Translations under genes and position numbers: made by a program | From: Dudresnaya verticillata | Lineage: Eukaryota | Length of the DNA: 64,000 nt | Assembly: GCA_977862235.1 (NCBI GenBank) | Contig: OZ374560.1 | Coordinates: 2,108,001-2,172,000, forward strand | Direction: 5' to 3' | Part shown: piece after piece, positions 1 to 64,000 of the stretch | Layout of the letters: the number at the start of each line of letters is the position of its first letter | How positions within the stretch are numbered: position 1 is the first letter of the stretch | The notes under the pieces: model-generated | The model's database searches: none | Told to the model about the DNA's origin: nothing | Seen by the model: only the letters and a program-made list of their open reading frames with translations

Positions 1-739
1 ACTGTCCCTTTTCAATTCCACTGGGTAGTAAAATCGAAATTGAAATCCTCCGCGTCCTTGTCTCTGGTTCTCGCCAATCTGAAAGTAGATATGGATAGCG
101 GTGCGAACTATCAAGTGAATTAACAGCTTCGTCCATTTCATCTTCAGTTGCATTTCCACTAGACTCCTCAGCTTCTTCCTCGATTAGCCTTGATCTCTTC
201 ACAATGTTTCCCAAATGCCCTCGTTCCGTGCAACGTGCGTTTAAATCATCTGAAAATGTCCCTATGTCGAACCGTAACAGCAAAATGAAGACTGTCAGCG
301 AAACGAAACATTACCGCAGTTGGCGTACGCTTTGCGCTGAAATGCATTACCTAAATGATGCAAATGGCAGGTCGATGGTATGGGAAACGTAACCAGAATA
401 CAGTGTCTCGCGAGGTTCTGTTCCCGAGGGGAGCGGGGTACCGAGACGAAGCTTTAACCTTGTTGCACAGAGTTCAAGAGGGGAGCAAGCGCCTGAAACG
501 AATTAGGAAATTGCAGCAAAAGGTCGAGGTTAGTTGACAGTATCAGGAGAACGCAGTTGAAGACTAGTACGAACAGTTAACCGGAGAAAAGATGAGCACA
601 GAAGTTCGAGGCAAGTTGCCTTATATCATGTCCAGGCATCTGAACGGAACTAATTCGCCCATGCTGAGCTATCGAGTAGACTAAGGCTTCTGCGCAGCAA
701 AACAAAAGTTGCCACATGTCTTGTCCTGGTGAGGCGAAG

Positions 740-745
740 AAAAAA
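740..745 (-). terminator. Pol III oligo-T terminator of tRNA-Lys
   Basis: A6 on + (T6 on -), about 15 nt downstream of the tRNA 3' end. Confidence 0.7.
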
Positions 746-759
746 GAGAGTAACGGACC

Positions 760-832
760 CACCTCCCGCGGGGCTCGAACCCGCGACCAACAGATTAAGA
801 GTCTGTCGCTCTACCGACTGAGCTAGGGAGGC
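760..832 (-). tRNA. tRNA-Lys (anticodon CTT), intronless
   Basis: Reverse complement reads GCCTCCC-TAGCTCAGTCGGTAGAGC-GACAGA-CTCTTAA-TCTGTT-GGTCGCGGGTTCGAGCCCCGC-GGGAGGTG. It folds as a cloverleaf with A and B boxes and a CTT anticodon. Confidence 0.95.
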
Positions 833-1099
833 TTCACACCATAACACAGGTGACAATGTGACGTGTATACACAGTTAATATCCATTCCGTGAGCTACGTG
901 CGTCAATCTTTTCCTTCGGCGCAATAGCTAATCTCTTAACGTTTTCGTGTCAGCATCGGAACCCCTTCCTGATAGAAAATAAAAGATGCCCCGTTATGTG
1001 CAAGCCATCCTGTCCCGAATGCCGCCGAACGATATTTGCCCCACGGTGCAAACTAGAACATAAGCCTATGTCTTCGTACAGAAGCAGCGGAACCCCTTT

Positions 1100-3300
1100 C
1101 TGCTAGCAAATAAAGCGAACTCCTGAACGCGCCAACCACCAACAACTTCAGTACTGGAGTCGTCGAGTGCACAGTTTTTCACGAAGCCCATGATTGTTGA
1201 CCCCCGGCACCATTCCAAAATCGACCGCATGTACTCCAAAACCTTCCCGGCGTACATTAAGCAGCTCCGGTGTTCGAAAGATGCTCGAAATATTACTGGG
1301 CGGGCTTCCAGAGCTCCTGCTCCAGCCTTGGAGAGCTCGGCCCCGTCCGGAGAGACTTCGCGAACCGCATTGGTACCCCATCCTGGACCCCATGCGACGA
1401 GAAAGGAGCCCGGTCGTATCAACAACGGAAGGCAAGCTGGAGATGAGTATCGCAACCTTCAACGCGCCATAAGCCATACACGCGCCATGAAGAAACAGCA
1501 AGAGCAAGAGGCAGCCCAGGAACTTCGCAACCACCCCTACTCCAATATGGCAAAAGCTATTCGGGCCCATAATCCGAAACGAGCTCATCGCATGAGTGTG
1601 AACCTACTAGTGGGTTCCCAGGATCCAGCCTTCAGCATTCACAAGACGTATTGATTCCCTACCCGACTCACCCACTGCTGCCGAGCGCCGTATCTTGAAC
1701 CCCTATCACTCTCTCAAGCGTAGGATCAGTCGAGCCCTCAAAACAATTCCTCGCGGGAAAGCCACAAGCAACGAATACATACATCTGGAGATGTTAAAAC
1801 TCTGCCCAGATATCTCGACTGGCCAACTGTTCGCGATCGGGAAATGTTGCGGTGATTTCGCAGTACTCCCCGGCGCATGGTTGGAAGGGAACCTCGTCCC
1901 CGCCCGCAACCAGGACTACCATCTGACCCAGAGAACTACCGTCCAATATGCATTCTCTCGCATGCCCGCAAAGTTATACCGCGAGACCTCGCGTACGAAG
2001 TACAGTCCTTTTTCACCCCACACAAAATGCAATTTGGGTTCCAGCCCAACATCCGCGCGGAAAAGTGGCTATTGCAGTCGCGTTTGCGGTAAACCGAGCA
2101 GGGGACGACTGTACCGATTACCGGATCTTAAAATTGCTTACGACCGCGTGGACGGAGCCAAACTCACCGAAATATGCTCCCAACGGCTACCACCACACGT
2201 GTTAGCCATGATTGGTACATTGCGGGGCCTTCTCCAGACCATTCCGCCTGGGAGGCCTCATCTCTCTCTGGGGACGTTTGCCGAGGCGTGGTGCAGGGCT
2301 CCCCATAGAGGCCTGTGCTCTTCAAACTCTTTCTCGAAATCCTTACCGACTATCTCTGCTCTAAACTCGACCATACAGACACGAACCTCCCCGGGAGCAT
2401 TTCTGCGGATGATTGACTACTTTACCTTGTCTCACCAACAGAACTTCGTCGTGCGCTTTCGCTATGCGAAGATTAGGCCGAACAGTTCGGCATCCAATGT
2501 TCAGTGAGTAAGTGTTCTATCTTACTCCCACAGAGGCATCGAGGAAGACCGTGGACTACACAGTTCCCTATCGATGGAACGGTAATCCCGCACTGCACTA
2601 CCACTCGCTACCTCTTCGTTGCTGTCTCCCCCTCAGGCGTACTAGCTGGACTATCTCTGAAGAGAATAACAGCAGCGAGATAACGTTAATCCAACTGCTT
2701 CGAACCAGCTCGCTCTCATCCTCGATGCCTGCTTCGGCTGCCCGGTTCGTATTTAACGCGAAGGTTCGGCCGACCTACGGCACTATATTTTTCTGATCCC
2801 ATTCAACCCGACCATACTCGCAGCCATCGATAAAATAGATTCACACTTATCCGGGATCTGCAAATCTCAACAATCCCCCAGACTTGACTCGAGATGGCTC
2901 GAAAATGTAGACACAAATATCAATCCCCAAGATCCATTCCGAACACCCTCACCGCAGCTGTGACAATGCGTGATCCGCAGGAAACTCGCTGCGCGGCAAT
3001 ACGCACTTGCCCACAGCCAACTCCTCTGCACATGGCGTACAAAAAATGCGGCGTGCCCTAGAGCTCCTTCCGGAGATGAAATGCATCTGCGAGTGAGACA
3101 TGCAATAGACACCGTACACAATCCGCCGTTCTCCTGGCCGAAATCTGCTCTGAGGCATAGTTTCCTTGCAGGCAGCCGATCTGCCCTGTCCGCCCCACCG
3201 CATCCGCATGCCTACCACCAGCCCTACGGCTCCGTGACCATCGTAGCATCTTTGAGGCCATGGAGTTTTTCTTCAATAGTCCTTAGAGCCGTCCCCGTAA
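1100..3300 (+). mobile_element. Degenerate non-LTR (LINE-type) retrotransposon, RT pseudogene
   Basis: RT motifs are spread over shifting frames: DPENYRPICILSHARK, QFGF, DLKIAYDRVD..RLPPH, RGVVQG, ADD (~2405). Closely resembles the element at 23900-26190. Ends are approximate. Confidence 0.85.
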
Positions 3301-4044
3301 ATAGTTAGATTCGTACAGTATCTGCTAATCTACGAAACCCGCAACTTACGCACAGTCATCGAGAAATTGTCTATATCTACCGAGGCGAAGAGCTGTTTAT
3401 TCAAGCTAGGAGCAGTCTTTTGTTTCGTCCATCCCACTTAGAGAAGATCCAACCCACCGAGAGTTATGGCTTATCTTCTTCGCCTTCAAAAGATCTGTCT
3501 TCTTCTAACGCTCTTCTGGGCCGCTTGAGCCTAGTCCCCCTGGATTGTATCTGCCAGTCGCCTTCGGCCTTATTCATCCCTTCATCGAGCTGGCTTGCAC
3601 ACGCGTGCGTGTCTTCGTCCCAATCCGCATCACAGTCATATATTTTCAACTTTCAACGCTAACACTGGGCAATTCGGCCTCCAAGACAGGCCATTGGTAC
3701 CTGTCCCAACTTCCACCCGATTTTTCTCCGTCACTGCAACTTGATACTCCGGCATACCTGTGTCCGCGGTGTTACCGTATGGTCTACCTGCATCTGGGCC
3801 CTTTCCTGATTTCACTGTCAACGGCTCCATTATGCACGACACGTCGTATGCACCCCTTCTTTGTGCGCCTAATGAGCTCGTGTCCGGTTCTCCGCTCTTG
3901 TACAGCGCGGCATGCAAACGCCCCCACGTTATGAGTTATATTTCAAGTTATGAATGTGTGGGAAACTTCTGTGCGCTCGTACTAGTTTTTACTCCGCTGC
4001 TCTGTATGGCGCTGTATGCACTGGTAACGTTCCCTGCGTCACTA

Positions 4045-4490
4045 GGCCGTAGATTTTGGCACCACTTGCGTCGCGTTCCGCGAGGTGAAGTGCAGCCGAC
4101 GAAGAGTGGTTGTCAGCGAGAGGTGCCGAGCTGGAAGCTTTGCGAGGAAGTGCGAGTGTCAGAGGCAGGAACTGTGATGCAGGTCACGGACCGGCGGTGA
4201 GGGGCCGTTGGACACCCCTTGTGCTGGTAAAGGAGCTCGCGTTCGGCTGCTCTTCGCCGGGCAGTTGCTGAGGGCTGGTTGAGCATCCCAGGGGGTCGGA
4301 GGCAGGTGGAGGCATCGCTGGCTAGGGGCGATGGTAGGGCGGGTGGTGAGGGGCAGGGTGCAAAGCGCATTGCCTAGGCAGGTGTCTTGGAGCACACGTC
4401 GAGGGTGTTGGTCGAAATCCGTCATGAGGACGAGTCTTGCCAAGGGCCGATATCGCGCTGAGGGCTTATGATTGGCCCTGAGGGCGCGCA
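4045..4490 (-). mobile_element. Fragment of CRE-like non-LTR RT (N-terminal part)
   Basis: Broken frames give LARLVLMTD, PSPLASDAS, GVSNGPS, QPLFVG, NLRP. These are colinear with AARCLMSD, PVSARDAS, SSPGPDG, QPWFCS, DLRP of the 50604 ORF. Confidence 0.45.
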
Positions 4491-4872
4491 GTGACAGCAG
4501 TCACATGTCCCTTCTTAAATAAGCAGAAAATAGAATGTTACGGTCACGCTGTGATCACGGCAGCACTCTTCCCTCGACAGCTTTGGCGAAAAACTCCATT
4601 TTTTTTTCGAAACCGATTGCGGCTTTCCGCACCTCATGCTTCCGATTGCCGCCCTTCGCCATTGGCATGAATCGCTGACGGTCTGCTCATACAACTTGCT
4701 TGTCTTGAAGAGCAAGCGCTTCACTGGGATCAATCCCGAGTCTACCCCAGCGCCATTTACTCGCGTTGAGCTTCTCCCTCTCACTGCAAGCCACTCTACG
4801 CTACTAACATCGCGGAAAGAAACTCCCAGATCTTGCCTTCTGCTGCCATCGAAACTCTCTGCGAGTGCCACA

Positions 4873-5865
4873 ATGGGTAATAAATTCTCGTGTTTGCGCC
4901 CGAGCCACAACGTCGGACCATACTCTTGGCCTAGCGGCCGAGGCGAGGTTCTGGAGGCACATAGTCTGAAGTTCAAGGGTACTCGCAGTGATCAGAACAT
5001 TGCTATTACCCGCTCTGTCACCTCCCCGGCCCGTGCCCAGAAGATCACTTCTACCACAAACGAGGCTGCAGAGCTGTTTTCTCAAGAGCTCACTACTTCA
5101 AATGATGAAACTAACGATTTTGGTGCTGTCGTCGGCAACAATGCCAAAGCGATGTCCCCTGCTTTAGTAGCTTCGGACAAGAGCAAGGAGCCCGCCAACG
5201 AGACGATCCTGTTCTCAACATGTTCTGATAATTACACTAGCTTTCAAATCGCTTCTGATGCTGTTGGAAATGATTCAAAGGAAGAAGAGGATGAACTGCG
5301 ATTTGCGGATTTCGAAGACGAGGAAAGCGCTGATGGTGCTTCTGATGATGTCATGGAGAGCAAGGCTTCACCTTCCATTCCCATCTTTCCGTTTGTTACG
5401 AAGCTGGAAGAAACCAACAAGAACTCCTGCATTTCTTCTGAGGTTTTTACGGGCGATTCTGAAAGAGATCTGGCCTTGTCCGTGGAATCTACTGACGAGA
5501 GTCATCTGCAAGTTGATGTCCCTACTGCTGAGATCGGCGCAAGGCCAGTGTCTTCCGATATCGACGTAATTCCAGGTAATGCTTCAGCAATCAACATGAC
5601 GCGTGCGGTTTTCAAGAGTATGTCGGAAGACGAGCTGCCTGTGCCTAAGGAGCTCCCGCGGGAAGTGCTTGACCCAGTGACCAATGAGCACATCGACCTT
5701 TCGCTGTACCGCGAGCGCCAGGCCGAACGCTCCAAGGGTACTGTTAAAGAGCGTGTTGAGATTATTGAGAAGGCCAACGACGCAGTTGCCGTGGAACTGG
5801 GTTTCCATGCTGCGATTGAGGAGATGCGTACAGAGGCTTTAGACAAGAGTTGGAGGAAGTTCTAA
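4873..5865 (+). CDS. Hypothetical acidic protein (330 aa) with N-terminal myristoylation/palmitoylation-like motif
   Basis: Open frame. The ATG at 4873 gives MGNKFSC (G2, S6, C7). Asp/Glu/Ser-rich middle and helical-looking C-terminus (GTVKERVEIIEKAN). Confidence 0.75.
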   Translation: MGNKFSCLRPSHNVGPYSWPSGRGEVLEAHSLKFKGTRSDQNIAITRSVTSPARAQKITSTTNEAAELFSQELTTSNDETNDFGAVVGNNAKAMSPALVASDKSKEPANETILFSTCSDNYTSFQIASDAVGNDSKEEEDELRFADFEDEESADGASDDVMESKASPSIPIFPFVTKLEETNKNSCISSEVFTGDSERDLALSVESTDESHLQVDVPTAEIGARPVSSDIDVIPGNASAINMTRAVFKSMSEDELPVPKELPREVLDPVTNEHIDLSLYRERQAERSKGTVKERVEIIEKANDAVAVELGFHAAIEEMRTEALDKSWRKF

Positions 5866-5899
5866 ACTAAAATTTGATTGAATGAGACCGGGGACACCT

Positions 5900-7160
5900 G
5901 TTGACTACATCTTCTAGGAAAGCTTCTTTACAGGATACAATGACCAGATAGGGTAGACTCCAATGGTTGTTCTCGGAGTTCACAATGGTAGATTAGCAGA
6001 CTACATTGGATTGGATACGTGTCCGTCTCGTAGGGCCAGACGTTGTGGATTTGGGATGTGGAGAGCGTCATGCCGATAGGCGTGCCCTTGTGCGGTCATT
6101 GGGCTTGGGTAATCTGCGTGTCCATGACCCCGGTCGGGAGGCACGTTGCGTTCGGCTCTAGGGACAGAAGCTACGGGTGTGGGACGCGAGGAATGGCAAG
6201 CCCGTGGATGAGCAGCTTCGCAGTCACACGGATTGGGTGCGTCGGCGGTGACTCCAGACAGACAAAACATTGTGTCCAGCTCGTTGGACTGCACGGTGCG
6301 TGGAGGTGTGGAAAATGACGATCGACAAACCCATGGGAGAGTCATTGCGCGGTCACAGGGATTCAATATGGACCACGGCGGTGACCCGAGAGTGGCACAT
6401 CGAACCCGACTCGATGGACAAGTCGGTTCAGGGGCGTGGGATGCAGAGAGTGGCAGGCACATAGGTTAGCCGTTACACAGCAACACAGGTTATCTGGGGT
6501 GGTTGATGGTGACATCGGATGTGAAGCGTGTTGTGTCCTGCCCATATGGTGTGGCGGTGCGAGTTTAGGACTTGTAGAGTGGTATCCCCGTGGGTTAGTC
6601 GCTGTCTAGTCAAAGTGCATGGCAATGACCCCAGATGGTCAGCGATATGTACCCGGCTCGAAAGACGCGACTTTGCGGGAGTTGATATCAGTGGATGGCT
6701 GCAACTGGTAAACCCGTAGGCGAGCAGATGTGCGGTTAAACGGGGTGGGTGCAGTACATTGCGGTGGCCAAAGATGCTATGGGAGTCGCATCGTGTCTGG
6801 TTCGGACGATAAGATGATGCGAGTGTGGCATACAAGGACTGGGAAGCCCGTGGACGAGCCGGTGACGTTCTTTTAGCTGTTTCGAACGTCAAATTTGCTG
6901 GGGAGCGAATAGTAAACTCTCACATCGGTTTTATGGGGAAAATGGAGCGCTACGTTGAGATGATCGAACGTAGACTGTGTGAGATGGAGGCCTCAAGTGG
7001 AAGAACACGTGAGAAGGAACAGATGCTGATGACCTACGGAGGCGGAGGGCCCAAGAGCAGGTCTGCTACTAGCATTGGTATAGGCGCGCGGGCCGCTCGG
7101 TGGTCCTTGAGGAGGGTGGACATGTGTTACCGACGTTGCCGACAGCCTTGGACCGGCCAG
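5900..7160 (+). pseudogene. WD40-repeat protein pseudogene
   Basis: Repeated WD40 pieces with frameshifts and stops: LWIWDVES..PIGVPLCGH, VTPDRQNIVSSSLDCTVR, GESLRGHRDSIW, WDAESGRHIG. Confidence 0.85.
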
Positions 7161-7599
7161 AAGCGTGGGACTACAATGCTGCGCAGCGAAGGCTAGTCGT
7201 CGGGCTGGAGAGCGGAAAGGAGATACAAAAGCGACAATGGAGTTGAAAGGGTTGCTTTGGAAGCATCGCTCGCCACACTCAGGAAGAGCGGTGCGGCGGA
7301 GACGAACAGCGAGCCACGGTCGCAATATTTGGACGATAGTCCGTCACGGGGATGTTTGACATCTTTATAAGACGTAATGGTGGTATTCATATTCATGTTG
7401 CGACTCCGTGTTTAAGCCTAGGCCAGGGGCCCAAATTTTATTAATGCATGCACGCAGCAGGGCGGTCGCTGCAATGCGGAAGGATCCACAGATGCTTGCC
7501 AACAGCTAGCGACCGCCCCGTCCGCACTCCCCAGAACTGGTATTGACTCGCAATGCCGCGTAATTTCCGATTCTCCGCTTAGCCTTTCAGATGATAAAG

Positions 7600-8006
7600 T
7601 TAAGAGTAGTCCTTTCCCGGCGCCCAAATATCTTCGCGTTGAGCCTGAGATCTGGAAGACCAACGTCCGCCTTCGTCTTGGTCTCACGTTGTTCAGCGGC
7701 GACCTCCCATACTCCCGCTGCGCAGCTGGCACCCGCTCCTCTATCCCTCTGCTCGACCGCTACCGGTACTATGCCACAGTCTGTGGCGCTCGCGAAGGGC
7801 CTATCCGTCACCATAACGGCCTTCGGGGCAAACTAGCTGCTCAGCTTCGTTCTGTTGCACTTCATCATGGTGTCCAACTTCGCGTGGAAGAGCCCTTTGT
7901 CGATCCCTCTGACCCCACCCACGACCCGCTTCGCCTAGACATCTACGTTAACACTACGTGGAACATCGCAGCTTTGCCCCTAAAGCACAAGCGTGTTAGA
8001 TTTGTG
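7600..8006 (+). mobile_element. 3' fragment of CRE-like non-LTR element (Zn-knuckle/REL endonuclease region)
   Basis: PLLDRYRYYATVCGAREGPIRHHNGLRGKLA..RLDI matches PLLDPLGKHAIICARREGAIRRHNTLRDVLA..RMDV in the 50604 ORF. Cut by the Copia LTR at 8007. Confidence 0.7.
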
Positions 8007-8263
8007 TGTTGATGCACCTTCCAGTCTGGGCTACTCCCTGTTTCTGGCTGGTCTTTATGCGGTAAGCAAAGTCCTACTACTACATTTTTGAACCTTTGCT
8101 TGCACTGCAGGAGAGTCCTCTTCGGGTGATAATTCCGGCGGAGTCTCCTGAAGAGCAGGGCCGGAGAGTTTCTGCACTTCTGTCATTGTCAGGTAAACTG
8201 CATTGCTGTGGTGCATGTTGACCGTGATGCGTTCGTGTCACATTGAACATCATTGTGCCAACA
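8007..8263 (-). repeat. Copia 3' LTR (257 bp)
   Basis: TGTTG...CAACA termini, immediately preceded on - by the polypurine tract GAGGGGGAA (8264-8272). Confidence 0.85.
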
Positions 8264-9446
8264 TTCCCCCTCGAACTTAACAGCCATCGACTGAGATGCC
8301 CATCATACTTGTGAACTTTGTATGTTTGAACTTCTGCAAGGCCTTGGTCATAACGTCTGCCACCATATTCTCGGTTGAGATGTACTGAAGTTCGATGGAC
8401 GCTTTCTGGATGTGGTCACGAATGAAATGGTACTTGACGTCGATTTGTTTCTTGCGTTCGTTAGAGAAACTGTTCTTTGCGAGCGCCATCGAACCTTGAT
8501 TGTCTGTGTATAATGTGACAGTCTTGTCGGCATCTGCCTGAAACGTTTTGTTCAGTCGTTGAAGCCATAAAGCCTCACGAACGGCAAATGAAGTCGCAAC
8601 ATATTCAGCTTCAACACTCGACTGTGCTATTATAGTTTTTCCTTGCTACGCCATGAAATAGCCCTACCGCAACTCAGGAAAACAAATCCACTTGTTCATT
8701 TCCTCTCAATGCGATCTCCGGCAATGTCAGAATCAGTAAATCCATGCAACCCTACGCAATATTTGCTCCTTGATCCAAAGGAGATATCATTCTCTTCTGT
8801 ACCTTTCAGATAACGAAGGACATACTTGGCGGCATTCCAGTGTACTTTAGAAGGATTTTTCATGAAAAGGGAGAAATATGAAGTCGCAAACGCGATGTCT
8901 GGCCGGGTAGTGTTGTCAAGGTGCAGCAAACCTCCAACCAATCCGCGGAACGATACCGATGCTGGATCCCATTCCCCCTCATCGGTGACGTTTGGGATTT
9001 CCAGAATTTTGCCAGGTGGCAATGGAGTAGTTGTAGAATTCGCATACTGTAATCCGAACTTAGAAACCATCTCGCGGATCATGTGTGGACTGTATATATC
9101 TGAATGCAATGTAGATCACGGTTACGATGAATGATGCTACCTAGAAACTTCGTCACACTGTTCTCGACGCGGATATCTACCTTTTCGGCAATAGATGTAG
9201 CTATCGTGCGCATTAATGAGAGGCTGGCACTGACGAGCAGCATATCATCTACGTATACTAAAACGAACAAACGGATAGAGTCGAGGATAAGAATTTAGAG
9301 GCTAGCGTCAGACTCAGACTGAAAGAAACCCAGTGTCTTAAGAAGTGTATCGATTGTTTGAGGCCAGGCACGCAAGGCTTGCTTCAGACGGTGGAGTGCT
9401 TTCAGGAGGCGGTAGACAAAATGTCGTTTTTCATTGTTCACGAAAC

Positions 9447-9966
9447 TGTAGTGCAAACGTCCTTGACGGAACACCGTCGAGCAGTTCGGGGCTCGGTGGG
9501 TAGCGACGCCCCTGGCGGAGCGTAGCCTCGCCTTGGGCGGCTTGTGATAGAGCAGTTGACACGCCTTGGGCGGACTGTAAACGCCCGAGGCCGAAAGGAA
9601 GAACAAAAGAGAACAAAAAGGGAACACGTCAAAGACGGGTAGAGACGTGGAAGCACGGGAGGTAGACGCTTAGCCGTAGGCAGCGGTAGGGTACGCGCGT
9701 GCTGAACAGGGAAGTCTGGACCAAGGCCGGCTTGCCGGGAGTTTCCCGCAACGTCTGGGACGGATCAACTAACTATAGAACTAACTAGCGGCGCCGACGC
9801 GTGTGTAGGCGCCGCGCGGGAACTCGGGACACCTGTTGTCCCGAGGCGCGTCTGACAGATCCGTCCTCAATGAAGCCGAGCTCCTGACAGATCACATGTA
9901 GCTTCCCCACTCGAGTCTTTACACCTACACGTGGATATATTACAGCCGCACGCGCCCCATTGTGCG
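9447..9966 (+). repeat. Truncated LTR-family insertion inside Copia RT
   Basis: Starts TGTAGTGCAAAC. Homologous in reverse orientation to 33685-34504 and 32275-33616 (shared GGCGGACTGTA.ACGCCC, CCGGCTTGCCGGG, GCGTCTGACA). Lies between RT segments LQMH and FVNNEKRHFVYRL. Confidence 0.8.
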
Positions 9967-10280
9967 TGCATCTGTAAGTCCCCATCCGCTGCCAAGGAGA
10001 GAAGGAAACGGAGCGTGGAGTATTTGGCTACAGGTGCAAATGTTTCTTCATAGTCAATTCCATACCGCTGTGAAAATCCTTTTGCTACGAGGCGTGCTCG
10101 ATATCGAGATACCCGGTGGTTAGCGTCTCGTTTCTTGAAATAAACCCGCCTGTTCTGGACGGCATTGGCATCCGTCCGGAGAGGAACAAGCTTCCATGTA
10201 CTCTTACGCTCGATATCAGCAATGTCTTCATTCATAGCCTGAACCCATTGATCCTTTTCAGGGCAGCCTACGGCCTCTTT

Positions 10281-11777
10281 TTATGTGGTCGGAACCTCGG
10301 CTGATTCGTTTCCCAGTCGTAAGTTAAGTGAAATTGATGCGATGTCACCGTATCGCGCTGGAGTTGTCGACACACGATTAGATCGACGCAATTGCGGGAA
10401 GTGGGTAAGTTCTTCAGTATTAACGGAACTAGAGGAGCTACTGTCCCTTTCCTCTTCGTCTTCGTGATCGGACTGGAGTTCTCCTTCTTCGTCATCAGAG
10501 TCGTCCGCGAGATCTGGGAGAGAATTGTCGTCATCCTCCGGGTCAGGTAGTTCCATAAAGCTATGTTTGGTTTCCTCTTCTGGCTCTGACACAGCGTCAA
10601 GACCTGTGTAGGTCTCATCGCAGCTAACATCTCGGGAAGTAACAACTTTGCCATCGGTAACGAAGTAGACTTTGTAACTGTTGTCTCTTTCATAACCAAC
10701 CAGGAGGCCTACCTTGGCCCGTGGTTCGAATTTGCTTTTCCTGGTTGCTTTGGGAATATGGACATACGCTCGGCAGCCAAACTTGCGGATGTGGGCTAGA
10801 TTTGGCTTCTTGCCCAAAATAACTTCGTACGTGGTCTGGTTGGACGAATTGCATGAAAGGGTATACAGCCGGTTTCGAAGGTAGTTAGCTGTGTTTACAG
10901 CTTCAGCCCACAGTGATTCATGGTCAGGAATGTCTGAAACAGCCATGAGCATTGTTCGAGCCATGCCTAGCAAGGTACGGTTGAGTCGTTCGGCTTTTCC
11001 GTTAGACTCAGGAGAGTACGAAGAGGTTAACTCGTGAACTGTACCTCGATTAGAAAGCCATTTCTTGAACTTGTTGGAGAGGAACTCCCCGCCATTATCA
11101 GTACGCATCCTCTTCACGCGTACAAATTCGGGGTCGTAAGCGTCTGCAGTTACATGACGGGCTATTAGTCGTTTGACCTTAGGACCGAATACAGTTTCCA
11201 ATACCACTAGCATCTCTTTTAGTGCTTTGCTGGCATCTCCCTTCCCGGAGATGAAACGTACGAGAGACAAGGAACTGTGGTCATCGAGTAGAGTCACCAA
11301 ATGCCGTGCACCCTTGATGGATCGGCGACGGGAGGGGCCAACTAAATCAGAGTGGACAAGATGTAACGGTTGTGTAGACTTCTGTTCTTCATCTGTGGCC
11401 TCAAAACGTACTTTGCGAGTCGAATTTCCCTTGAAACAACTATTGCACTTTGATGGAAACTTGCACTGAGATATGTCAAGACCATTGACCAGTGGAAGGG
11501 AATGCTGAATCGTTTCAGGACTAACGTGTCCCAGCCGTTCATTCCAGAGCTTCTGTTTGGCTTCGACGGAAATGGCAGCAGTGTGAGTGTCATCTTCCAC
11601 CTTTGTTTGATTCATGGTGGCTCGATACAGTCCGTCCTCGTGTTCGAGACTTTGAGGAATAAAATCATTTCTGCGGGATCCTGATACAGTACAGATTCCT
11701 TGGCCGTTGGTATCTGTCTCGAAGATAACGCGATGTCCCTGCTTGCGAAGACGACTAACTGAGATCAGGTTGCACAT
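10281..11777 (-). pseudogene. Copia pol segment: GAG-pre-integrase and integrase
   Basis: LWNERLGH, CxxC, DDE core motifs, LWAEAVNTANYLRNR, FGCRAYVHIP. Confidence 0.9.
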
Positions 11778-12449
11778 GAGTCCTGGAATGTGTACGAATT
11801 GGTCATTCGGATGTTGACATCACGGTCGCCGACATTAGCGACACACAACAAGTCACCAACGGCAACAACTGGAGACTGGTTGCCGTTCCTAACCATTACA
11901 GATGATGGGCTTTGACTGATATTCTGGGTAATGAATTGCTCTGAGTTGTTCGTCATATGAGAGGAGCAACCGGAATCAATATACCATTCATATGGTGGCG
12001 AGTCAAGGACAGTAGTGTTAGCGGTTGCACATTTTGAGATGAACGTGATGCAATTTGACCCACTAGTAGCGGTGTCAGAACACAGATTTCCGGGTTTTCA
12101 GAATCTGTGTTCCGAATCAGTCTGAAAAATGTTAATGGAATGAATATTTCTATATCGCATTAGACTGGGGAGAGGGAGCTGAGAAGAATTGTTAAATCTG
12201 TTTTGGGATAGCATGCACGGTTGCGGAGTTACAGCATGCCGCATATACGGGTAAATGCCCCCGAAACTTTGGTGAAAGTTTCGAAACTTTCGGAATTTCC
12301 GAATTAAAATTTATCCAGAAATTGCACTGCCGCCTGCTGCCCTCCCGGGCGCGCCTGGCAGCGCACCGACGCTCGTGCTTCAGCACGCTTGGCCCCGCCC
12401 GCCGCATCCCCGGCCCGCCCTGAGCTGTGTTCAAGGGCGCAGTGTCTCC

Positions 12450-12957
12450 CCGCACGATTGGTACTGCTTGGCCGCCAGGGTAAATCTGGGGTAACCCAGT
12501 CGTGCGCGACGCTCACGCACCCACGCGCTGGTACCAGTACCACCCCTTCCCATGCTCATCATTCCACTCCAAGGTCCACTGCGGCGCGCTCCTCGCACAG
12601 CACCTCCTCCCCGCATGCCCTATCAAATTTCACCTGCGCCTGAAGCTCACCACGTCCCGCCGCTGCCAACATCCCCACCCCGCCGCGCACCTCGCGCACG
12701 AGCTTTACTGCGCATCATCGTGCATTAACCCCAACACGCCCCGGATATCAAGCTTGATATCCTTGTACTAGGAAATGTGGTCGTCGTCGCAAGATTTCAG
12801 GGGCATGCTGAAGGTCCGCGCCGCACCCATCGGACTACTCTACCAGCCTGCAGCCCTGCTCTGTAACTTGAAGGTTTGTCTTAGACAGGGTGGACAAGTT
12901 GCATCTTACTTTGGTTGCAAAGCCCCATCACTGGAATCTTACGTAGCTTCACCATAG
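12450..12957 (+). pseudogene. PIF/Harbinger-type DDE transposase remnant (C-terminus, internally deleted)
   Basis: QDFRGMLKVRAAPIGLLYQPAALLCNLKVCLRQGGQVASYFGCKAPSLESY resembles the conserved end of DDE_Tnp_4 transposases. Confidence 0.7.
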
Positions 12958-13229
12958 GAAAAATAAAGTAAGCCGTACTACACTCCTCGACCGCCCGCCC
13001 GAAGCGCAAACGGACGAGGAGTGAGGACCAAGTCCACTCTCGCTCCGCTCGGCACTCGCTCCGCTCGGCGCGCGGACATGGGAAATCGCGGACGGGGGAA
13101 GCGTGCGTTTTGGGGGTGACGGAGCGATTTGACACCACTTGCGGGACGTCAAAGGCGTTGGAAAGCGCATTTGCGACCAGAGTAGAAGCAGACACTTTAC
13201 GGAAGCTTCGCCGCGAGTGCTGCAAGCAC

Positions 13230-14280
13230 ATCCACTAAACCTTTCCGCTCCTGCATCTATTTCTTCGTTCCTCTACCCCCACAGCGCCTTTCATCTCATC
13301 CAACTCGAGGCGGCGCTTCTGCAGGTGCTCTTGAGCTTCGATCTGCTGCCGCTCCTCGCGCTCCCGCTCTAGTTCGAAACGCTCTTCCTTCAACTTGAGC
13401 CGCATTGACTCCACCTCTCAACGCCGAACCATTTCGTCCATCATGACCCGGCGGTCATCATTATCAGAATCGTACCTTGCGCGCGACTTCCGCACAGACG
13501 CGGGGGCAAAAGGCAGTTCACCGTCGCCATCAGTCTCAGCTATGCGCTGCAGGGGTTCTCTGTGAAGTGCAGCATGCCTAATCGTTTCTCCAGCCGCAGA
13601 GATGCGTTGTTCTGCGTCCGCTTGGATATCGCGCTCTTGCTTTCGTTGCTCTTCCATTTTATCCCTCACCAGGATGTGATTGTCTAACAGCATCTCGTGT
13701 TCCCCAACATCCTCTATTATTCCAGAAGCAGCCTCGTTCTGCTTATTGGCGTTGCGCATTTCGGCGACAATTTTCTTGAAGCAGTCACGAAGCGACTTCC
13801 ATCCGGGTTTGGCGACGCATGCAAAGCTACCGGCGGAGCAGCTTGCAGGAAGAGCTTGAGGGCTTCCTCGTAGAGTGAGGTCGCTTTTCTATGTGCCGCG
13901 GTATGTGCGTTGCTCGCAGACACGCATTCCAGCAAGAGGAGGTTCCATGCCGCTGAGTAGCTGAAGCGCTTGATACGAGGGGAAGCGGCGGTGCTAGATG
14001 CTGCAGCGGATGTGTCCGGCGTTAGCGCCGGTGGGGAAGGTGTCGGGACAGGTAGGGAGGTAGGTTCTGGGAGCGGCGGAGCTGTGGGGAGGGCCGCTTG
14101 AGTCGGGGTTCCTCCACAGGAGGGTGAGGATGGTGAAACTTCGACTATGTCGCGGGAAGTGTGACGGATGTGATGGCGCGGGGAAGGGGTTCGCTGCAAA
14201 GCACTTGGCGCCAAAGGACAGAAATGCGTTTCATTTGAGCGCGCCTGGAAAGAAAAATGAATCGTCTCGTGAGGCAGCAT
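13230..14280 (-). pseudogene. Harbinger partner (Myb/SANT-like + coiled-coil) protein, disrupted
   Basis: Convergent with the transposase remnant. RFSYSAAWNLLLLECV..AHTA, frameshift near 13800, then EAASGIIED..LLD..EEQRKQER..AAGETIRHAAL and an E/R-rich coiled coil past a stop at 13418. Confidence 0.6.
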
Positions 14281-14343
14281 TTCCTTTATTTTGTAAACGC
14301 GACATACGTGTATCAGCTTTTATGCGGCAAGTCACCATTCTCA

Positions 14344-14658
14344 CTACACTATTAACTCCTCTTCATCTTCGCTGCTTAAGGGGTTCGTGCAGCTCCATAG
14401 CTCCGCGCACACCGAGCGCACAGCTCTGGCGACAGCCGTCCTAACCGCCGTCGCTTCCCACCTCAAGTGTCGGTAGCAGTGCATGAGGAATTCGAATTCC
14501 TCCATGCACTCGCGAGCCTCCCTTAAACAGTCCTTGACGATGTCGCGCTGGGCGCGTACATCAATCCGAAGTAATACCACTTGTTCGTATGCTTGTCGGA
14601 TTGAGTTGCGGGTCATGGTAGGTGTTGGCTGTGCAGGGGGATGCAGGTCGACTTCCAT
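14344..14658 (-). CDS. Small hypothetical helical/coiled-coil protein (104 aa)
   Basis: ATG-started ORF with heptad-like amphipathic pattern. Similar in character to the ORFs at 26252-26790. Confidence 0.45.
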   Translation of the reverse strand: MEVDLHPPAQPTPTMTRNSIRQAYEQVVLLRIDVRAQRDIVKDCLREARECMEEFEFLMHCYRHLRWEATAVRTAVARAVRSVCAELWSCTNPLSSEDEEELIV

Positions 14659-15254
14659 CTTTAATACTGTGGACTGTGGACTGCCGCAGACACAGCCGGT
14701 CGCCTGGTGCAGTGGGAACCAGTACCTGAGCAGGGGTTGGGGGCGTCAAGTCAGCAGATAAGTGCTAACAGTAATGGAGTGCCTTTGCTGCTCATCTACA
14801 CGGAAACGTCCAAGTCCTGCCATTCGCTTTGCCCTTCGCTAAAGGCAATGTTTCATTGCGCCAATGCCTCGGTCTGTGCACCCTGCACCAGAATATGCGT
14901 TGTACATCCTCGTGAAGGAATCGGGCATGCTCGTATGTCACCGTGATGTCGTCACAGTTCATTTCTGGGGATGCAGATACCTCATACTAGGTAAAAGATG
15001 GACAATGCAGTGGAAGGGGATTTCCAGGAGCCTTTAATATCTGGGAAGAGGAAAAGAACCCCTGAGCTCTCAAAGCAACGAAACGACAGACTACCCAATC
15101 GTTACTACCTTTTCTTATTTGTGGTAGTAGTACTACTGCTGCTAAGACCTTCACGGAGCGCCTCATTCGTATATTCGAGTCAAATTGTTGGCCTGAACTG
15201 TGAGATGCCTGACTTGCAGCAACCGCATCTCCCTTGCGGTGTTTTCATTCATCT

Positions 15255-15701
15255 CTACATATCTGGTCTTGAGTAATAGACGGCAGAACCGGTCCAAATG
15301 AAAAACCTCTTCTCCAGCCCCGTGGACTGTCTCAGATATATAAGATTCCAGTAACAGAGCATTTCCCCTGTATAGCTTCCCTCCTTCACCATTCGGACTT
15401 TTCGGCGTAGTAGGCGATACAATTCGCTAAGACTCCTTGTCTCGTGTCTGTGGTTTCGCGCTTCAGCGTGCGACAGATTCTGGCAGAAACGTTGAAAAGC
15501 TTCACTGTCCCTGCCCTCGACCAGTTCGATGCCTGATTCACTCAAAGCTTCGTGAGCCCACTGCCTCGACTTTGGGGCCATCTTCATGGACAAACTCCCG
15601 TCAAGTGTTTTGAACATGGCATCAAGGCGATCCTCAATTGACTCGTCCTGGCATTTTCCATCGAATGGTGCCCCGTCGCGATCCATGCTAACAATAGACA
15701 T
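15255..15701 (-). CDS. Hypothetical protein (~148 aa)
   Basis: Globular-looking composition from MSIVSMDRDG. No family recognised. Confidence 0.45.
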   Translation of the reverse strand: MSIVSMDRDGAPFDGKCQDESIEDRLDAMFKTLDGSLSMKMAPKSRQWAHEALSESGIELVEGRDSEAFQRFCQNLSHAEARNHRHETRSLSELYRLLRRKVRMVKEGSYTGEMLCYWNLIYLRQSTGLEKRFFIWTGSAVYYSRPDM

Positions 15702-16528
15702 GGTTGCTGAAATGTTTGGTTGCATAGACGAGGAGCGCTTTGTGCAACATGCAACAGTATCCTTGCTGCAGCAACTAAGTTTTATATGACCCGTAAATCC
15801 ATGTCCACGCTTTTTCTGCACAAGAATGTTACGAGGAGCAAACTGACCGCAACAGTTGCGATGTTCTGTTGGCGGGAAGTGCTCTGTGTCTGACGCACAC
15901 GTTATTATAGTATTACGGATGTTGTTGGATGACGAACACGGGTTAGAAAATGGAATACTATGGGCAGTTACACCACTGTACGGTTTTAACGGAGCGGGGT
16001 CTCTTAGGGACAAATAGGGGTCGAGACGCTTGACCGTATTAACGTTATGCCTGTACGGTTCCTATTGAACATCATGGCCATGGATGGCGCTGAGGCCCTC
16101 ACGAATTTTTGTTATAGCAGCGAGTGTCTGCTGAATCATCAGGGGTCGTTGGGGCCGTTCCAGGTTTATCTGCACAGCTCAATACCACGCGTAAATTATG
16201 ATGTCACCTGACTAATGACGTAATATACTAATCAAACTGTTACGAAGACGACGGAAATTGATCCACAATACGACGATGCTAGTACAGAAACTGATCCCGT
16301 CACCCTGCTGTAATCCGTCAGAGGATCCAGAGACTGTCGTCCGAGTAGTAGACGTACTCGTCCCCATGAAACAAAATTGTCCTATACTGTTCCGTATGAT
16401 GAACGCAGTCGTTCTATTACAGGAGCAGTGAAATAATGAATGTAATAGTAGTCACAAATGGTTAGGTTGCACACTCCCACTATTAGGACACAGGAAATAG
16501 AACTTTATCAAACTGTTGGCTAACGCCA

Positions 16529-17071
16529 TCACTCCAATGCTTCTTTCAGGTCTTGTAGCCTTTTCTTCAAGAATGGCACATGAACGCAGCACCCGGTGCT
16601 ACGTCTAATCAGGTTCGCTAGGCGCCGCGGATTTCCCTCGGACTTATCTCCCTCACCATCCATGCATCCGCAGTGAGGGCCCTTCCATAGGTCCAGCAGA
16701 GTCAGCCTTTCTATCCTCCGCCGCTCATAAAATTTCTTTCCTCTGTAATTGAACTTATAGTTTCCGTCGAAGTACTGCTGAGAGACGGAGAAGTCTGCAC
16801 TTTCAATTGCGCTGACGCCGTACATCCTTTCATGAGACGCTTTGAAAATAGACGTGTCATAGAGACGTATTCCTAGCTCTTCCAACCCGACGATACGCAT
16901 CTGGCGCTGTCTTGCCCGACTGACTATACCCACAAACCTCTCCTCTCCCATACGCTCGACTGCCTCCTTTAAGCTCTCTCCTCCCGAGTTCTTAAAATCG
17001 TGTAGGTTCAGGGTCTCGCCTTGTAAGTTGTCGACTTCTTCTCTCCCTCCAGAAGCGTTGTGCGACGACAT
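16529..17071 (-). CDS. Hypothetical protein (~180 aa) with SWIM-like CxC...CxH motif
   Basis: ORF from MSSHNASGG (AAAATG context). C-terminal PHCGC...GCCVHV. Divergent from the MTase gene. Confidence 0.55.
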   Translation of the reverse strand: MSSHNASGGREEVDNLQGETLNLHDFKNSGGESLKEAVERMGEERFVGIVSRARQRQMRIVGLEELGIRLYDTSIFKASHERMYGVSAIESADFSVSQQYFDGNYKFNYRGKKFYERRRIERLTLLDLWKGPHCGCMDGEGDKSEGNPRRLANLIRRSTGCCVHVPFLKKRLQDLKEALE

Positions 17072-17805
17072 TTTTAACAGTAGTACTCCACGGAATAGGT
17101 GCAACCTCTGGGCATTCGCTAGAATGAGTACGGGTGGCTGTGAAACGCCTGGTTTCGAGATTCCAGCGCTCATGATTTGTGCACAAAAGTGTGGAGAGTC
17201 CGACTTTAAGGGTGCAGGCATTTCTGCACAAATGTACAGAGAGGCATCAAGATACGCAGTGTCACCATAGTCACCCGAGACAGTTTCGGTTGGTGCCGAG
17301 TTGGCGCCAACGCGTGGTCTAACCTTGAGTGTGGATAGGAGCTCAATACAAGTTACTATACCTATACAATCGTATGACCTGCGACTCGCAACCATGCGCA
17401 TGATTTGGTCGTGAATATCCCGCAGCCTGTTTTTCGGGTAGCATAGGACTACTGTACGGAATGCAGCCCGGATCTCTCTTGTACTGCAGACCCCCTCATA
17501 GTAGTCACATCCTTGTCGGGTCTCGCAGTCCTGAGACTGGAGAGTTTAGTACCGAGACTGTAGCATTATCTGTCCACGATTGGTATGAGCGGAATCCATA
17601 CACAAGCGGATGAGGTCAATGACAGCGGCTGAGTCACATGGTTTTAATTTAATGCACATTCTTTCTCTCATGCAGTGGGAAACGTTGTACATGCATGTAT
17701 GGAGCAAGGGCGGAAAGCTGTGTCCGACAGAGGCAGTAGTCAGAATTCATTCAGACATCCCATCCAGAACTTCGGCTTACCGGTGCACACGATAGCCTGA
17801 GAAAT

Positions 17806-20740
17806 ATGCCACCGAAAAAGAAGAAGGGAGTGGCGGTGAGGTCTGTATCCAACACAGGACATACCTCAGCAGACGTAAGAGCGCCTGTATCATCTGGGAA
17901 TGATAGAGTTCTGTTCGGAGATGTCGTTAATGGAGCTACGCACAAGCGAGTCGACCCTCGTTCATGTCTCCCGTTGACCTACGTCCGCCCGATCTGCAGA
18001 TCGGGCGTCGAGCGATTGAAGCGCATTTTCCGGGGGACCGACCGGTACAGTTCAGGGACATTGAAGTCTCCCGTGGAAGGAGCTCCGGACTCTATCGGTT
18101 ACGTGGCTGGTAGTGATATGCCTGTCGTTGTGCCATTGACAGGGGCATTGAGAAGCCGTGTGTCCGATTATTTCAGGTCACAAACAAGGAAGGACTGTAC
18201 GCGTCGTTCCGAGAAAGAAGTTCAGGACATTGTGTAATCGAGGAGGAAATGGTACGGAGTAGTTGATGGAATGCATAGATTGGCAGCTATTCGTGAGCTG
18301 CTTGAAGAAAACTACAACCAGTGGAAAACCTTTGACTGGCCTGTGCTGGAGCTGAACCCGCGGACCGACCTGGTGGTCCTGAAGCAATTCGCTAGACATC
18401 AGAATCGTAAACACGAGGTAAACTGCTTCGTGGAAACTACCCTGTATTACACATTGAAGGGTCTGAAAGATGAGGCTGATCGCCTTCAAGCGGAGGGAAA
18501 TGGTATCAAGCCGACAGCAAAAGCGGTTGCGTCCGCTTACGATGTGGGTGTTCATATGCACGAGAACACAGTGAGGCAGACAGCGCAAGTAGCTCTCCGA
18601 CTAAGTCATCGTGTCATCGATGCGATAGGGGAGATAATGGGGGAAGAAATACCGCAGCTTGCGTTGGCTTCACGAAATGGAAGAACTGCTAAATCAGTAG
18701 CAGACGATGCCCTGATGTCGTCGATGGACTGCCGGATTTTCCGGAAGTTTATTACTCTGAACTCACTGAAGGCTGCCACAGAGTTCATGAGCGCGGGACA
18801 AATGAGTGGCGTGGTACATGATGAGGGTGTGGAAGTCCAGGTCTCGACACTCTACCGCATTCGAGAAGTATGCAGGAGGAACGGGTTCAGGCCCGTTCTT
18901 TACGGGGTCACCAAATCAGAGTTCGGGAAGGCTAAAGATGCGCTAGCAGAGGTTCGCAAATTCGAAGGCCTTCGTGAATCTGAGGACTGGCCGGGTCCCA
19001 TGGACACGATGCGGACAAATATTCTGCGATCCCAAAAGTTTGATGGCGATATCATGCTTAACAGGGGCAACGACACATTGATTTTGCAATGCATTCTGGA
19101 TATGTACAAGGACTGCTGTCCGGAAGAAGCACCCCTGAAGATTCACAAGTACTCTTCTGTTAGAGATAGGAACAGAAAGGAGTGCGATGAAGAGAAGAAT
19201 TTAGACCGGGAGTGTGTGAATGAGATTACGACTGGAGTGCAAGATTCAGGGGGGGTCAATTCCGATCAGGTAACAACTGCTGGAAACCAGGACCATCCCT
19301 CTGACGGACAGATCGAACACGATGACGTTCCCTCTCCTTCTGTGAACGTAGATTCGTTACCTTGCAGTCGAGACCTCGGTTCTACCGGAGACCATCACAA
19401 CCATGATGCAGAAGATATGCAGGGGTCGGCTGTAAAATCTGCTGTGACGGTGAGCACGGAAAAATCGGAGAGGCTGGCTGTACGTGGGGACAAGAACGGA
19501 CCTGACGACCATTTGCAAGCTGATATCTTGAAGTCGTACAGAATAACCTGCCATCAGATGCGGTGGCAGGTATACAATAAGAATATTCGCGAGGGTGTTG
19601 GTGACCTATACGACATAGTTCTTACCGACACACCATATGGAACGCCTGCATCACAGTCTCGTGCAGGGAAACAGTACGACAACTATATGAGTGATTCTGA
19701 AATATCCGAGCTTGCAGAAATGTGCAGGGAATCCGTTGTACCGGGAGGGTGGGTGTTCATGTTCGTGTCCTACCAGACATTCGAACCTATAAGGCAGGCT
19801 CTTCTGAAGGCCGGATTCACTTGCCCAACGTACACCTTTTCGATTGCAAAGGATGCACACACGGTGCAGGAGAGGCGAGGAAATGACTGTCCCCAAAATG
19901 GCCACGAAATTGCCGTCATGGGAAGAGCCCCAGGACAACACCCCAACGGATTTAAAGTGGATCTTCGAAGCCCATATCAATTAGTGAAGGCTTCGGAAAA
20001 GAGAAATTTTGCGTGCATGTCTCAAATTCCCGTTTCTAAGAAGAAGCTCCTTAAACCGGGTACAAAATCCCCGGTGCTTACTGAGGAGAAGAATGTTCAG
20101 CTGTTGGTGGAATTGTTGACGACCTTCTGTCCTGAGGGGGGGCATTTTGGACATGCATGCTGGAACGATGACAGCTGCAATTGCAGCCGTGCAGACTGGT
20201 AGGAAATGCACCTGTATAGAGCAGAGCCTACAGACATACAGACTTGCAGTTGCACGCCTGAAAAGGATAGCAAGTGATCATCGCAAGTTGTCGGAAGGAA
20301 TGGAAGGAACACCACTGTGTCATGGTACAGCGGAAGAGGCCCTGGCAGAAGACCAGGGAGCGGATGTGGAAAACCCGCAACAGAAACTGCTCAGGAATGA
20401 GGCGAAGAAAAATTCGGATTTTATTACTGGCGGCGATGCTGTTGTTCTGTACGTTGGGAAGAACGCTGTTGGGAAGGCAAAAGTCCAATTCGGGGCAAGT
20501 CCTGACGAAAACGTTCGCAAGCAGATTCATCTGAAACCCCTGTCGGAATACGAAAAGCCAGGACAGGAACTCATTGCGTTTTACGCCTTCGAATGTGATT
20601 CATCCTTTGCCACCTCAGCATACCCGTATAACTTTCATGTCCCGAACGGCCGCCCTTCCACGATTCTAAGTGAGCTAGACGGCGTTTTTGCATGGGATAT
20701 CCATGCGATGAAAGCCCAGGAGCGGTGCGACCAGAAATGA
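17806..20740 (+). pseudogene. ParB-like domain + beta-class N6-adenine/N4-cytosine DNA methyltransferase + Tnp1/En/Spm-like C-terminal domain (one stop, one frameshift)
   Basis: NLS MPPKKKK. In-frame TAA at 18235-18237, then WYGVVDGMHRLAA (ParB DGxHR). Motif IV YDIVLTDTPYG (19627-19638), then VPGGWVFMF, EKNVQLLVELLTTFCPEGG. Frameshift in the G7 run near 20140 leads to ILDMHAGTMTAAIAAVQTGRKCTCIE (motif I). Motif IV precedes motif I, which is the beta order. Confidence 0.85.
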
Positions 20741-21191
20741 GGGTAAAGCAGAGTTGAGCATAATAATCGTTCGCTTCACTAGTTTCCTACGCCATAGCGC
20801 AATATCGTAAGCCATAATCACATGCTACTCCTCGCAGGAGAGCATGTACTGCCACCGACAGCGCTATCATGGTAGAAGTCCACAGCGCAAAAGTTGCATC
20901 ATCGCTCGGTCCCATTTCCGCAACAACTTCTTTTTGACAATGTCGGATCTGCAGAGTTCCATCGAATTGTAGCTCTTGCAGAGCATGGGATGAATGTCGA
21001 GCGGCATGGAAGCTCTGCCAACAAGCATCTACAGGAATGATGCATCCACGGCCCCGGTAGAGTAGTAGTAGCGAGGCGGGTCGAGTCACAGCACTGTGAG
21101 AATATCGAGAGCTTCGATTTGCAGGTAGGTGCACTCGAGCAATACACTTGAGTCTCATCACGGGACGAGTGCCCGCAGTTCCGAAATTACT

Positions 21192-21469
21192 GCAATCGCG
21201 TGAAAACCTATCCAATATTATGGAGAATGACCAACAGATTTTCGGAAAGCCGCACGTAAATTTATTAAACAGCACATACTCTGTACGAGATCTGAAAACC
21301 TATGATAGGTTTTCCGAAACGTGAGTGCTCATGTGCTGTTTAATCGCTTTTTGAATCTCACTGGTCGAAAAGCTGTTATAGGTTTTGCGATTGCCTCGGG
21401 CCAAACATCTTTTTGATAGAAACTACGTTTGCTCGACTCCAGGACCTATTCCATATTATGGAGAATGCA
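21192..21469. repeat. Nested inverted/direct repeat cluster (fold-back)
   Basis: 14-bp IR 21264-21277/21331-21344 and 10-bp IR 21294-21303/21305-21314, both centred on 21304. Outer imperfect IR 21192-21211/21378-21394. Direct repeat ATATTATGGAGAATG at ~21216 and ~21453. Confidence 0.8.
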
Positions 21470-21699
21470 AGATAGCTTTTCAGGTCGCGCGGCAGAACTC
21501 TCCAGGATTTTTTCCACGAGATTTACCGCTGATTCCCTTCTGGGACTTTTCTTTCGGAACACCTGGGTCCCTCCACCCGTCCGGTTGCTGCCCAGCGCCC
21601 TCCCAAACGCAATCGCAACCGAACCGCCGCGTTTCGCTACAACCCCCTCCCGCCGCCCCCCGCGACTGGCGCCAGATCGTGCCCCACCGCACCCCACCG

Positions 21700-23520
21700 A
21701 CCCGCACAACTTCTGTGCTTCCCGTCGCACTGCCGCACCACGCCCCCGACGCCGTACCCCACGTGAACCCCACGTACCTCACGGGAAAGCGCGGTCCTCG
21801 CACGCTGGGGCGCCGTCGCGAAGACTTCGAGCACATCGCGCTGCCCCACGTGGCGGCGCGCTGGACCCGGCCTCTTCCGCCATCGAGCTGCCTTATGACG
21901 CGTCCAATCTGGCTGAAAATATCCCCATCACCTCGGCCTGAGCGTTGCACTTCATCGAGGACGAGCGCGACAACGCGCAGGTTCGCTCATGGATGCGTGC
22001 CCTGCTGCAGCGACGGCGCGATATCTGCAATTTTAGCAACGCGAAGGAGGTCGCCGATCTCGCGGAGACCAAGTTCCTGGCGGAGGGGCATGACCTGCCT
22101 TTCCTGGCTGAGTTGCTTTCCGCGGACAAGTTCGAAGCGCATGATTTAGATTTCGTCAGGGTGCTTGCTGCGTGCGCACTTGAATAGACTCGGAGTACTA
22201 GCGCACGAGACGTGCCGAGGTCGCCTCACAAGATGATGCTCTTCATTTACTTCAACTCGACTTCGGGTGACAGTCATAGTTGTATGCAAGGGATTCTATC
22301 TCTCACAATTACTGAGATATGGTGGAATGCTACAGCTGTTCCCTGACTTTCCGTATTTAAGGCACAAGAAGACCTGTTCGCATGAAAATGGGTAGGCCTG
22401 AGAAACCGGTGTGTGCAATAATATGTTCCGTGACATTTCGGTGACCATGGTCTTGGCATTGATACACGAGAAAGCCCCCGAAAGCAACGTTTCATCTCAT
22501 TCGCAACAAGACTATTGTGATATAACATTGGAGGCAGTTGGAGCCATCTTTGTAGCTACTGGAAAGCCTCATGGCCATTCTCTGGCGATCTTTGCGCTTG
22601 GATGCGCTCAAAGAGAAGGGCTGAGACGCCCTTCCAATATGAGACAGCGTTTGCAACTAAGAACACGGCGCACCGTGGTGACACAGCTAAGTTTTGAACT
22701 TGAAGTGACGAACCGAAAAGTAGGCGGTGCCTCCGTTCCGTTACAGCCTCCCGGATCTGCAAAGCGCAATACGGCCCTGTGTTCTTCCTGACCTGCCATT
22801 GTCTTCTCAAAATGGGGCACTCAACAGCAGCAGATATATTTGAGATGTGTGTGAAGTTTCATGGGAATGTTCTGAGAGCTCAGGGGACATTCCGGTCAGA
22901 GAGGGCAGAAAGAAGCTCGCCTCGAGAGCCGGATTGACGGCCAGAGCCTGGCATTTCCATAAGCATGTATTCCATTTTGTGAGCAGCACTGCATTTCCAC
23001 TCCCGGGGAAGAGGCCAATTGACGGAGTACGCTTCAAACTCATGCATGGGATGAGGCAACAAAAAATGCATTTCTTCCCTCAAACGCAAGGCCGTCTGTG
23101 TGCTGTTGTATCACAACTTTTGAAGTGATTCTAGCCAGACAAGCTTGTCTGGACTTGTCTCAAACAAAATACTCTAAACGTATCGGTCTGTATCCGGGCA
23201 CCACACGAATCCTCTTCCGCTTTCCGCGAGGCTGCTGTGGTGCTTCCTTCGCTGTTTGAAGATATCTCAGTTGTGTAGCTCTTGATGACACAATTCGTGA
23301 CGCACAAGGACACGAAGGCTATCTATATTTGTTTAGAGCTGAAGGATGAGTCGTCGCGGACGACACCGATCAGGCAGCGGCCCATCTGGCAGCTGCGAAT
23401 CCCGTTTCCATACATAGTGACACTTGCATCGAGTCATTTTCACGCCATGGAGACTCTCGGGGCGTGGATACTTGTGTCCATTTCATTTCCGAAGTGCGTC
23501 TTCATAGTCCTGTGACCATT
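21700..23520 (+). pseudogene. Heavily degraded large ORF, possibly a DNA-transposon protein
   Basis: Protein-like segments in changing frames (EDFEHIALPHVAARW, HFIEDERDNAQVRSWMRALL, LEAVGAIFVATGK, LTARAWHFHKHVFHFVSSTAF) downstream of the repeat cluster. Family not established. Confidence 0.35.
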
Positions 23521-23899
23521 TCGGTTGGTGCCAGTCCGGTTCAGACCCTGAACGTTCGTGGCGATCTGTCGCCCATCGCAGGACAAACTTAACTATTCGT
23601 TAACGTGCGCGTTGCTGAGCGCGTGTTGACTATGCAGTGTATAGTATGCACTCTTGAGCTGTGTAGATTGAGTGTGTACTTGTGGAGCAAACACTGTTGT
23701 GTGTCGTTGGAAACATACCAGTTTGCTCACGAATCGCCGCGCAATGCTCTTGGGGCGTGTTCAAGCGAAAAGGCAGCCTAGATGGAGCGGGAAACGGCTC
23801 GGGGCGTGAAGTGATGTTTGATTTTAATGGTTTTTTAGGGTGGTCTTGTGCGGGCGACGGTGGCCTATGGGCAAGCACACCGGCAAGCTACAGTTGTTA

Positions 23900-26190
23900 A
23901 GGTTATTCTTGATGAAATCCATTCAAAGTATCCTATCACCGGTAAAGGGTGTGGAGCTATCCTTCGGAAAGAGAGCAGTTACGTGGGGACCGACTGGGTT
24001 GTGAGTTGGAAGTAGACAGGGGAAACGCGTGGCTGCAGGCGTCCCGGATAGATGAGATTGTGTCGGAGATGGCGCAGAGGTCAGCGGCGAGTGGTTCTGG
24101 GAGCGACAGGGCTTGGAGAGATTGGGCGAGGGGTCGAACTTCCTCGCGGGCAATTGGGCAGGGCAGCGGAATAGGGAACGTCCCCAGGTGCCAACGAATT
24201 GATAGTTTCCTGTCTCTGTGGTATGGTAGCTCCAGGGCTGGTGGTAATCGATGCGGCTGTACATTGGGGCAGGACGTCGACCACATAGCGCCGCACGCCA
24301 TTCCTGTAGCAGCAAGTCGCGGAGTTCTCGCCGCGCTCGGGATTTTTTGGATGCATCCCAGCAAGCAATACGCGGTGTGGCCTGGAGAGCAGAAAGCGTT
24401 CTTCGGGCGTACCAGGAGGAGGAAGCGCTGCTAAGCCGGCGAGACGTTGTAGCGCAGCGCAGAAGCTCCGTTGCACGATCTTCTGGCGAAGGAGAGGAGG
24501 TTCGAGGCGTAATTCCGCTTAATTACTCTTAAGAGGGCTCTGAGCTTCCGCAAGCGTTGGGCAGACATTCTAGACGACCTCTGGGAGACTAGAAGGCGGA
24601 AGAAAGTTGTGTCCAAGCTGTCAATCGCGCGACATACGGCTGGGATGTATGGGGTAATGGCACAGCCGTGTTCGTAGACGGGGCGAACAAATGTATGGTA
24701 GATATGACGAGCAGCGTGTGCGGGCATCTCGGAGGAGATGTGGCCTAATGAGACAAGTGTTCTAAGTTGGCGCTTCGCAGTAGCTATGCGTTGTAGGGTC
24801 GCTGAGTCCAAAGCTCCCTCCGGCGAGATCTGGATGCCAAGATAGCGCGCGTCGCATATGACGTCGATTGGTTGGCCATCAATGAGGAATGTGGTTGAGC
24901 TAGGGCGTATGCGATGTCGTTTTGGGAGGAGGATGGCACACTTGGGGGCAGACCATTGCATTCCATTCTGTTCGGCCCATGCTTGGCATACTTTAAGCGC
25001 AGCTCGCAGCTTGGCCGGGTTGCCAACATGGAGAATACAGTCATCGGCAAATGGGCGACCCGGCGGGTTGTCGTCGGTGGACCCGAGTGCACTGCAGAGG
25101 TCGTAGGCCAGGGAATCGATGAAGAGGTTGAAGAGGATTGGACTTAGTGGGGATCCCTGTATCACGCCGCGTCGTACTTCTGCACTCTCGTTACTTGCAT
25201 CATCTGCCGTGCGGATTTGTATTGCCACGAGGGTGTTAGCGATCATGGGAGTCAAATGCGGTGGCAGCCGCTCTTCACAGCATGCGAGTAGCTTATGTCT
25301 GTCTACTCGGTCATATGTGTAGTGCAACCCTCCGAATGAGGGTCGCAACCAACACAACCCACGAGTCCGACGTGGGAGGGTAGCCGCGGAGACGCGTGTG
25401 AGCGTGTCAGTGCGTGGTAGGGTAGAGCAAGGGAAAGGCCCCAGTGTGCGGACTATAAACACACACCAAAGCCGTGTGAGCACGTAGTGAGCCAGGAGAT
25501 GGGAGCACCGGCACAGCAAGCGTGTGAACACGAAGGTAGAAAGGGTGTCAGCACCACAGGCATACGTAGCCCAGCTCCGCGATGGCTTCACTCGCCAAGC
25601 GCACGGAGGTAGGGGGTACCCTAAGTGTGGAGCCGAAGCTTGGTTGGGTTTACTGTAGGAGGTCGGTCCTAGCCCCTTAAGTCCCACCGCCGGCGGCGGC
25701 GCCGCGGCGGTGGCGACTAGGGCTACCGTACACTAGCAAATAAACTAACACTAGAGTACAATAAACTAACACTACAGTAGCACAGTGTACCTACTGTACG
25801 TACACCGACACCAGCACGCTGTAAGACTTGTAATGACGCGTGCGTGTGCGCGTGTGCACGTGTCACGCGTGTTGTGCGTGTCTTGCGCGCGCTCGCGTGG
25901 CGGTGGCTGTAAGGCGGCGAGTGCGGCCCTGTAAAGGCGACGGCGGGGGAAAACCCCAAGTGTGGGCGCGGGCCCACTGTAGTGGTCAGCCACGGTCCAA
26001 TGGGAAAGCCCAGCTTGGCGGCGCGCGTCGCGGACGCGCGCGAGCGATCACGCGCAAAAATGGGGTTATCAACCCCCAGCTCGGAGAGGGCCTGGGCGTT
26101 GCACCACAATATGCGCTCTTTAGGTCCAGTACACCAATGTAGTCATCTCCAGCAATGCTTGCTGCAAGCGTGAGTACAGCAGCCATGAAG
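23900..26190 (-). mobile_element. 5'-truncated LINE-type RT element interrupted by a solo LTR
   Basis: VLDLKSAY | DRVD..RLPPHL, RRGVIQGSPLSPILFNLFID, FADD, RYLGI, YHTFVRPVYEHG. 3' end approximate. Confidence 0.9.
25318..26108. repeat. Solo LTR (791 bp), TSD ATATG
   Basis: TGTAGTGCAAC...GTTGCACCACA termini. ATATG at 25313-25317 and 26109-26113. Removing it restores KSAYDRVD in the LINE RT. Confidence 0.95.
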
Positions 26191-26251
26191 TGCGCTCAGA
26201 AATATTTACTAATGGTGGCTACCGTGCCATGGAGGTTCCGGAACAGGCCTT

Positions 26252-26518
26252 CTAGGATTCGGAGCGGGAGGATCGTGGGCTGGATTGGGCCTCCACAGAT
26301 GTCATCACCGCTTGTAGGGCAAACATAGCCTGCGATAAGGCCAATGTTATACTGCGATGGACCCGATGGAAGACACTGCCAACCATGCGCAGAGCCGCTC
26401 GCTGCAGACGGGCAACCAGCTGACTTAGCTCATCCTGCGCGCTCCTAAGTTGCTGGAATTCTTCTTCAAGCTCAACGAGTTGCGCTTCGACATCGAGACT
26501 TATATCATCCGTTTGCAT
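26252..26518 (-). CDS. Small coiled-coil hypothetical protein (88 aa)
   Basis: VEAQLVELEEEFQQLRSAQDELSQLVARLQR heptads. The ATG overlaps the upstream stop (TGATG). Confidence 0.5.
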   Translation of the reverse strand: MQTDDISLDVEAQLVELEEEFQQLRSAQDELSQLVARLQRAALRMVGSVFHRVHRSITLALSQAMFALQAVMTSVEAQSSPRSSRSES

Positions 26519-26790
26519 CAGGGTTGTTCCGTGACTTCAGACTCCTCGTTTCTGTGGGCAAGGTGGCGCTGCAAAGCCGCGATATGTACCCTTGCTTCTG
26601 TAAGTTTCTCCTGGATGAAGACAAGCAGACGGTTGATTTGACACACAACTGGCCACCCTAGTCGTTGAAGCTCACGCGACAAGTACGATACCGTCTCCCG
26701 AATGGTCCTGATCTCCCCCTGTAGTGTAGCTATTCTCTCCTGAGTGGAATGCAGCCTCCCTTCTCTTGTCTCTTGATACATGATGTGCAT
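26518..26790 (-). CDS. Small coiled-coil hypothetical protein (90 aa)
   Basis: LHSTQERIATLQGEIRTIRETVSYLSRELQRL heptads. Confidence 0.5.
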   Translation of the reverse strand: MHIMYQETREGRLHSTQERIATLQGEIRTIRETVSYLSRELQRLGWPVVCQINRLLVFIQEKLTEARVHIAALQRHLAHRNEESEVTEQP

Positions 26791-27553
26791 AAGGTAGAGT
26801 CTGGAACGTTTGTCTCACGGCAAACTTCAAATTTGCAGACTGGTACTTGATGCACAGGTTGGTGCATGTTTGCAAACTGGTGAAAAGCCAGCTGTAGCCC
26901 ACGGCAGCTCATTGGATTGACTTGTCCTTCTTCTGCAAGAAAAATCACGGGGTATCGAGACGTAAACATCAACGCAGCCGGCAGCCGGGGTCGTACTTCT
27001 CAGCCCCTCTCGATGCTATTTCTTATCCTTGACGCCCATCAATACTACCCGCTTGTGGTCTCATGGCGGAATAGAGCAGTCTGCAGGGCGTACCCTTGCA
27101 ATACCGAGTACTGCTTCTTGATTGACGGGACTCGAGATTCGCGACTTGTCCGTTCTGATTGGTAATATGGCACGCTCGTCTCTCGAATCAGACTGTTTTG
27201 TTCGCACTGGCGCTACAGTGTATGGCGGAATGGAGTGGTGCATACAGAGCAAGAGGGAAGCCCTTCCAATACCAGTCGTTTTAACTGGGATCCGTAGCAA
27301 CTGTGGGCATGCGCAAGCCTGTCATGCAGAACGCCCCACCGCCTCTGGAACAGTATTATATTGGTGTCGTTTCAGAAGCGCCCTCGGCCCTCCCGAGTAT
27401 TTCAGCTCTTCAGAGCAAGTAGCGCACAGCTATCGCGCCCTAGCCGGAACATCTATTTTGTTCCTTCACTTCACCCGCCCTGAGTGCAAGGAGCATCTTG
27501 CACTAGTGAGTTGCAAAAGGCTCAGACTCCCCTGCAGAAAGGGGTAGTAGGAC

Positions 27554-28814
27554 ATGGCCCAAGCCTCATCTGGGCAGGTTTCGAAAGCAGCAAACGTTCC
27601 AGTTCAGAACGACGACGACTTCGGCGATGAGCTGCTTCCCCGGAACAAAGCCCGGCGCACGAGTCATGCTCACTCTCAACGGGGAACACGTTGCTACAGC
27701 AACCCTGCTACGACCTCACGATTTCAGGGAGGGTGCCGTTGATCCCAGTGGTCGATTCAGCACATACCTGCACGGGCGCAACCTTGGGCCTCAACAACGT
27801 GATGGAGAAGTATGGGTTGTAGTTCACCTCGTGCGATGCCTCCACAACTGCAATTCCTACGAAAACCCGTTCCAGTGCAAACCAGGCAGTACGCCTTGTC
27901 CGGAGACACTGAGTCGAATGCAGACTGGAAAACACGCCTGGGACCTATTCCAGATTGAGGATCTCGTAACCATCTACAATACAGAGCGCAGAAAAAGCTC
28001 AGGTGCAACTGTCTCCGGAGTGGAAAAACGTGCGGTGGCTGACGCTAACCCACCAACACCCCCTCTGCTCAGGGTTCGCAAACCCGCTCCTCACCCAAAA
28101 CAGCAGCATGATGCGGAAGAAATGGCAGCGGTGAACAGCCCTTCAACACCACCACCAGAGAAAGGCAATGAAGAGGATGAAGTCACAAAACTTCTGCAAT
28201 ACACACCTTTACGCCGGCCACCTATGCGTGAACGACCCCAGAAACCACCCAAGAATAACGTCCCGGACGCCTTACCAGTCTCTTCGGCCCCAGTGTCTCT
28301 TGAACCCACGACTACACCTGTGGAAGAGAGAGATCCTCGTGTAGGTGTGACAGACAGAGTCGATGCAGATCTGAAACAAAACTCTGCTAGGGCTGTCGGA
28401 TCTATTCCTTCTCGAGGAAAAGGAGCAAGCGACGAAGAGAACTGTATCATGCCCCAGCCATGCCCTGCACACAATGTCAGACGTACGCCTGAAAGCAGTT
28501 CGGGTTTTAGTAGTGGCGCACCATAACCCGACCCTGATGCTACCCCGGCATTGGCCGCGAGTACTAACACAAAGGGTGACGTGGAACGAACGCCGGGTGC
28601 TGATGGCTCGGAAATAGAGCACGGTGAGGAGCAATCAGATGCTGCGACGTTGGATCTGGTGAGCGACGCAGAGGTGGAAGGTGGAAGTGATGGAATATTA
28701 GAAGACGAAGATACTGGAAGCGACCAGGAAATTGAGGACCTCACCAAGGACGCAGATTACATCGCAGGGCATTCGCGCGAAAACAGCGCAACGCTCACGA
28801 CCCCTCTGATATGA
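27554..28814 (+). pseudogene. Protein with N-terminal Tnp1/En/Spm-like domain and long P/E/D-rich disordered tail (disrupted)
   Basis: PGARVMLTLNGEHVATATL..YLHGRNL..VWVVV..NPF..ETLS..AWD aligns by eye with the C-terminal domain of the MTase ORF. Frameshift near 27630 and in-frame stop at 28526. Confidence 0.6.
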
Positions 28815-30754
28815 GGTGCCCCATAGCGCCCTTTTTGGCAAATCCAAAGGGGAAAACCTCTACACCGATTGCAGCAAATCGCAGTCGCGCGCTACGGCTG
28901 CCTCCAAGTCGTCTACCACTGATCCTTCCAAAGCAGCTATGCTTACAGCGGAATTCCGTAATCGCGGGGTTGAACCACCAATGACCTTAGGCATCCGATC
29001 GCCCGTGGGAAGGAGACGCCGCCACACCGGGTGTGCACTAAAAGTGGAATTCCACATCGTGAGATGTACGCATCAGGCCCGGCACGACGCCCCCCTCTGA
29101 TATGTGGCCTCCCACAACGCACCTTTTTGTTCAGCAAACAATGGGGAACACCCCTACGAAGAACATGGCAAACCTCTGCCGTCGCCCCTAATTCGTCTAC
29201 AGCCGACACTACCCAGACAACTAGGCCTAGAACGGAATTCGGTATGCGTCAAGCCGAGACATCGACGGTTCTGCGTACACCCCCACGATGAGGGGATGCC
29301 TCTGCATGCGTATGCGCAATTGTGTGACACTACAGCGGCCCCTACCGCTACCTCATTCGCAACCGTGGCACTCCACACGACTGAGTGCCCGCGTCCTAGC
29401 CCATTGCTACCAACCGCCACTATGTTGCACGACATCCGCTCCCCCGACTACGCCCCTTCTCACTCCGTCGAACTCGACTAGGCGTTTATGGCCCCCTTTT
29501 TTTTGGGTTCGACCTACCGCCCAACTATCCAGGGAGACGCCTACGCGAACTGGTCAGCGTGCACAATAGGCAAACACACCCGGTAACAGATTTCTGTACA
29601 CACAATTAAGGTGGCCAGACCACAGTACGCGACTGGCCCACTGTACCCACTGCGGCGGGCACGCAGGCCACGTGCCGCAGGCCACGCCATCACCGCCTAT
29701 TGGTTAATAATGGTGCCGACGTGCCCCGCACCAATCATCCGCGTCTTGTACGCATACAGCGGCCCACCCTAGCGGACAACCGCAACTGCTCCTCGCCTTC
29801 TCCCCCAAGTCGATCACGACTAAGTCGAAATATGGAGCTATGCCCAAAACGGAACTCCGTACATACTGCCCTTAGCCAACAACGGTCTTGAGCAGTCGCA
29901 AGCCAAGCGGCCGGGGCACATCTAGGTGCAAGTCGCTGGCGAAATGTGGACTCCTACGCTACGCGGCGCATGGCTCCATGACGACATCCGCGCCCCGTCG
30001 CCAGCCGACAACAACCCACGTGGGTTACTTCGCTTTACGCCACCTAAGGGGACTTCCCGGAATAGCAACACAACAATGCGGAATTGCCGCTTTTTCTCCA
30101 CTACGCCCGGTTCTCTGTCGGGCAAGTCGAGTATTGGGGAACACCCCACATTTGGGTCCATCAGTGGATTTCCACGCCAGCGGCTGCCATTCTGCGGGGA
30201 TATCCGCTTGTTCGCCCGCGTCTGCAATTGCCGTGTTCAGCTCGTTTTTGTTTTATCCCGCATTAGAGCCAAGGCCCGGATGCTCCGGTCTACTGCAGAT
30301 GATGCCGGTCTTCGGCTGTGGATGGAGTCACAGGCGTCAACGCCGAAGTTCAGCCCTGTTTGTGCACTCTGAATGCTCCGGAACTTGTCGATTTTCGATT
30401 TCGTGCTCTGTTAGAGTGTGCAGTACTGAAAAAGGGGAAATGTCTCATACACGGCCCATCTATGAAACAAATGGGAAAGGGCCGCAAGACACCGAGACAG
30501 GGGCCGCAGCGACCCCCTGAGTAGCCCCACGGCTATCGCGGTTGCTGTAAGGCACTTACAGTCGTCCGGACTGGACGGTCCACTAGAGGACCAATCGGGC
30601 CATAAAGAGGACCAGTCGGTCCACTAACTGGACCGATATGAGAAAAATGGCTGAGGATAGCGTACCGCATATCTGCAACAGCATTGAACAGGTTGGTTCG
30701 GCTGCGGAGACCGCCGAGCACCTCGTACCGTCCACTGCCTTCCGGAATGAAAGC

Positions 30755-31528
30755 TGTAGTATAGACGTCGGGTCGATCCGACGTCTGATACTTGCTGGTC
30801 CGAAGCCGCCACACAGACCCGTCGATGGGTAGCTGTTGGGGTTGGTAGAGCGGTGTCGGCCGCGTGCGCCCCGCAGGTGCGGATCGACGGCGTCGATGCC
30901 GGAGCGCGCACGGGGCGTACCGTACGCGGGCAGGCAGCGGCCGGATCCCAGCGTCCCTGTCGAAGGGCGGCACGAAGCCGACGGAAAGGAAAAGGAAAGG
31001 GGAAAGCCTAGCGAGGCAAGGGGAAAAAGGGAAACCGCCCGCTGGCGTAAGGCAAAGGGATCGAACCCGAAAAGGCTGGGGGCAAGCTTCAGCGCGAGCT
31101 GTTGCTTGCCCGGTTTACTGAGCCGTCGATGGCCGACGGTCTTAAATACCCTACACTATGTGCACTACGTCTACTTCTACAGTAGGTGCGCCCCACAACA
31201 TCAACGCGGGAGGTGTGCGAGCGCGCGCCCATACACGTGTCGACACGTCCGGGTAACGGTTACCCGTGGGCGCGCGCGGGGCGTAACGGGCAGCGGCCCT
31301 CTCAACAGCTCGATGCCGGAGAGCGTCACAGGGGCGCGCCGTGTGCGGCACGGCGCGCGGCCGCTGCCGGCAGCAATGCGGTCGACCGCTACTAATTCAA
31401 CGAAAAAACTAAGGGCACGCTGCCCAACCACGACTCGTCAGCGGGCGTCATCGTGTGCACCATTGCAGTGCGGCGCTGCCAGCATACCTTACAGCCGCTG
31501 CTGATAGTGTGCTGACAGCTATACTACA
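30755..31528. repeat. Solo LTR (774 bp), TSD AAAGC/AGAGC
   Basis: Perfect 10-bp terminal IR TGTAGTATAG...CTATACTACA. The 5-bp flanks differ at one position. Confidence 0.85.
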
Positions 31529-31660
31529 AGAGCAAAAGTCGGATTGCCACATATGAGCATATATCTATTGCAGATTGTGCCTGCTGAGAAGGGCAACGTA
31601 ATCTTCGGTGGGATACCCACATCGTTCGTGGGTTGGGCTCGCAAGGGCTCACCTCTTAAC

Positions 31661-32274
31661 GGGGGGGAGATGTGGTGCAACTCACCTGTGCTCATTTCCC
31701 TCAAATCGCGGATTCACCGCCAGCAATGTACTTGGGGACTGCCCCTGTAAGGCGCCCGGCCTGTAAGTCGTGCGCGCCGGTGGTGACGGGTGGCAGATTA
31801 TGGTGGCGGATCTTCGCTACTGTACCCGCTGTCAGGAGCCCTTAATTTTAGTTACTTTTAGTTAATCCCTTTCCGCGTGCCACGAATTGCCAAGTGGCAC
31901 ACTCCCTTCCCCACTTCATTTGCGGCGCATCCGCGTGTACATAGTATAGTAGGGCCCCGAGGTGCACCCTCATACAATAAACAGCCAAGCTTGGGCCCAG
32001 CGAGACATACCCTCCTACCCTACCGACTCCGTCGCTAGGCTGGACTCCAGTACGTACGCTACCCTTCTTCATCGTACAGAATCCTGTTTTTCTCTTATTT
32101 TTCCTTTGTTTTCTCTTTCTATCTAGGGTAACCCCCTTTCTCGGCATTGTAGTGTTTTACAGTCGCATTACGGGGCTACTCCCCTGCTCTACCGCTACTA
32201 CCTCACCTGCTACCACCAGGCCCCCGAACTGCCTGAGGTGCATCCTCGATTCTACCGAGTGGGATTGCACCAAA
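31661..32274 (+). mobile_element. PPT plus 3' LTR remnant of another LTR retrotransposon
   Basis: GGGGGGGAGA (31661-31670) directly followed by TGTGGTGCAAC. Probable end TTGCACCAAA at 32265-32274. Confidence 0.6.
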
Positions 32275-33616
32275 GCTTGCGGCTGTAAGGAGTGTAGATC
32301 CACGCGTGTGCGTGGTTGGACTCACGTGGTGAACTACGCCTGGTTCTGTCAGATGCGCGGCTGCATGCCGGACGCAACGTGTCAGACGCGCCTGGGGACA
32401 ACACGTGTCCCGAGTTCCCGCGCGACGCGTCCGCACTGTGGTATTGACGCTCTGCGCAAAACGACTCCGTGGTCTACGTGAAAATAATCGAAAAATACGA
32501 ATTTCGAAGTGACTCCGTGAATGCGCGCGCCACGATGGCAAACCTATTACAGTGCGCATACTGTGAGCACGCCACGATGGCATTCGCATTACAGCACGCA
32601 CGCCATACGAAATCGCTGACACCTCCGGACGAATTCCGAGCTGACTTCGTGATCGCGCGCGCCACGATGGCATTCGCATTACAGTGCGCACCCGATACGA
32701 AATCGCTGACACCTTCGTGACCTTCCCGTTGTTTCCTGCGCGTAACGGCACCGAGGCCCACGACGCGCGTGCACCTCCATATGCATCGCTAGCGCACTTC
32801 GTAACCGCCACCATACGTGAGACGACCGTTCGTTGGCACCGAGGCCGTTACGAATCATTCGAGTACGAACCGTCTCCCGCGTTGACGGGTATTCGTGCCG
32901 ACGTAGTATTACTTAGCCAGTCGTCTGGCACAACCTCCGAGGGTTTCCGGTAAGCGACTAGCGCCCGGACCTCGGAGTCTTCGGTGAACGCCTGTTTCTT
33001 CGAGTTCGCTGTCTTCGTCTGCGTGACCGCGGATACGGTCGAGCCTCGCTTTCGATACCCCCGCGCACCCGGAGTCATCCCCGGTGATCGATCGCTCGAG
33101 TTCTCCCTTCCGCACACGAATACGTTGACACCATGGTCCTTTGTGTTGGTCGCTCCGCTCTACCACGCTACCACCCCTTTTCCTTTCTTCGTTAGGCTAC
33201 GAGGCCACATGTTAGGCTCCGAGGCCATTACTTACAGTGTGAGACTTCCCCGCGTCACCGTGGACTTCGTTATACCACACGCACCGCCGCCGCTAGGTAG
33301 GTGTTCTATACTTACGTGATCCGTCCCAGACGTGAAGGTAAAATCCCGTAGGCTTCTCCGCTAGTGCGTACCTCTCACCACTACCGAAGGCAACTGCCCA
33401 GCTCCACCCGCCCTTCCGCTTCAGCCTACGTCCACAACGTGTTCCTCTCTCTTTCCCTCTCTATCTCTCTCTGGTTTTGCCTTTACCGCCCAGGGCGTTT
33501 ACAGTCCGTCCTTGGCGAGTTTCCCTGGCTCTGCCACAACCTCCGCTACAAGCGGCTACCCACTGGGTAGCGAACAACCCGGAGGTTTGAACCGTCTGAA
33601 GAAGTTTTGAACCACA
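32275..33616 (-). repeat. LTR-family sequence with internal tandem repeats
   Basis: Begins TGTGGTTCAAAAC on -. Shares blocks with 9447-9966 and 33685-34504. Internal 90-bp-period repeat at 32529-32715. Confidence 0.6.
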
Positions 33617-33684
33617 CCAAGGAATAACACGAAACACGGCGAACAATGTGAGGGTAGCGATGTGGTAAGCCGAAAAGTAAATGA

Positions 33685-34504
33685 TGTGGCGCACGGGGTC
33701 CGGGCTCTTATTTACTCGCCATGGGCGCACCGAGGCCGCGTCAACCGACGGACGGTCGCCTGAAACGGCTAGTTCGCCGTTGGCGCGTACACGTCATAGA
33801 CGATTCAATCGACGGACGCACGGGAGACGTGCCCCGCGACACGCGCGCCCGACGCACTGTACGGCACAACGCTGTAGAGCGGGTCTGGATGATGCATCGG
33901 GATCAACGAAGTGTAAGGGGCTTGACTGTCAGCTTGGCTCGAATCCCGATTGAATCCGGATCCGACATCCGGATCGGACTTCGGGATCCGCTGTAATGGA
34001 GGCGCGCCTGTAATACTGTCGTTAATCCGGATCCGAATCCGGATCGCCTACAGCACCGCGCAAGCGCGCTCCTGTAAGGCCCACACGACGGCGTACAGCT
34101 GCTGCACCGCCCCGGACGTGTCAGACGCACCCCCACGCGACACACGTCCCGGGTTCCCGCGCACTACGTCATGCAGCCGCCGCCCCGCGGCCCCGTAGCA
34201 TTACTTAGGTACCTCGTCTAGGACGTAGCAGTAAAGCCCCGGCAAGCCGGTTTGGGTCTGGACTCCCCTTTCGCGTCGCGCGCACTCCACAGCTACCCGA
34301 AGGCCTAAGAGTCTGTCTACCCGCGCTTCCGCGTCCGCTACCGTTCTGGACGTGTTTCTTTTCGGGTTTTCTTCCCCTTTCTACCTACCCTTTGGGCGTC
34401 TACAGTCCGCCCCTGGCGTATCATCGCCCTACCACTACGCGTTGCCGACGCGCTACCCGCTGAACTACTCAGGCGTGCCAACGTCAACGACGATTTGCAC
34501 GACA
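33685..34504 (-). repeat. Solo LTR (820 bp), TSD AATGA/AATGG
   Basis: TGTGGCGCAC...TTGCACGACA termini. Homologous to the 9447 insertion. Confidence 0.75.
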
Positions 34505-34543
34505 AATGGCAGTCTTTATAGATTTAAAGGCTTCATTCCTACC

Positions 34544-35295
34544 TGTAGTGCAACGATATTGCTCATTTTCATGTTACCATGTGATGAGCTCGTTACTCGC
34601 GAATGCGTACACACCTGTGGTTAGGTAGCACACGTGGCCTCGTCGTCTCACTTCGGACGCGCACAGCCCATTCTGGGCCCGCCTGCGCGCGCTCCTATTA
34701 CTTACCTTTCCCTTTACAGTAGTCAACACTCACAACACTCAGTTCACACTAGGTACACTGAGGTTTCAGTGTTACGTTATTCTAGGTAGTGTATGGTAGC
34801 CCTAGCTATCCTACCGTCGTGGCCAGGGCCTTAAGGCGAGTAGCGCCGGCCACCCTCAGTAAACCAACCCTAAGCATGGGCTCGGCAGATGCGTTCCCCG
34901 GCGCCTGCCCCACGAGCTCGTCGCTCGGCGTCACCTCGGGCTAAGGCTAGCCCAGCTGGCGCAACCCGTGCCAACCGTCTGTCCGACGCTCTCTACGCAG
35001 ACCCCCCCGCTGCTTTTCTCCGCGCCATGCTCGCAAGCCGCGGCTTCTTTTGTTGACCCGTCTCTTTCCCTTCATACACACTTCCCTTTCTGCTGTTCTC
35101 GCATTTTCGTTGGTGATTGCACGCATCCTTGGCGCTCGCGCCCAAACAGATCCAGAAGGTGTTTACGGTCCATGAGCGGGTTGATTACTAGCTCCAACAC
35201 CGCTTTCACGCGACCTTCACACGTGATTGCGCAGCTACTCTCCCGAGCCCGAACTCTTGGGGTCCTCAACAGCCGCGTACGGCTATTGCACCACA
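34544..35295. repeat. Solo LTR (752 bp), TSD CTACC/CTAAC
   Basis: TGTAGTGCAA...TTGCACCACA termini. Shares CTAGGGCTACC.TACACTA and GGTTTACTG blocks with 25318-26108 in the opposite orientation. Confidence 0.8.
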
Positions 35296-35660
35296 CTAAC
35301 CCATGTCGTGATGAAACAAAAACTAATAAAGACCATAATAATGGTTATTCTAAATGTCGCATAGCTGTAAGATCAGCTGTGCCACGCACGCGCAGCTGTA
35401 AAACCAGCTGCGCCACGTGTGCACCGCTGTGCCACGCTGTCAGCCGCTGGCGCCGAAGCCCCGCTGAACTGTAAGGAAGTGCGCAGTGGTGCCCGCGCGT
35501 GCACGTGTACGCGTGTGACACTGAAACTCTCGTGCAATTTCTACGTTTATTGTTGTGTCGTGTACAGCACCGTCTAGTGTAAGCGGCGATCGAACATCCT
35601 GCTGTCCCGCGAGCCGTGCGCACGCACTCCGGTGTAGAGCCGTTGAGTGAGTGACACGCG

Positions 35661-36403
35661 TGTGGTGTAGTGAAAACCCACGAACTCCGAGACGGACAGC
35701 TGGCCTGACTTTCCTGACGAGAGCAACACTACCTCCACGGGGTGGTAGAGCAGTTCGCACCGTAACGGGAGAACAGCTAGCTAACCGAGACGGATATTGG
35801 GAAGCAACAGACAAGGGGGTGGTACAAGTGCCGGGACAGACTCCGTAACGGTGGTGGTGGTAGACCGCAACGGGGTTTTAGGGGTTTAGGGTTTTAGGGG
35901 TTTGTGCCGGGACAGACTCCGTAACGGTGGTGGTGGTAGACCGCAACGGGCTCGGCGCGGGGAAAAACGTAAAGGATTGGGCTAAGGTTGCTTACCCGTT
36001 TACCTTAGGAGCCGCTGCGGTGCCGCCCTGATATACAAGTCAGGGTGGCACCGAGTGGTCCGGTCCGTGGGGGCCAGACCCTAGTGGTCTGGTCCTATGG
36101 TGGAATCGGCCCTGCTGGTCCCAATCTCCGACACGGACATGCGCAGCATTCTCATTGGCTGGCGCGCTACTCTACACACTGTACAGATACTCACTAAAAA
36201 TAAAGAATAAATACTACAAATACTCCGGTATGGTTGGTGCGCATCACTGCTGTACAGCAATGCGTACCGGCGTACAGCAATGCGCACAACATCCGACACG
36301 GTTACACGCTGCCAGATCATCAGCGTGGCGTATTGCCACATCATCCGTTACGATTGGCTCGCCGTCGGCGTGTCGCGTGCGCGCCACGGCTCACTTCACC
36401 ACA
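35661..36403 (-). repeat. Gypsy 3' LTR (743 bp, includes telomere-like insertion)
   Basis: TGTGGTG...CACCACA termini. PPT AAGGAGGGGGGTC adjacent on - (36404-36416). Confidence 0.95.
35875..35903 (+). repeat. Interstitial telomere-like repeat (TTTTAGGGG/TTTAGGG)
   Basis: GTTTTAGGGGTTTAGGGTTTTAGGGGTTT between two identical 47-bp copies (35828-35874, 35904-35950). Absent from the sister LTRs. Confidence 0.85.
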
Positions 36404-36535
36404 GACCCCCCTCCTTAAATGGCGCCACGTCCTCGGGCGCCCACCGTCACGGATTACCTTTGCTGCGACACCCACACACAATGATACGGTATCGTGCGCA
36501 ACTTTTCCTCCTCCTTCGTGCGCGCTTCTCCCCCC

Positions 36536-39384
36536 ATGGCAGGGGAGAAGGCTAAGCGCTCACCGTCGCCCTTTCAACCGACAAGGCGTTCCCGCGCTGC
36601 TTCCACAACTGGGGCGCAGGTCGTGCGAACCGTGACGGATGCTTCGACGCAAGCGCCGGCTTCTTCCTCAGCGGCAGCGACGCGACCCGCGACGGGCGGT
36701 CGTATGAGCATCGCCGTGACGGAACCTTCACCGGCTCCATCAGCGAGCCGAGGGTGGTCTGTCTATGATCCGAATCGGTTTGCTGCGAGCGCTGTCACAA
36801 GGCCCTTGCTACCAGGGAGTGCAGAGACTCACCGTGACGGAGAGGCGCCAACCAAGGAGCGCGATGATGCGTTCCGTCGTGGTGGCGAGGAGCTCAACTT
36901 GGCAGACCTACCGGCCATTCCGTTACGGACACCATCGACACCGGTATCGACGCCGAGTGGTAGGATGGCTTCCAGTCCTCATCCTTCCTCAAGTACACCG
37001 AGACGGATGCGTGGCCCCCCGCAAAGCAACCCACTTGCACCGGGGCCTTGGTGGCCGTTAGTGCATACCCGTGACGGAGAGGGCCCTGCCCCGAGTGGTT
37101 ATTGGCCGGGACACCATTTCCACCATCGCGCGGGGCGCCCGGCTAGAACCGATGCGGAAAGGGCTAAGATTAGGCCCCCGATGACGGTGGACCTCTTCAT
37201 TGAGAAGTATCCAACCGTCTTGGAAGCGAGAAGGTACAAGGCCGTCATGGCGCAACCCTTCAAGGCGAATCAACGCATTGGCGTTGTTCCGAATCGGAGA
37301 GAGTTTGTGTGGCAAAGCCGATGGGTGCATGGCTATTGTCAAGCGAGGACCTCTACCGTTTCGGATTTGTTGTGATATCGCTGCCATGGGGAGGTAGGAT
37401 ATACCGCCAAGGTGAGTCACCTGTTGGGCACAGGTTTCCGTCTTCGGGGTGCGCCGGTCGGAGTGCAATTCATTTGCTTCGACCGCCCCTATGACCAATC
37501 GGTATATTGGTTCCGCTATGCCGATGGGTGGAAGGACGATGCTGCGACGGAACACCGTTTGCGAACTCGTTCCCGTGACGGAATACAGGTTGGCTCGCCA
37601 ATCCTGCATACTTGGAACACTAAGGAGTTCTTCCATCTTCCGTATCGGGTACGTCGTGAGTTGTACCTTACAGCTCCGTCATGGTGGGCGCGTTATGAGG
37701 TGACCCGTTGGTTGTCTGTCCCCACGCCGTCCGTCGTAGCGTACTTCTCGGCGGACTTACTCACCGAACGGGAGTGGAACGACAAACATCCGAACGGAGA
37801 ACGTCCCCCGAATCAAGATCAGCTCGATGTACTGTGGCGCATCTTCCGATCGGAATGGGCCATGCTGGTGCTCTTCTCGTGGCTCCAGGTGGCCTATTAC
37901 GGAGTTCGGTATAACACCAAGTTAGCTCACTGGCGATGCTTCCCACGGGATGAGGATGACCTGCCGGGAGGAGACTGTGGCCGTATTTTTCAACTTCCCG
38001 TAACGGTGATCGCCCTGATTCGCGAAGTCGGCGTAGCCGATTTAGTGACGGGGTCGGCATACCCTCTCCATCGGGTTGAGCGTCTTTTATCCGTACACGG
38101 AGAACAAGATTGGCAACGCACTCCGGGCTTCTTGGGGTATAATTGGGACGAGGACCGTGTCCTATCGGTGCCCCCGTTGAGGCCCGGGGTGGGTGAGCCC
38201 TATTTCCTTCATCGAGAAGATCCGCGTCCGGAATGGTTGGCCTTAGAGGTGCAGGCCCATCGGGACTATGCCTCTCGCCAAGCACCAAGGGATGCGTACC
38301 GTGACGGTTTGGATGGGGCTGAAGATTGGGGAAGCTGTCATGGGACAGCGGGGCGTCCGCGTACAATCGACCCACGCGATTCCGTTACGGTGAGGCAGCA
38401 AGAGGCTGACCCCTTCGTGGAAGACCAGGAGGAGGTCATGCCCGTGGCCTCAATGGCAGCGGGTAGCGAGAAGACACCCTCTCCAATCCTTCCGGTGGCC
38501 GCGACACCCACGTCGCGCGAGGTGGCTCTTGAGACTACTACTCCCGTATCGGATAAGACCCCAACACCCATAGGCGTGGTTGCACCGACCAAGGCGGTGC
38601 CCAAGCTTGCGGCACCATCCAAGGAGGGAGTCTCAAAAGAGCAGACCGTTTCGGAAGTGGCGCCGGATACTGTACCAGTGGCACTGTCTCCTGCGACGCA
38701 AATGCCTGTCGCCGCGGAACCGCCCCTACCAAGTGCTCCGCTGTCGGCGCCCACTCCCACACCAGCGGTGAGTGAGGCACCGATCACCGTATCGGCAGTG
38801 GCTGCAAAGCGCCCAAGTGTTGGGGCAGCTGGAGACAAGCCCTCGGTTCTTGCGTCAAGTCATGAACCGTTACGGAAAAGCGATATCGCCTCGCCAGAGA
38901 AGGACACGGATCCACCGCTGCGGAAGGACGTACCTTCACCCGAGTCGGGACCATCCGTATTGGTGGTTTCCTCAACGGAGCATTCACTCGAAGCCGGGGT
39001 TAGGGATAAGCCGTCGATCTCCCCGAAGGTAGAGCTTCAAGAAGATGAGGATCCCCCGTTACGGTTCCGGCTCATCTAGCCGCTACGGAAAGTGGGTTAC
39101 AGGTGCTGCGAGGCATTTGCCGTACGCAGCGCTTCCCATTGCCAGGATCCGTTCAGGAAGCGCTAACCCTAGCGGAGGGGCTAATGGAACAGGTAATTCA
39201 GCTCCGCTCAGTGGACCGTCGTCAGCGTCGGCGCATGGATAGTACGATTCGCGTCTTGGGAGACAATACGCAGCGCGTATTCCAATCGGATCCGAGTGGG
39301 GAACCCGGCTTACGAACGGGTCGAGGGAGCAACGAGGAAGACACAGTGGCCCCTGCTCCGAAACGGCGTCGACGTAACTCTTAG
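36536..39384 (+). pseudogene. Large antisense accessory ORF of the Gypsy element (~950 codons; one TGA, one frameshift)
   Basis: ATG at 36536. Same frame through TGA 37373-37375 to ~39055, then a shift near the C-run into the 39103-39384 frame ending PAPKRRRRNS. W/Y/F-rich globular core about 37050-38250 and P/S/T/A-rich linker. Confidence 0.75.
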
Positions 39385-39484
39385 AGTTACAGCTCGACGA
39401 TCTCCTTAACGGTTTCCATTATGCCTCGATCTTAGCTTGCGATAAACGTTGTGTGTTATCACACCCCAACGTTCTAACTGTCCG

Positions 39485-42400
39485 TTACGGTGAGTGACGT
39501 GCTGGATTAGCACGTCGCCGTGGCTTACCCTTAGCGGATGTCTTTTTCTTTTGCTTCCAATATCGGTAGATGAAGTTCTGCGGTAACTCCTCCGCGGGCT
39601 CAAAAGTGTCCTGATACGGAGGGTAACCATACCAGCGGACTTTGTATGTCATCCCAGTAGGTTCGTCGCGGTGACCGACATTCTTGTCGATCACATATTC
39701 CGTATCGGCTTGCAGTGGTTCCGTCGCGGAGGGAGTAGTACCTTCAGAAGGAGGTACTACTGTAGTACCTCCTGGATGTGGCACTAATTCTCCGTAGACG
39801 GTTGATGGCGTGACAGGCGGCACTGTTAAGGGTGCCGGCTGAACCGCAACTCCGATCGGAACCTTCGTGATACGATCAATACTCACGGGGATCAATACCC
39901 CTTCCTTTCGGATTGTAACAACATGTTCCGTTGCGGATTCCACTTCGTAAGGCCCCGTGGCTCTCGGAAGGAGTTTCTTCATTTCCTGAGCCACCTCGCC
40001 TACATCATCCGGCTTGCCTTCCAATCGGTCCCGTTCACGGCGTTCGGCAGGCCGCAAGTTATGGGGCGGCCTGTCGACGTAGACTTGATCTCCGTTACGG
40101 ATTATGGGCCTAAAGCGCATCTTACGGTCAAACAGGGCCTTGGCTTTTTGCTGAGCCACTGTTTGCTTCGTGCGCGCTGTTTGGAGCGCATACCGTAAAC
40201 GGCGCATGGTACTCCGCTTATGTAGCACCGGGGTCATACGCCCTTCCGTAACGGTTTCTTGATGCTCGACAGGAGCCCCTCGTACAACAATGTCCGATGG
40301 GTGGCGTGTCAACACCAAATCAAATGGCGTTGTTTCCGTAACACGGTGCACCTGCATGTTGTACGCATACGTCAACGGTTGCAGGTACAGATCCCAATCG
40401 GAGTGATGATCCTCAACGTAATGGCGCAAATGCTGAGCGATTGTCTTATTAAATCGCTCAGCTTGCCCATTTGTCTGCGGATGGTAGGCGGCGGTGAGCA
40501 GGTGCCTGACTCCGAGTAAGGAACACACCGCGTCGAAGAACTTAGCAGTAAACTGCGGTCCGTTATCGGTTAGGACAAATTGGGGTGCACCATAGGCGTA
40601 CACCCAAAAGTCCAGAAAGGCATTAGCCACCACAACGGCTGTTGTTGTCCGTAACGGAATACAGCGCGTCAGCTTAGAGAACCAATCGGTAATTACCAAA
40701 ACGTAGACATAACCCCGTTTTGTCTTCGGAAGTGGCCCGAGAATGTCGATAGCGACAAACTCCAAAGGTCCGCTAGCGGGGAAGAGCTTCATAAATCTTT
40801 GATTCCGAAAGCGGGTTCCCTTTGTCTTCACGCAGGAGCGACATGTCCGAACGGATTCAAATACATCGTTGGCCATATGAGGCCAATAATAATCCTGTCG
40901 GAGTGTGTAATACATCTTAATTCCGCCTGGGTGACCCGACATCAGGGTGTAGTGGGATAAATACAATACCCGTCCACGGAGTTCGCTTGGCACCACCTTC
41001 TGTAGAGCGCCATCCAATTGGGACTTGCGTACCAAGAATCCGTTACGGTCATAGTCAAACTGTGATCCAGGGGAGCCTACCGTATCGGCTTTGGGACGGC
41101 AGAAAGGGTCTCTGGCTTGCGCTTCGAGAAACGCCTCCCTGGTAATTGTCTCATCCTTAACGTCGGATTCTTGGATTACAGTAAACCGTGACGGTATTGC
41201 GTCGGGCTTGTCAGGGGAGGCGGATGCGCTCCCACTGGCGGGCTCCACGGTGCATATTACGTTATTTTCCGTAGCGGTTTCTTGTGATGTAGCCCAATCG
41301 GTTAAATAAACTCCATGCTCATATAATCCGTCGACGGTATTTTCGGCGATAAAGCAGGGTATCTCTTCATCCAAAGGTCTATCGTCACCGCCATCCGTTC
41401 GGAGTCGCGACATTCCATCGGCGAGTTGATGCTTAATTCCAGGACGGTATTGCACCTCAAATTCAAATTCCGATAGGCGGAGCCTCCACCTGGCAAGGCG
41501 GCCAGATGAGTCTGCGAGGTTCAGGATCCACCGCAGGGCATCGTGATCCGTTCGGAGAATAAACTTGTCACCGTAAAGGTAGGGTCGGAGTGTTAACATG
41601 CTCCAGACCACGGCTAAGCATTCCTTTTCGGTTGTCGTATAATTTTTCTCCGCATCGGTGAGGCTTCGGCTCCAATATCCAATAGGGAGTTGATCGCCAT
41701 TCGGTTGTTCCTGCAGAAGGACACAGCCGACTTGGTGGTCACATGCGTCCGTGTCCAACGTATATTTATATCCGTGACGGGGTAGAGCCAATATAGGTGG
41801 AGAGATAAGGCGTCTCTTCAGTTCCTCGAAGGCTTCATATTCCGTATCGGATAATATTCCAAACTCAAAGGGTGAGCCCTTGCCGGTTTTTTTAGCGGAG
41901 CTGAAATCCGACCGAAGTTGGGTACAAAGCGACGATACACGTTGCACATTCCCAAGAAGGATCGCAATTCCGTTTGGTTTGTCGGCGGCTTCGCGACCTT
42001 GACGGATTGGATATTTCTATTATCCACTTCTAATTTTCCGGGACGGATAACATGCCCCAGGTATTGTACAGACGCGTTGAAGAAGTCACACTTTGACAAT
42101 TTCAACGTTACCCCAGCGGATCGTAAAAGCGTAAGGACTTCCTTCAGGTGGTGGAAATGTTCCGTAACGGTTTTTGAGTAGACAATTACATCGTCTAGGT
42201 AGACGAGGGCAAATTGCCATTTAACCGTAGAAAGGATTATATCCACTGCCCGTTGGAAGGTTGCCGGTGCATTTTTCAATCCGAATGGCATTCTCCGAAA
42301 ACGGTATAAGCCAAAGTGGCTAGTGAAGGTAGTTTTGTCCCTTTCCTCTTCCGGAATCTCGACTTGCCAATATCCGCTATTGCAATCCAGGGTGGTAAAT

Positions 42401-43753
42401 ACAGTAGCTTCCCCAAGGGAATCTATGCACTCATCCATCCTGGGCAAGGGATATGAGTCCCTAACCGTTACGGAATTGAGCCTTCTATAGTCAACACAGA
42501 ACCGCATGGTGCCGTCCTTTTTTGGAACGAAAACCACGGGGCTGGCCCACTCCGATGAGGCTGGTTCAATTACCTTAGCGGAAAGCATGCGATCGATCTC
42601 TGTCTTTTCGAGATCTCGCTGCTTATGTCCGGCACGGTATGGGGCTTGGTATACTGGCTTAGCTCCGGGAGTTAACTCGATGCGGTGCTTGGCAGCTGTA
42701 ATGTTGCCAAGATCGCCACTCCACATCGACTTATATTCCTCGAGTAGGGTTAAAATCCGTTTGCGGAACGATGCTTCTTCTGTGCCGATCTGGACTTGAT
42801 CCTTCCAGTCGGTAGTATTTTTATTTTCCGTTACGGGTTTGCTTACTTCCTTTTCGTGAGGGGAGATGCTGCTGGCCTTTTCGGAGGTAGGGTTAGAATC
42901 AAATGATTGAATAATTCCTCCCCCCTCCTTAAATGGAGGTATACCGTCAACGGTAAAAATAGCAGAGGGGGCAGCAGTAGCGAGGCCCACGACAGTAGAT
43001 TTGGGCAACCGTACCGGCTTGTTAGAAAAATTAGAGACCCAGATCCGAAACGGTTTGTTAGGTACAACATCCATAATACCATTAGCCATTAACGTAAGGT
43101 GCTTAAAAGCCGGCTTAGGATGATTTTGTAGAAAGCATAACCCACCCGTGGGGTATTAACCGTTACGGAGGTTTGAGTCATAGGGGGAATAAGGGTAGAT
43201 TTTGCAAACGAATTTTCTGAGAAACCGTAGCGGTAGAGAGAGGTGAGGGCTGTAGGGTTGCAGTGGTTCCCGTCTTCGGAATTTTGGCTTGACCAACAAG
43301 GGATACCGGTGGGTAATGATGAAAAACAACTTTCCGTAACGGAGGGAGTATTGCCTTCACGTAGCGGTCGATGAAGGTAGTTCCCAAAATACAGGGAGCC
43401 GCCAAGTTCGCGACCACTAGAAAATGGACGCGAGCACGGAGCTCTCCGATACGGACGAAAAGCTGGATCTGACCAAGAGGGCGTATAGCGCGATTAGACG
43501 CATCCCGTAATGGAGGACTGGATGCTGGGCGTATGAGTGGGAGCCATTGGCGCGGAAGGCGCCTGGCACTAATGAGATTGGGCCCAGCGCCAGAGTCCAA
43601 GACGGAGATTAAAGGAAGCATCACGCTATCTGTCCGTCTCACGGTAATTTGCATCTTGTAATTTTGATGTTGCATAAAGCAGATAGTATCATTGGTCTGA
43701 TAAGCCAATGGGAGTTCCGTAACGGTATCTCGCCGATCCCCTGGCGGGTCCAC
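39485..43753 (-). pseudogene. Gypsy pol: protease, RT, RNase H, integrase, chromodomain (frameshifted)
   Basis: LDSGAGPNLI; RFCVDYRRLN, LDCNSGYWQ, YLDDVIVYS; DTDACDHQVG, TTEKECLAV; GHPG..CRSC, TDNGPQF, HPQTNGQAERFN; chromodomain YVIDKNVGHR..YKVRWYGY..DTFEP. Confidence 0.95.
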
Positions 43754-43797
43754 ACTCGCGAGAGGTGGAACGCCGTGAGGCGGGGATGGCGGCGCCC

Positions 43798-46275
43798 TTA
43801 CGCATCCCCCCTTGAGTTTTCCGAATTCAAGGTTGCACCAGTCGGATCCGCCTCCATGGACTCGCGCAATTCTGCGAGTTCCACTCCGTCATGGTCCTCC
43901 ACCGATAGTATCGGGGCATTCCGTTGCGGAGGGGGCGTTTGCGGTCTGCCCCGATTCCCTTGCGGAGTCGAACTGGTTCCTACTACGAACCTGCGACCTA
44001 CAGGGTAGTGATTCTGGAAGTTGCGCTCGCGCTCTTCCATAAGCCTAACCCAATCGGCGTCATGTATCCATGGGCAAACAACGTGCTCTGGCGAAAGGCA
44101 GATGCGACAGTTACCACTTCCGTAAAGGCGTCGGACCCGAGGATCCGACTCATCCCGTAGCGGAGGTGCTTGTTGCTGCTGCCCTCGCCCATCGTGGGCA
44201 TTATTTCCGTAACGGTGACTCGGCTGCTGTTGGGGGCCAGGAGCTGGGCGAGATCCACCATAGGGGGGACCTTGCGCGCGTGGCAACCTGGGCGGAGTAG
44301 GGTGGACGCTTTGCGGGGGCGAGGAGTACGGGGTAGAAAAGGTAACCCCCGTGCTCGTTCCCGTAGCGGCACCCTGGCATCCCTCGATGGCTGGCACTTG
44401 ATTATCCGTAGCGGAAATATTCCCTTGCGGCTCATAGTATACATCCGATACGGAATCCAGCAACAACACCTTAGACGGGCGCGCTTTAGTGCGCCCATCA
44501 AAGACGTGAGCCGGAACGGTTTGGCGTCGAGCTGCCCGATGGGACTGACCCAGGCCAGTCGCATAGCGAGTGATGGCCTGATAATCCAACTGGGAATGCG
44601 TCGCTAGATAATTTCTCATCTGTTGACGAGTACCCGGTAGGAGTCCTTCAACGAACAGTGACTTCAATGCCCGATCGGAAAATACTGTACCGCAACGGAG
44701 AGCCTTGGCCCAGAGCTGGTTCGAGAACTGCTATTCCGTCATGGCGGACGTTTGCCTGAAGTTGCTGGCATCCGTATAGGCTTCCGCAATCACTTCATCC
44801 GTAGCGTAGGTTCTCAATAAAAAGTTCACCACCTCGGAATATGTGCGGAGCATCTCGGCCTGCTCCACGTCAACCGCCATGGTACCTCCAGCAAGCCTAG
44901 CCTGTAGAAGGGCTTCGGCCTGTCCTTTAAGGAAAAACTGGAAGCAACAGACGGCAACCCCTTCGGCGATGCCGTTGATGTTACAACCGTCACGGAACTT
45001 GGCGAGAAATCCCAAGACGGTAATAGGGTCCGTCCCATCGAATGTATGGGACGACATCTGGACGTCGAGTTTCTTCCGTATACGGCTCATGTTCTGTGAG
45101 AACTTAGAGCCGTATGTCTTACTCCTCTTATCCAATCGGTAGGTGCGGTAATCTAGCGCCTTGACAAACTTGTCATGTAGCGGCCGGATTACCTTCACCT
45201 TTCCGGATTTGGCACCGTGTTTTCTGGCCCGGTGCCTATTCTCTCTATCCGTTACGGAAGAACTCTCTGAGTCTGAATCCGTAGAGGTAGAGGAGTCATG
45301 CCCTTTTTCGCGTTTCCGCGATCTTCTGTTTCTCATCTTGCGGCGGCGGTGTTGGCTATCTGAGCTGCTCTCATTGGATTCCTTACCGGATTGGTGGCGT
45401 CGTCGCTGGGTGTGGTCGCCCATGTGCGACCGACGGGGAGGGTCAGAGCGGGAGTGTCGGGCATCTCGGTTATGCCGACCTCGACCGGTCCTCCGACTCG
45501 GATGGGGTGAGCTGGACGCATCGCTGAGATGGTCGCTGCCTCCACCTGATCGAACCGGAACGGTATAGCGCTCTTGCTGATAGCGCCCTGGCGTAGGCAT
45601 ATCTACGTGTCCAGGAGAATACCGTAACGGTGGCTGAGTGTGTGTTGGTCCCGTAGGGGCGTATTGACGTTGAGAATCCGTTACGGGAGCCGGTGGCAGT
45701 GGCCCAGAGGGTACTGTGCCCGGCGGTAATCCCATAACGGGGGGTTGTTGCGGCTGCTGCGTTCTTCCTTCGACCGGGAAGTCATTCCGTAACGGTGGTT
45801 GCTCAGTGAAAGCTTCCGTAGCGGGAGGCCTTGCCATGCCGGGAGCAATCTGGCTCTCGAGCTCGGCGGCCACCTTTTCCTGTAGGATCAAAGCTTGCAC
45901 TATCCGAGGAAGGTGCCGCTCCAGATAGGAATTAACCAAAGACGGAACAGTTTCCGAGAGGGATATCTCCACCTATTTTACCATTCCAGGTTGTACTTCC
46001 AATCGGAGATGCTCTAGCACCCTAGGAAGGACCTCCGACAGGACCCAGTGGACCCGATGGGATTCCGGCTTGGGTTGCGGAGCTGCCTTCTTGGAGGCGT
46101 CTGATCCGACACGGGAACGGGGAGCTTTACCAGCAGCACCCTTTAGGATGTCTTCTGGGTTCTCCACTCCGGAACGGATTTCACCTCCTTCACTGCGCAG
46201 ACTGCGCGCAGCGGGGGTAGTGTCACCCGCTTTAGGTTCCGTAACGGGAGGGTCTGCGTGTTCTTCGTTCTGCAT
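43798..46275 (-). pseudogene. Gypsy gag (two in-frame TAG stops)
   Basis: Three same-frame ORFs: FDGTDPITVLGFL, YSEVVNFLLRTYATDEVI, LKSLFVEGL, Zn-knuckle-like CRICLSPEHVVCP. Confidence 0.85.
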
Positions 46276-46402
46276 GATGCCTTAACGGAACAAAACGGTT
46301 GTTCTTGCTTGTCTATCCAATATTCCGTAACGGGTTGTCGGTACAGCCGAATTCCTACCGTAGCGGATTTCGACGGCTGTTTCTTCCAACCGTGACAGTG
46401 TT

Positions 46403-46418
46403 CTAGGTCGGGAGACCA
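46403..46418 (-). promoter_or_regulatory. Primer-binding site (possibly tRNA-Tyr)
   Basis: TGGTCTCCCGACCTAG lies 5 nt inside the 5' LTR boundary. It is complementary to a tRNA end ..CGGGAGACCA, as in eukaryotic tRNA-Tyr. The tRNA identity is inference. Confidence 0.7.
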
Positions 46419-46423
46419 AAAGA

Positions 46424-47098
46424 TGTGGTGTAGTGAAAACCCACGAACTCCGAGACGGACAGCTGGCCTGACTTTCCTTAACGGACGAGAGCAACACTAC
46501 CTCCACGGGGTGGTAGAGCAGTTCGCACCGTAACGGGAGAACAGCTAGCGGCTAACCGAGACGGATATTGGGAAGCAACAGACAAGGGGGTGGTACAAGT
46601 GCCGGGACGTACTCCGTAACGGTGGTGGTGGTAGACCGCAACGGGCTCGGCGCGGGGAAAACCGTAAAGGATTGGGCTAAGGTTGCTTACCCGTTTACCT
46701 TAGGAGCCGCTGCGGTGCCGCCCTGATATACAAGTCAGGGTGGCACCGAGTGGTCCGGTCCGTGGGGGCCAGACCCTAGTGGTCTGGTCCTATGGTGGAA
46801 TCGGCCCTGCTGGTCCCAATCTCCGACACGGACATGCGCAGCATTCTCATTGGCTGGCGCGCTACTCTACACACTGTACAGATACTCACTAAAAATAAAG
46901 AATAAATACTACAAATACTCCGGTATGGTTGGTGCGCTTCACTGCTGTACAGCAATGCGTACCGGCGTACAGCAATGCGCACAACATCCGACACGGTTAC
47001 ACGTTGCCAGATCATCAGCGTGGCGTATTGCCACATCATCCGTTACGGTTGGCTCGCCGTCGGCGTGTCGCGTGCGCGCCACGGCTCACTTCACCACA
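46424..47098 (-). repeat. Gypsy 5' LTR (675 bp)
   Basis: TGTGGTG...CACCACA termini. Colinear with the 3' LTR apart from small indels and the 76-bp insertion. Confidence 0.95.
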
Positions 47099-47705
47099 AC
47101 GCGCGCGCGTACTCCGGCGTGGAGCCGTTGAGTACATGTGGACCGTTTCGCCCACGCGCGCCCCCGGGTTACCTAACCCGTACGCTTCGACGCGTGTCGC
47201 GGCGCGCCGGTGCACCTCCCTAGTTGGTGCCGCCACAGGAACTGTATTATATTTAGTAGTCGCCCCTCTGGGCTTGAGTAAACGATCAGGCTTCAGAGCC
47301 GTTGATCTGCGACCGTCGACGGCGCGCGCGGCCGCAACCACCGCTCTACCACCACCGCTACCACCCTTCGACGGGCCTGGGTGCGACTACGAGACCAGCC
47401 GCGCTAGACGCCAGTTCGACCTGACGTTTATACCACACTAAACAAATAAAAGATAGCCTTGACAGTCAATGTAGAGGCAGATAAAGGGCGGGAGGGATAG
47501 GAAGAAAGGATAGACTTGCTGCTTCGTAGGGAGAGCGACAGGCGATAGCCTTGTGTACTGTAACCACCATGTCGAGGGAGACCCAGAGTTGCACTTTGCA
47601 TATTCTGTTCCCGTTGTCAGTGGCAACATTGGATCTGGTACCCTGGGCGAGACTCCATCTTTTAGCATCCTTCTGATTCTGTTCGCGATGGATGAACCAC
47701 ATTTG

Positions 47706-48381
47706 TGTGGTGTAGTGAAAACTCACGAACTCAGTAACGGACAGCTGGCCCAACTTTCCTACACGGGACGAGAGCGACACTACCTCCACGGGGTGGTAGA
47801 GCAGTTCGCACCGAGACGGAAGAACGGCGAGCGGCTAACCGAACCGGATATTGGGAAGCAGCAGACAAGGAGGTGGTACAAGTGCCGGGACGTACTCCGT
47901 AACGGTGGTGGTGGTAGACCGCAACGGGCTCGGCGCGGGGAAGATCGGAAAGGAAACAGCTACTGTGGGAAAGAGGCTCAAGGGTTGCTTACCCGTTTAC
48001 CTTAGGAGCCGCTGCGGTGCCGCCCTGATATACAAGTCAGGGTGGCACCGAGCGGTCCGGTCCGTGGGGGCCAGACCCTAGTGGTCTGGACCCATGGTGG
48101 AATTGGCCCTGCTGGTCCCAATCTCCGACACGGACATGTGCAGCATTCTCATTGGCTGGCGCGCTACTCTACACACTGTACAGATACTCACTAAAAATAA
48201 AGAATAAATACTACAAATACTCCGCTACGGTAGGTGCGCCTTACTGCTGTACAATAATGTACGCCAGCACACAACAATGCACCCAAGACCGACACGGGTA
48301 CACGTGCACACATCCCACAACGGTTTAGGCCACACTATATGCATTTCCACCGGTTTGGATGCCGAATCGCACTTCACCACA
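47706..48381. repeat. Solo LTR related to the Gypsy LTRs (676 bp), TSD ATTTG
   Basis: TGTGGTGTAGTGAAAAC...CTTCACCACA. ATTTG at 47701-47705 and 48382-48386. The centre is nearly identical to 46424-47098, the ends are more diverged. Confidence 0.92.
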
Positions 48382-49049
48382 ATTTGGTCCCAATTTGTCC
48401 GAAACTGGGAACTCGTGCTATCCACTCCGGGTTTCGGACCCTTAGCCGAGTTCGCTATTCCCGTATTCATTACCTTTTCTTCAGCGTAAAACATTGACAC
48501 CATATGGAAAACCGTCACCTGGACCTCTAAATTCTTCTTAACCTCTTTTGCTTCGTGTTTTGGCGTCTTATTCTTCGTTTATAAGTATATTGTTGCCTTT
48601 CGCGTTCAGTGGGTTCTCGCATCCGACGAACTCCCGGTGAACGTCTGGTTAAGGGTCTCTACCTTGGGGGCCGCGGTTGGATGACACCATGGTCAAGGTG
48701 TGGGTCTTCCAGCTCTACCACTGCTTCTAACCCCGTGTACTCCTTATTTCGTGTTTCGAACCGAGACCACCCTGTAAAATTCTCCCGTAGACCGGCCACG
48801 TCTTGGTGCTAGCTGTGAGATGGCAACCTCTAGTTATATAGAGACAGCTTTATTTCCGAATTTGGTGCCTGTATTTGGGCTTATGTCATCAACTGTGTCT
48901 GTGTCAAGGCTTAAGATGCACAACTTTGAGCGAATCTGTATTGTTTGTCCGGATATCCGCAGCAGGCCATACCCTGTGTATCAAATTCCATAGCCGGGCG
49001 CAAAACTTTTCGAAATTTGTGTCATACTCTGAACATTAAATTTCAAGTG

Positions 49050-52000
49050 CTCAACATTGTGGTCTTTGTTCCTTCGAGTCTTTCTCTCCGTCTTCCTCAC
49101 GCCCCTGCACACACCAATCCCTCTCCTCCTTCGTCCTGTCCTATTCGACTCCCCTTGCCGACATGCCGGGCGGCTTGGCCCCTGCCCCCGCCCTGGTCGA
49201 GCAAAAATTCGTGAAGTTTGCTCATGCGTCAATCGACTTTATTGCTGCTACCGTAGCGGACCTTGAACCTGTCGTCGACCTCAACAACCCCACCTCCGTG
49301 TCCGCGTTTCTCTCCCATCTCTCAACCTCTTCAACTGTAACCGCCTTACGTCCAATGTTCGCTTCCGAAACGCCATTCGGCGCCATGCTTCGCATCTTCA
49401 ACCAGATATCGCTACCGTACGACACCGCTCCGGGTCGTTCGTACCTCAAAGCTGTTAAATCATCAAATGCTCCTGTCGCGCGCCTCCCTACTCGCTCAAC
49501 TGGCAAATAACCTCCGCTCGATCCAGCCACAACGCACATTACCGCCGAGTTGGCAGCTTCGTTACGACGTACGTCCCGCAGTCTATGTGGCTACTCCCCG
49601 CATCGCTTTGTTCGCGTTGTTTCATCTACAGCTTTCGCAAACCCAGCCCATTTTCGCAATGCCCTGCAGATTGGTGGCTTCCCTGGCCCTGTCGCTGTAA
49701 TTCCTACTACGGACGCCACGCAACCCTACGTTTGCGCCCCGGAGGTAACGATTCAGCACACCAACACCGCCTATGCTACCTTCCGGTCCTTCGCGCAGGT
49801 CCCCAATTCTACTCCCCCCAACATCACGGTTTCATCTGTTCTGTCTGATATCGCTGCCCCGCTCCGCTCCGCTGGCGCTGTTCGTCAAGTCCTTGCTCCA
49901 CTTCGAGCAGAGATACATCGTCTTGAAGGAGCTGACTGTCGATGGGGTCCCAGACGTTTCTTTGCTGCCGCCCTGCGGAAGGCAGACAAGGATCTGTACG
50001 CCCGTCTCCATCATCTCAATCCATCTCATTCTGAACAGCCAATCACACCGCCCGTAACCGCAACGCCATCCTCCACTGGCAAACGCCCGGCCCCAGCTCA
50101 ACTGCCCACTGCCGCTGCACCTCGTCCCATGCCCTTGAGCGCTCGACCTTCTACCCGTTACATGATTGGTGCCCGCCCTGTTTCAGGCCCTCAGAACTCC
50201 TCTCCGACAGCTCCCCTCCCCTCTTCACCTGGGACCCCCACTACACCCCCTACTGCAGCCCCCAATTCACCCCCCTTGACGCCCCCACTGCCTCCACTGC
50301 ACCCCCCACAGCCCACCCCACTATTACAGCTGCTCCACCCTCGGAATCTCCCCCCTGTCCTACTTTGCCTTGCACGTCTGGTCCTCCTGGCGTATCGGCA
50401 AACCGATTTGCCTTGCTTCCCGAACAGGATTGCGCTGATACCATTATGTCAACCTGATACGCTCTCGCCCTCTCGACTCGGAGTTTACGGTCACTCACAG
50501 CTCAGAAATCGCCCTTCCCACCGCCCTCCATCTTGACACTCCTGCACCACTCTCTTCAACGTCTCGTCCCACTGTTGGCCCTTGCCCTCCACTTCATGTT
50601 CTGATGACTACCCCTATTCGTACTGTTGACTATATCCCGAATGCAATGCGATCGGAATTCTGTGAACTCTTCACTACTTGCATACACGAATTTTTACGAG
50701 CCGTTACCCCTGAACAACAGCGCCTATCCTTCACTCGGCTACTTGCCATCCCCAAGACTGTTCTCCGTCGAATGGGGTCTGGGGAACCACGGAATCGCAA
50801 CCGCCGTACATTTCAAGCTGTTTTACGTCGCCGAATACATCGTGCTTTAATTGGTGACTGGAACGCGCTCTTCCACGAAGCCTGTGACTCGCAGGACGCT
50901 GAACGCTCTTCTCTGTCCCGTCGTCGATCCTCACATTTCCGCGGATGTCGCCGCTCCATGCAGCAGGGTTCTGTTGCCAAAGCGGCGCGCTGCCTCATGT
51001 CAGATTCCGATGCCGTCACTCCCACTCCCGAGACGCACGACGCCTTAAATCTCCTGCACCCCCGCCCATCGACGCCTGTGAGTGCCCGGGACGCTTCAAC
51101 GCTACCTTCCTCTGCCCCGTTCTCTACTTCCGATGTTCGGTTGGCCATCAAATTGCTATCCAACTCGTCCAGTCCCGGCCCTGATGGACTGCGGGCCAGT
51201 ATGCTCAAGGCTCTGCTGCATGGGAATGGGGGCACCGATCCCTCTCGCGATCCTCTACAGCTATTGACACAGCTCGTGAATTGCGCCGTGAATGGCGGGC
51301 TTCCCCAATCCGTCCAACCCTGGTTCTGCTCCAGCAATCTTGTGGCATTCCCAAAAGCTGCACACCGCCCCACCGACCTCCGTCCTATTGCTGTTGGTCT
51401 CCTTCTGGCCCGTCTCTTCAGTAGACTCCTTGCTCGGCGCGCATCTGATTCTCTTGGCTCTTACTTCCGCCAGTTGCAGTACGCAGTTGGCACGACCGGT
51501 GGCTGTGAAATCATTGGCCATTCCGCTCGCACCTGGTTCCAGGAAGCGCCTGAAGCGAACTTGGCTTTGCTTCAGATTGACGCTTCAAATGCTTTTAACA
51601 GCCTGGAACGTCAGTGTATCCTGGATGAAGTTTCCACTCAAGCTCCTGACCTCTCCCGGTGGGTACATTTCGCCTATGGCACACCCTCTCCGCTCATATT
51701 TGGTCCCTTCACACTTCTCAGCCGTACCGGGACTCGTCAAGGGGACCCTCTCGGAATGCTTCTCTTTTGCCTGGGCATCCACCCTCTACTCCAGCGCCTC
51801 TCTCCTTCCCCTGATATATACATGCTTGCTGCCTATGCGGATGATCTCAACATAATCACCACTCGCTCGTCAGCACCAGGGCTTCTTTCCTCCATTCAAT
51901 CAGATGGACGCACAATTGGCTTCAATGTCAACATGGCCAAGACGTGGGCGTCATGGCCTTCTCTTACCTCGCCAATCCAAGACCTACCGTGCCCTGTTCG

Positions 52001-53460
52001 TCCCGCTACTTCCGCAAAAGTCGTTGGGGTGCCCCTGGGATGTCTAGCGCTTGACATTGCATTTCTAAAGCTCGAATCTACGCATGAATTGCTTCGTGGT
52101 CGATTCACTACACTATGTGATCCCCAAATATCATTTCACATTATCCGTGTTTGTTATGGCGTTAGTAAGCTATCGTTTCTCCTTCGTACTGTGCCGCCGC
52201 ACTTAACCCGCGCTGAAGTCGACGAGTTCGACCGGAGGCAGCGAGGCATGTATGAAGAGACACACCGTCCCCTGACCGACTCCGCCTGGTGCCTCGCTAC
52301 GCTTCCTGTTCGTTTTGGGGGTCTTGGAATAACCTCTGCGTCTGATATTGCCCATGCTGCTTATGCGGGCTCGCTGCTTCAAGTCCGCTCAGCGGTTCGC
52401 CTCCTCACCAACAGAATCGGACAATTTGCTTCTGCTTGCATCTCCCCGATCGATAGAGCCATCACAGAAGCACTGCTTCCTCTACAAAACCTTTCTCTTC
52501 TCCCCTTGCCTCTCACCCCGGAAGCTCTATTAAGGAAAGCTACTCAACGCAATGGTTCGGTTCCTGGCATTCAAATGTCCATTACGGATAGTATTATGGC
52601 TGCCCGTGCAGCTGTACTCCGCTCTCCATCGCTTTCCTCGCATTCTTCAACAGTACAAAAATCGTACATGGCTCGTCTACTGTCCTGCAGTACGGCTGCA
52701 GCTAGTGCGCCATTTACTGCCCTCCCGAATACCTATCGCGGTACTCGCTTCACCCCGGAGGAATGGATTACCGCGTGTGATATCCGCTTGGGCAACCCGG
52801 TTTTCACCGGCACCACTCGTTGTCCCCACTGTGTACTCACGCGGGGCGTGACGCAAGCTCCCCTACTTGATCCTCTCGGGAAACATGCCATCATCTGCGC
52901 TAGGCGCGAAGGTGCTATCCGGCGTCATAACACGTTACGCGATGTTCTAGCCAACGAATTCCGCCAGCTGGGCCTACGCCCTATCTATGTCGAATACTCA
53001 TTTCTCGCCGAACGTCATCTACCCCCTACTTCTCGTCGCCGTATGGACGTGGTGGTTCCTATATCTGCCTTTAACCCCCGCCCTCAGGCATTTGACGTTA
53101 CGGTGGCAGCCCCGTTTGCTGCCAATTACTGCACTGCCGCCTCTCGCTTGGGTGGGGCAGCGGCGACGCTCGCTGAAAGGCCCAAAAGAGCGCATTACCA
53201 AGATCTACTCGACAGCGAGGGAATGGATTTCTATGCTGTCGGTATTGACTCCTACGGCGCTATTGGCACTGAGGCTCGTCAGGCGTTACGTGCCATTGGC
53301 CGCTTTACGTCCGAACGGAGAGGGAGTAACCCTTCGGACGAAACGCAAGCACTCACGAATCGCATTGTATCTCATCTTCTCCGCTTTCAGGCGCTGGCGA
53401 TCAATCGCCGTCGTCTTGCCCTTCAGGTAGGTCCTTGCGTAGACGGGGCGACTTAGCGCC
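49050..53460 (+). mobile_element. CRE-like non-LTR retrotransposon (RT + REL endonuclease), near full length
   Basis: Upstream Pro-rich ORF pieces 49163-50536 followed by the 950-aa RT-REL ORF. 5' end approximate. No poly(A) tail or TSD recognised. Confidence 0.85.
50604..53456 (+). CDS. Reverse transcriptase + Zn-knuckle + restriction-enzyme-like endonuclease
   Basis: SPGPDGLR, LRPIAVG, IDASNAFNSL, GTRQGDPLG, AYADDL, LPVRFGGLG, CPHC..HAIIC, RRHNTLRD, RMD, FDVTV. Confidence 0.92.
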   Translation: MTTPIRTVDYIPNAMRSEFCELFTTCIHEFLRAVTPEQQRLSFTRLLAIPKTVLRRMGSGEPRNRNRRTFQAVLRRRIHRALIGDWNALFHEACDSQDAERSSLSRRRSSHFRGCRRSMQQGSVAKAARCLMSDSDAVTPTPETHDALNLLHPRPSTPVSARDASTLPSSAPFSTSDVRLAIKLLSNSSSPGPDGLRASMLKALLHGNGGTDPSRDPLQLLTQLVNCAVNGGLPQSVQPWFCSSNLVAFPKAAHRPTDLRPIAVGLLLARLFSRLLARRASDSLGSYFRQLQYAVGTTGGCEIIGHSARTWFQEAPEANLALLQIDASNAFNSLERQCILDEVSTQAPDLSRWVHFAYGTPSPLIFGPFTLLSRTGTRQGDPLGMLLFCLGIHPLLQRLSPSPDIYMLAAYADDLNIITTRSSAPGLLSSIQSDGRTIGFNVNMAKTWASWPSLTSPIQDLPCPVRPATSAKVVGVPLGCLALDIAFLKLESTHELLRGRFTTLCDPQISFHIIRVCYGVSKLSFLLRTVPPHLTRAEVDEFDRRQRGMYEETHRPLTDSAWCLATLPVRFGGLGITSASDIAHAAYAGSLLQVRSAVRLLTNRIGQFASACISPIDRAITEALLPLQNLSLLPLPLTPEALLRKATQRNGSVPGIQMSITDSIMAARAAVLRSPSLSSHSSTVQKSYMARLLSCSTAAASAPFTALPNTYRGTRFTPEEWITACDIRLGNPVFTGTTRCPHCVLTRGVTQAPLLDPLGKHAIICARREGAIRRHNTLRDVLANEFRQLGLRPIYVEYSFLAERHLPPTSRRRMDVVVPISAFNPRPQAFDVTVAAPFAANYCTAASRLGGAAATLAERPKRAHYQDLLDSEGMDFYAVGIDSYGAIGTEARQALRAIGRFTSERRGSNPSDETQALTNRIVSHLLRFQALAINRRRLALQVGPCVDGAT

Positions 53461-55958
53461 CTTCCAATCCTACCATAAAGGTCCCCATCTCTCTTTACTG
53501 TATCGGAAATAGCACGAAGAGACGTGGCACTTGGTTGCAGGCATTGTAGTAAGCTTCCAGTCCCCTTGCCCGGGTTGACGTGCATCACTTGTGCTAGCAG
53601 ATTCATGATCAGTTTGTATGCTTTATTCTTTTTACCACGGTAATATAGACAATATTCCGTCTTACGCCAACGAAACTGGAGCTCACGGCCCTCAAGCTCT
53701 GTGCGTGGACGTACAATTATAGGTTTTGGCGCATCCCATTATTGGCAACTTTCTTGGGTTGGACTTGTTATAGATCTATCAAGGTGCTTGTCGAAAGTCC
53801 AAGCCAAAAACAGGTCGCGGAGAGCAAGTTGGACTGCCAACTAGGCGGATGTAGTGGAAGAAGATATCAAGGTGTACTAGGGCTGTAGCTACGCGGCTAG
53901 GACCACTTTACACAAACAGGGATGTCAAACATCATCAATCCTGGGTGGCAATGTGTTGCCGGCATCGATACGGCGCAGCGTCGCGCTCTTCTGTGCATTA
54001 TCGAAGAATGGTGGTAGCACCGTAGTCTAATGTTGAGATATACTGTAGTTGTCTTGGATACCCCGAGGCTTAGTGGGTGTCTCTAGGACTGGTCTTTTAT
54101 ACCACCAGTATGTAAAAGTTGCGAACTATCGGAGACAACAACCGCTAGCAGTGTCTAACTTACTCAAAACTACGTATCGAAGCAATGGAAGGAAACGGAC
54201 GCAGGCACTGAATTAGTTTTCATCCCTCAGAATCAGCAATAGCTGGAAAGCATGTAAGCTGCGGAGCGTAATCTGTTGCAAGAGTCAAACATCTTCTCGA
54301 GGTTCAATTTGAATGCGCACGTATACCACAATAGTAGAACGTTTCTTGCATTGACACTCATTCCGTAAGGGAAGATTCGAATACCTCGGAAAGCTGGTTC
54401 AGGCTCGGAGCGGACACTGGGATGGGATGACCGCTGGGACAGAAGCGAGACTTTACTCAGCAGAGCGATGGGGGCTACTGTGAAGGTCGGCGCAGACTCC
54501 GGCCGACACCGAAGCCACGTTACCGCAGCAGCAGAAGCAGGCCGGGTGAGTGGGACATACCGCGCAGCGCCCGTTCCCACCGGCGCTTGCGGTAACCTTT
54601 CTCTCCACTGAACATCACGCCCTGGGAAGCGCGCCGCTCCGCCCAGCAGTTCGGCGTATGGTAGATAGCATGGTGACTGCTTCAACCGTGACTGGCTGGG
54701 CGCGGTGCGGCATGACTGTCAACAACAATGACTGCGGACTGTGGCAGGGAGCAATGTGAATGTCACAAAGCGCGGCGGCCGCGGCAGCCGCAGCGGCGCA
54801 GCAGCGCGTGGTTGCTCGTCGAGTGCCGTGTCTGCTGACGTGGAGTAACCCAATTGGCATCGAAGCCGGCGAGCTGCCGCAGAGCGCCCGCCGTGTCTTC
54901 CGCGCGCCTTACATCGGCGCGGGGGCCGCTCTGTCAAGATACCGCCTTGTGTTCTCTTCCGCTTCCACTGCTGCCATTTATGCGCCGGCCGCTTCGATGT
55001 GCCTCCGCCCTCTACCCGCATTCACGCCCCGCTACCGGGCGGAGCGGTCCGGGCATCCTTCCCGCCAAAGTCCAGCACAGAGCGGCTAGCGCGCGTAGCG
55101 GATGCCTCTTGCGCGACAACGGCACAGCGCCGCCGTGTGCCGCCGCCAAACTCAGACCTGTCAAAACATGAACATGACTGCCGACTGCTGCAGAAAAAAT
55201 CTAAAGGGATGCTTGCAGAAAAAAGGCGCACGCTGGCCACAACGCACCAGCTGCACCAAACTCGACAGCCATGTCAGCAAAACCGCCGCCCGCGGTGCTT
55301 GCATTCACCGGACGCCGTTGGTCCAACGAGAAAGACGCGTCCTTCGACTGACATCTCACCGTTCACCAGGCAGACCGCAACGAAGCTCGCTGTCGCCATA
55401 TCTCCGATCACTCACAAGCAACCGCCACTGTCAACAAACCCGCAGTATTGCCATATCTGCATATCCTGTTGGTGACTATGCCCTTCTGCTTCGGTCCACA
55501 ACCAACCAAACATGCCGCCGCGTCCAACCTGCACATGCGCGCGAAAGAATGCCTCCTATCTCGCGAGTGACCGCGTACTTTTCGCATCTCCCGAAACAGT
55601 CCAGGCTCAAGTTTGAAAGCAATCGCGAAGAATGTCAGTTGCTCTGCTGCGCGTGCAGCCATGCTATGGTCTACTCGCTCCCCCTGGCGAGTTCTGTTCG
55701 TGCAGAACCCAGTCCCGCAGTGACGAACGGACCACCTGCTACGCGCATGAACACCTACATGTCTGCCAGGCGGCCTTATTGTTCGACTGCATACACACAC
55801 GCAGCAGACAAGCTCACTGTCCACAACCGCCACTGAAGCTGCAGCGTCAGCGCGTATGGCTGTAGCGTTTGCACGCTGCAACGGTTGCCGCCGGCTGAGA
55901 ACCGGGTCGAATGAGGTCAGGCGAACCGAGAGTGCCGTTCGCTGCTATCGCTATCGCG

Positions 55959-55966
55959 TATAAAAG
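55959..55966 (+). promoter_or_regulatory. TATA box
   Basis: TATAAAAG about 150 bp upstream of ATG 56115. The same octamer precedes the paralogue. Confidence 0.65.
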
Positions 55967-56114
55967 ACACACGGCCACACCGCATCACGCTTTCTGCATG
56001 TCCGCAAACCAACCGCCTTCTCAACCCTCACTACTCGCACAGTGCCAATTCAGTGCTCGCTTGCACCTGTCATCCCAAACGCCCGCCCTCCCAACCCCTT
56101 GCTATCCCATCATC

Positions 56115-56708
56115 ATGACTCTCCGTAGCCACCTCCGCACGCCCCTCACACCCTCCGTCCTGCTCGTCCTAATCCTGACCCTCCTGCATTCCTCCTCACA
56201 AACCTCCGCAACAGCCCTCTCAGGCGCAGCCCGCTCTGGCACCACGCCGGCCCTGCTGCCAGAGTGCGCGAACTGCTCGACCAACGAAGAGTGTGCGCAG
56301 GGCAAGTGCTGGGGCAAACCGAAGCTGTGCACATCCGGTACACAGGTCTCGCTCAACAAGTGCTTCAAGCTCGAGTGCGCGCGCTGCCGCAAGTCGACCG
56401 AGTGCGCCAGCAAGAAGTGCTGGAAGAAGAAATGCGTCTTCAACAATGCCGCGTCCATGTCCAAATGCTTCCCCGACCTCGTCTTCAAGAAGCGTGTGTG
56501 CGAACCGTGTGAAGATGCCGATGAGTGTCTCGACGGCAAATGCTGGGCTCGCAAGTGTACCGATGGCACCTTTGATAGCCTGCGCAAGTGCTTCAGACCC
56601 GAGTGCTTTCCGTGCAAGAAGGGCACGGAGTGTGCTACGAAGAAATGCTGGGCCGGCAAATGTGTGTTTGACGGGGCGGAGAGCAGGAAGAGGTGCTTCC
56701 CTGAGTAA
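56115..56708 (+). CDS. Secreted Cys/Lys-rich repeat protein (197 aa, four 6-Cys modules)
   Basis: Hydrophobic signal (SVLLVLILTLL), then modules EC-x2-C-x5-C-x3-KC..C..CF. Confidence 0.85.
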   Translation: MTLRSHLRTPLTPSVLLVLILTLLHSSSQTSATALSGAARSGTTPALLPECANCSTNEECAQGKCWGKPKLCTSGTQVSLNKCFKLECARCRKSTECASKKCWKKKCVFNNAASMSKCFPDLVFKKRVCEPCEDADECLDGKCWARKCTDGTFDSLRKCFRPECFPCKKGTECATKKCWAGKCVFDGAESRKRCFPE

Positions 56709-59700
56709 TTCAACGGAATGATTTTCTTTTAACAGTTGGTAGCATACCCGGCTCGGGTTGGTAGTGGGTCTGCTATGTATCGTCCTTGTGTTTCTGCTGC
56801 TCTGTTTTTACTGCTACAGACGTTGCAGTTCTCGTGACTGTAGTTTTCAGATTCGTGTGTAAAGTGTAACTGGCACCACTGGTATTACCCTAACCGTCTT
56901 GCCATTACCTCTTGTTCGCACGAGCAGGGCTCCACTCCGTACTGTATCACTCCCCGCTCATCAATCGACCGTGTGCCAGCAAATGGGCCAAAGTCGCCTA
57001 CGCAGGACCACTTTAAACAACAAATAAAATACAACAACACGAGCAGGGGCGGCGAGAGCAGAAACAGAATTTGCCTTGCCAGATAGCCAGATGGCCAAGT
57101 GTGGTGCGCTTCTCGCTTCTCAAGGTTCTATCTGTTATGGACAGAAGTGATGTTCCGATGGGGCATGGAATTCCGCCGCTAGACACAAGCAGCATATTTA
57201 TGTCGTTCCAGCGACAGATAAGGAGGTAGGTGGAGTGCGGGCGCGTGATACGCGGGATTTCCGGTTCGTGAGGTGAGCGCGAGATTGGCCTTGCCGTCGC
57301 CTCGTTGCGCAGCAGCACAAGCGCTGCTTGCTTATAGACTTGGCGTTGCAAGTCGTCGGTGGCCGTTACTGTTACGCCGCGAGTTCCGAATCGAGATTTG
57401 GGCAAATGTCTACCACAACCCGCGTGACAACTTTTTGATTCCTTCGGTCGCATGCTGATTGACCCCATGTCTGCGTCCGAAGCTGTGACTGTCAAGCTGT
57501 CGTGTTCGGTGACGCCGGCAGGCAGTGTCAGCACTGTCGCACAGCCGGACTGGGACAGGTTCTGCTAGCTTCGCGCGCCAGTGTGCCCGATCGGCACCTT
57601 GTTCGGCTTGCTGCGGACGAAGGCAGTCCGCAGATGTCAACGGACACAGACGCCTCGCCGCTTAGCACAGCACGAACTCAACAAAAGTCTCACGCTCTGC
57701 TACGACACGCCACCAAGCGCAGGCGGCACCCCAAACACCCAGCGACGCGTTTCGGCAGAATTCCCAGACAACGGCACGGAAACGCGCATCGCCCGTATAA
57801 CACCCGCGTCGAGACAGCTGTCGTTCCAGCCTGCCTGTCGCACACGCGCTGCTGATCTGCTGCTCCGCAGATACGATAGTACAGTACTGCGCGCGTGCCT
57901 GCTGCCTGCCGCCGCTATGTCGCCAGGGCGCGGTTTTCTTGCAGAAAGGCGCTCGGGTGTGGGAGACCAGGTTGCGCTGCGCTGGCTCCCAGAATGTGCG
58001 AGGATCTTGAGCCGATACACTCTCGCTGTCTCTACAGCCATGGGACCCCGGCCAAGACGCATCCTCCTGTGCTCTTGCATCGCCCGAAAAGTGTGAGTCC
58101 GAATCCGACCGTGCATATGGCTACCAGCCGCGGTTAGTTGCACCGTTCGACACTGCAAGCCAATGGTGGTGAAATCATGCGCATGACTTGCTTTTGTCAG
58201 CGTGCAATACACATCGGGGCTGTCGGCATAGGCGCCATGCAAGAGTGTGCGCAGCCAATAAATTCAAGCGCTTCAGTCGTTGTGTTTTGGGCTGAACGGG
58301 CTTACGGAGTGTGTGTATGTGTTCGCCGGCAGAGATATTTTGTGCTCCATTGAGCATCCTTCATGTGTGGTACAACAAGCACAGTGCATGCGGCAAGGCT
58401 ACAACGGAAAGGTAACTTGTTACCTCCTCCTCCCGGCGCGGGGCGCGGGGAGTCAGCGATGGATATGGAGCTCTGCTACGCAGACCTGTCCTTTTCTTTT
58501 TGTCCCCTACAGCATGATGCGTGGAAGGAGCACACTTCCGGCGCAGCGCATATCCCAGTCACCGCGACGGATGGCTTGCGGCTTGCGCAAATTAACCGCG
58601 CCTCTGGTACAGGTAGCGTGTGGCAGCGGCGGCGGCGCGGAAGGGCAGTGAGCACGGAATCGTGTATCGCATGTCGGGAAGGCGTGCGCTTGAGTCTCGG
58701 CTGACCTTTTGTCGTGTGCAAGAAAGGCAGCGAGCAGGCACGCGCACACGGCATGTAAAAGTTGTATTGGAATGCAATGAATATGGCAAATCGTTCGGCG
58801 ACAGCGCCCGGGACGCGTTGCGCGGTCACGCTGACGCCGCCGGCAAATGGCGCAGTGCGGGTGATTTTCAACGGCGCGTTTTCGATTGGGTACGGGGCAC
58901 TGTGCTCCACGGCGCGTCATTGCGACAATGCAATGCAATGACAAGGCGCGTCAATCGTGACAGAGTCACGCTGTCACCCCCGCATTTGCTCCGGGTGGGA
59001 AACATTGCAAGCACAATTGGAGTTTGAGCACCTACAGCAGTAGCTGCGTGCAGGGAAAAGGACTCGGCAAGACGCAGCAGCGACGACTCGAAAAATAGGC
59101 AAATTGCGACGAGGGAGCGTTCCACTTTGACAGAAGCTATGCTGACGCTTGTTGTAATACTGCCTTGAAAGCAAAGGCAGATGACTAGAACATATTGGTG
59201 AAGATATATCCATTTATTGGATTTATTCAAGCGGTGACCATGTTGCCAGTGCTAGAAAAATATGCCGCGATGCAGATCTTAAGAGGTTTCTTGAGCCCTC
59301 CTGTTCTATTCAGAGCCTTTTCTTCGTTGCATTGAGTCTATTGGAAACGCAGCAAGACGTTTTGAAGCAATCTTCATAAAATCTCCAACCAAGCCGACCG
59401 GAACAAAATGTTGAGGAAAAGCAAGTATTCAAAAAAGTTGTCGCATCTTGGACAAGGTTGCATTTTTATATCTTCGAAGCACTGAACGAAGCAACTTGAA
59501 ATTTCTTAGTATGGGCAAATGGAAATAGCCATGAAACTACTGTAATCGCGTTCAACCCAGTCTGTGTAATCCCGTGCATGGCAACAAAAGCTATTCAACT
59601 TAGATTCCGCAATGCTTCTAGCCGATCATCCAAAGCAACTGGTCCAACATCGTACCGCAAAACTGGAACTAGCCCTGGGAATCGTATTCGGAAGAGGCCA

Positions 59701-61638
59701 GGGGCATCCAAGACACTCCGATCTGGGTATGCCACCGACGAAGCAGGATGTCACACTGAGAGACGTCAGCACCTTCCAGCTAGTCCGAACGGCAATTGTT
59801 CCTTGTTGCCGGGTTTCTGGTGGATTCAACGTTCATGGAGTTGTTTCACCTTACCTATAGAGCCTTGTTGTGGAGGATTGCTTTGCTGTTTTGAAAAAAA
59901 AATACTTTCATGCAGAGACAAAGTGGAGAAAGCAGAACTATATCCATAAACAGAGTCTGAAGACGAAGAAATGAATGCGGGGTGAGATCCAAGCTAAGAG
60001 CAATTCAAGACATGCCCCGAAGATTTTTCAGGGGCCCAGATCCCAACTTGCCCGTTAAGAATTGTCGTTTGACCTGCGTGCATATCGCATGAATGTGTAT
60101 TTTCGGAACGTCGCCACATAATAGGCATGAATGCAATTAGCTAGACGGAGGAATATTGTTCCACGCGGAAAGATAATTGCGAAAAGGGCCCTTTGCAGGT
60201 GTTTGGTGTTCGGGGCCTGCATTCGGCGAAAGGATTTGGAAGGAGTGTTGTAGGAGTGTGCATCTCCGGCGTTGCGAACCATGCTGTCGAAGAACGAAGC
60301 AAATTTGGTTCGCCATGATATGCTATCTGCCTTACATACAGAGCGGAGTGAGGAGTACAAAAAAATCTGCGCCGTGCGCATACTCAGCGGAGACGACAGA
60401 CGATGGTACGCGTACAGTATCGTACAGTAGTACGTCAACTCTGCGTCACAGCCAACGCGCCTGCGGACTTGACAGTAGCAAGGCGGACCTAGAGAAGGGA
60501 ACGACGGCGCACACGGGATGGTGTCTGTGAAGAGCGCGGCAGAACTGTACGAAGACTCTGAATTCTGCATTGAATCCCCCGACTCGCCTGCCAGTGCGCT
60601 CGCTCCACCGAGATCTACATAAACTCGCAAAGGCTGGGACCGCAACACCCGCCACCAGGGTCAACGGGCATGCATGCGCTGACACCAGCGCTGCCGCGGC
60701 CTGCATTGCTGCCGCCTTTGCCGCTATTGCTGGCCTCAGAGTTTATCGGGTGATGAAGGGAATAATCGCTGACACGGTTTCAAGGCACACGCACTCTTTC
60801 GAGTTGCTGTTAATAGATTCACTGCGAAACATTCACGTAGACACTCAGCGCCTTACTGTGATGTGATAGTATTCCTCAGCGGTTGTTTATAGAGGTCCTG
60901 CCGGCAGCTGAGGCCCGTTTTCAGGCGGACTTAGGATGTATCAACAACCTTCACTGAGAGATGGGTGTTGCGGTGTGGGAGATGGTGTTGGTCCGCCGAG
61001 CAATGGGGGACAACTCAGCAAATTACAGTTTTGCGACCCTTGCTTGTCAGTTCACATGTCACGCCACCCATAACCGCGCGCAATATCGCACCGATACGGC
61101 CCATGTAACAGCCCACCCCATCTAGCGCTGACACGATCGCTCCTCCGGCATGACATTGCCCCTGTCTGATCTTTGTGCTGAATTCGCACCAACTATCCAC
61201 GCCTGAATTCCGCACCGGATCAGAACAGATTCAAGCCTTGTCCGCTGCGTGTTGTTTACACGAACTCGCTCCACTCAACTCAATCTCACCTCATCTTGCA
61301 TGGAGCGACAAGCTCGCACAAGCGTGAAAATCCTAGCGGTTCCTTGTTTCCGGACTCCATTGGAGCTGAACCCGGGAAAAGGGGGAGAATGGGGATATCC
61401 TAAAACAGGCTTGTCCAGTGACGTGACCGTGCAAGTCACCCAGTCAATTCAGAGCTTCACCAACTCGTTCGAACGATCGCGCATCCCAGCTCGCTGGTGA
61501 ACTTCATCCTCCACAACACTGAATTCAGTTCCCTTGTCCGTCTGGAAGCTTTCTTCTTCGATCAAGCAATTCTGTCTGTGCAACATGAGAATGAAACTGC
61601 AGAGCTCTCTCTTAATTGAAGATGACTTTCACAATGCC

Positions 61639-61646
61639 TATAAAAG
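61639..61646 (+). promoter_or_regulatory. TATA box
   Basis: TATAAAAG about 90 bp upstream of ATG 61736. Confidence 0.65.
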
Positions 61647-61735
61647 AGCAGCTGCCCTGTCTTTACTGCTGAACTCATATCAGCTCGTCCAAAACAGTAC
61701 GCACTCCGCCCAGTCAAGTTGGGTACCACCTCAAC

Positions 61736-63415
61736 ATGGTTTCTCGAAACGCTCTCCTGCGCATTTCCGTCTTCGTCGCATTTTCTCAAGCTGCCTTTTT
61801 CGCCCTTGCCGTAGGTACCGCTCCATCCTCCAGGACTGGCAGCTCTCTCAAGCCCGAGTGCGCTTCATGCGTTGAGAATTTTGAATGCGCACAAGGGAAA
61901 TGTTGGGGCAGTCCGCGCAAGTGCACGGACGGAACATTTCACTCGTTGAGCAATTGCTTCCCGGGAGAGTGTGAACCCTGCCAGAATGAGTTTGGCTGCG
62001 CCACCAAGAAGTGTCTCAACGGAAAATGCGTTTTCGACACCCAAGAGTCGGAAGCCAAGTGCTTCCCGAAGAAGATGGAATGCGAACTCTGCAAGGAGGA
62101 CGAAGAATGCCAACAGGGAAAATGCTGGGGCAAACCTCGAAAGTGCACTGATGGCACCCTGCCGTCGCTGAAAAAATGTTTCCTAGGCGAGTGCGAGCCT
62201 TGCACGTCCGAGTTCGAGTGCAGTACAAAGAAGTGTACCAATGGTAAATGCACTTTCGACACTATCGCTTCGATGGACAAGTGCTTCCCGAAGAAGAAGG
62301 AATGCGAGCTCTGCAGGGAGGGCGAAGAATGCCAACAGGGCAAGTGCTGGGGAAAACCGCGAAAGTGCACAGATGGCTCCTTGATTTCTTTGCAGAAATG
62401 CTTCCTGGGCGAGTGTGAACCCTGCACGTCGGAGTTCGAGTGCAGTACAAAGAAGTGTACCAATGGTAAATGCACTTTCGACACTATCGCTTCGATGGAC
62501 AAGTGCTTCCCGAAGAAGAAGGAATGCGAGCTCTGCAGGGAGGGCGAAGAATGCCAACAGGGCAAGTGCTGGGGAAAACCGCGAAAGTGCACAGATGGCT
62601 CCTTGATTTCTTTGCAGAAATGCTTCCTGGGCGAGTGTGAACCCTGCACGTCGGAGTTCGAGTGCAGTACAAAGAAGTGTACCAATGGTAAATGCACTTT
62701 CGACACTATCGCTTCGATGGACAAGTGCTTCCCGAAGAAGAAGGAATGCGAGCTCTGCAGGGAGGGCGAAGAATGCCAACAGGGCAAGTGCTGGGGAAAA
62801 CCGCGAAAGTGCACAGATGGCTCCTTGATTTCTTTGCAGAAATGCTTCCTGGGCGAGTGTGAACCCTGCACGTCGGAGTTCGAGTGCAGTACAAAGAAGT
62901 GTACAAATGGAAAGTGCACGTTCGGCACGGCAGCTTCCGTTTCCAAGTGCTTCCCGAAGAAGAAGGAGTGCGCTTCTTGCACGAAGGGTGATGAATGCGA
63001 GCAGGGCAAGTGTTGGGGAGCAAAGTGCACGGACGAGTCTCCGGAATCACTGAAGCGTTGCTTCTTGCCCGAATGTTCACCATGCACCTCTTCATCCCAG
63101 TGCAGCACGAAGCGATGTGCCGGTGGGAAGTGCGTGTTCAACACCCACACTTCCATTGCGAAATGCTTCAAGAAGAAGGAGTGCGACCGATGCACTAGAA
63201 GTGATCAATGTGAGCAAGGCAAGTGTTGGGGACACCCGGCTAGATGCACAGATGGTTCTCCTGCTTCCATGAAGAAATGCTTCCTTCCAGAATGTTCGAG
63301 GTGCTACTCAAGCCTTCAGTGTAGCACGAAGAAATGCTGGAGATATCGATGTGTGTATCCGAATCGGTATTCCATCAGAAGGTGCTTCAGACGCCGCAGG
63401 CGCTTGCATTGGTAG
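61736..63415 (+). CDS. Secreted Cys/Lys-rich repeat protein (559 aa), paralogue of 56115-56708
   Basis: Signal peptide (ISVFVAFSQAAFFALA), about 14 six-Cys modules in alternating A/B pairs, basic tail RRRRRLHW. Confidence 0.9.
   Translation: MVSRNALLRISVFVAFSQAAFFALAVGTAPSSRTGSSLKPECASCVENFECAQGKCWGSPRKCTDGTFHSLSNCFPGECEPCQNEFGCATKKCLNGKCVFDTQESEAKCFPKKMECELCKEDEECQQGKCWGKPRKCTDGTLPSLKKCFLGECEPCTSEFECSTKKCTNGKCTFDTIASMDKCFPKKKECELCREGEECQQGKCWGKPRKCTDGSLISLQKCFLGECEPCTSEFECSTKKCTNGKCTFDTIASMDKCFPKKKECELCREGEECQQGKCWGKPRKCTDGSLISLQKCFLGECEPCTSEFECSTKKCTNGKCTFDTIASMDKCFPKKKECELCREGEECQQGKCWGKPRKCTDGSLISLQKCFLGECEPCTSEFECSTKKCTNGKCTFGTAASVSKCFPKKKECASCTKGDECEQGKCWGAKCTDESPESLKRCFLPECSPCTSSSQCSTKRCAGGKCVFNTHTSIAKCFKKKECDRCTRSDQCEQGKCWGHPARCTDGSPASMKKCFLPECSRCYSSLQCSTKKCWRYRCVYPNRYSIRRCFRRRRRLHW
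62180..62920 (+). repeat. 222-bp in-frame tandem repeat (74 aa)
   Basis: Unit starts at ~62180, 62402, 62624 and 62846. The central copies appear identical at DNA level. Confidence 0.92.
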
Positions 63416-64000
63416 ACTTTCCCGAAATGCTCTATGGTTGAAGCTCATAGAGATAATGTAGTTGTGACTCATGCGTTTAATTGTTAGGTAGCACTGCATG
63501 TGACATGCTTTGACGTGTTACACTGATACTTTTAGATGAGGGCCGTGAACTTGATAATGCTGATCCTAGAATGCCGTTGAGAATTGCAGCATTTGCACGT
63601 GTTATGTAGGATTTTACTATAAAGTGTTGTGAACCTTTACGGCTACCAAGTTAAAGAATGGATCTTTGGATGCTTGGAGATACTGTCTGCCTGTAAAAAT
63701 GAAATTCACCGATACTGCTTAAGAGTATCCAGTAGGAATGCTCTAGCTTCATTCTTTCGTAAAGTGACGTTTGCCGATACTGCATTCAGAGTACTACTCG
63801 AAGTGAGTTTCTGAATAGTAAAGGAAATCTTGTTGGAAGGACGGAAATCATCCCTTTACGACATTGCACTACTAGCGAGAGTTCCCTTACTTGGCGAGTG
63901 TTAACTCAGAGGAGCTGTGGAGGTTGAGAGCCGATGTCTATTGACACTAATGGCCACATACTGTCGGACAAAAAAAGTAAGACGAGTAAGGAGGGAGCCA

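Follow-up and report, generated by a model that had tools for sequence, protein, structure and literature searches.

A broken ParB–beta-class methyltransferase gene in Dudresnaya verticillata and its likely origin in a transposon-borne family of DNA-adenine methylases

Fusions of a ParB module to a methyltransferase are known from phages and plasmids. A gene of this kind has now been analysed in a eukaryote, at positions 17806..20740 (plus strand) of a 64-kb stretch of Dudresnaya verticillata DNA (contig OZ374560.1, positions 2,108,001 to 2,172,000; hereafter the window), which raises the question of what such a gene once did and what brought it there. The initial annotation, made from the letters alone, proposed a DNA transposon that writes its own methyl mark. 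The reading favoured here, which we hold with somewhat better than even confidence, is that the locus is a broken copy of a ParB–beta-class methyltransferase gene, the intact form of which is likely a DNA-adenine methylase that giant DNA transposons likely carry as an accessory gene.

The pseudogene spans about 978 codons, and all of its features given below lie on the plus strand. A ParB/Srx-fold domain is followed by a helical domain, a linker, a beta-class N6/N4 DNA methyltransferase and a C-terminal beta domain. Three ORF pieces are left, namely 17806-18234, 18238-20142 (in the same frame, past a TAA) and a piece in a shifted frame that runs to the stop codon at 20738-20740. The first opens with an ATG and a basic stretch (PPKKKKG; 17806..17829), the putative nuclear localization signal of the initial annotation. 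The premature TAA (18235..18237) falls within the ParB domain, where relatives carry a residue and align without a gap, and an intron spanning the stop is thereby ruled out. The frameshift was placed by tblastn at about 20143, beside a run of seven G and just before motif I, and relatives carry one residue more than the window copy at this site. When the middle piece was used as query in a word-index search, the single protein found was P0001 (43% identity over 97%, E 5.7e-147), an intact relative of 1010 aa to which the three pieces match in order with E values of 3e-23, 5.7e-147 and 4e-29, far beyond chance; the family HMM also matches all three. Since the pieces are collinear with P0001 and the shift lies near 20143, they represent one gene with exactly two frame lesions, in agreement with the count first given. 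The 64-kb window holds one copy of the gene.

The inactivation had been thought recent. At the 156 columns that are invariant in seven relatives, the window copy deviates 19 times, motif IV and motif I being among the columns affected. In a leave-one-out comparison it departs at 20-24 of 163-175 columns, against 7-19 in intact members. Judged from the alignment, these departures fit modest, recent decay, which supports the earlier view. They also bear on the suggestion that the gene is alive and that both lesions are assembly errors, for which the G7 run adjoining the frameshift could speak. This is most unlikely: invariant columns have changed in both motifs, the departures exceed those of intact members, and a simple extra G would not explain a site at which relatives have one extra residue. 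Bacterial contamination was likewise considered and is ruled out by eukaryotic retroelements on both sides of the gene.

The methyltransferase domain occupies 19525..20281. Motif IV, here DTPY, lies at 19627-19638 and motif I begins at 20150 in the next frame, which is the beta order; the catalytic motif and the SAM-binding motif are therefore both present in the permutation that had been described. In P0001 DPPY stands at residue 637 and the SAM motif at 812, motif IV preceding motif I as in a permuted Rossmann fold. The SAM motif of the family reads D-x-[YF]-[AG]-G-T-[LM]-T and not the usual FxGSG. An amino-methyltransferase profile recognizes the intact relative, as P0001 matches PF01555 (N6_N4_Mtase) over model positions 2-220 with 45.9 bits against a cut-off of 26.7, whereas the broken window pieces alone reach 12-13 bits, below that cut-off. 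PF01555 was above the cut-off in 38 of the 47 full-length relatives scanned, and P0001 also matches PHROG methylase families (E 5.8e-22).

P0001 was modelled with AlphaFold2 from an alignment of 150 relatives (mean pLDDT 81.7, pTM 0.75) and compared with known folds via structure comparison, for which the lists of the best 50 matches were used. Residues 603-855 of the model align with CcrM at Z 24.3 (rmsd 2.8, 222 residues aligned), followed by the adenine enzymes M1.HpyAVI (Z 22.2-23.7), M.BceJIV (Z 22.9) and M.MboIIA (Z 22.1). The N4-cytosine enzymes PvuII and bdelloid N4CMT reach Z 19.6-20.9, and METTL3/MTA1 about 15. Among the structure matches listed, the fold is closest to adenine enzymes (Z 22-24), and this order of Z scores sets the methyltransferase apart from RNA or protein methylases, a grouping that the initial annotation had named as one that would count against its reading. 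The modelled fold, being nearest to CcrM-type enzymes, favours adenine as the likelier target, in line with the initial annotation. Like CcrM, M1.HpyAVI, M.BceJIV, M.MboIIA and M.RsrI (Z 20-24, rmsd 2.2-3.3), the domain has the permuted fold with DPPY before the SAM motif; unlike it, those bacterial N6-adenine enzymes lack both the ParB and the C-terminal beta domain, and identity to them is 14-20%.

The catalytic motif was followed through the family. Among 1.84 billion cluster representatives, 857 matched at E<=1e-3, of which 370 remained at 1e-10 and 130 at 1e-30. From the best 150 of the 857 and one further search, a set of 52 full-length proteins (at least 750 aa, cluster duplicates dropped) was drawn. 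The window copy lacks [DNS]PP[YFW], while its five nearest relatives keep it as DPPY. Because DTPY is found in none of the 52 full-length relatives, it represents private decay; of the two explanations first offered for this motif, decay stands and a family trait does not. DPP[YF] is kept in only 18 of the 52, and methylation is thus not universal in the family. The 34 relatives without DPP[YFW] include supported clades with EPPx (0.994), ALPS/xIPx/QxPx (1.0) and DPxQ (0.985) in its place. They have long open frames, and motif I Asp is kept in 33 of them, motif I Gly in 28 and the motif II acid in 33. Several of these clades look, from their sequences, like pseudo-enzymes.

Such motif loss is what a different account of the family would build on, in which the gene is also transposon cargo, with DNA or chromatin binding as its conserved job, the protein acting as a SAM scaffold, a reader or an inactive partner, or else placing another mark such as 4mC. 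At least three supported clades combine loss of the motif with long frames and SAM-side residues, and the N4-cytosine enzymes trail the adenine enzymes by just 2-4 Z units. Nevertheless, the window copy is nested in a clade (support 0.986; FastTree, midpoint root) whose five other members all carry DPPY and DGMHR, and Ser in the catalytic motif (SPPY), which marks N4C enzymes (PMC4738411, PMC8885841, in the portions of these papers considered), occurs in none of the 52 members. This account is therefore judged unlikely. Turning back to adenine methylation, we consider it quite likely that intact copies with DPPY have 6mA-forming activity on DNA.

The N-terminal part (17908..18420, mapped from P0001 65-232) was read as a ParB/Srx-fold core, and the DGMHR motif on which the initial annotation relied is present at 18265-18279. 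Four ParB/Srx structures match the P0001 model, each of them middling alone: 5k5d, a pNOB8-like ParB, aligns with residues 65-404 (Z 8.8, rmsd 4.6, 215 aligned), and the core matches 6ryk PadC (Z 7.0, rmsd 2.4, 97 aligned), 8qa8 KorB (Z 5.6) and 6ky4 sulfiredoxin (Z 5.5, 87 of 89 residues). In the Atlas, phage ParB/Srx clusters match at 0.90-0.92, PF02195 being assigned to 12% of the members of one cluster, and a viral fold search found phage ParB proteins (E 5e-4 to 2e-3). The ParBc profile gave no match in a Pfam search. The ParB module first described is accordingly borne out as a fold by structure and Atlas searches and not as a ParBc match, and a ParB/Srx fold at the N-terminus is supported by the model. 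With both folds visible in the P0001 model, the fusion of ParB to a beta-class amino-methyltransferase proved correct.

The DG-x-HR motif is conserved in the near clade of the window copy. Across the full-length set, DGxHR is intact in 13 of 17 members with the canonical catalytic motif but in 7 of the 34 without it, the region being absent from one member. A Fisher test gives p 2e-4, uncorrected for kinship, so that an association of the two motifs is suggestive only. The core is followed by a conserved all-helical domain (18421..19170; pLDDT mostly >90), which may be a DNA-binding part, and by a non-conserved linker (19171..19518) that is predicted to be disordered (pLDDT <50 at P0001 501-583) and along which relatives do not align. 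In joining a ParB/Srx fold to an amino-methyltransferase, the protein is like the phage and plasmid fusions, which are its likely ultimate source; it differs from them in the extra 250-aa helical domain, the long linker, the NLS-like start and the eukaryotic setting.

Resemblance to phage ParB/Srx proteins also leads to the proposal that the gene was cargo of an endogenous DNA virus or another non-transposon mobile element, and the best viral structure matches are indeed Pandoravirus and phage methylases (E 6e-13). However, these matches span single domains at no more than 20% identity, scans of viral contigs for the pattern gave no relative, and the flanks hold no viral hallmark family; a viral carrier is very unlikely. 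Phage records match the methyltransferase domain only, at about 22-26% identity. Relatives were not found in prokaryote genomes, viral contigs or metagenome contigs with pattern scans that are insensitive, and their absence there is provisional. Iyer et al. described eukaryotic adenine methylase clades, some derived from phage ParB loci, as well as ParB-terminase loci (PMC4738411); the passages of that paper considered here contain no description of the present ParB-methyltransferase family.

The C-terminal domain (20423..20716) comprises about 95 residues of beta structure, modelled at pLDDT ~90 (P0001 912-1008), and has no assigned family. It is recognized by its own HMM, built from 22 relatives, at E 6e-22. 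A stand-alone copy at 27627..27968 (plus strand) begins the ORF 27510-28526, which continues in low-complexity sequence; it was found with the domain HMM (E 1.5e-15) and by tblastn with 12 relatives (E 8e-10 to 7e-4). The second copy thus lies about 7 kb from the gene, in a second, unrelated ORF. Because the domain is present in 20 of the 52 full-length members (HMM seeds included) and also stands alone at 27627-27968, it is considered a mobile module. In P0017 and P0029 a Cys/His-rich, zinc-finger-like tail takes its place. The initial annotation had assigned the domain to Tnp1/En/Spm. This identity was not upheld, as a Pfam search at E<=10 assigned no family to the two window copies, nor to the domain in 11 relatives. 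The domain had no Atlas match and no row among the best 50 structure matches; these lists were filled by the methyltransferase, and the missing rows carry no information about the fold of the C-terminal domain. Its motif pattern presumably resembles the plant Tnp1/En/Spm domain, which we take as a lead only.

A published precedent for a methylase on red seaweed transposons exists. Petroll et al. described Plavaka (EnSpm/CACTA) elements of 17-19 kb with three accessory genes, of which PAG2 combines PF01555 with a SET domain and was proposed to be an N6-adenine writer, most of its copies being degenerate, while PAG3 combines a ParB-like domain with a 2OG oxygenase and lies beside inverted-repeat arrays (10.1101/2025.02.11.637652). 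According to the same text, homologues of the accessory genes pass between the Plavaka, Mutator, Zisupton and Fanzor elements found in red seaweeds. The caution in the initial annotation that such a gene may not be wholly new was thus well placed, since that paper already reports a PF01555 methylase on giant DNA transposons in these algae. Like PAG2, the present gene has a PF01555 DNA methylase domain in a eukaryote. Unlike the Bostrychia PAG2, it has no SET domain (PF00856), which was found in 0 of 161 family proteins (relatives from the best 150 of the 857) and in none of the window pieces. The text of Petroll et al., as far as considered, places ParB on PAG3 with the oxygenase, whereas here it is on the methylase itself, and mentions for PAG2 neither a C-terminal beta domain nor clades without the catalytic motif. 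The gene probably acts as PAG2 does, and a kinship between the two is probable. It is not filed as PAG2, because SET is absent and PAG2 was compared by description only.

Chondrus En/Spm families of 16-20 kb with 4-5 ORFs are also on record (Arkhipova and Yushenova, PMC6431247, in part). The portions considered of PMC12344493 and a Spirogyra preprint hold nothing specific to the ParB-methyltransferase family. A literature search whose scope lay outside the supplements of the Bostrychia preprint and Repbase did not find a ParB-methyltransferase fusion on eukaryotic transposons.

The distribution of the family is consistent with mobility. The 857 clusters, 130 of them below 1e-30, and a median core identity of 31% among the 52 full-length relatives suggest a diversity beyond what is usual for a single-copy gene; the window copy itself shares about 50% identity with its closest relatives. 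In 2 of the 3 90% clusters examined, intact and split proteins at 99% identity share the cluster, which fits young dead transposon copies, although the splits could alternatively be assembly errors.

A domesticated host gene has to be weighed here, with bdelloid N4CMT as the model. This host gene is a 4mC writer with SPPY and a chromodomain that silences transposons (PMC8885841, in part); like the present gene, it is a bacterial beta-class PF01555 enzyme that works in a eukaryote and bears a small additional domain at its C-terminus (Z 19.6-20.9), but its silencing of transposons, with SPPY and a chromodomain, sets it apart from the transposon-riding role proposed here. By analogy, the family would be of prokaryotic or phage origin and serve the host as an epigenetic writer, and the window copy would be a dead paralogue in transposon debris. 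The NLS-like start, the eukaryote-style add-ons with zinc-finger-like tails in two relatives, and flanks lacking a transposase or element ends would accord with this. Against it stand the great diversity of the family, the frequent broken near-identical copies, the sharing of the C-terminal domain with an unrelated nearby ORF and the published transposon-borne counterpart, and domestication is considered improbable. That the family is transposon cargo is, on the other hand, quite likely.

At the locus itself, the transposon-borne state claimed in the initial annotation is plausible on indirect grounds, although the flanks show neither a transposase nor terminal repeats. Pfam found no transposase, 2OG oxygenase or viral hallmark in ORFs of at least 70 aa between 11.8 and 35.6 kb, and stop-read-through frames at 14.9-17.7 and 20.7-23.5 kb had no transposase or 2OG match. 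Since PAG1 and PAG3 have no Pfam model, such a search of the flanks would miss them. No 14-mer inverted pair (at most 2 mismatches) connects 21480-21620 with 12200-17700; the ends may be lost, short or farther away. A divergently oriented minus-strand ORF (16529..17071, 180 aa from the likeliest ATG) is a possible companion gene, without a homologue or a convincing family or PDB match. Two candidates were rejected: inverted repeats at 9.5-9.9 and 32.3-34.4 kb, which as copies of a dispersed repeat are ruled out as element ends, and a MULE at 15255-16061, a weak match (E 0.053) that was gone on repeat search. The dispersed repeat, of about 300 bp, has at least four diverged copies (9544-9931, 32305-34435), one inside a Copia remnant. 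A degenerate minus-strand ORF at 12250-14320 shows a weak Myb/SANT-like (MADF) match (E 0.023), its end near 12274 is rich in palindromes, and it may be a Harbinger-type remnant.

About 460 bp past the stop codon of the broken gene begins an array of four inverted-repeat units in the order A-B-B-A (21202..21481), built on a 10-bp half-site and including a perfect 21-bp palindrome at 21294-21314. Five extra half-sites were counted where 0.45 were expected, a number reached in 0 of 300 resamplings; of seven other palindromes tested, one (39749, within a tandem repeat) also stood out. GC rises from 0.44 to 0.71 directly after the array, as at a junction. The array may serve as a parS-like site or represent a subterminal repeat of the CACTA type.

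The wider window contains a Copia remnant, LINE reverse transcriptases, a chromodomain Ty3 element and a WD40-repeat pseudogene (5900-7000). From these retroelements and pseudogenes it follows that the host is eukaryotic, as first annotated, and that the region is transposon debris. Long intronless ORFs are present, and CpG observed/expected is about 1, without CpG depletion. Together with a telomere-like tract described below and the published precedent, these features make a red seaweed host likely, on indirect grounds. The chromodomain Ty3/Gypsy element (35641-47098, minus strand) has LTRs that are 99% identical and several frame breaks, and a third, diverged LTR copy adjoins it at 47686-48314. 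The element also encloses two long ORFs (36485-39079) on the plus strand that run antisense to pol and match no known family. Within its LTR, a telomere-like G3-4T3-4A tract (35872-35903), similar to the Bostrychia repeat, is flanked by two identical 47-bp copies (35828-35874 and 35904-35950) and looks like a healed break or a captured telomere repeat. An intact-looking non-LTR retrotransposon ORF of 1005 codons with a reverse transcriptase occupies 50439-53456, and broken LINE pieces related to it lie at 1611-2577 and 24431-25732. Two related genes (61736-63415 and 56115-56708) encode cysteine-rich proteins that begin with a hydrophobic stretch and contain repeats of 74 aa (222-bp period); neither has a convincing Pfam family. 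A tRNA gene (Rfam RF00005) is found at 760-832 on the minus strand.

Transposon cargo that writes 6mA is thus preferred because PF01555 is found in relatives, the fold is of the adenine type, the family is diverse, split copies occur, PAG2 is a precedent and a palindrome array lies nearby. Weighing against it are flanks without a transposase, a PAG3-like oxygenase, SET or a TIR pair, together with the 34 of 52 relatives that lack DPP[YFW]. In the mechanism proposed, the intact protein would enter the nucleus, its ParB and helical domains would load on the palindromic array inside the element, much as ParB does on parS, and the methyltransferase would write N6-methyladenine on nearby element DNA. 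The mark could then label element DNA as self and tune transcription or transposition, the C-terminal beta domain serving as an exchangeable add-on. Every step beyond the architecture is one that we infer. That the target of methylation is the element itself, reached via the palindromes, is possible but somewhat short of an even chance. More doubtful, and put forward as a speculation, is a family of eukaryotic transposons in which a ParB-parS module of bacterial origin, repurposed and fused to an adenine methylase, places 6mA on the element's own palindromes, while catalytically dead versions have arisen repeatedly and serve as readers, as partners or as decoys.

The window copy itself is dead, and the general idea that seaweed transposons carry a methylase has been published before. 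Features that appear new are a methylase that itself bears a ParB module, a C-terminal domain that can be exchanged, a palindrome array next to the gene and the recurrence of pseudo-enzyme clades. The analysis yields intact DPPY enzymes, a ParB-type module missed by Pfam, a candidate binding array and repeated loss of the catalytic motif. According to Petroll et al., no transposons other than the VANDAL elements are known to place modifications on their own DNA (10.1101/2025.02.11.637652). If the speculation above were true, the family would represent an epigenetic system by which transposons mark themselves, with both writers and pseudo-writers. The finding bears on how red seaweed transposons escape or shape silencing.

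Follow-up and report, generated by a model that had tools for sequence, protein, structure and literature searches.

How retrotransposons recognize their own copies is an open question, and so is the function of antisense ORFs in Gypsy elements, whose role one account calls unknown (PMC11963269). Both are touched by a locus in the 64,000-base stretch of Dudresnaya verticillata DNA analyzed here (the window), where one element combines a candidate reader with a candidate site that is sharply defined. The first-pass annotation had claimed 39 copies of CCGTNACGG between 35661 and 47098, and we recovered all 39 at exactly those coordinates; among the near-matches that it added, two were shifted by one position (true starts 44155 and 46358 instead of 44156 and 46357). 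Its claims of scarcity outside the element and of a chance level below one per element also held. The window contained 41 copies against a chance mean of 1.06 (largest 5, 100 shuffles), only two of them outside the element (7341 and 47897, the latter in a solo LTR), while the 39 inside compared with 0.35 expected (maximum 3, 300 dinucleotide shuffles). The pattern is larger than had been stated, the exact copies representing the best form of a more general unit, the CCG-N3-CGG dyad or (W)CCG-N3-CGG(W). Results showed 92 dyads in the element versus 6.44 expected (maximum 14, dinucleotide shuffles), and 83 in 10,762 bases, counting a single LTR, versus 14 in the remaining 51,261 bases of the window. 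Dyads occur about once per 120 bases along genes and LTRs and end, within the 64-kb window, where the element ends; other transposon remnants of the window contained 0, 1 and 1 in 4001, 3001 and 4001 bases.

The element carries all the features of a chromodomain Ty3/Gypsy retrotransposon, namely TG...CA LTRs, a target duplication, a polypurine tract, the gag-PR-RT-RH-IN order and a chromodomain at the integrase end (Table 1). It is young, with six substitutions between its LTRs, and the 3' LTR, judging from its position, is likely also the promoter side for the antisense ORF. The primer-binding-site-like stretch did not match the tRNA-Lys of the window, and the protease region matched 74 records of the local database, window included. 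Dyads numbered 19 in the gag part (43889-46281) and 24 in the antisense ORF region (36404-39079).

Table 1. Features of the element and of the related solo LTR (positions in the window).
Feature	Position	Strand	Details	Basis
Full-length chromodomain Ty3/Gypsy LTR retrotransposon	35661..47098	-		Direct reading; Pfam RVT_1, RT_RNaseH, Integrase_H2C2, rve, Chromo
Target duplication of the element	35656-35660 and 47099-47103		5 bp, ACGCG	Direct reading
5' LTR	46424..47098	-	TG...CA ends; 9 dyads (13.3 per kb)	
3' LTR	35661..36403	-	10 dyads; 76-bp internal duplication with telomere-like junction	
Polypurine tract	36404..36420	-	Adjoins 3' LTR	Direct reading
Primer-binding-site-like stretch	46400..46423	-	TGGT past a short spacer	
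gag region	43798..46281	-	In-frame TAG stops at 45973-45975 and 44731-44733	Homology to related loci
Protease region	43178..43888	-	Frame differs from those of gag and RT	gag-asp_proteas, E 0.009, below cut-off
Reverse transcriptase (RT)	41818..43155	-	3 nine-mers	
RNase H, integrase, chromodomain	39485..42016	-	Frame differs from that of RT; 6 nine-mers	
Antisense ORF	36536..39384	+	Between pol and 3' LTR	
Solo LTR, same family	47706..48381	-	~89% identity; 5-bp target duplication ATTTG	

Such a surplus could in principle come from chance, from base composition or codon usage, or from an artefact of the assembly, considering that the element has a G+C content of 50-59% and favours CCG codons. 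Yet the codon- and dinucleotide-preserving shuffles that had been proposed as a check left a 19- to 110-fold excess; moreover, every site has distinct flanks, and the LTRs and target duplications are coherent, so that we regard these trivial explanations as already refuted. As had been claimed, protein sequence does not explain the sites. Of the 39 copies, 29 lie in ORFs, against 1.56 after synonymous-codon shuffling (maximum 6, 5000 shuffles, 8 ORF segments), and for the dyad the same 8 segments gave 67 versus 10.3 (maximum 22).

The bias reaches the peptides themselves. The motif is used in 29 of the 35 places where the peptide permits it, and the pol, antisense and gag proteins of the window contain 31 motif-compatible peptides versus 6.8 expected, a surplus of about 4.6-fold; the corresponding counts were 65 versus 85.6 in 119 RT relatives and 91 versus 71.5 in 53 antisense relatives. 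Two of the three RT nine-mers lie at positions where close relatives have the same motif-compatible peptide: among 121 RT proteins, TVTE-type peptides occurred at one site in 10 of 11 relatives with at least 70% identity versus 1 of 110 below; at another site, xVTV was present in 7 of the 11 close and 5 of the 110 more distant proteins. Shared ancestry alone could explain the peptides common to these 11 relatives, which were compared as proteins only. Taken from the sequence, the sites appear to have been inserted through codon and amino-acid choice, altering the element's own proteins; this would be a second code strong enough to change reverse transcriptase and integrase sequences. The codon-shuffle surplus, the peptide skew and the even spacing described below all agree with the dispersed, element-confined and apparently selected code that the first-pass annotation had put forward. 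Highly iterated words such as HIP1 and DNA uptake sequences occupy bacterial coding DNA, and RNA viruses have dispersed packaging signals; as in those systems, a short word is overlaid here on coding DNA by synonymous or conservative changes. Unlike the genome-wide bacterial words and the strand-specific RNA hairpins, this one belongs to one eukaryotic transposon family and is strand-symmetric.

We then considered how the sites are built. With spacers of N0 to N6 between CCG and CGG the counts were 2, 3, 9, 83, 18, 4 and 1, and 75 of the 83 dyads have at least one complete CCGT half. The halves vary independently, the inner pair being complementary in 42/83 (40.9 expected) and the outer pair in 25/83 (30.3 expected). 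This is the form that a dimer site would show, as had been suggested. Isolated WCCGT half-sites are also in surplus (159 versus 38, scaled from the window remainder), and each dyad contains two CpGs, five bases apart. The dyad is equally frequent on both strands, its centre profile is symmetric, and spacing is more regular than random both for nine-mers (CV 0.61 versus 0.93, p 0.003) and for dyads (p 0.014); no tandem array contains the sites except the one 76-bp LTR duplication. Compensated stem variants, sought at three arm positions, were absent (0-2 per cell). Considering the confinement to the element, the strand symmetry, the even spacing and the lack of compensated stems, the motif appears to be recognized by its sequence and probably in double-stranded DNA, and we infer selection rather than mutation bias and a dimeric reader. 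The Myb reading was not supported. Myb/MSA sites have an AACGG core, and TAACGG was found in only 26 of 36 nine-mers; the dyad centres are TAA in 14 and TTA in 12 of 83 cases, with TGA/TCA, TAG/CTA and TAT/ATA likewise common, so that the 57 other centres lack the AAC core and a Myb/MSA site does not account for the pattern.

Each site could instead be a mini-hairpin (3-bp stem, T-N-A loop, A/T flanks) read single-stranded or extruded by Gag, RT, integrase or the antisense protein, as a packaging or replication signal. Folding with DNA parameters gave arm pairing at a probability over 0.5 for 46 of the 83 sites in the window, and relatives of the element are enriched in perfect 4-6-bp stems with clade-specific loops (729 versus 235 in 10 loci and 339 versus 124 in 4 loci at gap 4; 547 versus 263 in 9 loci at gap 3), one locus, L045, having 88 distinct arms in 130 sites. 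On the contrary, RNA parameters gave such pairing at just 12 of 82 sites, the missing compensation of stems in the window speaks against stem reading, G-T was not preferred over A-C in most clades (L006 excepted), and loop profiles were strand-symmetric, unlike an RNA signal. Packaging-signal hairpins of RNA have covarying stems, tolerate G-U and present a strand-specific loop. They were rejected here, as the window shows no covariation and symmetric centres, and the relatives covary mostly without G-T preference. We therefore consider hairpin reading unlikely for this element.

The relatives nonetheless add to the picture. None of the 159 related loci was saturated with this 9-mer; several clades have a symmetric signature of their own that is limited to the element and often consists of short, perfect inverted repeats in which the sequence varies and the spacer is fixed, in line with the prediction that related families would carry different motifs. 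For example, in bin G001, within the same host, one clade contained 25, 25, 20 and 12 CTC-N6-GAG sites and another 3 each. In L081 and L082 the arms covary (inner pair complementary in 32/50 versus 12.9), which points to reading of structure over sequence and is a poor fit to a simple dimer site. Our literature searches found no earlier account of sister clades in which Watson-Crick-only inverted repeats are confined to the element and have a spacer specific to each clade.

Such repeats could also be a mutational by-product without any reader, if a family-specific RT perfected short inverted repeats by template switching, as has been proposed for bacteria (PMC5941160). This would account for the Watson-Crick-only, sequence-variable and element-confined repeats of the relatives. 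It fails, however, to yield a single fixed sequence with independent halves and leaves the amino-acid skew and the even spacing unexplained. Spacer inversions (identical arms, at least two spacer changes) were absent from all 120 eligible repeats of five clades (0/34, 0/10, 0/19, 0/13 and 0/44), and in L081/L082 the symmetry ends sharply past the outer C-G pair (11/50 versus 13.5). Considering also that the arms in the window are fixed, template switching appears quite improbable.

The reading that we prefer, with a probability of roughly 45%, is that the palindromes are selected docking sites of a homodimeric duplex-DNA protein, for which the antisense-ORF product of the element itself is the most likely candidate. 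Selection would retain some 90 (W)CCG-N3-CGG(W) sites, dispersed at even intervals through LTRs and genes, with CCGTNACGG as the optimum; the bound protein would mark the entire element as 'self' and likely keep transcription possible, and its effect may be one of anti-silencing, activation or chromatin targeting. As the signatures of related clades are symmetric too, with other spacers and in many cases with arms of variable sequence, the ancestral reader may recognize symmetry or hairpin shape, and the present lineage would be its sequence-fixed extreme.

From its sequence, the antisense-ORF protein is the best candidate for this reader. It comprises a disordered N-terminus, a conserved domain of ~340 residues (about 37100-38200), a low-complexity linker, a frame change near 39050-39080 and a helical tail ending in PKRRRR. 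An in-frame TGA (37373-37375) interrupts the domain; the ORF of this copy being broken, such a reader must derive from another copy. The family is conserved, with 103 representatives, and has a member in Gracilariopsis; K/R-rich tails end many homologues, the C-terminal part being helical. The domain model is confident (pLDDT 87.3), and fold searches with it found no structural match and no likeness to a known DNA-binding fold. The clades around L002 and L021 have the antisense family and no symmetric signature, which weakens a simple one-to-one link between protein and motif. If the reader is indeed element-encoded, it would represent a new family of algal proteins that target chromatin and look programmable.

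A host protein might read the same duplex sites, co-opted for open chromatin, either as a Zn2Cys6-like CCG/CGG dimer or as a reader of the paired CpGs present in each dyad. Fungal zinc-cluster dimers bind everted CCG-Nx-CGG with A/T flanks, and the fixed spacer, the independent halves and the surplus of isolated half-sites fit this grammar, although the fit is one of grammar only. Zinc-cluster factors have been reported from a red alga, Galdieria, while no fungal-type factor was found in Porphyridium according to the same source (PMC4827209). Against a host reader, the motif is missing from the host DNA and the other transposons of the window, and the variation of signatures by clade within one bin means that each clade would need its own host factor. 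A Pfam search of the element's ORFs found no Zn2Cys6 protein. Overall, a host factor seems a rather weak contender.

Returning to an element-encoded reader, the first-pass annotation had likened the system to VANC proteins of Arabidopsis VANDAL (Mutator-like) transposons, and the analogy holds loosely: a short motif is dense in one family, rare elsewhere and different among related families, and VANC is likewise an element-encoded accessory protein, VANC21 being directed by family-specific motif density (PMC5735166). VANC motifs are, however, mainly non-coding, non-palindromic, in one orientation and multiplied through tandem repeats (PMC5735166), whereas here the sites are palindromic, mostly coding, dispersed singly at a cost in codons and residues, and carried by an LTR retrotransposon rather than a DNA transposon. 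VANC21 is predicted to dimerize by a coiled coil (PMC13547354). A Pfam search of 102 antisense family members (E 0.05) found no PMD/VANC-type match, and VANC or MAIN was not among the fold matches listed, the presence of a VANC structure in the library being unconfirmed. The system is thus VANC-like in logic, not VANC.

Retand, Grande and RIRE2 elements also have an extra antisense ORF, in the same position between pol and 3' LTR and the same orientation; coiled-coil (Smc-like) matches are frequent among these proteins, those of Retand are predicted to bind DNA and that of Grande is reported to be nuclear (PMC11963269). Retand is non-chromoviral with Transposase_28 (PF04195) ORFs, unlike our element, which has a chromodomain and, as its antisense family, gave no PF04195 match in the Pfam search; the available part of that account mentions tandem arrays and no element-wide dispersed motif (PMC11963269). 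The palindrome-rich LTR cis-region of Sireviruses is another family-specific case, tied to host silencing, but consists of long hairpins in part of the LTR instead of 9-11-base sites spanning coding regions (PMC4728375). Centromeric dyad symmetries have arms below 10 bp as well and are sequence-variable in some lineages and sequence-specific protein sites in others (PMC5889037), a contrast that recurs among these Gypsy elements, although in retrotransposons and not in satellite DNA. A more speculative view, which we hold only tentatively, is that a red-algal chromodomain Gypsy clade may write a lineage-specific symmetric code over its full length, for a putative self-encoded antisense protein of undescribed fold: in most lineages inverted repeats of 4-6 bp, perfect but free in sequence and with a clade-fixed spacer, hardened here to one palindrome, CCGTNACGG. 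This would be a retrotransposon self-recognition independent of VANC, switching between reading of DNA shape and of DNA sequence.

We also compared the element LTR with the solo LTR. Differences fell in 2 of 54 arm positions, 7 of 27 spacer positions and 41 of 492 other columns, an arm conservation short of significance (p 0.30); the solo LTR has 8 dyads, 7 of them in common with the element LTR.

The first-pass annotation had listed 39 sites of a 9-base palindrome (the nine-mer) in the Gypsy element, and all 39 were found at their coordinates. Two further copies occur in the window, one of them in the solo LTR of the same family. Dinucleotide shuffling of the element gave a mean of 0.35 copies and a maximum of 3 (n = 300). 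The real unit is wider than the nine-mer: CCG-N3-CGG (hereafter the dyad) was observed 92 times in the element versus 6.44 expected, and 83 dyads fall in the 10,762 bases of the element counted with one LTR, versus 14 in the remaining 51,261 bases of the window. As had been claimed, the sites run throughout genes and LTRs. Every part of the element holds dyads at 4.5 to 14 per kb, and in the 10 kb on either side the density drops to between 0.3 and 0.5 per kb. Among motif-negative controls in the window, the Copia remnant contained no dyads and the two LINE remnants one each. The site pattern is thus real and far beyond chance, and on balance of evidence the sites are under selection. We also noticed CCAATCGG/CCGATTGG, possibly a shortened dyad variant, 9 times versus 0.6 expected in window 35661-46422.

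Features of the window
Feature	Position	Strand	Remarks
tRNA-Lys(CTT) gene	760-832	-	not the element's primer
Copia-like integrase remnant	10281-11819	-	
Two overlapping ORFs	18238-20740	+	region without dyads
Second LINE-like remnant	24431-25732	-	
Gypsy element	47098 to 35661	-	TG...CA LTRs, ACGCG target duplication, polypurine tract
76-bp duplication in 3' LTR	35828-35950		copies two dyads
Duplication junction	35872-35903		run of GGGGTTTTA/TTTAGGG-like units; not in 5' LTR or solo LTR
Antisense ORF	36536-39384	+	
Solo LTR	47706-48381	-	
LINE-like RT ORF	50439-53456	+	apparently intact
Cysteine-rich protein	55899-56708	+	signal-peptide-like start
Related cysteine-rich protein	61673-63415	+	signal-peptide-like start

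Pfam detected RT, RNase H, integrase and chromodomain in the element, whose two LTRs differ by just six substitutions and a few indels, indicating a young insertion. The reading frames of the window copy are interrupted by three stops and shift four times, part of which may be assembly errors. Named red-algal relatives were found in Agarophyton chilense (RT) and Gracilariopsis chorda (antisense-ORF proteins), which makes a red seaweed the probable host. The units at the LTR duplication junction resemble telomere repeats.

Protein sequence had been said not to account for the sites, and synonymous-codon shuffling of 8 ORF segments (5000 runs) bore this out, leaving 1.56 nine-mers (maximum 6) versus 29 observed, and 10.3 dyads versus 67. 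Of 35 places where the peptide permits a nine-mer, 29 are used, with all three frames represented. Moreover, the sites appear to shape the element's proteins: motif-compatible peptides number 31 in its pol, antisense and gag proteins versus 6.8 in residue shuffles, the same comparison giving 65 versus 85.6 in 119 RT relatives and 91 versus 71.5 in 53 antisense relatives. Site positions are mostly tolerant ones, and the residues there are often rare among relatives. Among 121 RT proteins, TVTE at one RT site is found in 10 of 11 relatives with at least 70% identity versus 1 of 110 others, and xVTV at another in 7 of 11 versus 5 of 110. This suggests that the motif predates the window copy, with the reservation that relatives were compared at protein level only and shared ancestry alone could yield the same peptides.

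The dyad has a defined grammar. Spacers are of 3 bases in 83 cases, 4 in 18 and 2 in 9, and the reverse orientation CGG-N-CCG shows no spacer peak in the element. At least one full CCGT half is kept in 75 of 83 dyads, and the A/T share at the first three flank positions is 0.81, 0.68 and 0.61 versus 0.45. The two halves vary independently, the inner pair being complementary in 42 of 83 (40.9 expected) and the outer in 25 (30.3 expected), and arm pairs swapped for a different Watson-Crick pair are not tolerated (0-2 per cell). Comparing the element LTR with the solo LTR, differences affect 2 of 54 arm columns, 7 of 27 spacer columns and 41 of 492 others; only the excess for spacers reaches statistical significance (p 0.008), the deficit for arms having p 0.30. 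Spacer turnover between these LTRs is above background, and three adjacent dyads (window 35683-35800 vs 47728-47850) each differ by two neighbouring spacer bases (AGA/TAA, TAA/AGA, AGA/AAC) in a stretch otherwise well conserved. In the light of general knowledge, this grammar looks like that of a dimer site in duplex DNA. The Myb monomer core, a known recognition site, had been proposed earlier, a reading that fails, as it covers only 26 of 83 dyads.

Our preferred reading, tentative at a probability of about 0.45, is that the dyads are putative docking sites in duplex DNA, selected for binding of a protein dimer whose best candidate is the antisense protein. An intact copy elsewhere would supply this protein, which would coat the element with roughly one site every 120 bases and would probably maintain its activity. 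Dyad centres are strand-symmetric (TAA 14, TTA 12) and nine-mers are spaced more evenly than random (CV 0.61 vs 0.93, p 0.003), and because of this symmetry and spacing DNA and chromatin are favoured over RNA.

The antisense ORF belongs to a real protein family, with 103 representatives, and lies 3' of pol, in antisense, in many related loci. Its conserved domain continues past the window's TGA; an AlphaFold2 model of this domain reached pLDDT 87.3 and pTM 0.85, and a model of a full-length homologue added a helical C-terminal part. Many members end in K/R-rich tails (the window's last piece ends PKRRRR), which we take to be nuclear signals. Searches with the protein gave no Pfam, NCBIfam or structural match. 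A simple link between antisense protein and signature is disfavoured because the L002 and L021 clades of related Gypsy loci have the family, whereas the symmetric signature is absent.

We retrieved 159 related loci together with an RT alignment; the nine-mer saturates none of them, occurring no more than twice within the stretch of up to 6.9 kb that surrounds RT, and a quick tree left the window element unplaced inside this group. Different motifs had been predicted for related families, and several clades indeed have their own symmetric signature. CTC-N6-GAG occurs 23 times in locus L081, versus 2.9 under codon shuffling, and 18 times versus 2.2 in L082, with 10 of 15 and 17 sites common to both, at 73% identity versus 16% background; L006 carries 9 copies of CCGA-N-TCGG. 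A co-opted host factor could also read the window element's dyads, which we consider unlikely, since signatures that are family-specific inside one host favour an element-encoded reader.

On closer analysis, the clade signatures are for the most part inverted repeats that are short and perfect but vary in sequence. In L081 and L082, 32 of 50 sites have complementary bases inside CTC/GAG, versus 12.9 expected, without base preference, and L045 has 130 sites with 88 distinct arms. Each clade has a gap length at which perfect 4-bp arms exceed expectation 2- to 3-fold, in pooled counts that include shared ancestry: 547 versus 263 at gap 3 (9 loci), 339 versus 124 (4 loci) and 729 versus 235 (10 loci) at gap 4, 306 versus 133 at gap 5 (6 loci) and 227 versus 115 at gap 7 (5 loci). 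A control group of 7 loci fell under expectation (156 vs 185). In four loci with flanks, the excess is 2.4- to 3.7-fold within elements versus 1.0- to 1.25-fold outside. A plain dimer site does not account for these sequence-variable repeats. Hairpins read by element proteins are an unlikely alternative for the dyads: in the relatives loop profiles are strand-symmetric, and G-T wobble is no more favoured than A-C, except in L006. Template switching driven by RT, which would perfect the repeats, appears less probable still; spacer inversion was seen in 0 of 120 eligible repeats (identical arms, at least 2 spacer changes, five clades).

Element-confined perfect inverted repeats were noted in L001 (316-10929), L006 (1-10184), L045, L052, L057, L081-L083, L028 and L091, with clade-specific spacers of 3, 4, about 5-9 or about 7-16. 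Genome bin G001 (L081-L085, L087-L091) is labelled bacterial and has at least 10 high-coverage contigs with these Gypsy elements, evidently eukaryotic contamination.

The window system is not a member of the VANC or Retand systems. VANC21 recognises a motif specific to its family, and motif density has an effect, but VANC motifs, unlike ours, are mainly non-coding and expand by tandem repeats (PMC5735166). In Retand elements antisense ORFs occupy the corresponding position and encode another domain, their role being given as unknown (PMC11963269), and Sirevirus palindromes, unlike those here, are restricted to the LTR (PMC4728375). What comes closest to the pattern in the relatives is template-switch perfection of inverted repeats (PMC5941160) and centromeric dyads (PMC5889037). 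Gracilariales are reported to have DNA methylation (PMC9861306). Among the titles and abstracts listed by searches of mostly open-access literature, none described the motif or these elements.

Elsewhere in the window, the second of the two overlapping ORFs gave weak matches to models of adenine DNA methyltransferases, of which the best (E 0.0065) fell far short of the cut-off. By eye, the first has what we take to be ParB-like and methyltransferase-like motifs. The second of the cysteine-rich proteins carries 4.3 copies of a 222-bp repeat.

Follow-up and report, generated by a model that had tools for sequence, protein, structure and literature searches.

Host element

The window, meaning the whole 64,000-nucleotide stretch of DNA that was analysed, contains a full-length Ty3/Gypsy chromovirus-type LTR retrotransposon of 11.4 kb on the minus strand. 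The LTR pair, target-site duplication (TSD), polypurine tract, PR-RT-RH-IN order, and chromodomain ending the integrase were all found. The 5' LTR (46424-47098) carries nine copies of the palindrome CCG-N3-CGG and the 743-bp 3' LTR (35661-36403) carries ten, and the full element is bounded by the TSD ACGCG (35656-35660 and 47099-47103). A primer-binding-site-like stretch follows the 5' LTR at 46401-46423, and the polypurine tract precedes the 3' LTR at 36404-36423. Between them, all on the minus strand, are a gag frame assigned from its position without a Pfam match (43798-46281), an aspartic protease (43178-43888; weak Pfam match, E 0.009), a reverse transcriptase (RT; 41818-43155, Pfam), and a segment with RNase H, integrase, and chromodomain (39485-42016, Pfam), in which the chromodomain matched Chromo PF00385 at E 3.8e-7, above the Pfam cut-off. 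The coding frames are broken by two in-frame stops in gag and by frame changes between PR and RT and between RT and RNaseH-IN. The pol stop codon sits within a CCG-N3-CGG palindrome (39482-39490).

The two LTRs aligned with 663 matches and 6 mismatches (2 of these in included flanking bases), small indels, and one duplication, and from this near identity the insertion is young. The duplication, of about 76 bp with about four telomere-like GGGGTTT(T)A units at 35872-35903, is private to the 3' LTR, is missing from the 5' LTR alignment, and possibly arose by break repair after insertion. A solo LTR of the same family lies at 47706-48381 on the minus strand with its own TSD (ATTTG) and eight CCG-N3-CGG sites. 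Among the best 120 RT relatives, two seaweed proteins with names were found, both from Agarophyton chilense. Together with the Gracilariopsis names in the accessory protein family (see below), they make a red alga, rather than a land plant, the likely host.

Elsewhere in the window, the LINE-like element at 49511-53456, which has an RT domain in addition to its two long frames, contains only one CCG-N3-CGG site. A 580-codon frame at 61673-63415 has a hydrophobic N-terminus and cysteine-rich 74-residue repeats with no Pfam match above cut-off; related DNA lies near 56253. Dispersed direct and inverted repeats at 9700-9860 and 32370-34270, accompanied by local repeats of 90 and 132 bp at 32497-32717, probably represent the LTRs or termini of a different element close to a Copia-type integrase frame (10281-11819).

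Antisense accessory gene

An accessory gene of 2849 bp, about 949 codons, lies on the plus strand at 36536-39384, antisense between pol and the 3' LTR. Its frame opens with the ATG at 36536, is interrupted by one TGA (37373-37375), and stops at 39077-39079. A frameshift within 39049-39079 leads to a second frame, 39049-39384, which ends APAPKRRRRNS*; judging by the basic C-termini of intact relatives, this last piece would belong to the same protein. A gene of about 950 codons had been described here in an earlier note on this DNA, and it was recovered together with all the peptides quoted there. The note had placed the start about 130 bp inside the 3' LTR boundary. The distance held (133 bp), but the ATG is internal to the LTR edge at 36403, beyond the polypurine tract, and a start within the LTR is thereby ruled out. 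The gene converges on pol, as had been claimed; pol ends at 39485, leaving a 100-bp gap and zero overlap, which rules out a shadow frame of pol. Its longest open frame has 567 aa, compared with a mean of 169 and a maximum of 343 in 1000 base shuffles of 36404-39484. The decay of one TGA and one frameshift had been likened to that of gag and pol, and the gag-pol frames are indeed broken to a similar degree.

The predicted protein has a disordered N-terminus, a conserved core, a P/S/T linker, a helical segment, and the terminal PKRRRR. The core (residues 205-600, 37148-38335 on the plus strand) is rich in arginine and aromatic residues and is conserved family-wide. The aromatic-rich core and P/S/T-rich linker of the earlier description were both found, with 13% W/F/Y in the core and 48-49% P/S/T/A in the N-terminus and linker. 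PKRRRR had also been named as a nuclear localization signal; the basic C-terminus stands and recurs in intact relatives, and the nuclear signal itself is a putative reading. The peak 19-residue hydropathy was 1.58, without a clear membrane helix, and 0.7-1.6 across five proteins; with the antisense orientation, these values rule out an env identity, in agreement with the earlier claim that env-like architecture was absent. A bacterial promoter scan, a type ill-suited to such DNA, was blank. Homologues at the equal position and in the same orientation in relatives, with pN below pS, bear out the view that the gene is a genuine part of the element, and that it is real can be taken as practically certain.

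Palindrome array

CCGTNACGG was found 41 times in the window, compared with 1.06 in 100 shuffles, and 39 of the 41 copies fall within the element. The fuller motif CCG-N3-CGG, with the preferred form WCCGTNACGGW, makes up a dispersed, unstranded array of 92 copies at 35687-47048 (8.0 per kb), whereas the flanks hold 4 in 35.7 kb on the left (0.11 per kb) and 10 in 15.6 kb on the right. Palindromes are present also within gag, pol, and the accessory gene itself. The 73 internal sites are spaced more evenly than random (mean 138 bp, CV 0.71, p 0.0004). Base preferences on one strand mirror each other, with T in 64 copies at the fourth base and A in 58 at the sixth, which suggests a two-fold symmetric binder of double-stranded DNA.

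The array could in principle have no partner and be a side effect of codon usage, amino-acid sequence, tandem duplication, or biased mutation. Yet 64 of the 92 sites lie in coding DNA, in all three frames, seven-fold above the 9.3 expected (maximum 17 in 300 synonymous shuffles), and a single exact spacer is used (92 copies at N3, 1-18 at other spacers). The sites are not in tandem repeats, and there are no matching tandem arrays, so that a tandem-repeat origin is ruled out. Tripeptides coded by the motif are over-represented in the element's proteins, at 6.5-15.3 per 1000 aa compared with 0.7-2.6 in the pol of relatives, and sites are conserved at synonymous positions in relatives (see below). 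Codon, protein, and tandem causes are thus largely refuted, and an array with no partner at all is hardly credible. In the window's pol, motif codons at otherwise invariant columns were not changed more often than others (7/22 compared with 127/480, p 0.62). The 10 closest RT relatives had motif-coded peptides at 5.0 compared with about 1 per 1000 aa, mostly at the same inherited positions, and for that reason they are weak evidence for a clade-wide array.

Homologues in related elements

An RT alignment was used to retrieve 77 loci from genome contigs, 11 of them at 55-63% identity. These close loci (L001-L011) are eukaryotic-looking contigs binned with two bacterial genomes, G001 and G002; L007, only 1.2 kb long, was excluded from later tests. 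With at least 13 eukaryote-type Gypsy RNase H matches in it, the G001 bin is contaminated with host DNA, and a profile of the accessory core matched 1 of 257 genomes of G001's family, namely G001 itself. The window element and the G001 elements likely reside in different hosts. In an RT tree of 32 rows, the window element, the L001/L002/L004/L009 group, and the remaining six formed one supported clade with an unresolved base.

A long antisense frame lies directly after pol in three relatives, L001 (1007 aa), L004 (853 aa), and L002 (475 aa, cut by the contig end); those of L001 and L004 are intact, between pol and the contig end. The last 75 codons of the gene are visible in L009, where 72 of 74 residues are identical to the protein P0127, and a fifth homologue (815 aa) was found in L084, on a contig without pol. 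The relatives have a common architecture of disordered N-terminus, aromatic core, coiled coil (weak coiled-coil Pfam matches), P/S/T tail, and basic end. The window core matched L001 in BLASTP at E 7e-6 and the relatives in hhalign with probability 88.9 over 222 columns. A four-relative profile, from an alignment built with the window row present, singled out the window frame (E 2e-6) from 1477 sequences, 500 of them shuffles; the next match stood at E 2. Between L001 and L002, the accessory gene had pN 0.40 and a saturated pS of 0.76, and protein identity was 43%, compared with 76% for pol; a rough omega of 0.36 was obtained for the L001-L084 core. These comparisons indicate that the gene is under purifying selection in relatives, yet evolving much faster than pol.

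L003 and L011 have no antisense frame above 162 aa in the 1.2 and 0.6 kb downstream of pol, and in the distant lineages L088-L091 a purine tract and LTR, identified by eye, come straight after pol. The L003 DNA after pol (4925-6153), with no long antisense frame, is rich in TTCGAA, and its best dyad is AAG-N2-CTT (12 compared with 2.4). In L004 (8470-10130) and L009 (8290-10187), 1.7-1.9 kb with short frames of 90-130 codons separate pol from the antisense gene, compared with only 100 bp in the window element.

Protein family of the core

In an exhaustive profile search, the core family numbered 182 representatives at E 0.001, of which 41 remained at 1e-10; among the 150 matches listed, 149 were new. 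On its own, the window core recovers 121 of these 149, the best being P0143, P0142, and P0146, with a best E of 2.7e-37 computed for this small 149-member set. One candidate, P0165, was a false positive, a bacterial-type repeat protein. Among 20 members looked up, those with names were one cluster of four Gracilariopsis chorda hypothetical proteins under five accessions; several accessions in one cluster are expected of a mobile gene, and G. chorda has at least five loci of this cluster. Conserved core positions are W259, R262, H265, E339-x-R341-x-R343, E364, R373, Y377, P381, V395-P-x-P398, Y403, and E440-W441, with several arginines among them. A basic cluster, by a loose pattern, is present in the last 60 residues of 14 of 36 long family matches.

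No Pfam domain was found on the core in 52 family members at E 0.001 (one of the 52 being the false positive) or in four cores at E 10, including DUF1985 and PMD-like domains, and the accessory proteins gave no Pfam match to TRP28 (PF04195) or PMD, the domains of plant antisense ORFs. Sequence profiles searched against PDB, including a 54-sequence profile, returned nothing under E 1.7. AlphaFold models of the accessory proteins were mostly helical with pLDDT of 32 and 48; with these low-confidence models as queries, Foldseek returned nothing at E 0.001 from PDB and BFVD, and the best VIA-align Z was 4.2. Blank fold searches with such models are not proof of a new fold. With the window core, a word-indexed protein search (lengths 465-1483 only) and an Atlas search yielded no relatives. 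Metagenome, genome, and viral contigs, scanned by pattern with single proteins or with a five-row core alignment, likewise gave none. In the literature covered, mainly open-access papers, neither the core family nor an LTR retrotransposon with palindromes along its whole length was described.

The core might instead be an enzyme that acts sequence-specifically at the palindromes, adding or erasing a mark on DNA or chromatin. The near-invariant E339, E364, E440, Y377, and Y403 could be catalytic, and methylase and oxygenase accessory genes are described for red-algal Plavaka transposons in the available text of 10.1101/2025.02.11.637652. Neither Pfam nor the 54-sequence profile against PDB sequences gave a match to an enzyme family; the protein is not a recognisable captured enzyme, and an enzyme is considered highly improbable.

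Different palindromes in relatives

The gene-bearing elements with DNA available represent two independent clades. In L001 and L002, the palindrome CTC-N6-GAG with a self-complementary K-M centre was found 25 times each, compared with 2.8 and 2.6 expected, and in both the count in coding DNA was 23 compared with 3.0. L004 has a weaker N6/N8 version (CTC-N6-GAG 15 compared with 4.4 in coding DNA), and CAC-N7-GTG is spread over L009 (17 compared with 2.7). There was no cross-enrichment: CTC-N6-GAG and CAC-N7-GTG were not enriched in the window element, nor was CCG-N3-CGG in L001, L002, L004, or L009. Weight matrices cross-react inside the G001 group and not with the window motif, and the four G001 gene-bearing elements have a related CWC...GWG motif family in common. 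The log10 p of the best dyad was -62 for the window element, -15 for L001, -16 for L002, and -8 for both L004 and L009, compared with -5.1 or weaker in the other 12 loci, near the shuffled nulls (down to -5.5). Elements without a visible gene showed no such palindrome, but they are weak controls: L005, L006, L008, and L010, of the same clade, end inside pol, and L088-L091 are distant lineages. L084 has the gene, and its motif count was 7 compared with 4.4 (p 0.11), while its best dyad did not exceed the null; the post hoc pattern scored in L084 gave p 0.022 in L010. Spacing was even in L001 (p 0.013) and not significantly so in L002, L004, and L009.

Despite near-saturated synonymous sites, 10 of 18 aligned sites are common to L001 and L002, and their third positions are conserved at 20 of 27 within sites compared with 713 of 1497 (p 0.01). 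A short, dense, family-specific motif that is rare elsewhere and differs between related families is present. That relatives with a diverged protein carry different dispersed palindromes is indirect support for a pairing of protein and motif; differences in the gene and in the motif alike run along kinship in the RT tree, so they do not by themselves demonstrate co-evolution.

In the main rival reading, what the palindromes attract is a dimeric transcription or chromatin factor of the host, and the antisense gene serves another function. Dyads of CCG/CGG triplets are typical sites of host factors in fungi, the zinc-cluster proteins. A dependence on host would also fit the finding that the window and G001 elements, likely from different hosts, differ in motif and the four gene-bearing G001 elements have related ones. 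A host factor is harder to reconcile with how rarely the motif appears among the window's remaining transposons and genes (4 in 35.7 kb), with spacers and half-sites that vary within one bin (N6 in L001 and L002, N6 and N8 in L004, CAC-N7 in L009), and with the lack of a comparable dyad in other Gypsy elements of that bin, though these perhaps come from another organism. On balance, this explanation is thought unlikely.

Less likely again is a role at the replication stage, in which the accessory protein, Gag, or integrase coats cDNA or genomic RNA, giving compaction, a block to self-integration, or nuclear import. The even element-wide coverage and terminal basic signal would suit a pre-integration function, and retroviral accessory proteins offer a precedent, as discussed in PMC7264820. 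Strand symmetry and a centre of 1-3 bases speak against an RNA hairpin, and a motif that changes from family to family, with a protein evolving much faster than pol, sits more easily with host conflict than with a structural role.

Proposed mechanism

The most economical reading is likely that the antisense protein is the binder, in a VANC-like self-recognition with the sites written into coding sequence. On the sequence evidence above, the protein probably binds the CCG-N3-CGG sites. Pfam gave no recognisable DNA-binding domain in the accessory proteins, for which the models are poor. The antisense transcript would start in or beside the 3' LTR, and the basic tail would direct its product to the nucleus. 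Two subunits could pair through the helical or coiled-coil segment, fitting a two-fold symmetric site, and the arginine- and aromatic-rich core would read both half-sites. With one site per about 140 bp, about once per nucleosome, the protein could coat the whole integrated copy and oppose repressive chromatin, and it could act in trans on solo LTRs and broken copies such as the window element. That a dimer on these element-tiling palindromes would protect transcription of the element's own copies from host silencing is given close to, and slightly less than, an even chance. One candidate for the opposed mark is H3K27me3; 10.1101/2025.02.11.637652 reports that this mark silences transposons in Cyanidioschyzon and describes macroalgal chromatin as unexplored. 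CpG was not depleted in the element or its flanks (o/e about 1), which leaves DNA methylation as the opposed mark without support here.

Protein and site may drift together to give each family a private code. The broadest form of the proposal is held tentatively and with more doubt than belief: red-algal Gypsy elements may have such a private protein-DNA code, with an undescribed, fast-evolving DNA-binding family of well over a hundred divergent members, each with its own spaced palindrome written about once per nucleosome through coding sequence, even at amino-acid cost, to escape silencing.

Comparison with known systems

Published systems are compared here as described in the available sections of the cited papers. 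The VANC proteins of VANDAL elements, which are Arabidopsis Mutator-like elements, bind family-specific motifs at high density (PMC5735166), and VANC21 is predicted to dimerise through a coiled coil (PMC13547354). The likeness to VANDAL/VANC extends to an accessory gene inside the element, a dense short family-specific motif that is rare elsewhere, related families with diverged proteins and different motifs, and a conserved domain with variable regions (PMC5735166), as well as a predicted coiled-coil dimer (PMC13547354). In contrast, the present element belongs to class I (LTR), comes from what is likely a red alga, and is not a Mutator-like DNA transposon; its sites are palindromic, single, and dispersed, with 64 of 92 in coding DNA, whereas those of VANDAL are same-orientation non-coding tandem repeats (PMC5735166); and its accessory protein has no DUF1985 or PMD match in Pfam, the models being too poor for fold comparison. 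TnpA of Spm/CACTA elements is likewise an element-encoded regulator that binds family-specific motifs at high density, and its clustered motifs follow element phylogeny (10.64898/2026.08.24.746577). TnpA is, however, transposase-derived and acts at the termini of a DNA transposon (10.64898/2026.08.24.746577), while the accessory family here has no transposase match and its sites span the whole element. By this comparison, the element appears to work like VANDAL/VANC and Spm TnpA yet belongs to neither: the element class differs, no domain match was found, and its palindromic sites lie within coding DNA.

The antisense 3' ORFs of Retand, Grande, and RIRE2 are also long, lie between pol and the 3' LTR, and are common to related elements; they are proposed to be nuclear and regulatory, and some have Smc-like coiled coils (PMC11963269, PMC7264820). 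Those elements differ in being non-chromovirus elements of flowering plants with TRP28 domains and local tandem arrays (PMC11963269, PMC7264820), whereas here a chromodomain element has an unrelated core, an element-wide palindrome array, and no PF04195 match. No target motif for the Retand, Grande, and RIRE2 ORFs was found in the available text of PMC11963269 and PMC7264820.

Sequence-specific self-protection is established for plant DNA transposons through VANC and TnpA (PMC5735166, 10.64898/2026.08.24.746577), and the function of antisense 3' genes in LTR retrotransposons is an open question in the literature (PMC7264820, PMC11963269). In each family described here, a candidate protein comes together with a candidate site that is sharply defined. 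With the array, cis sites are seen to shape gag and pol at synonymous as well as non-synonymous positions. The finding may bear on the LTR-driven genome growth reported for many red seaweeds (10.1101/2025.02.11.637652). If true, the private code would be a retrotransposon counterpart of VANC and would provide a natural library of matched protein-site pairs.
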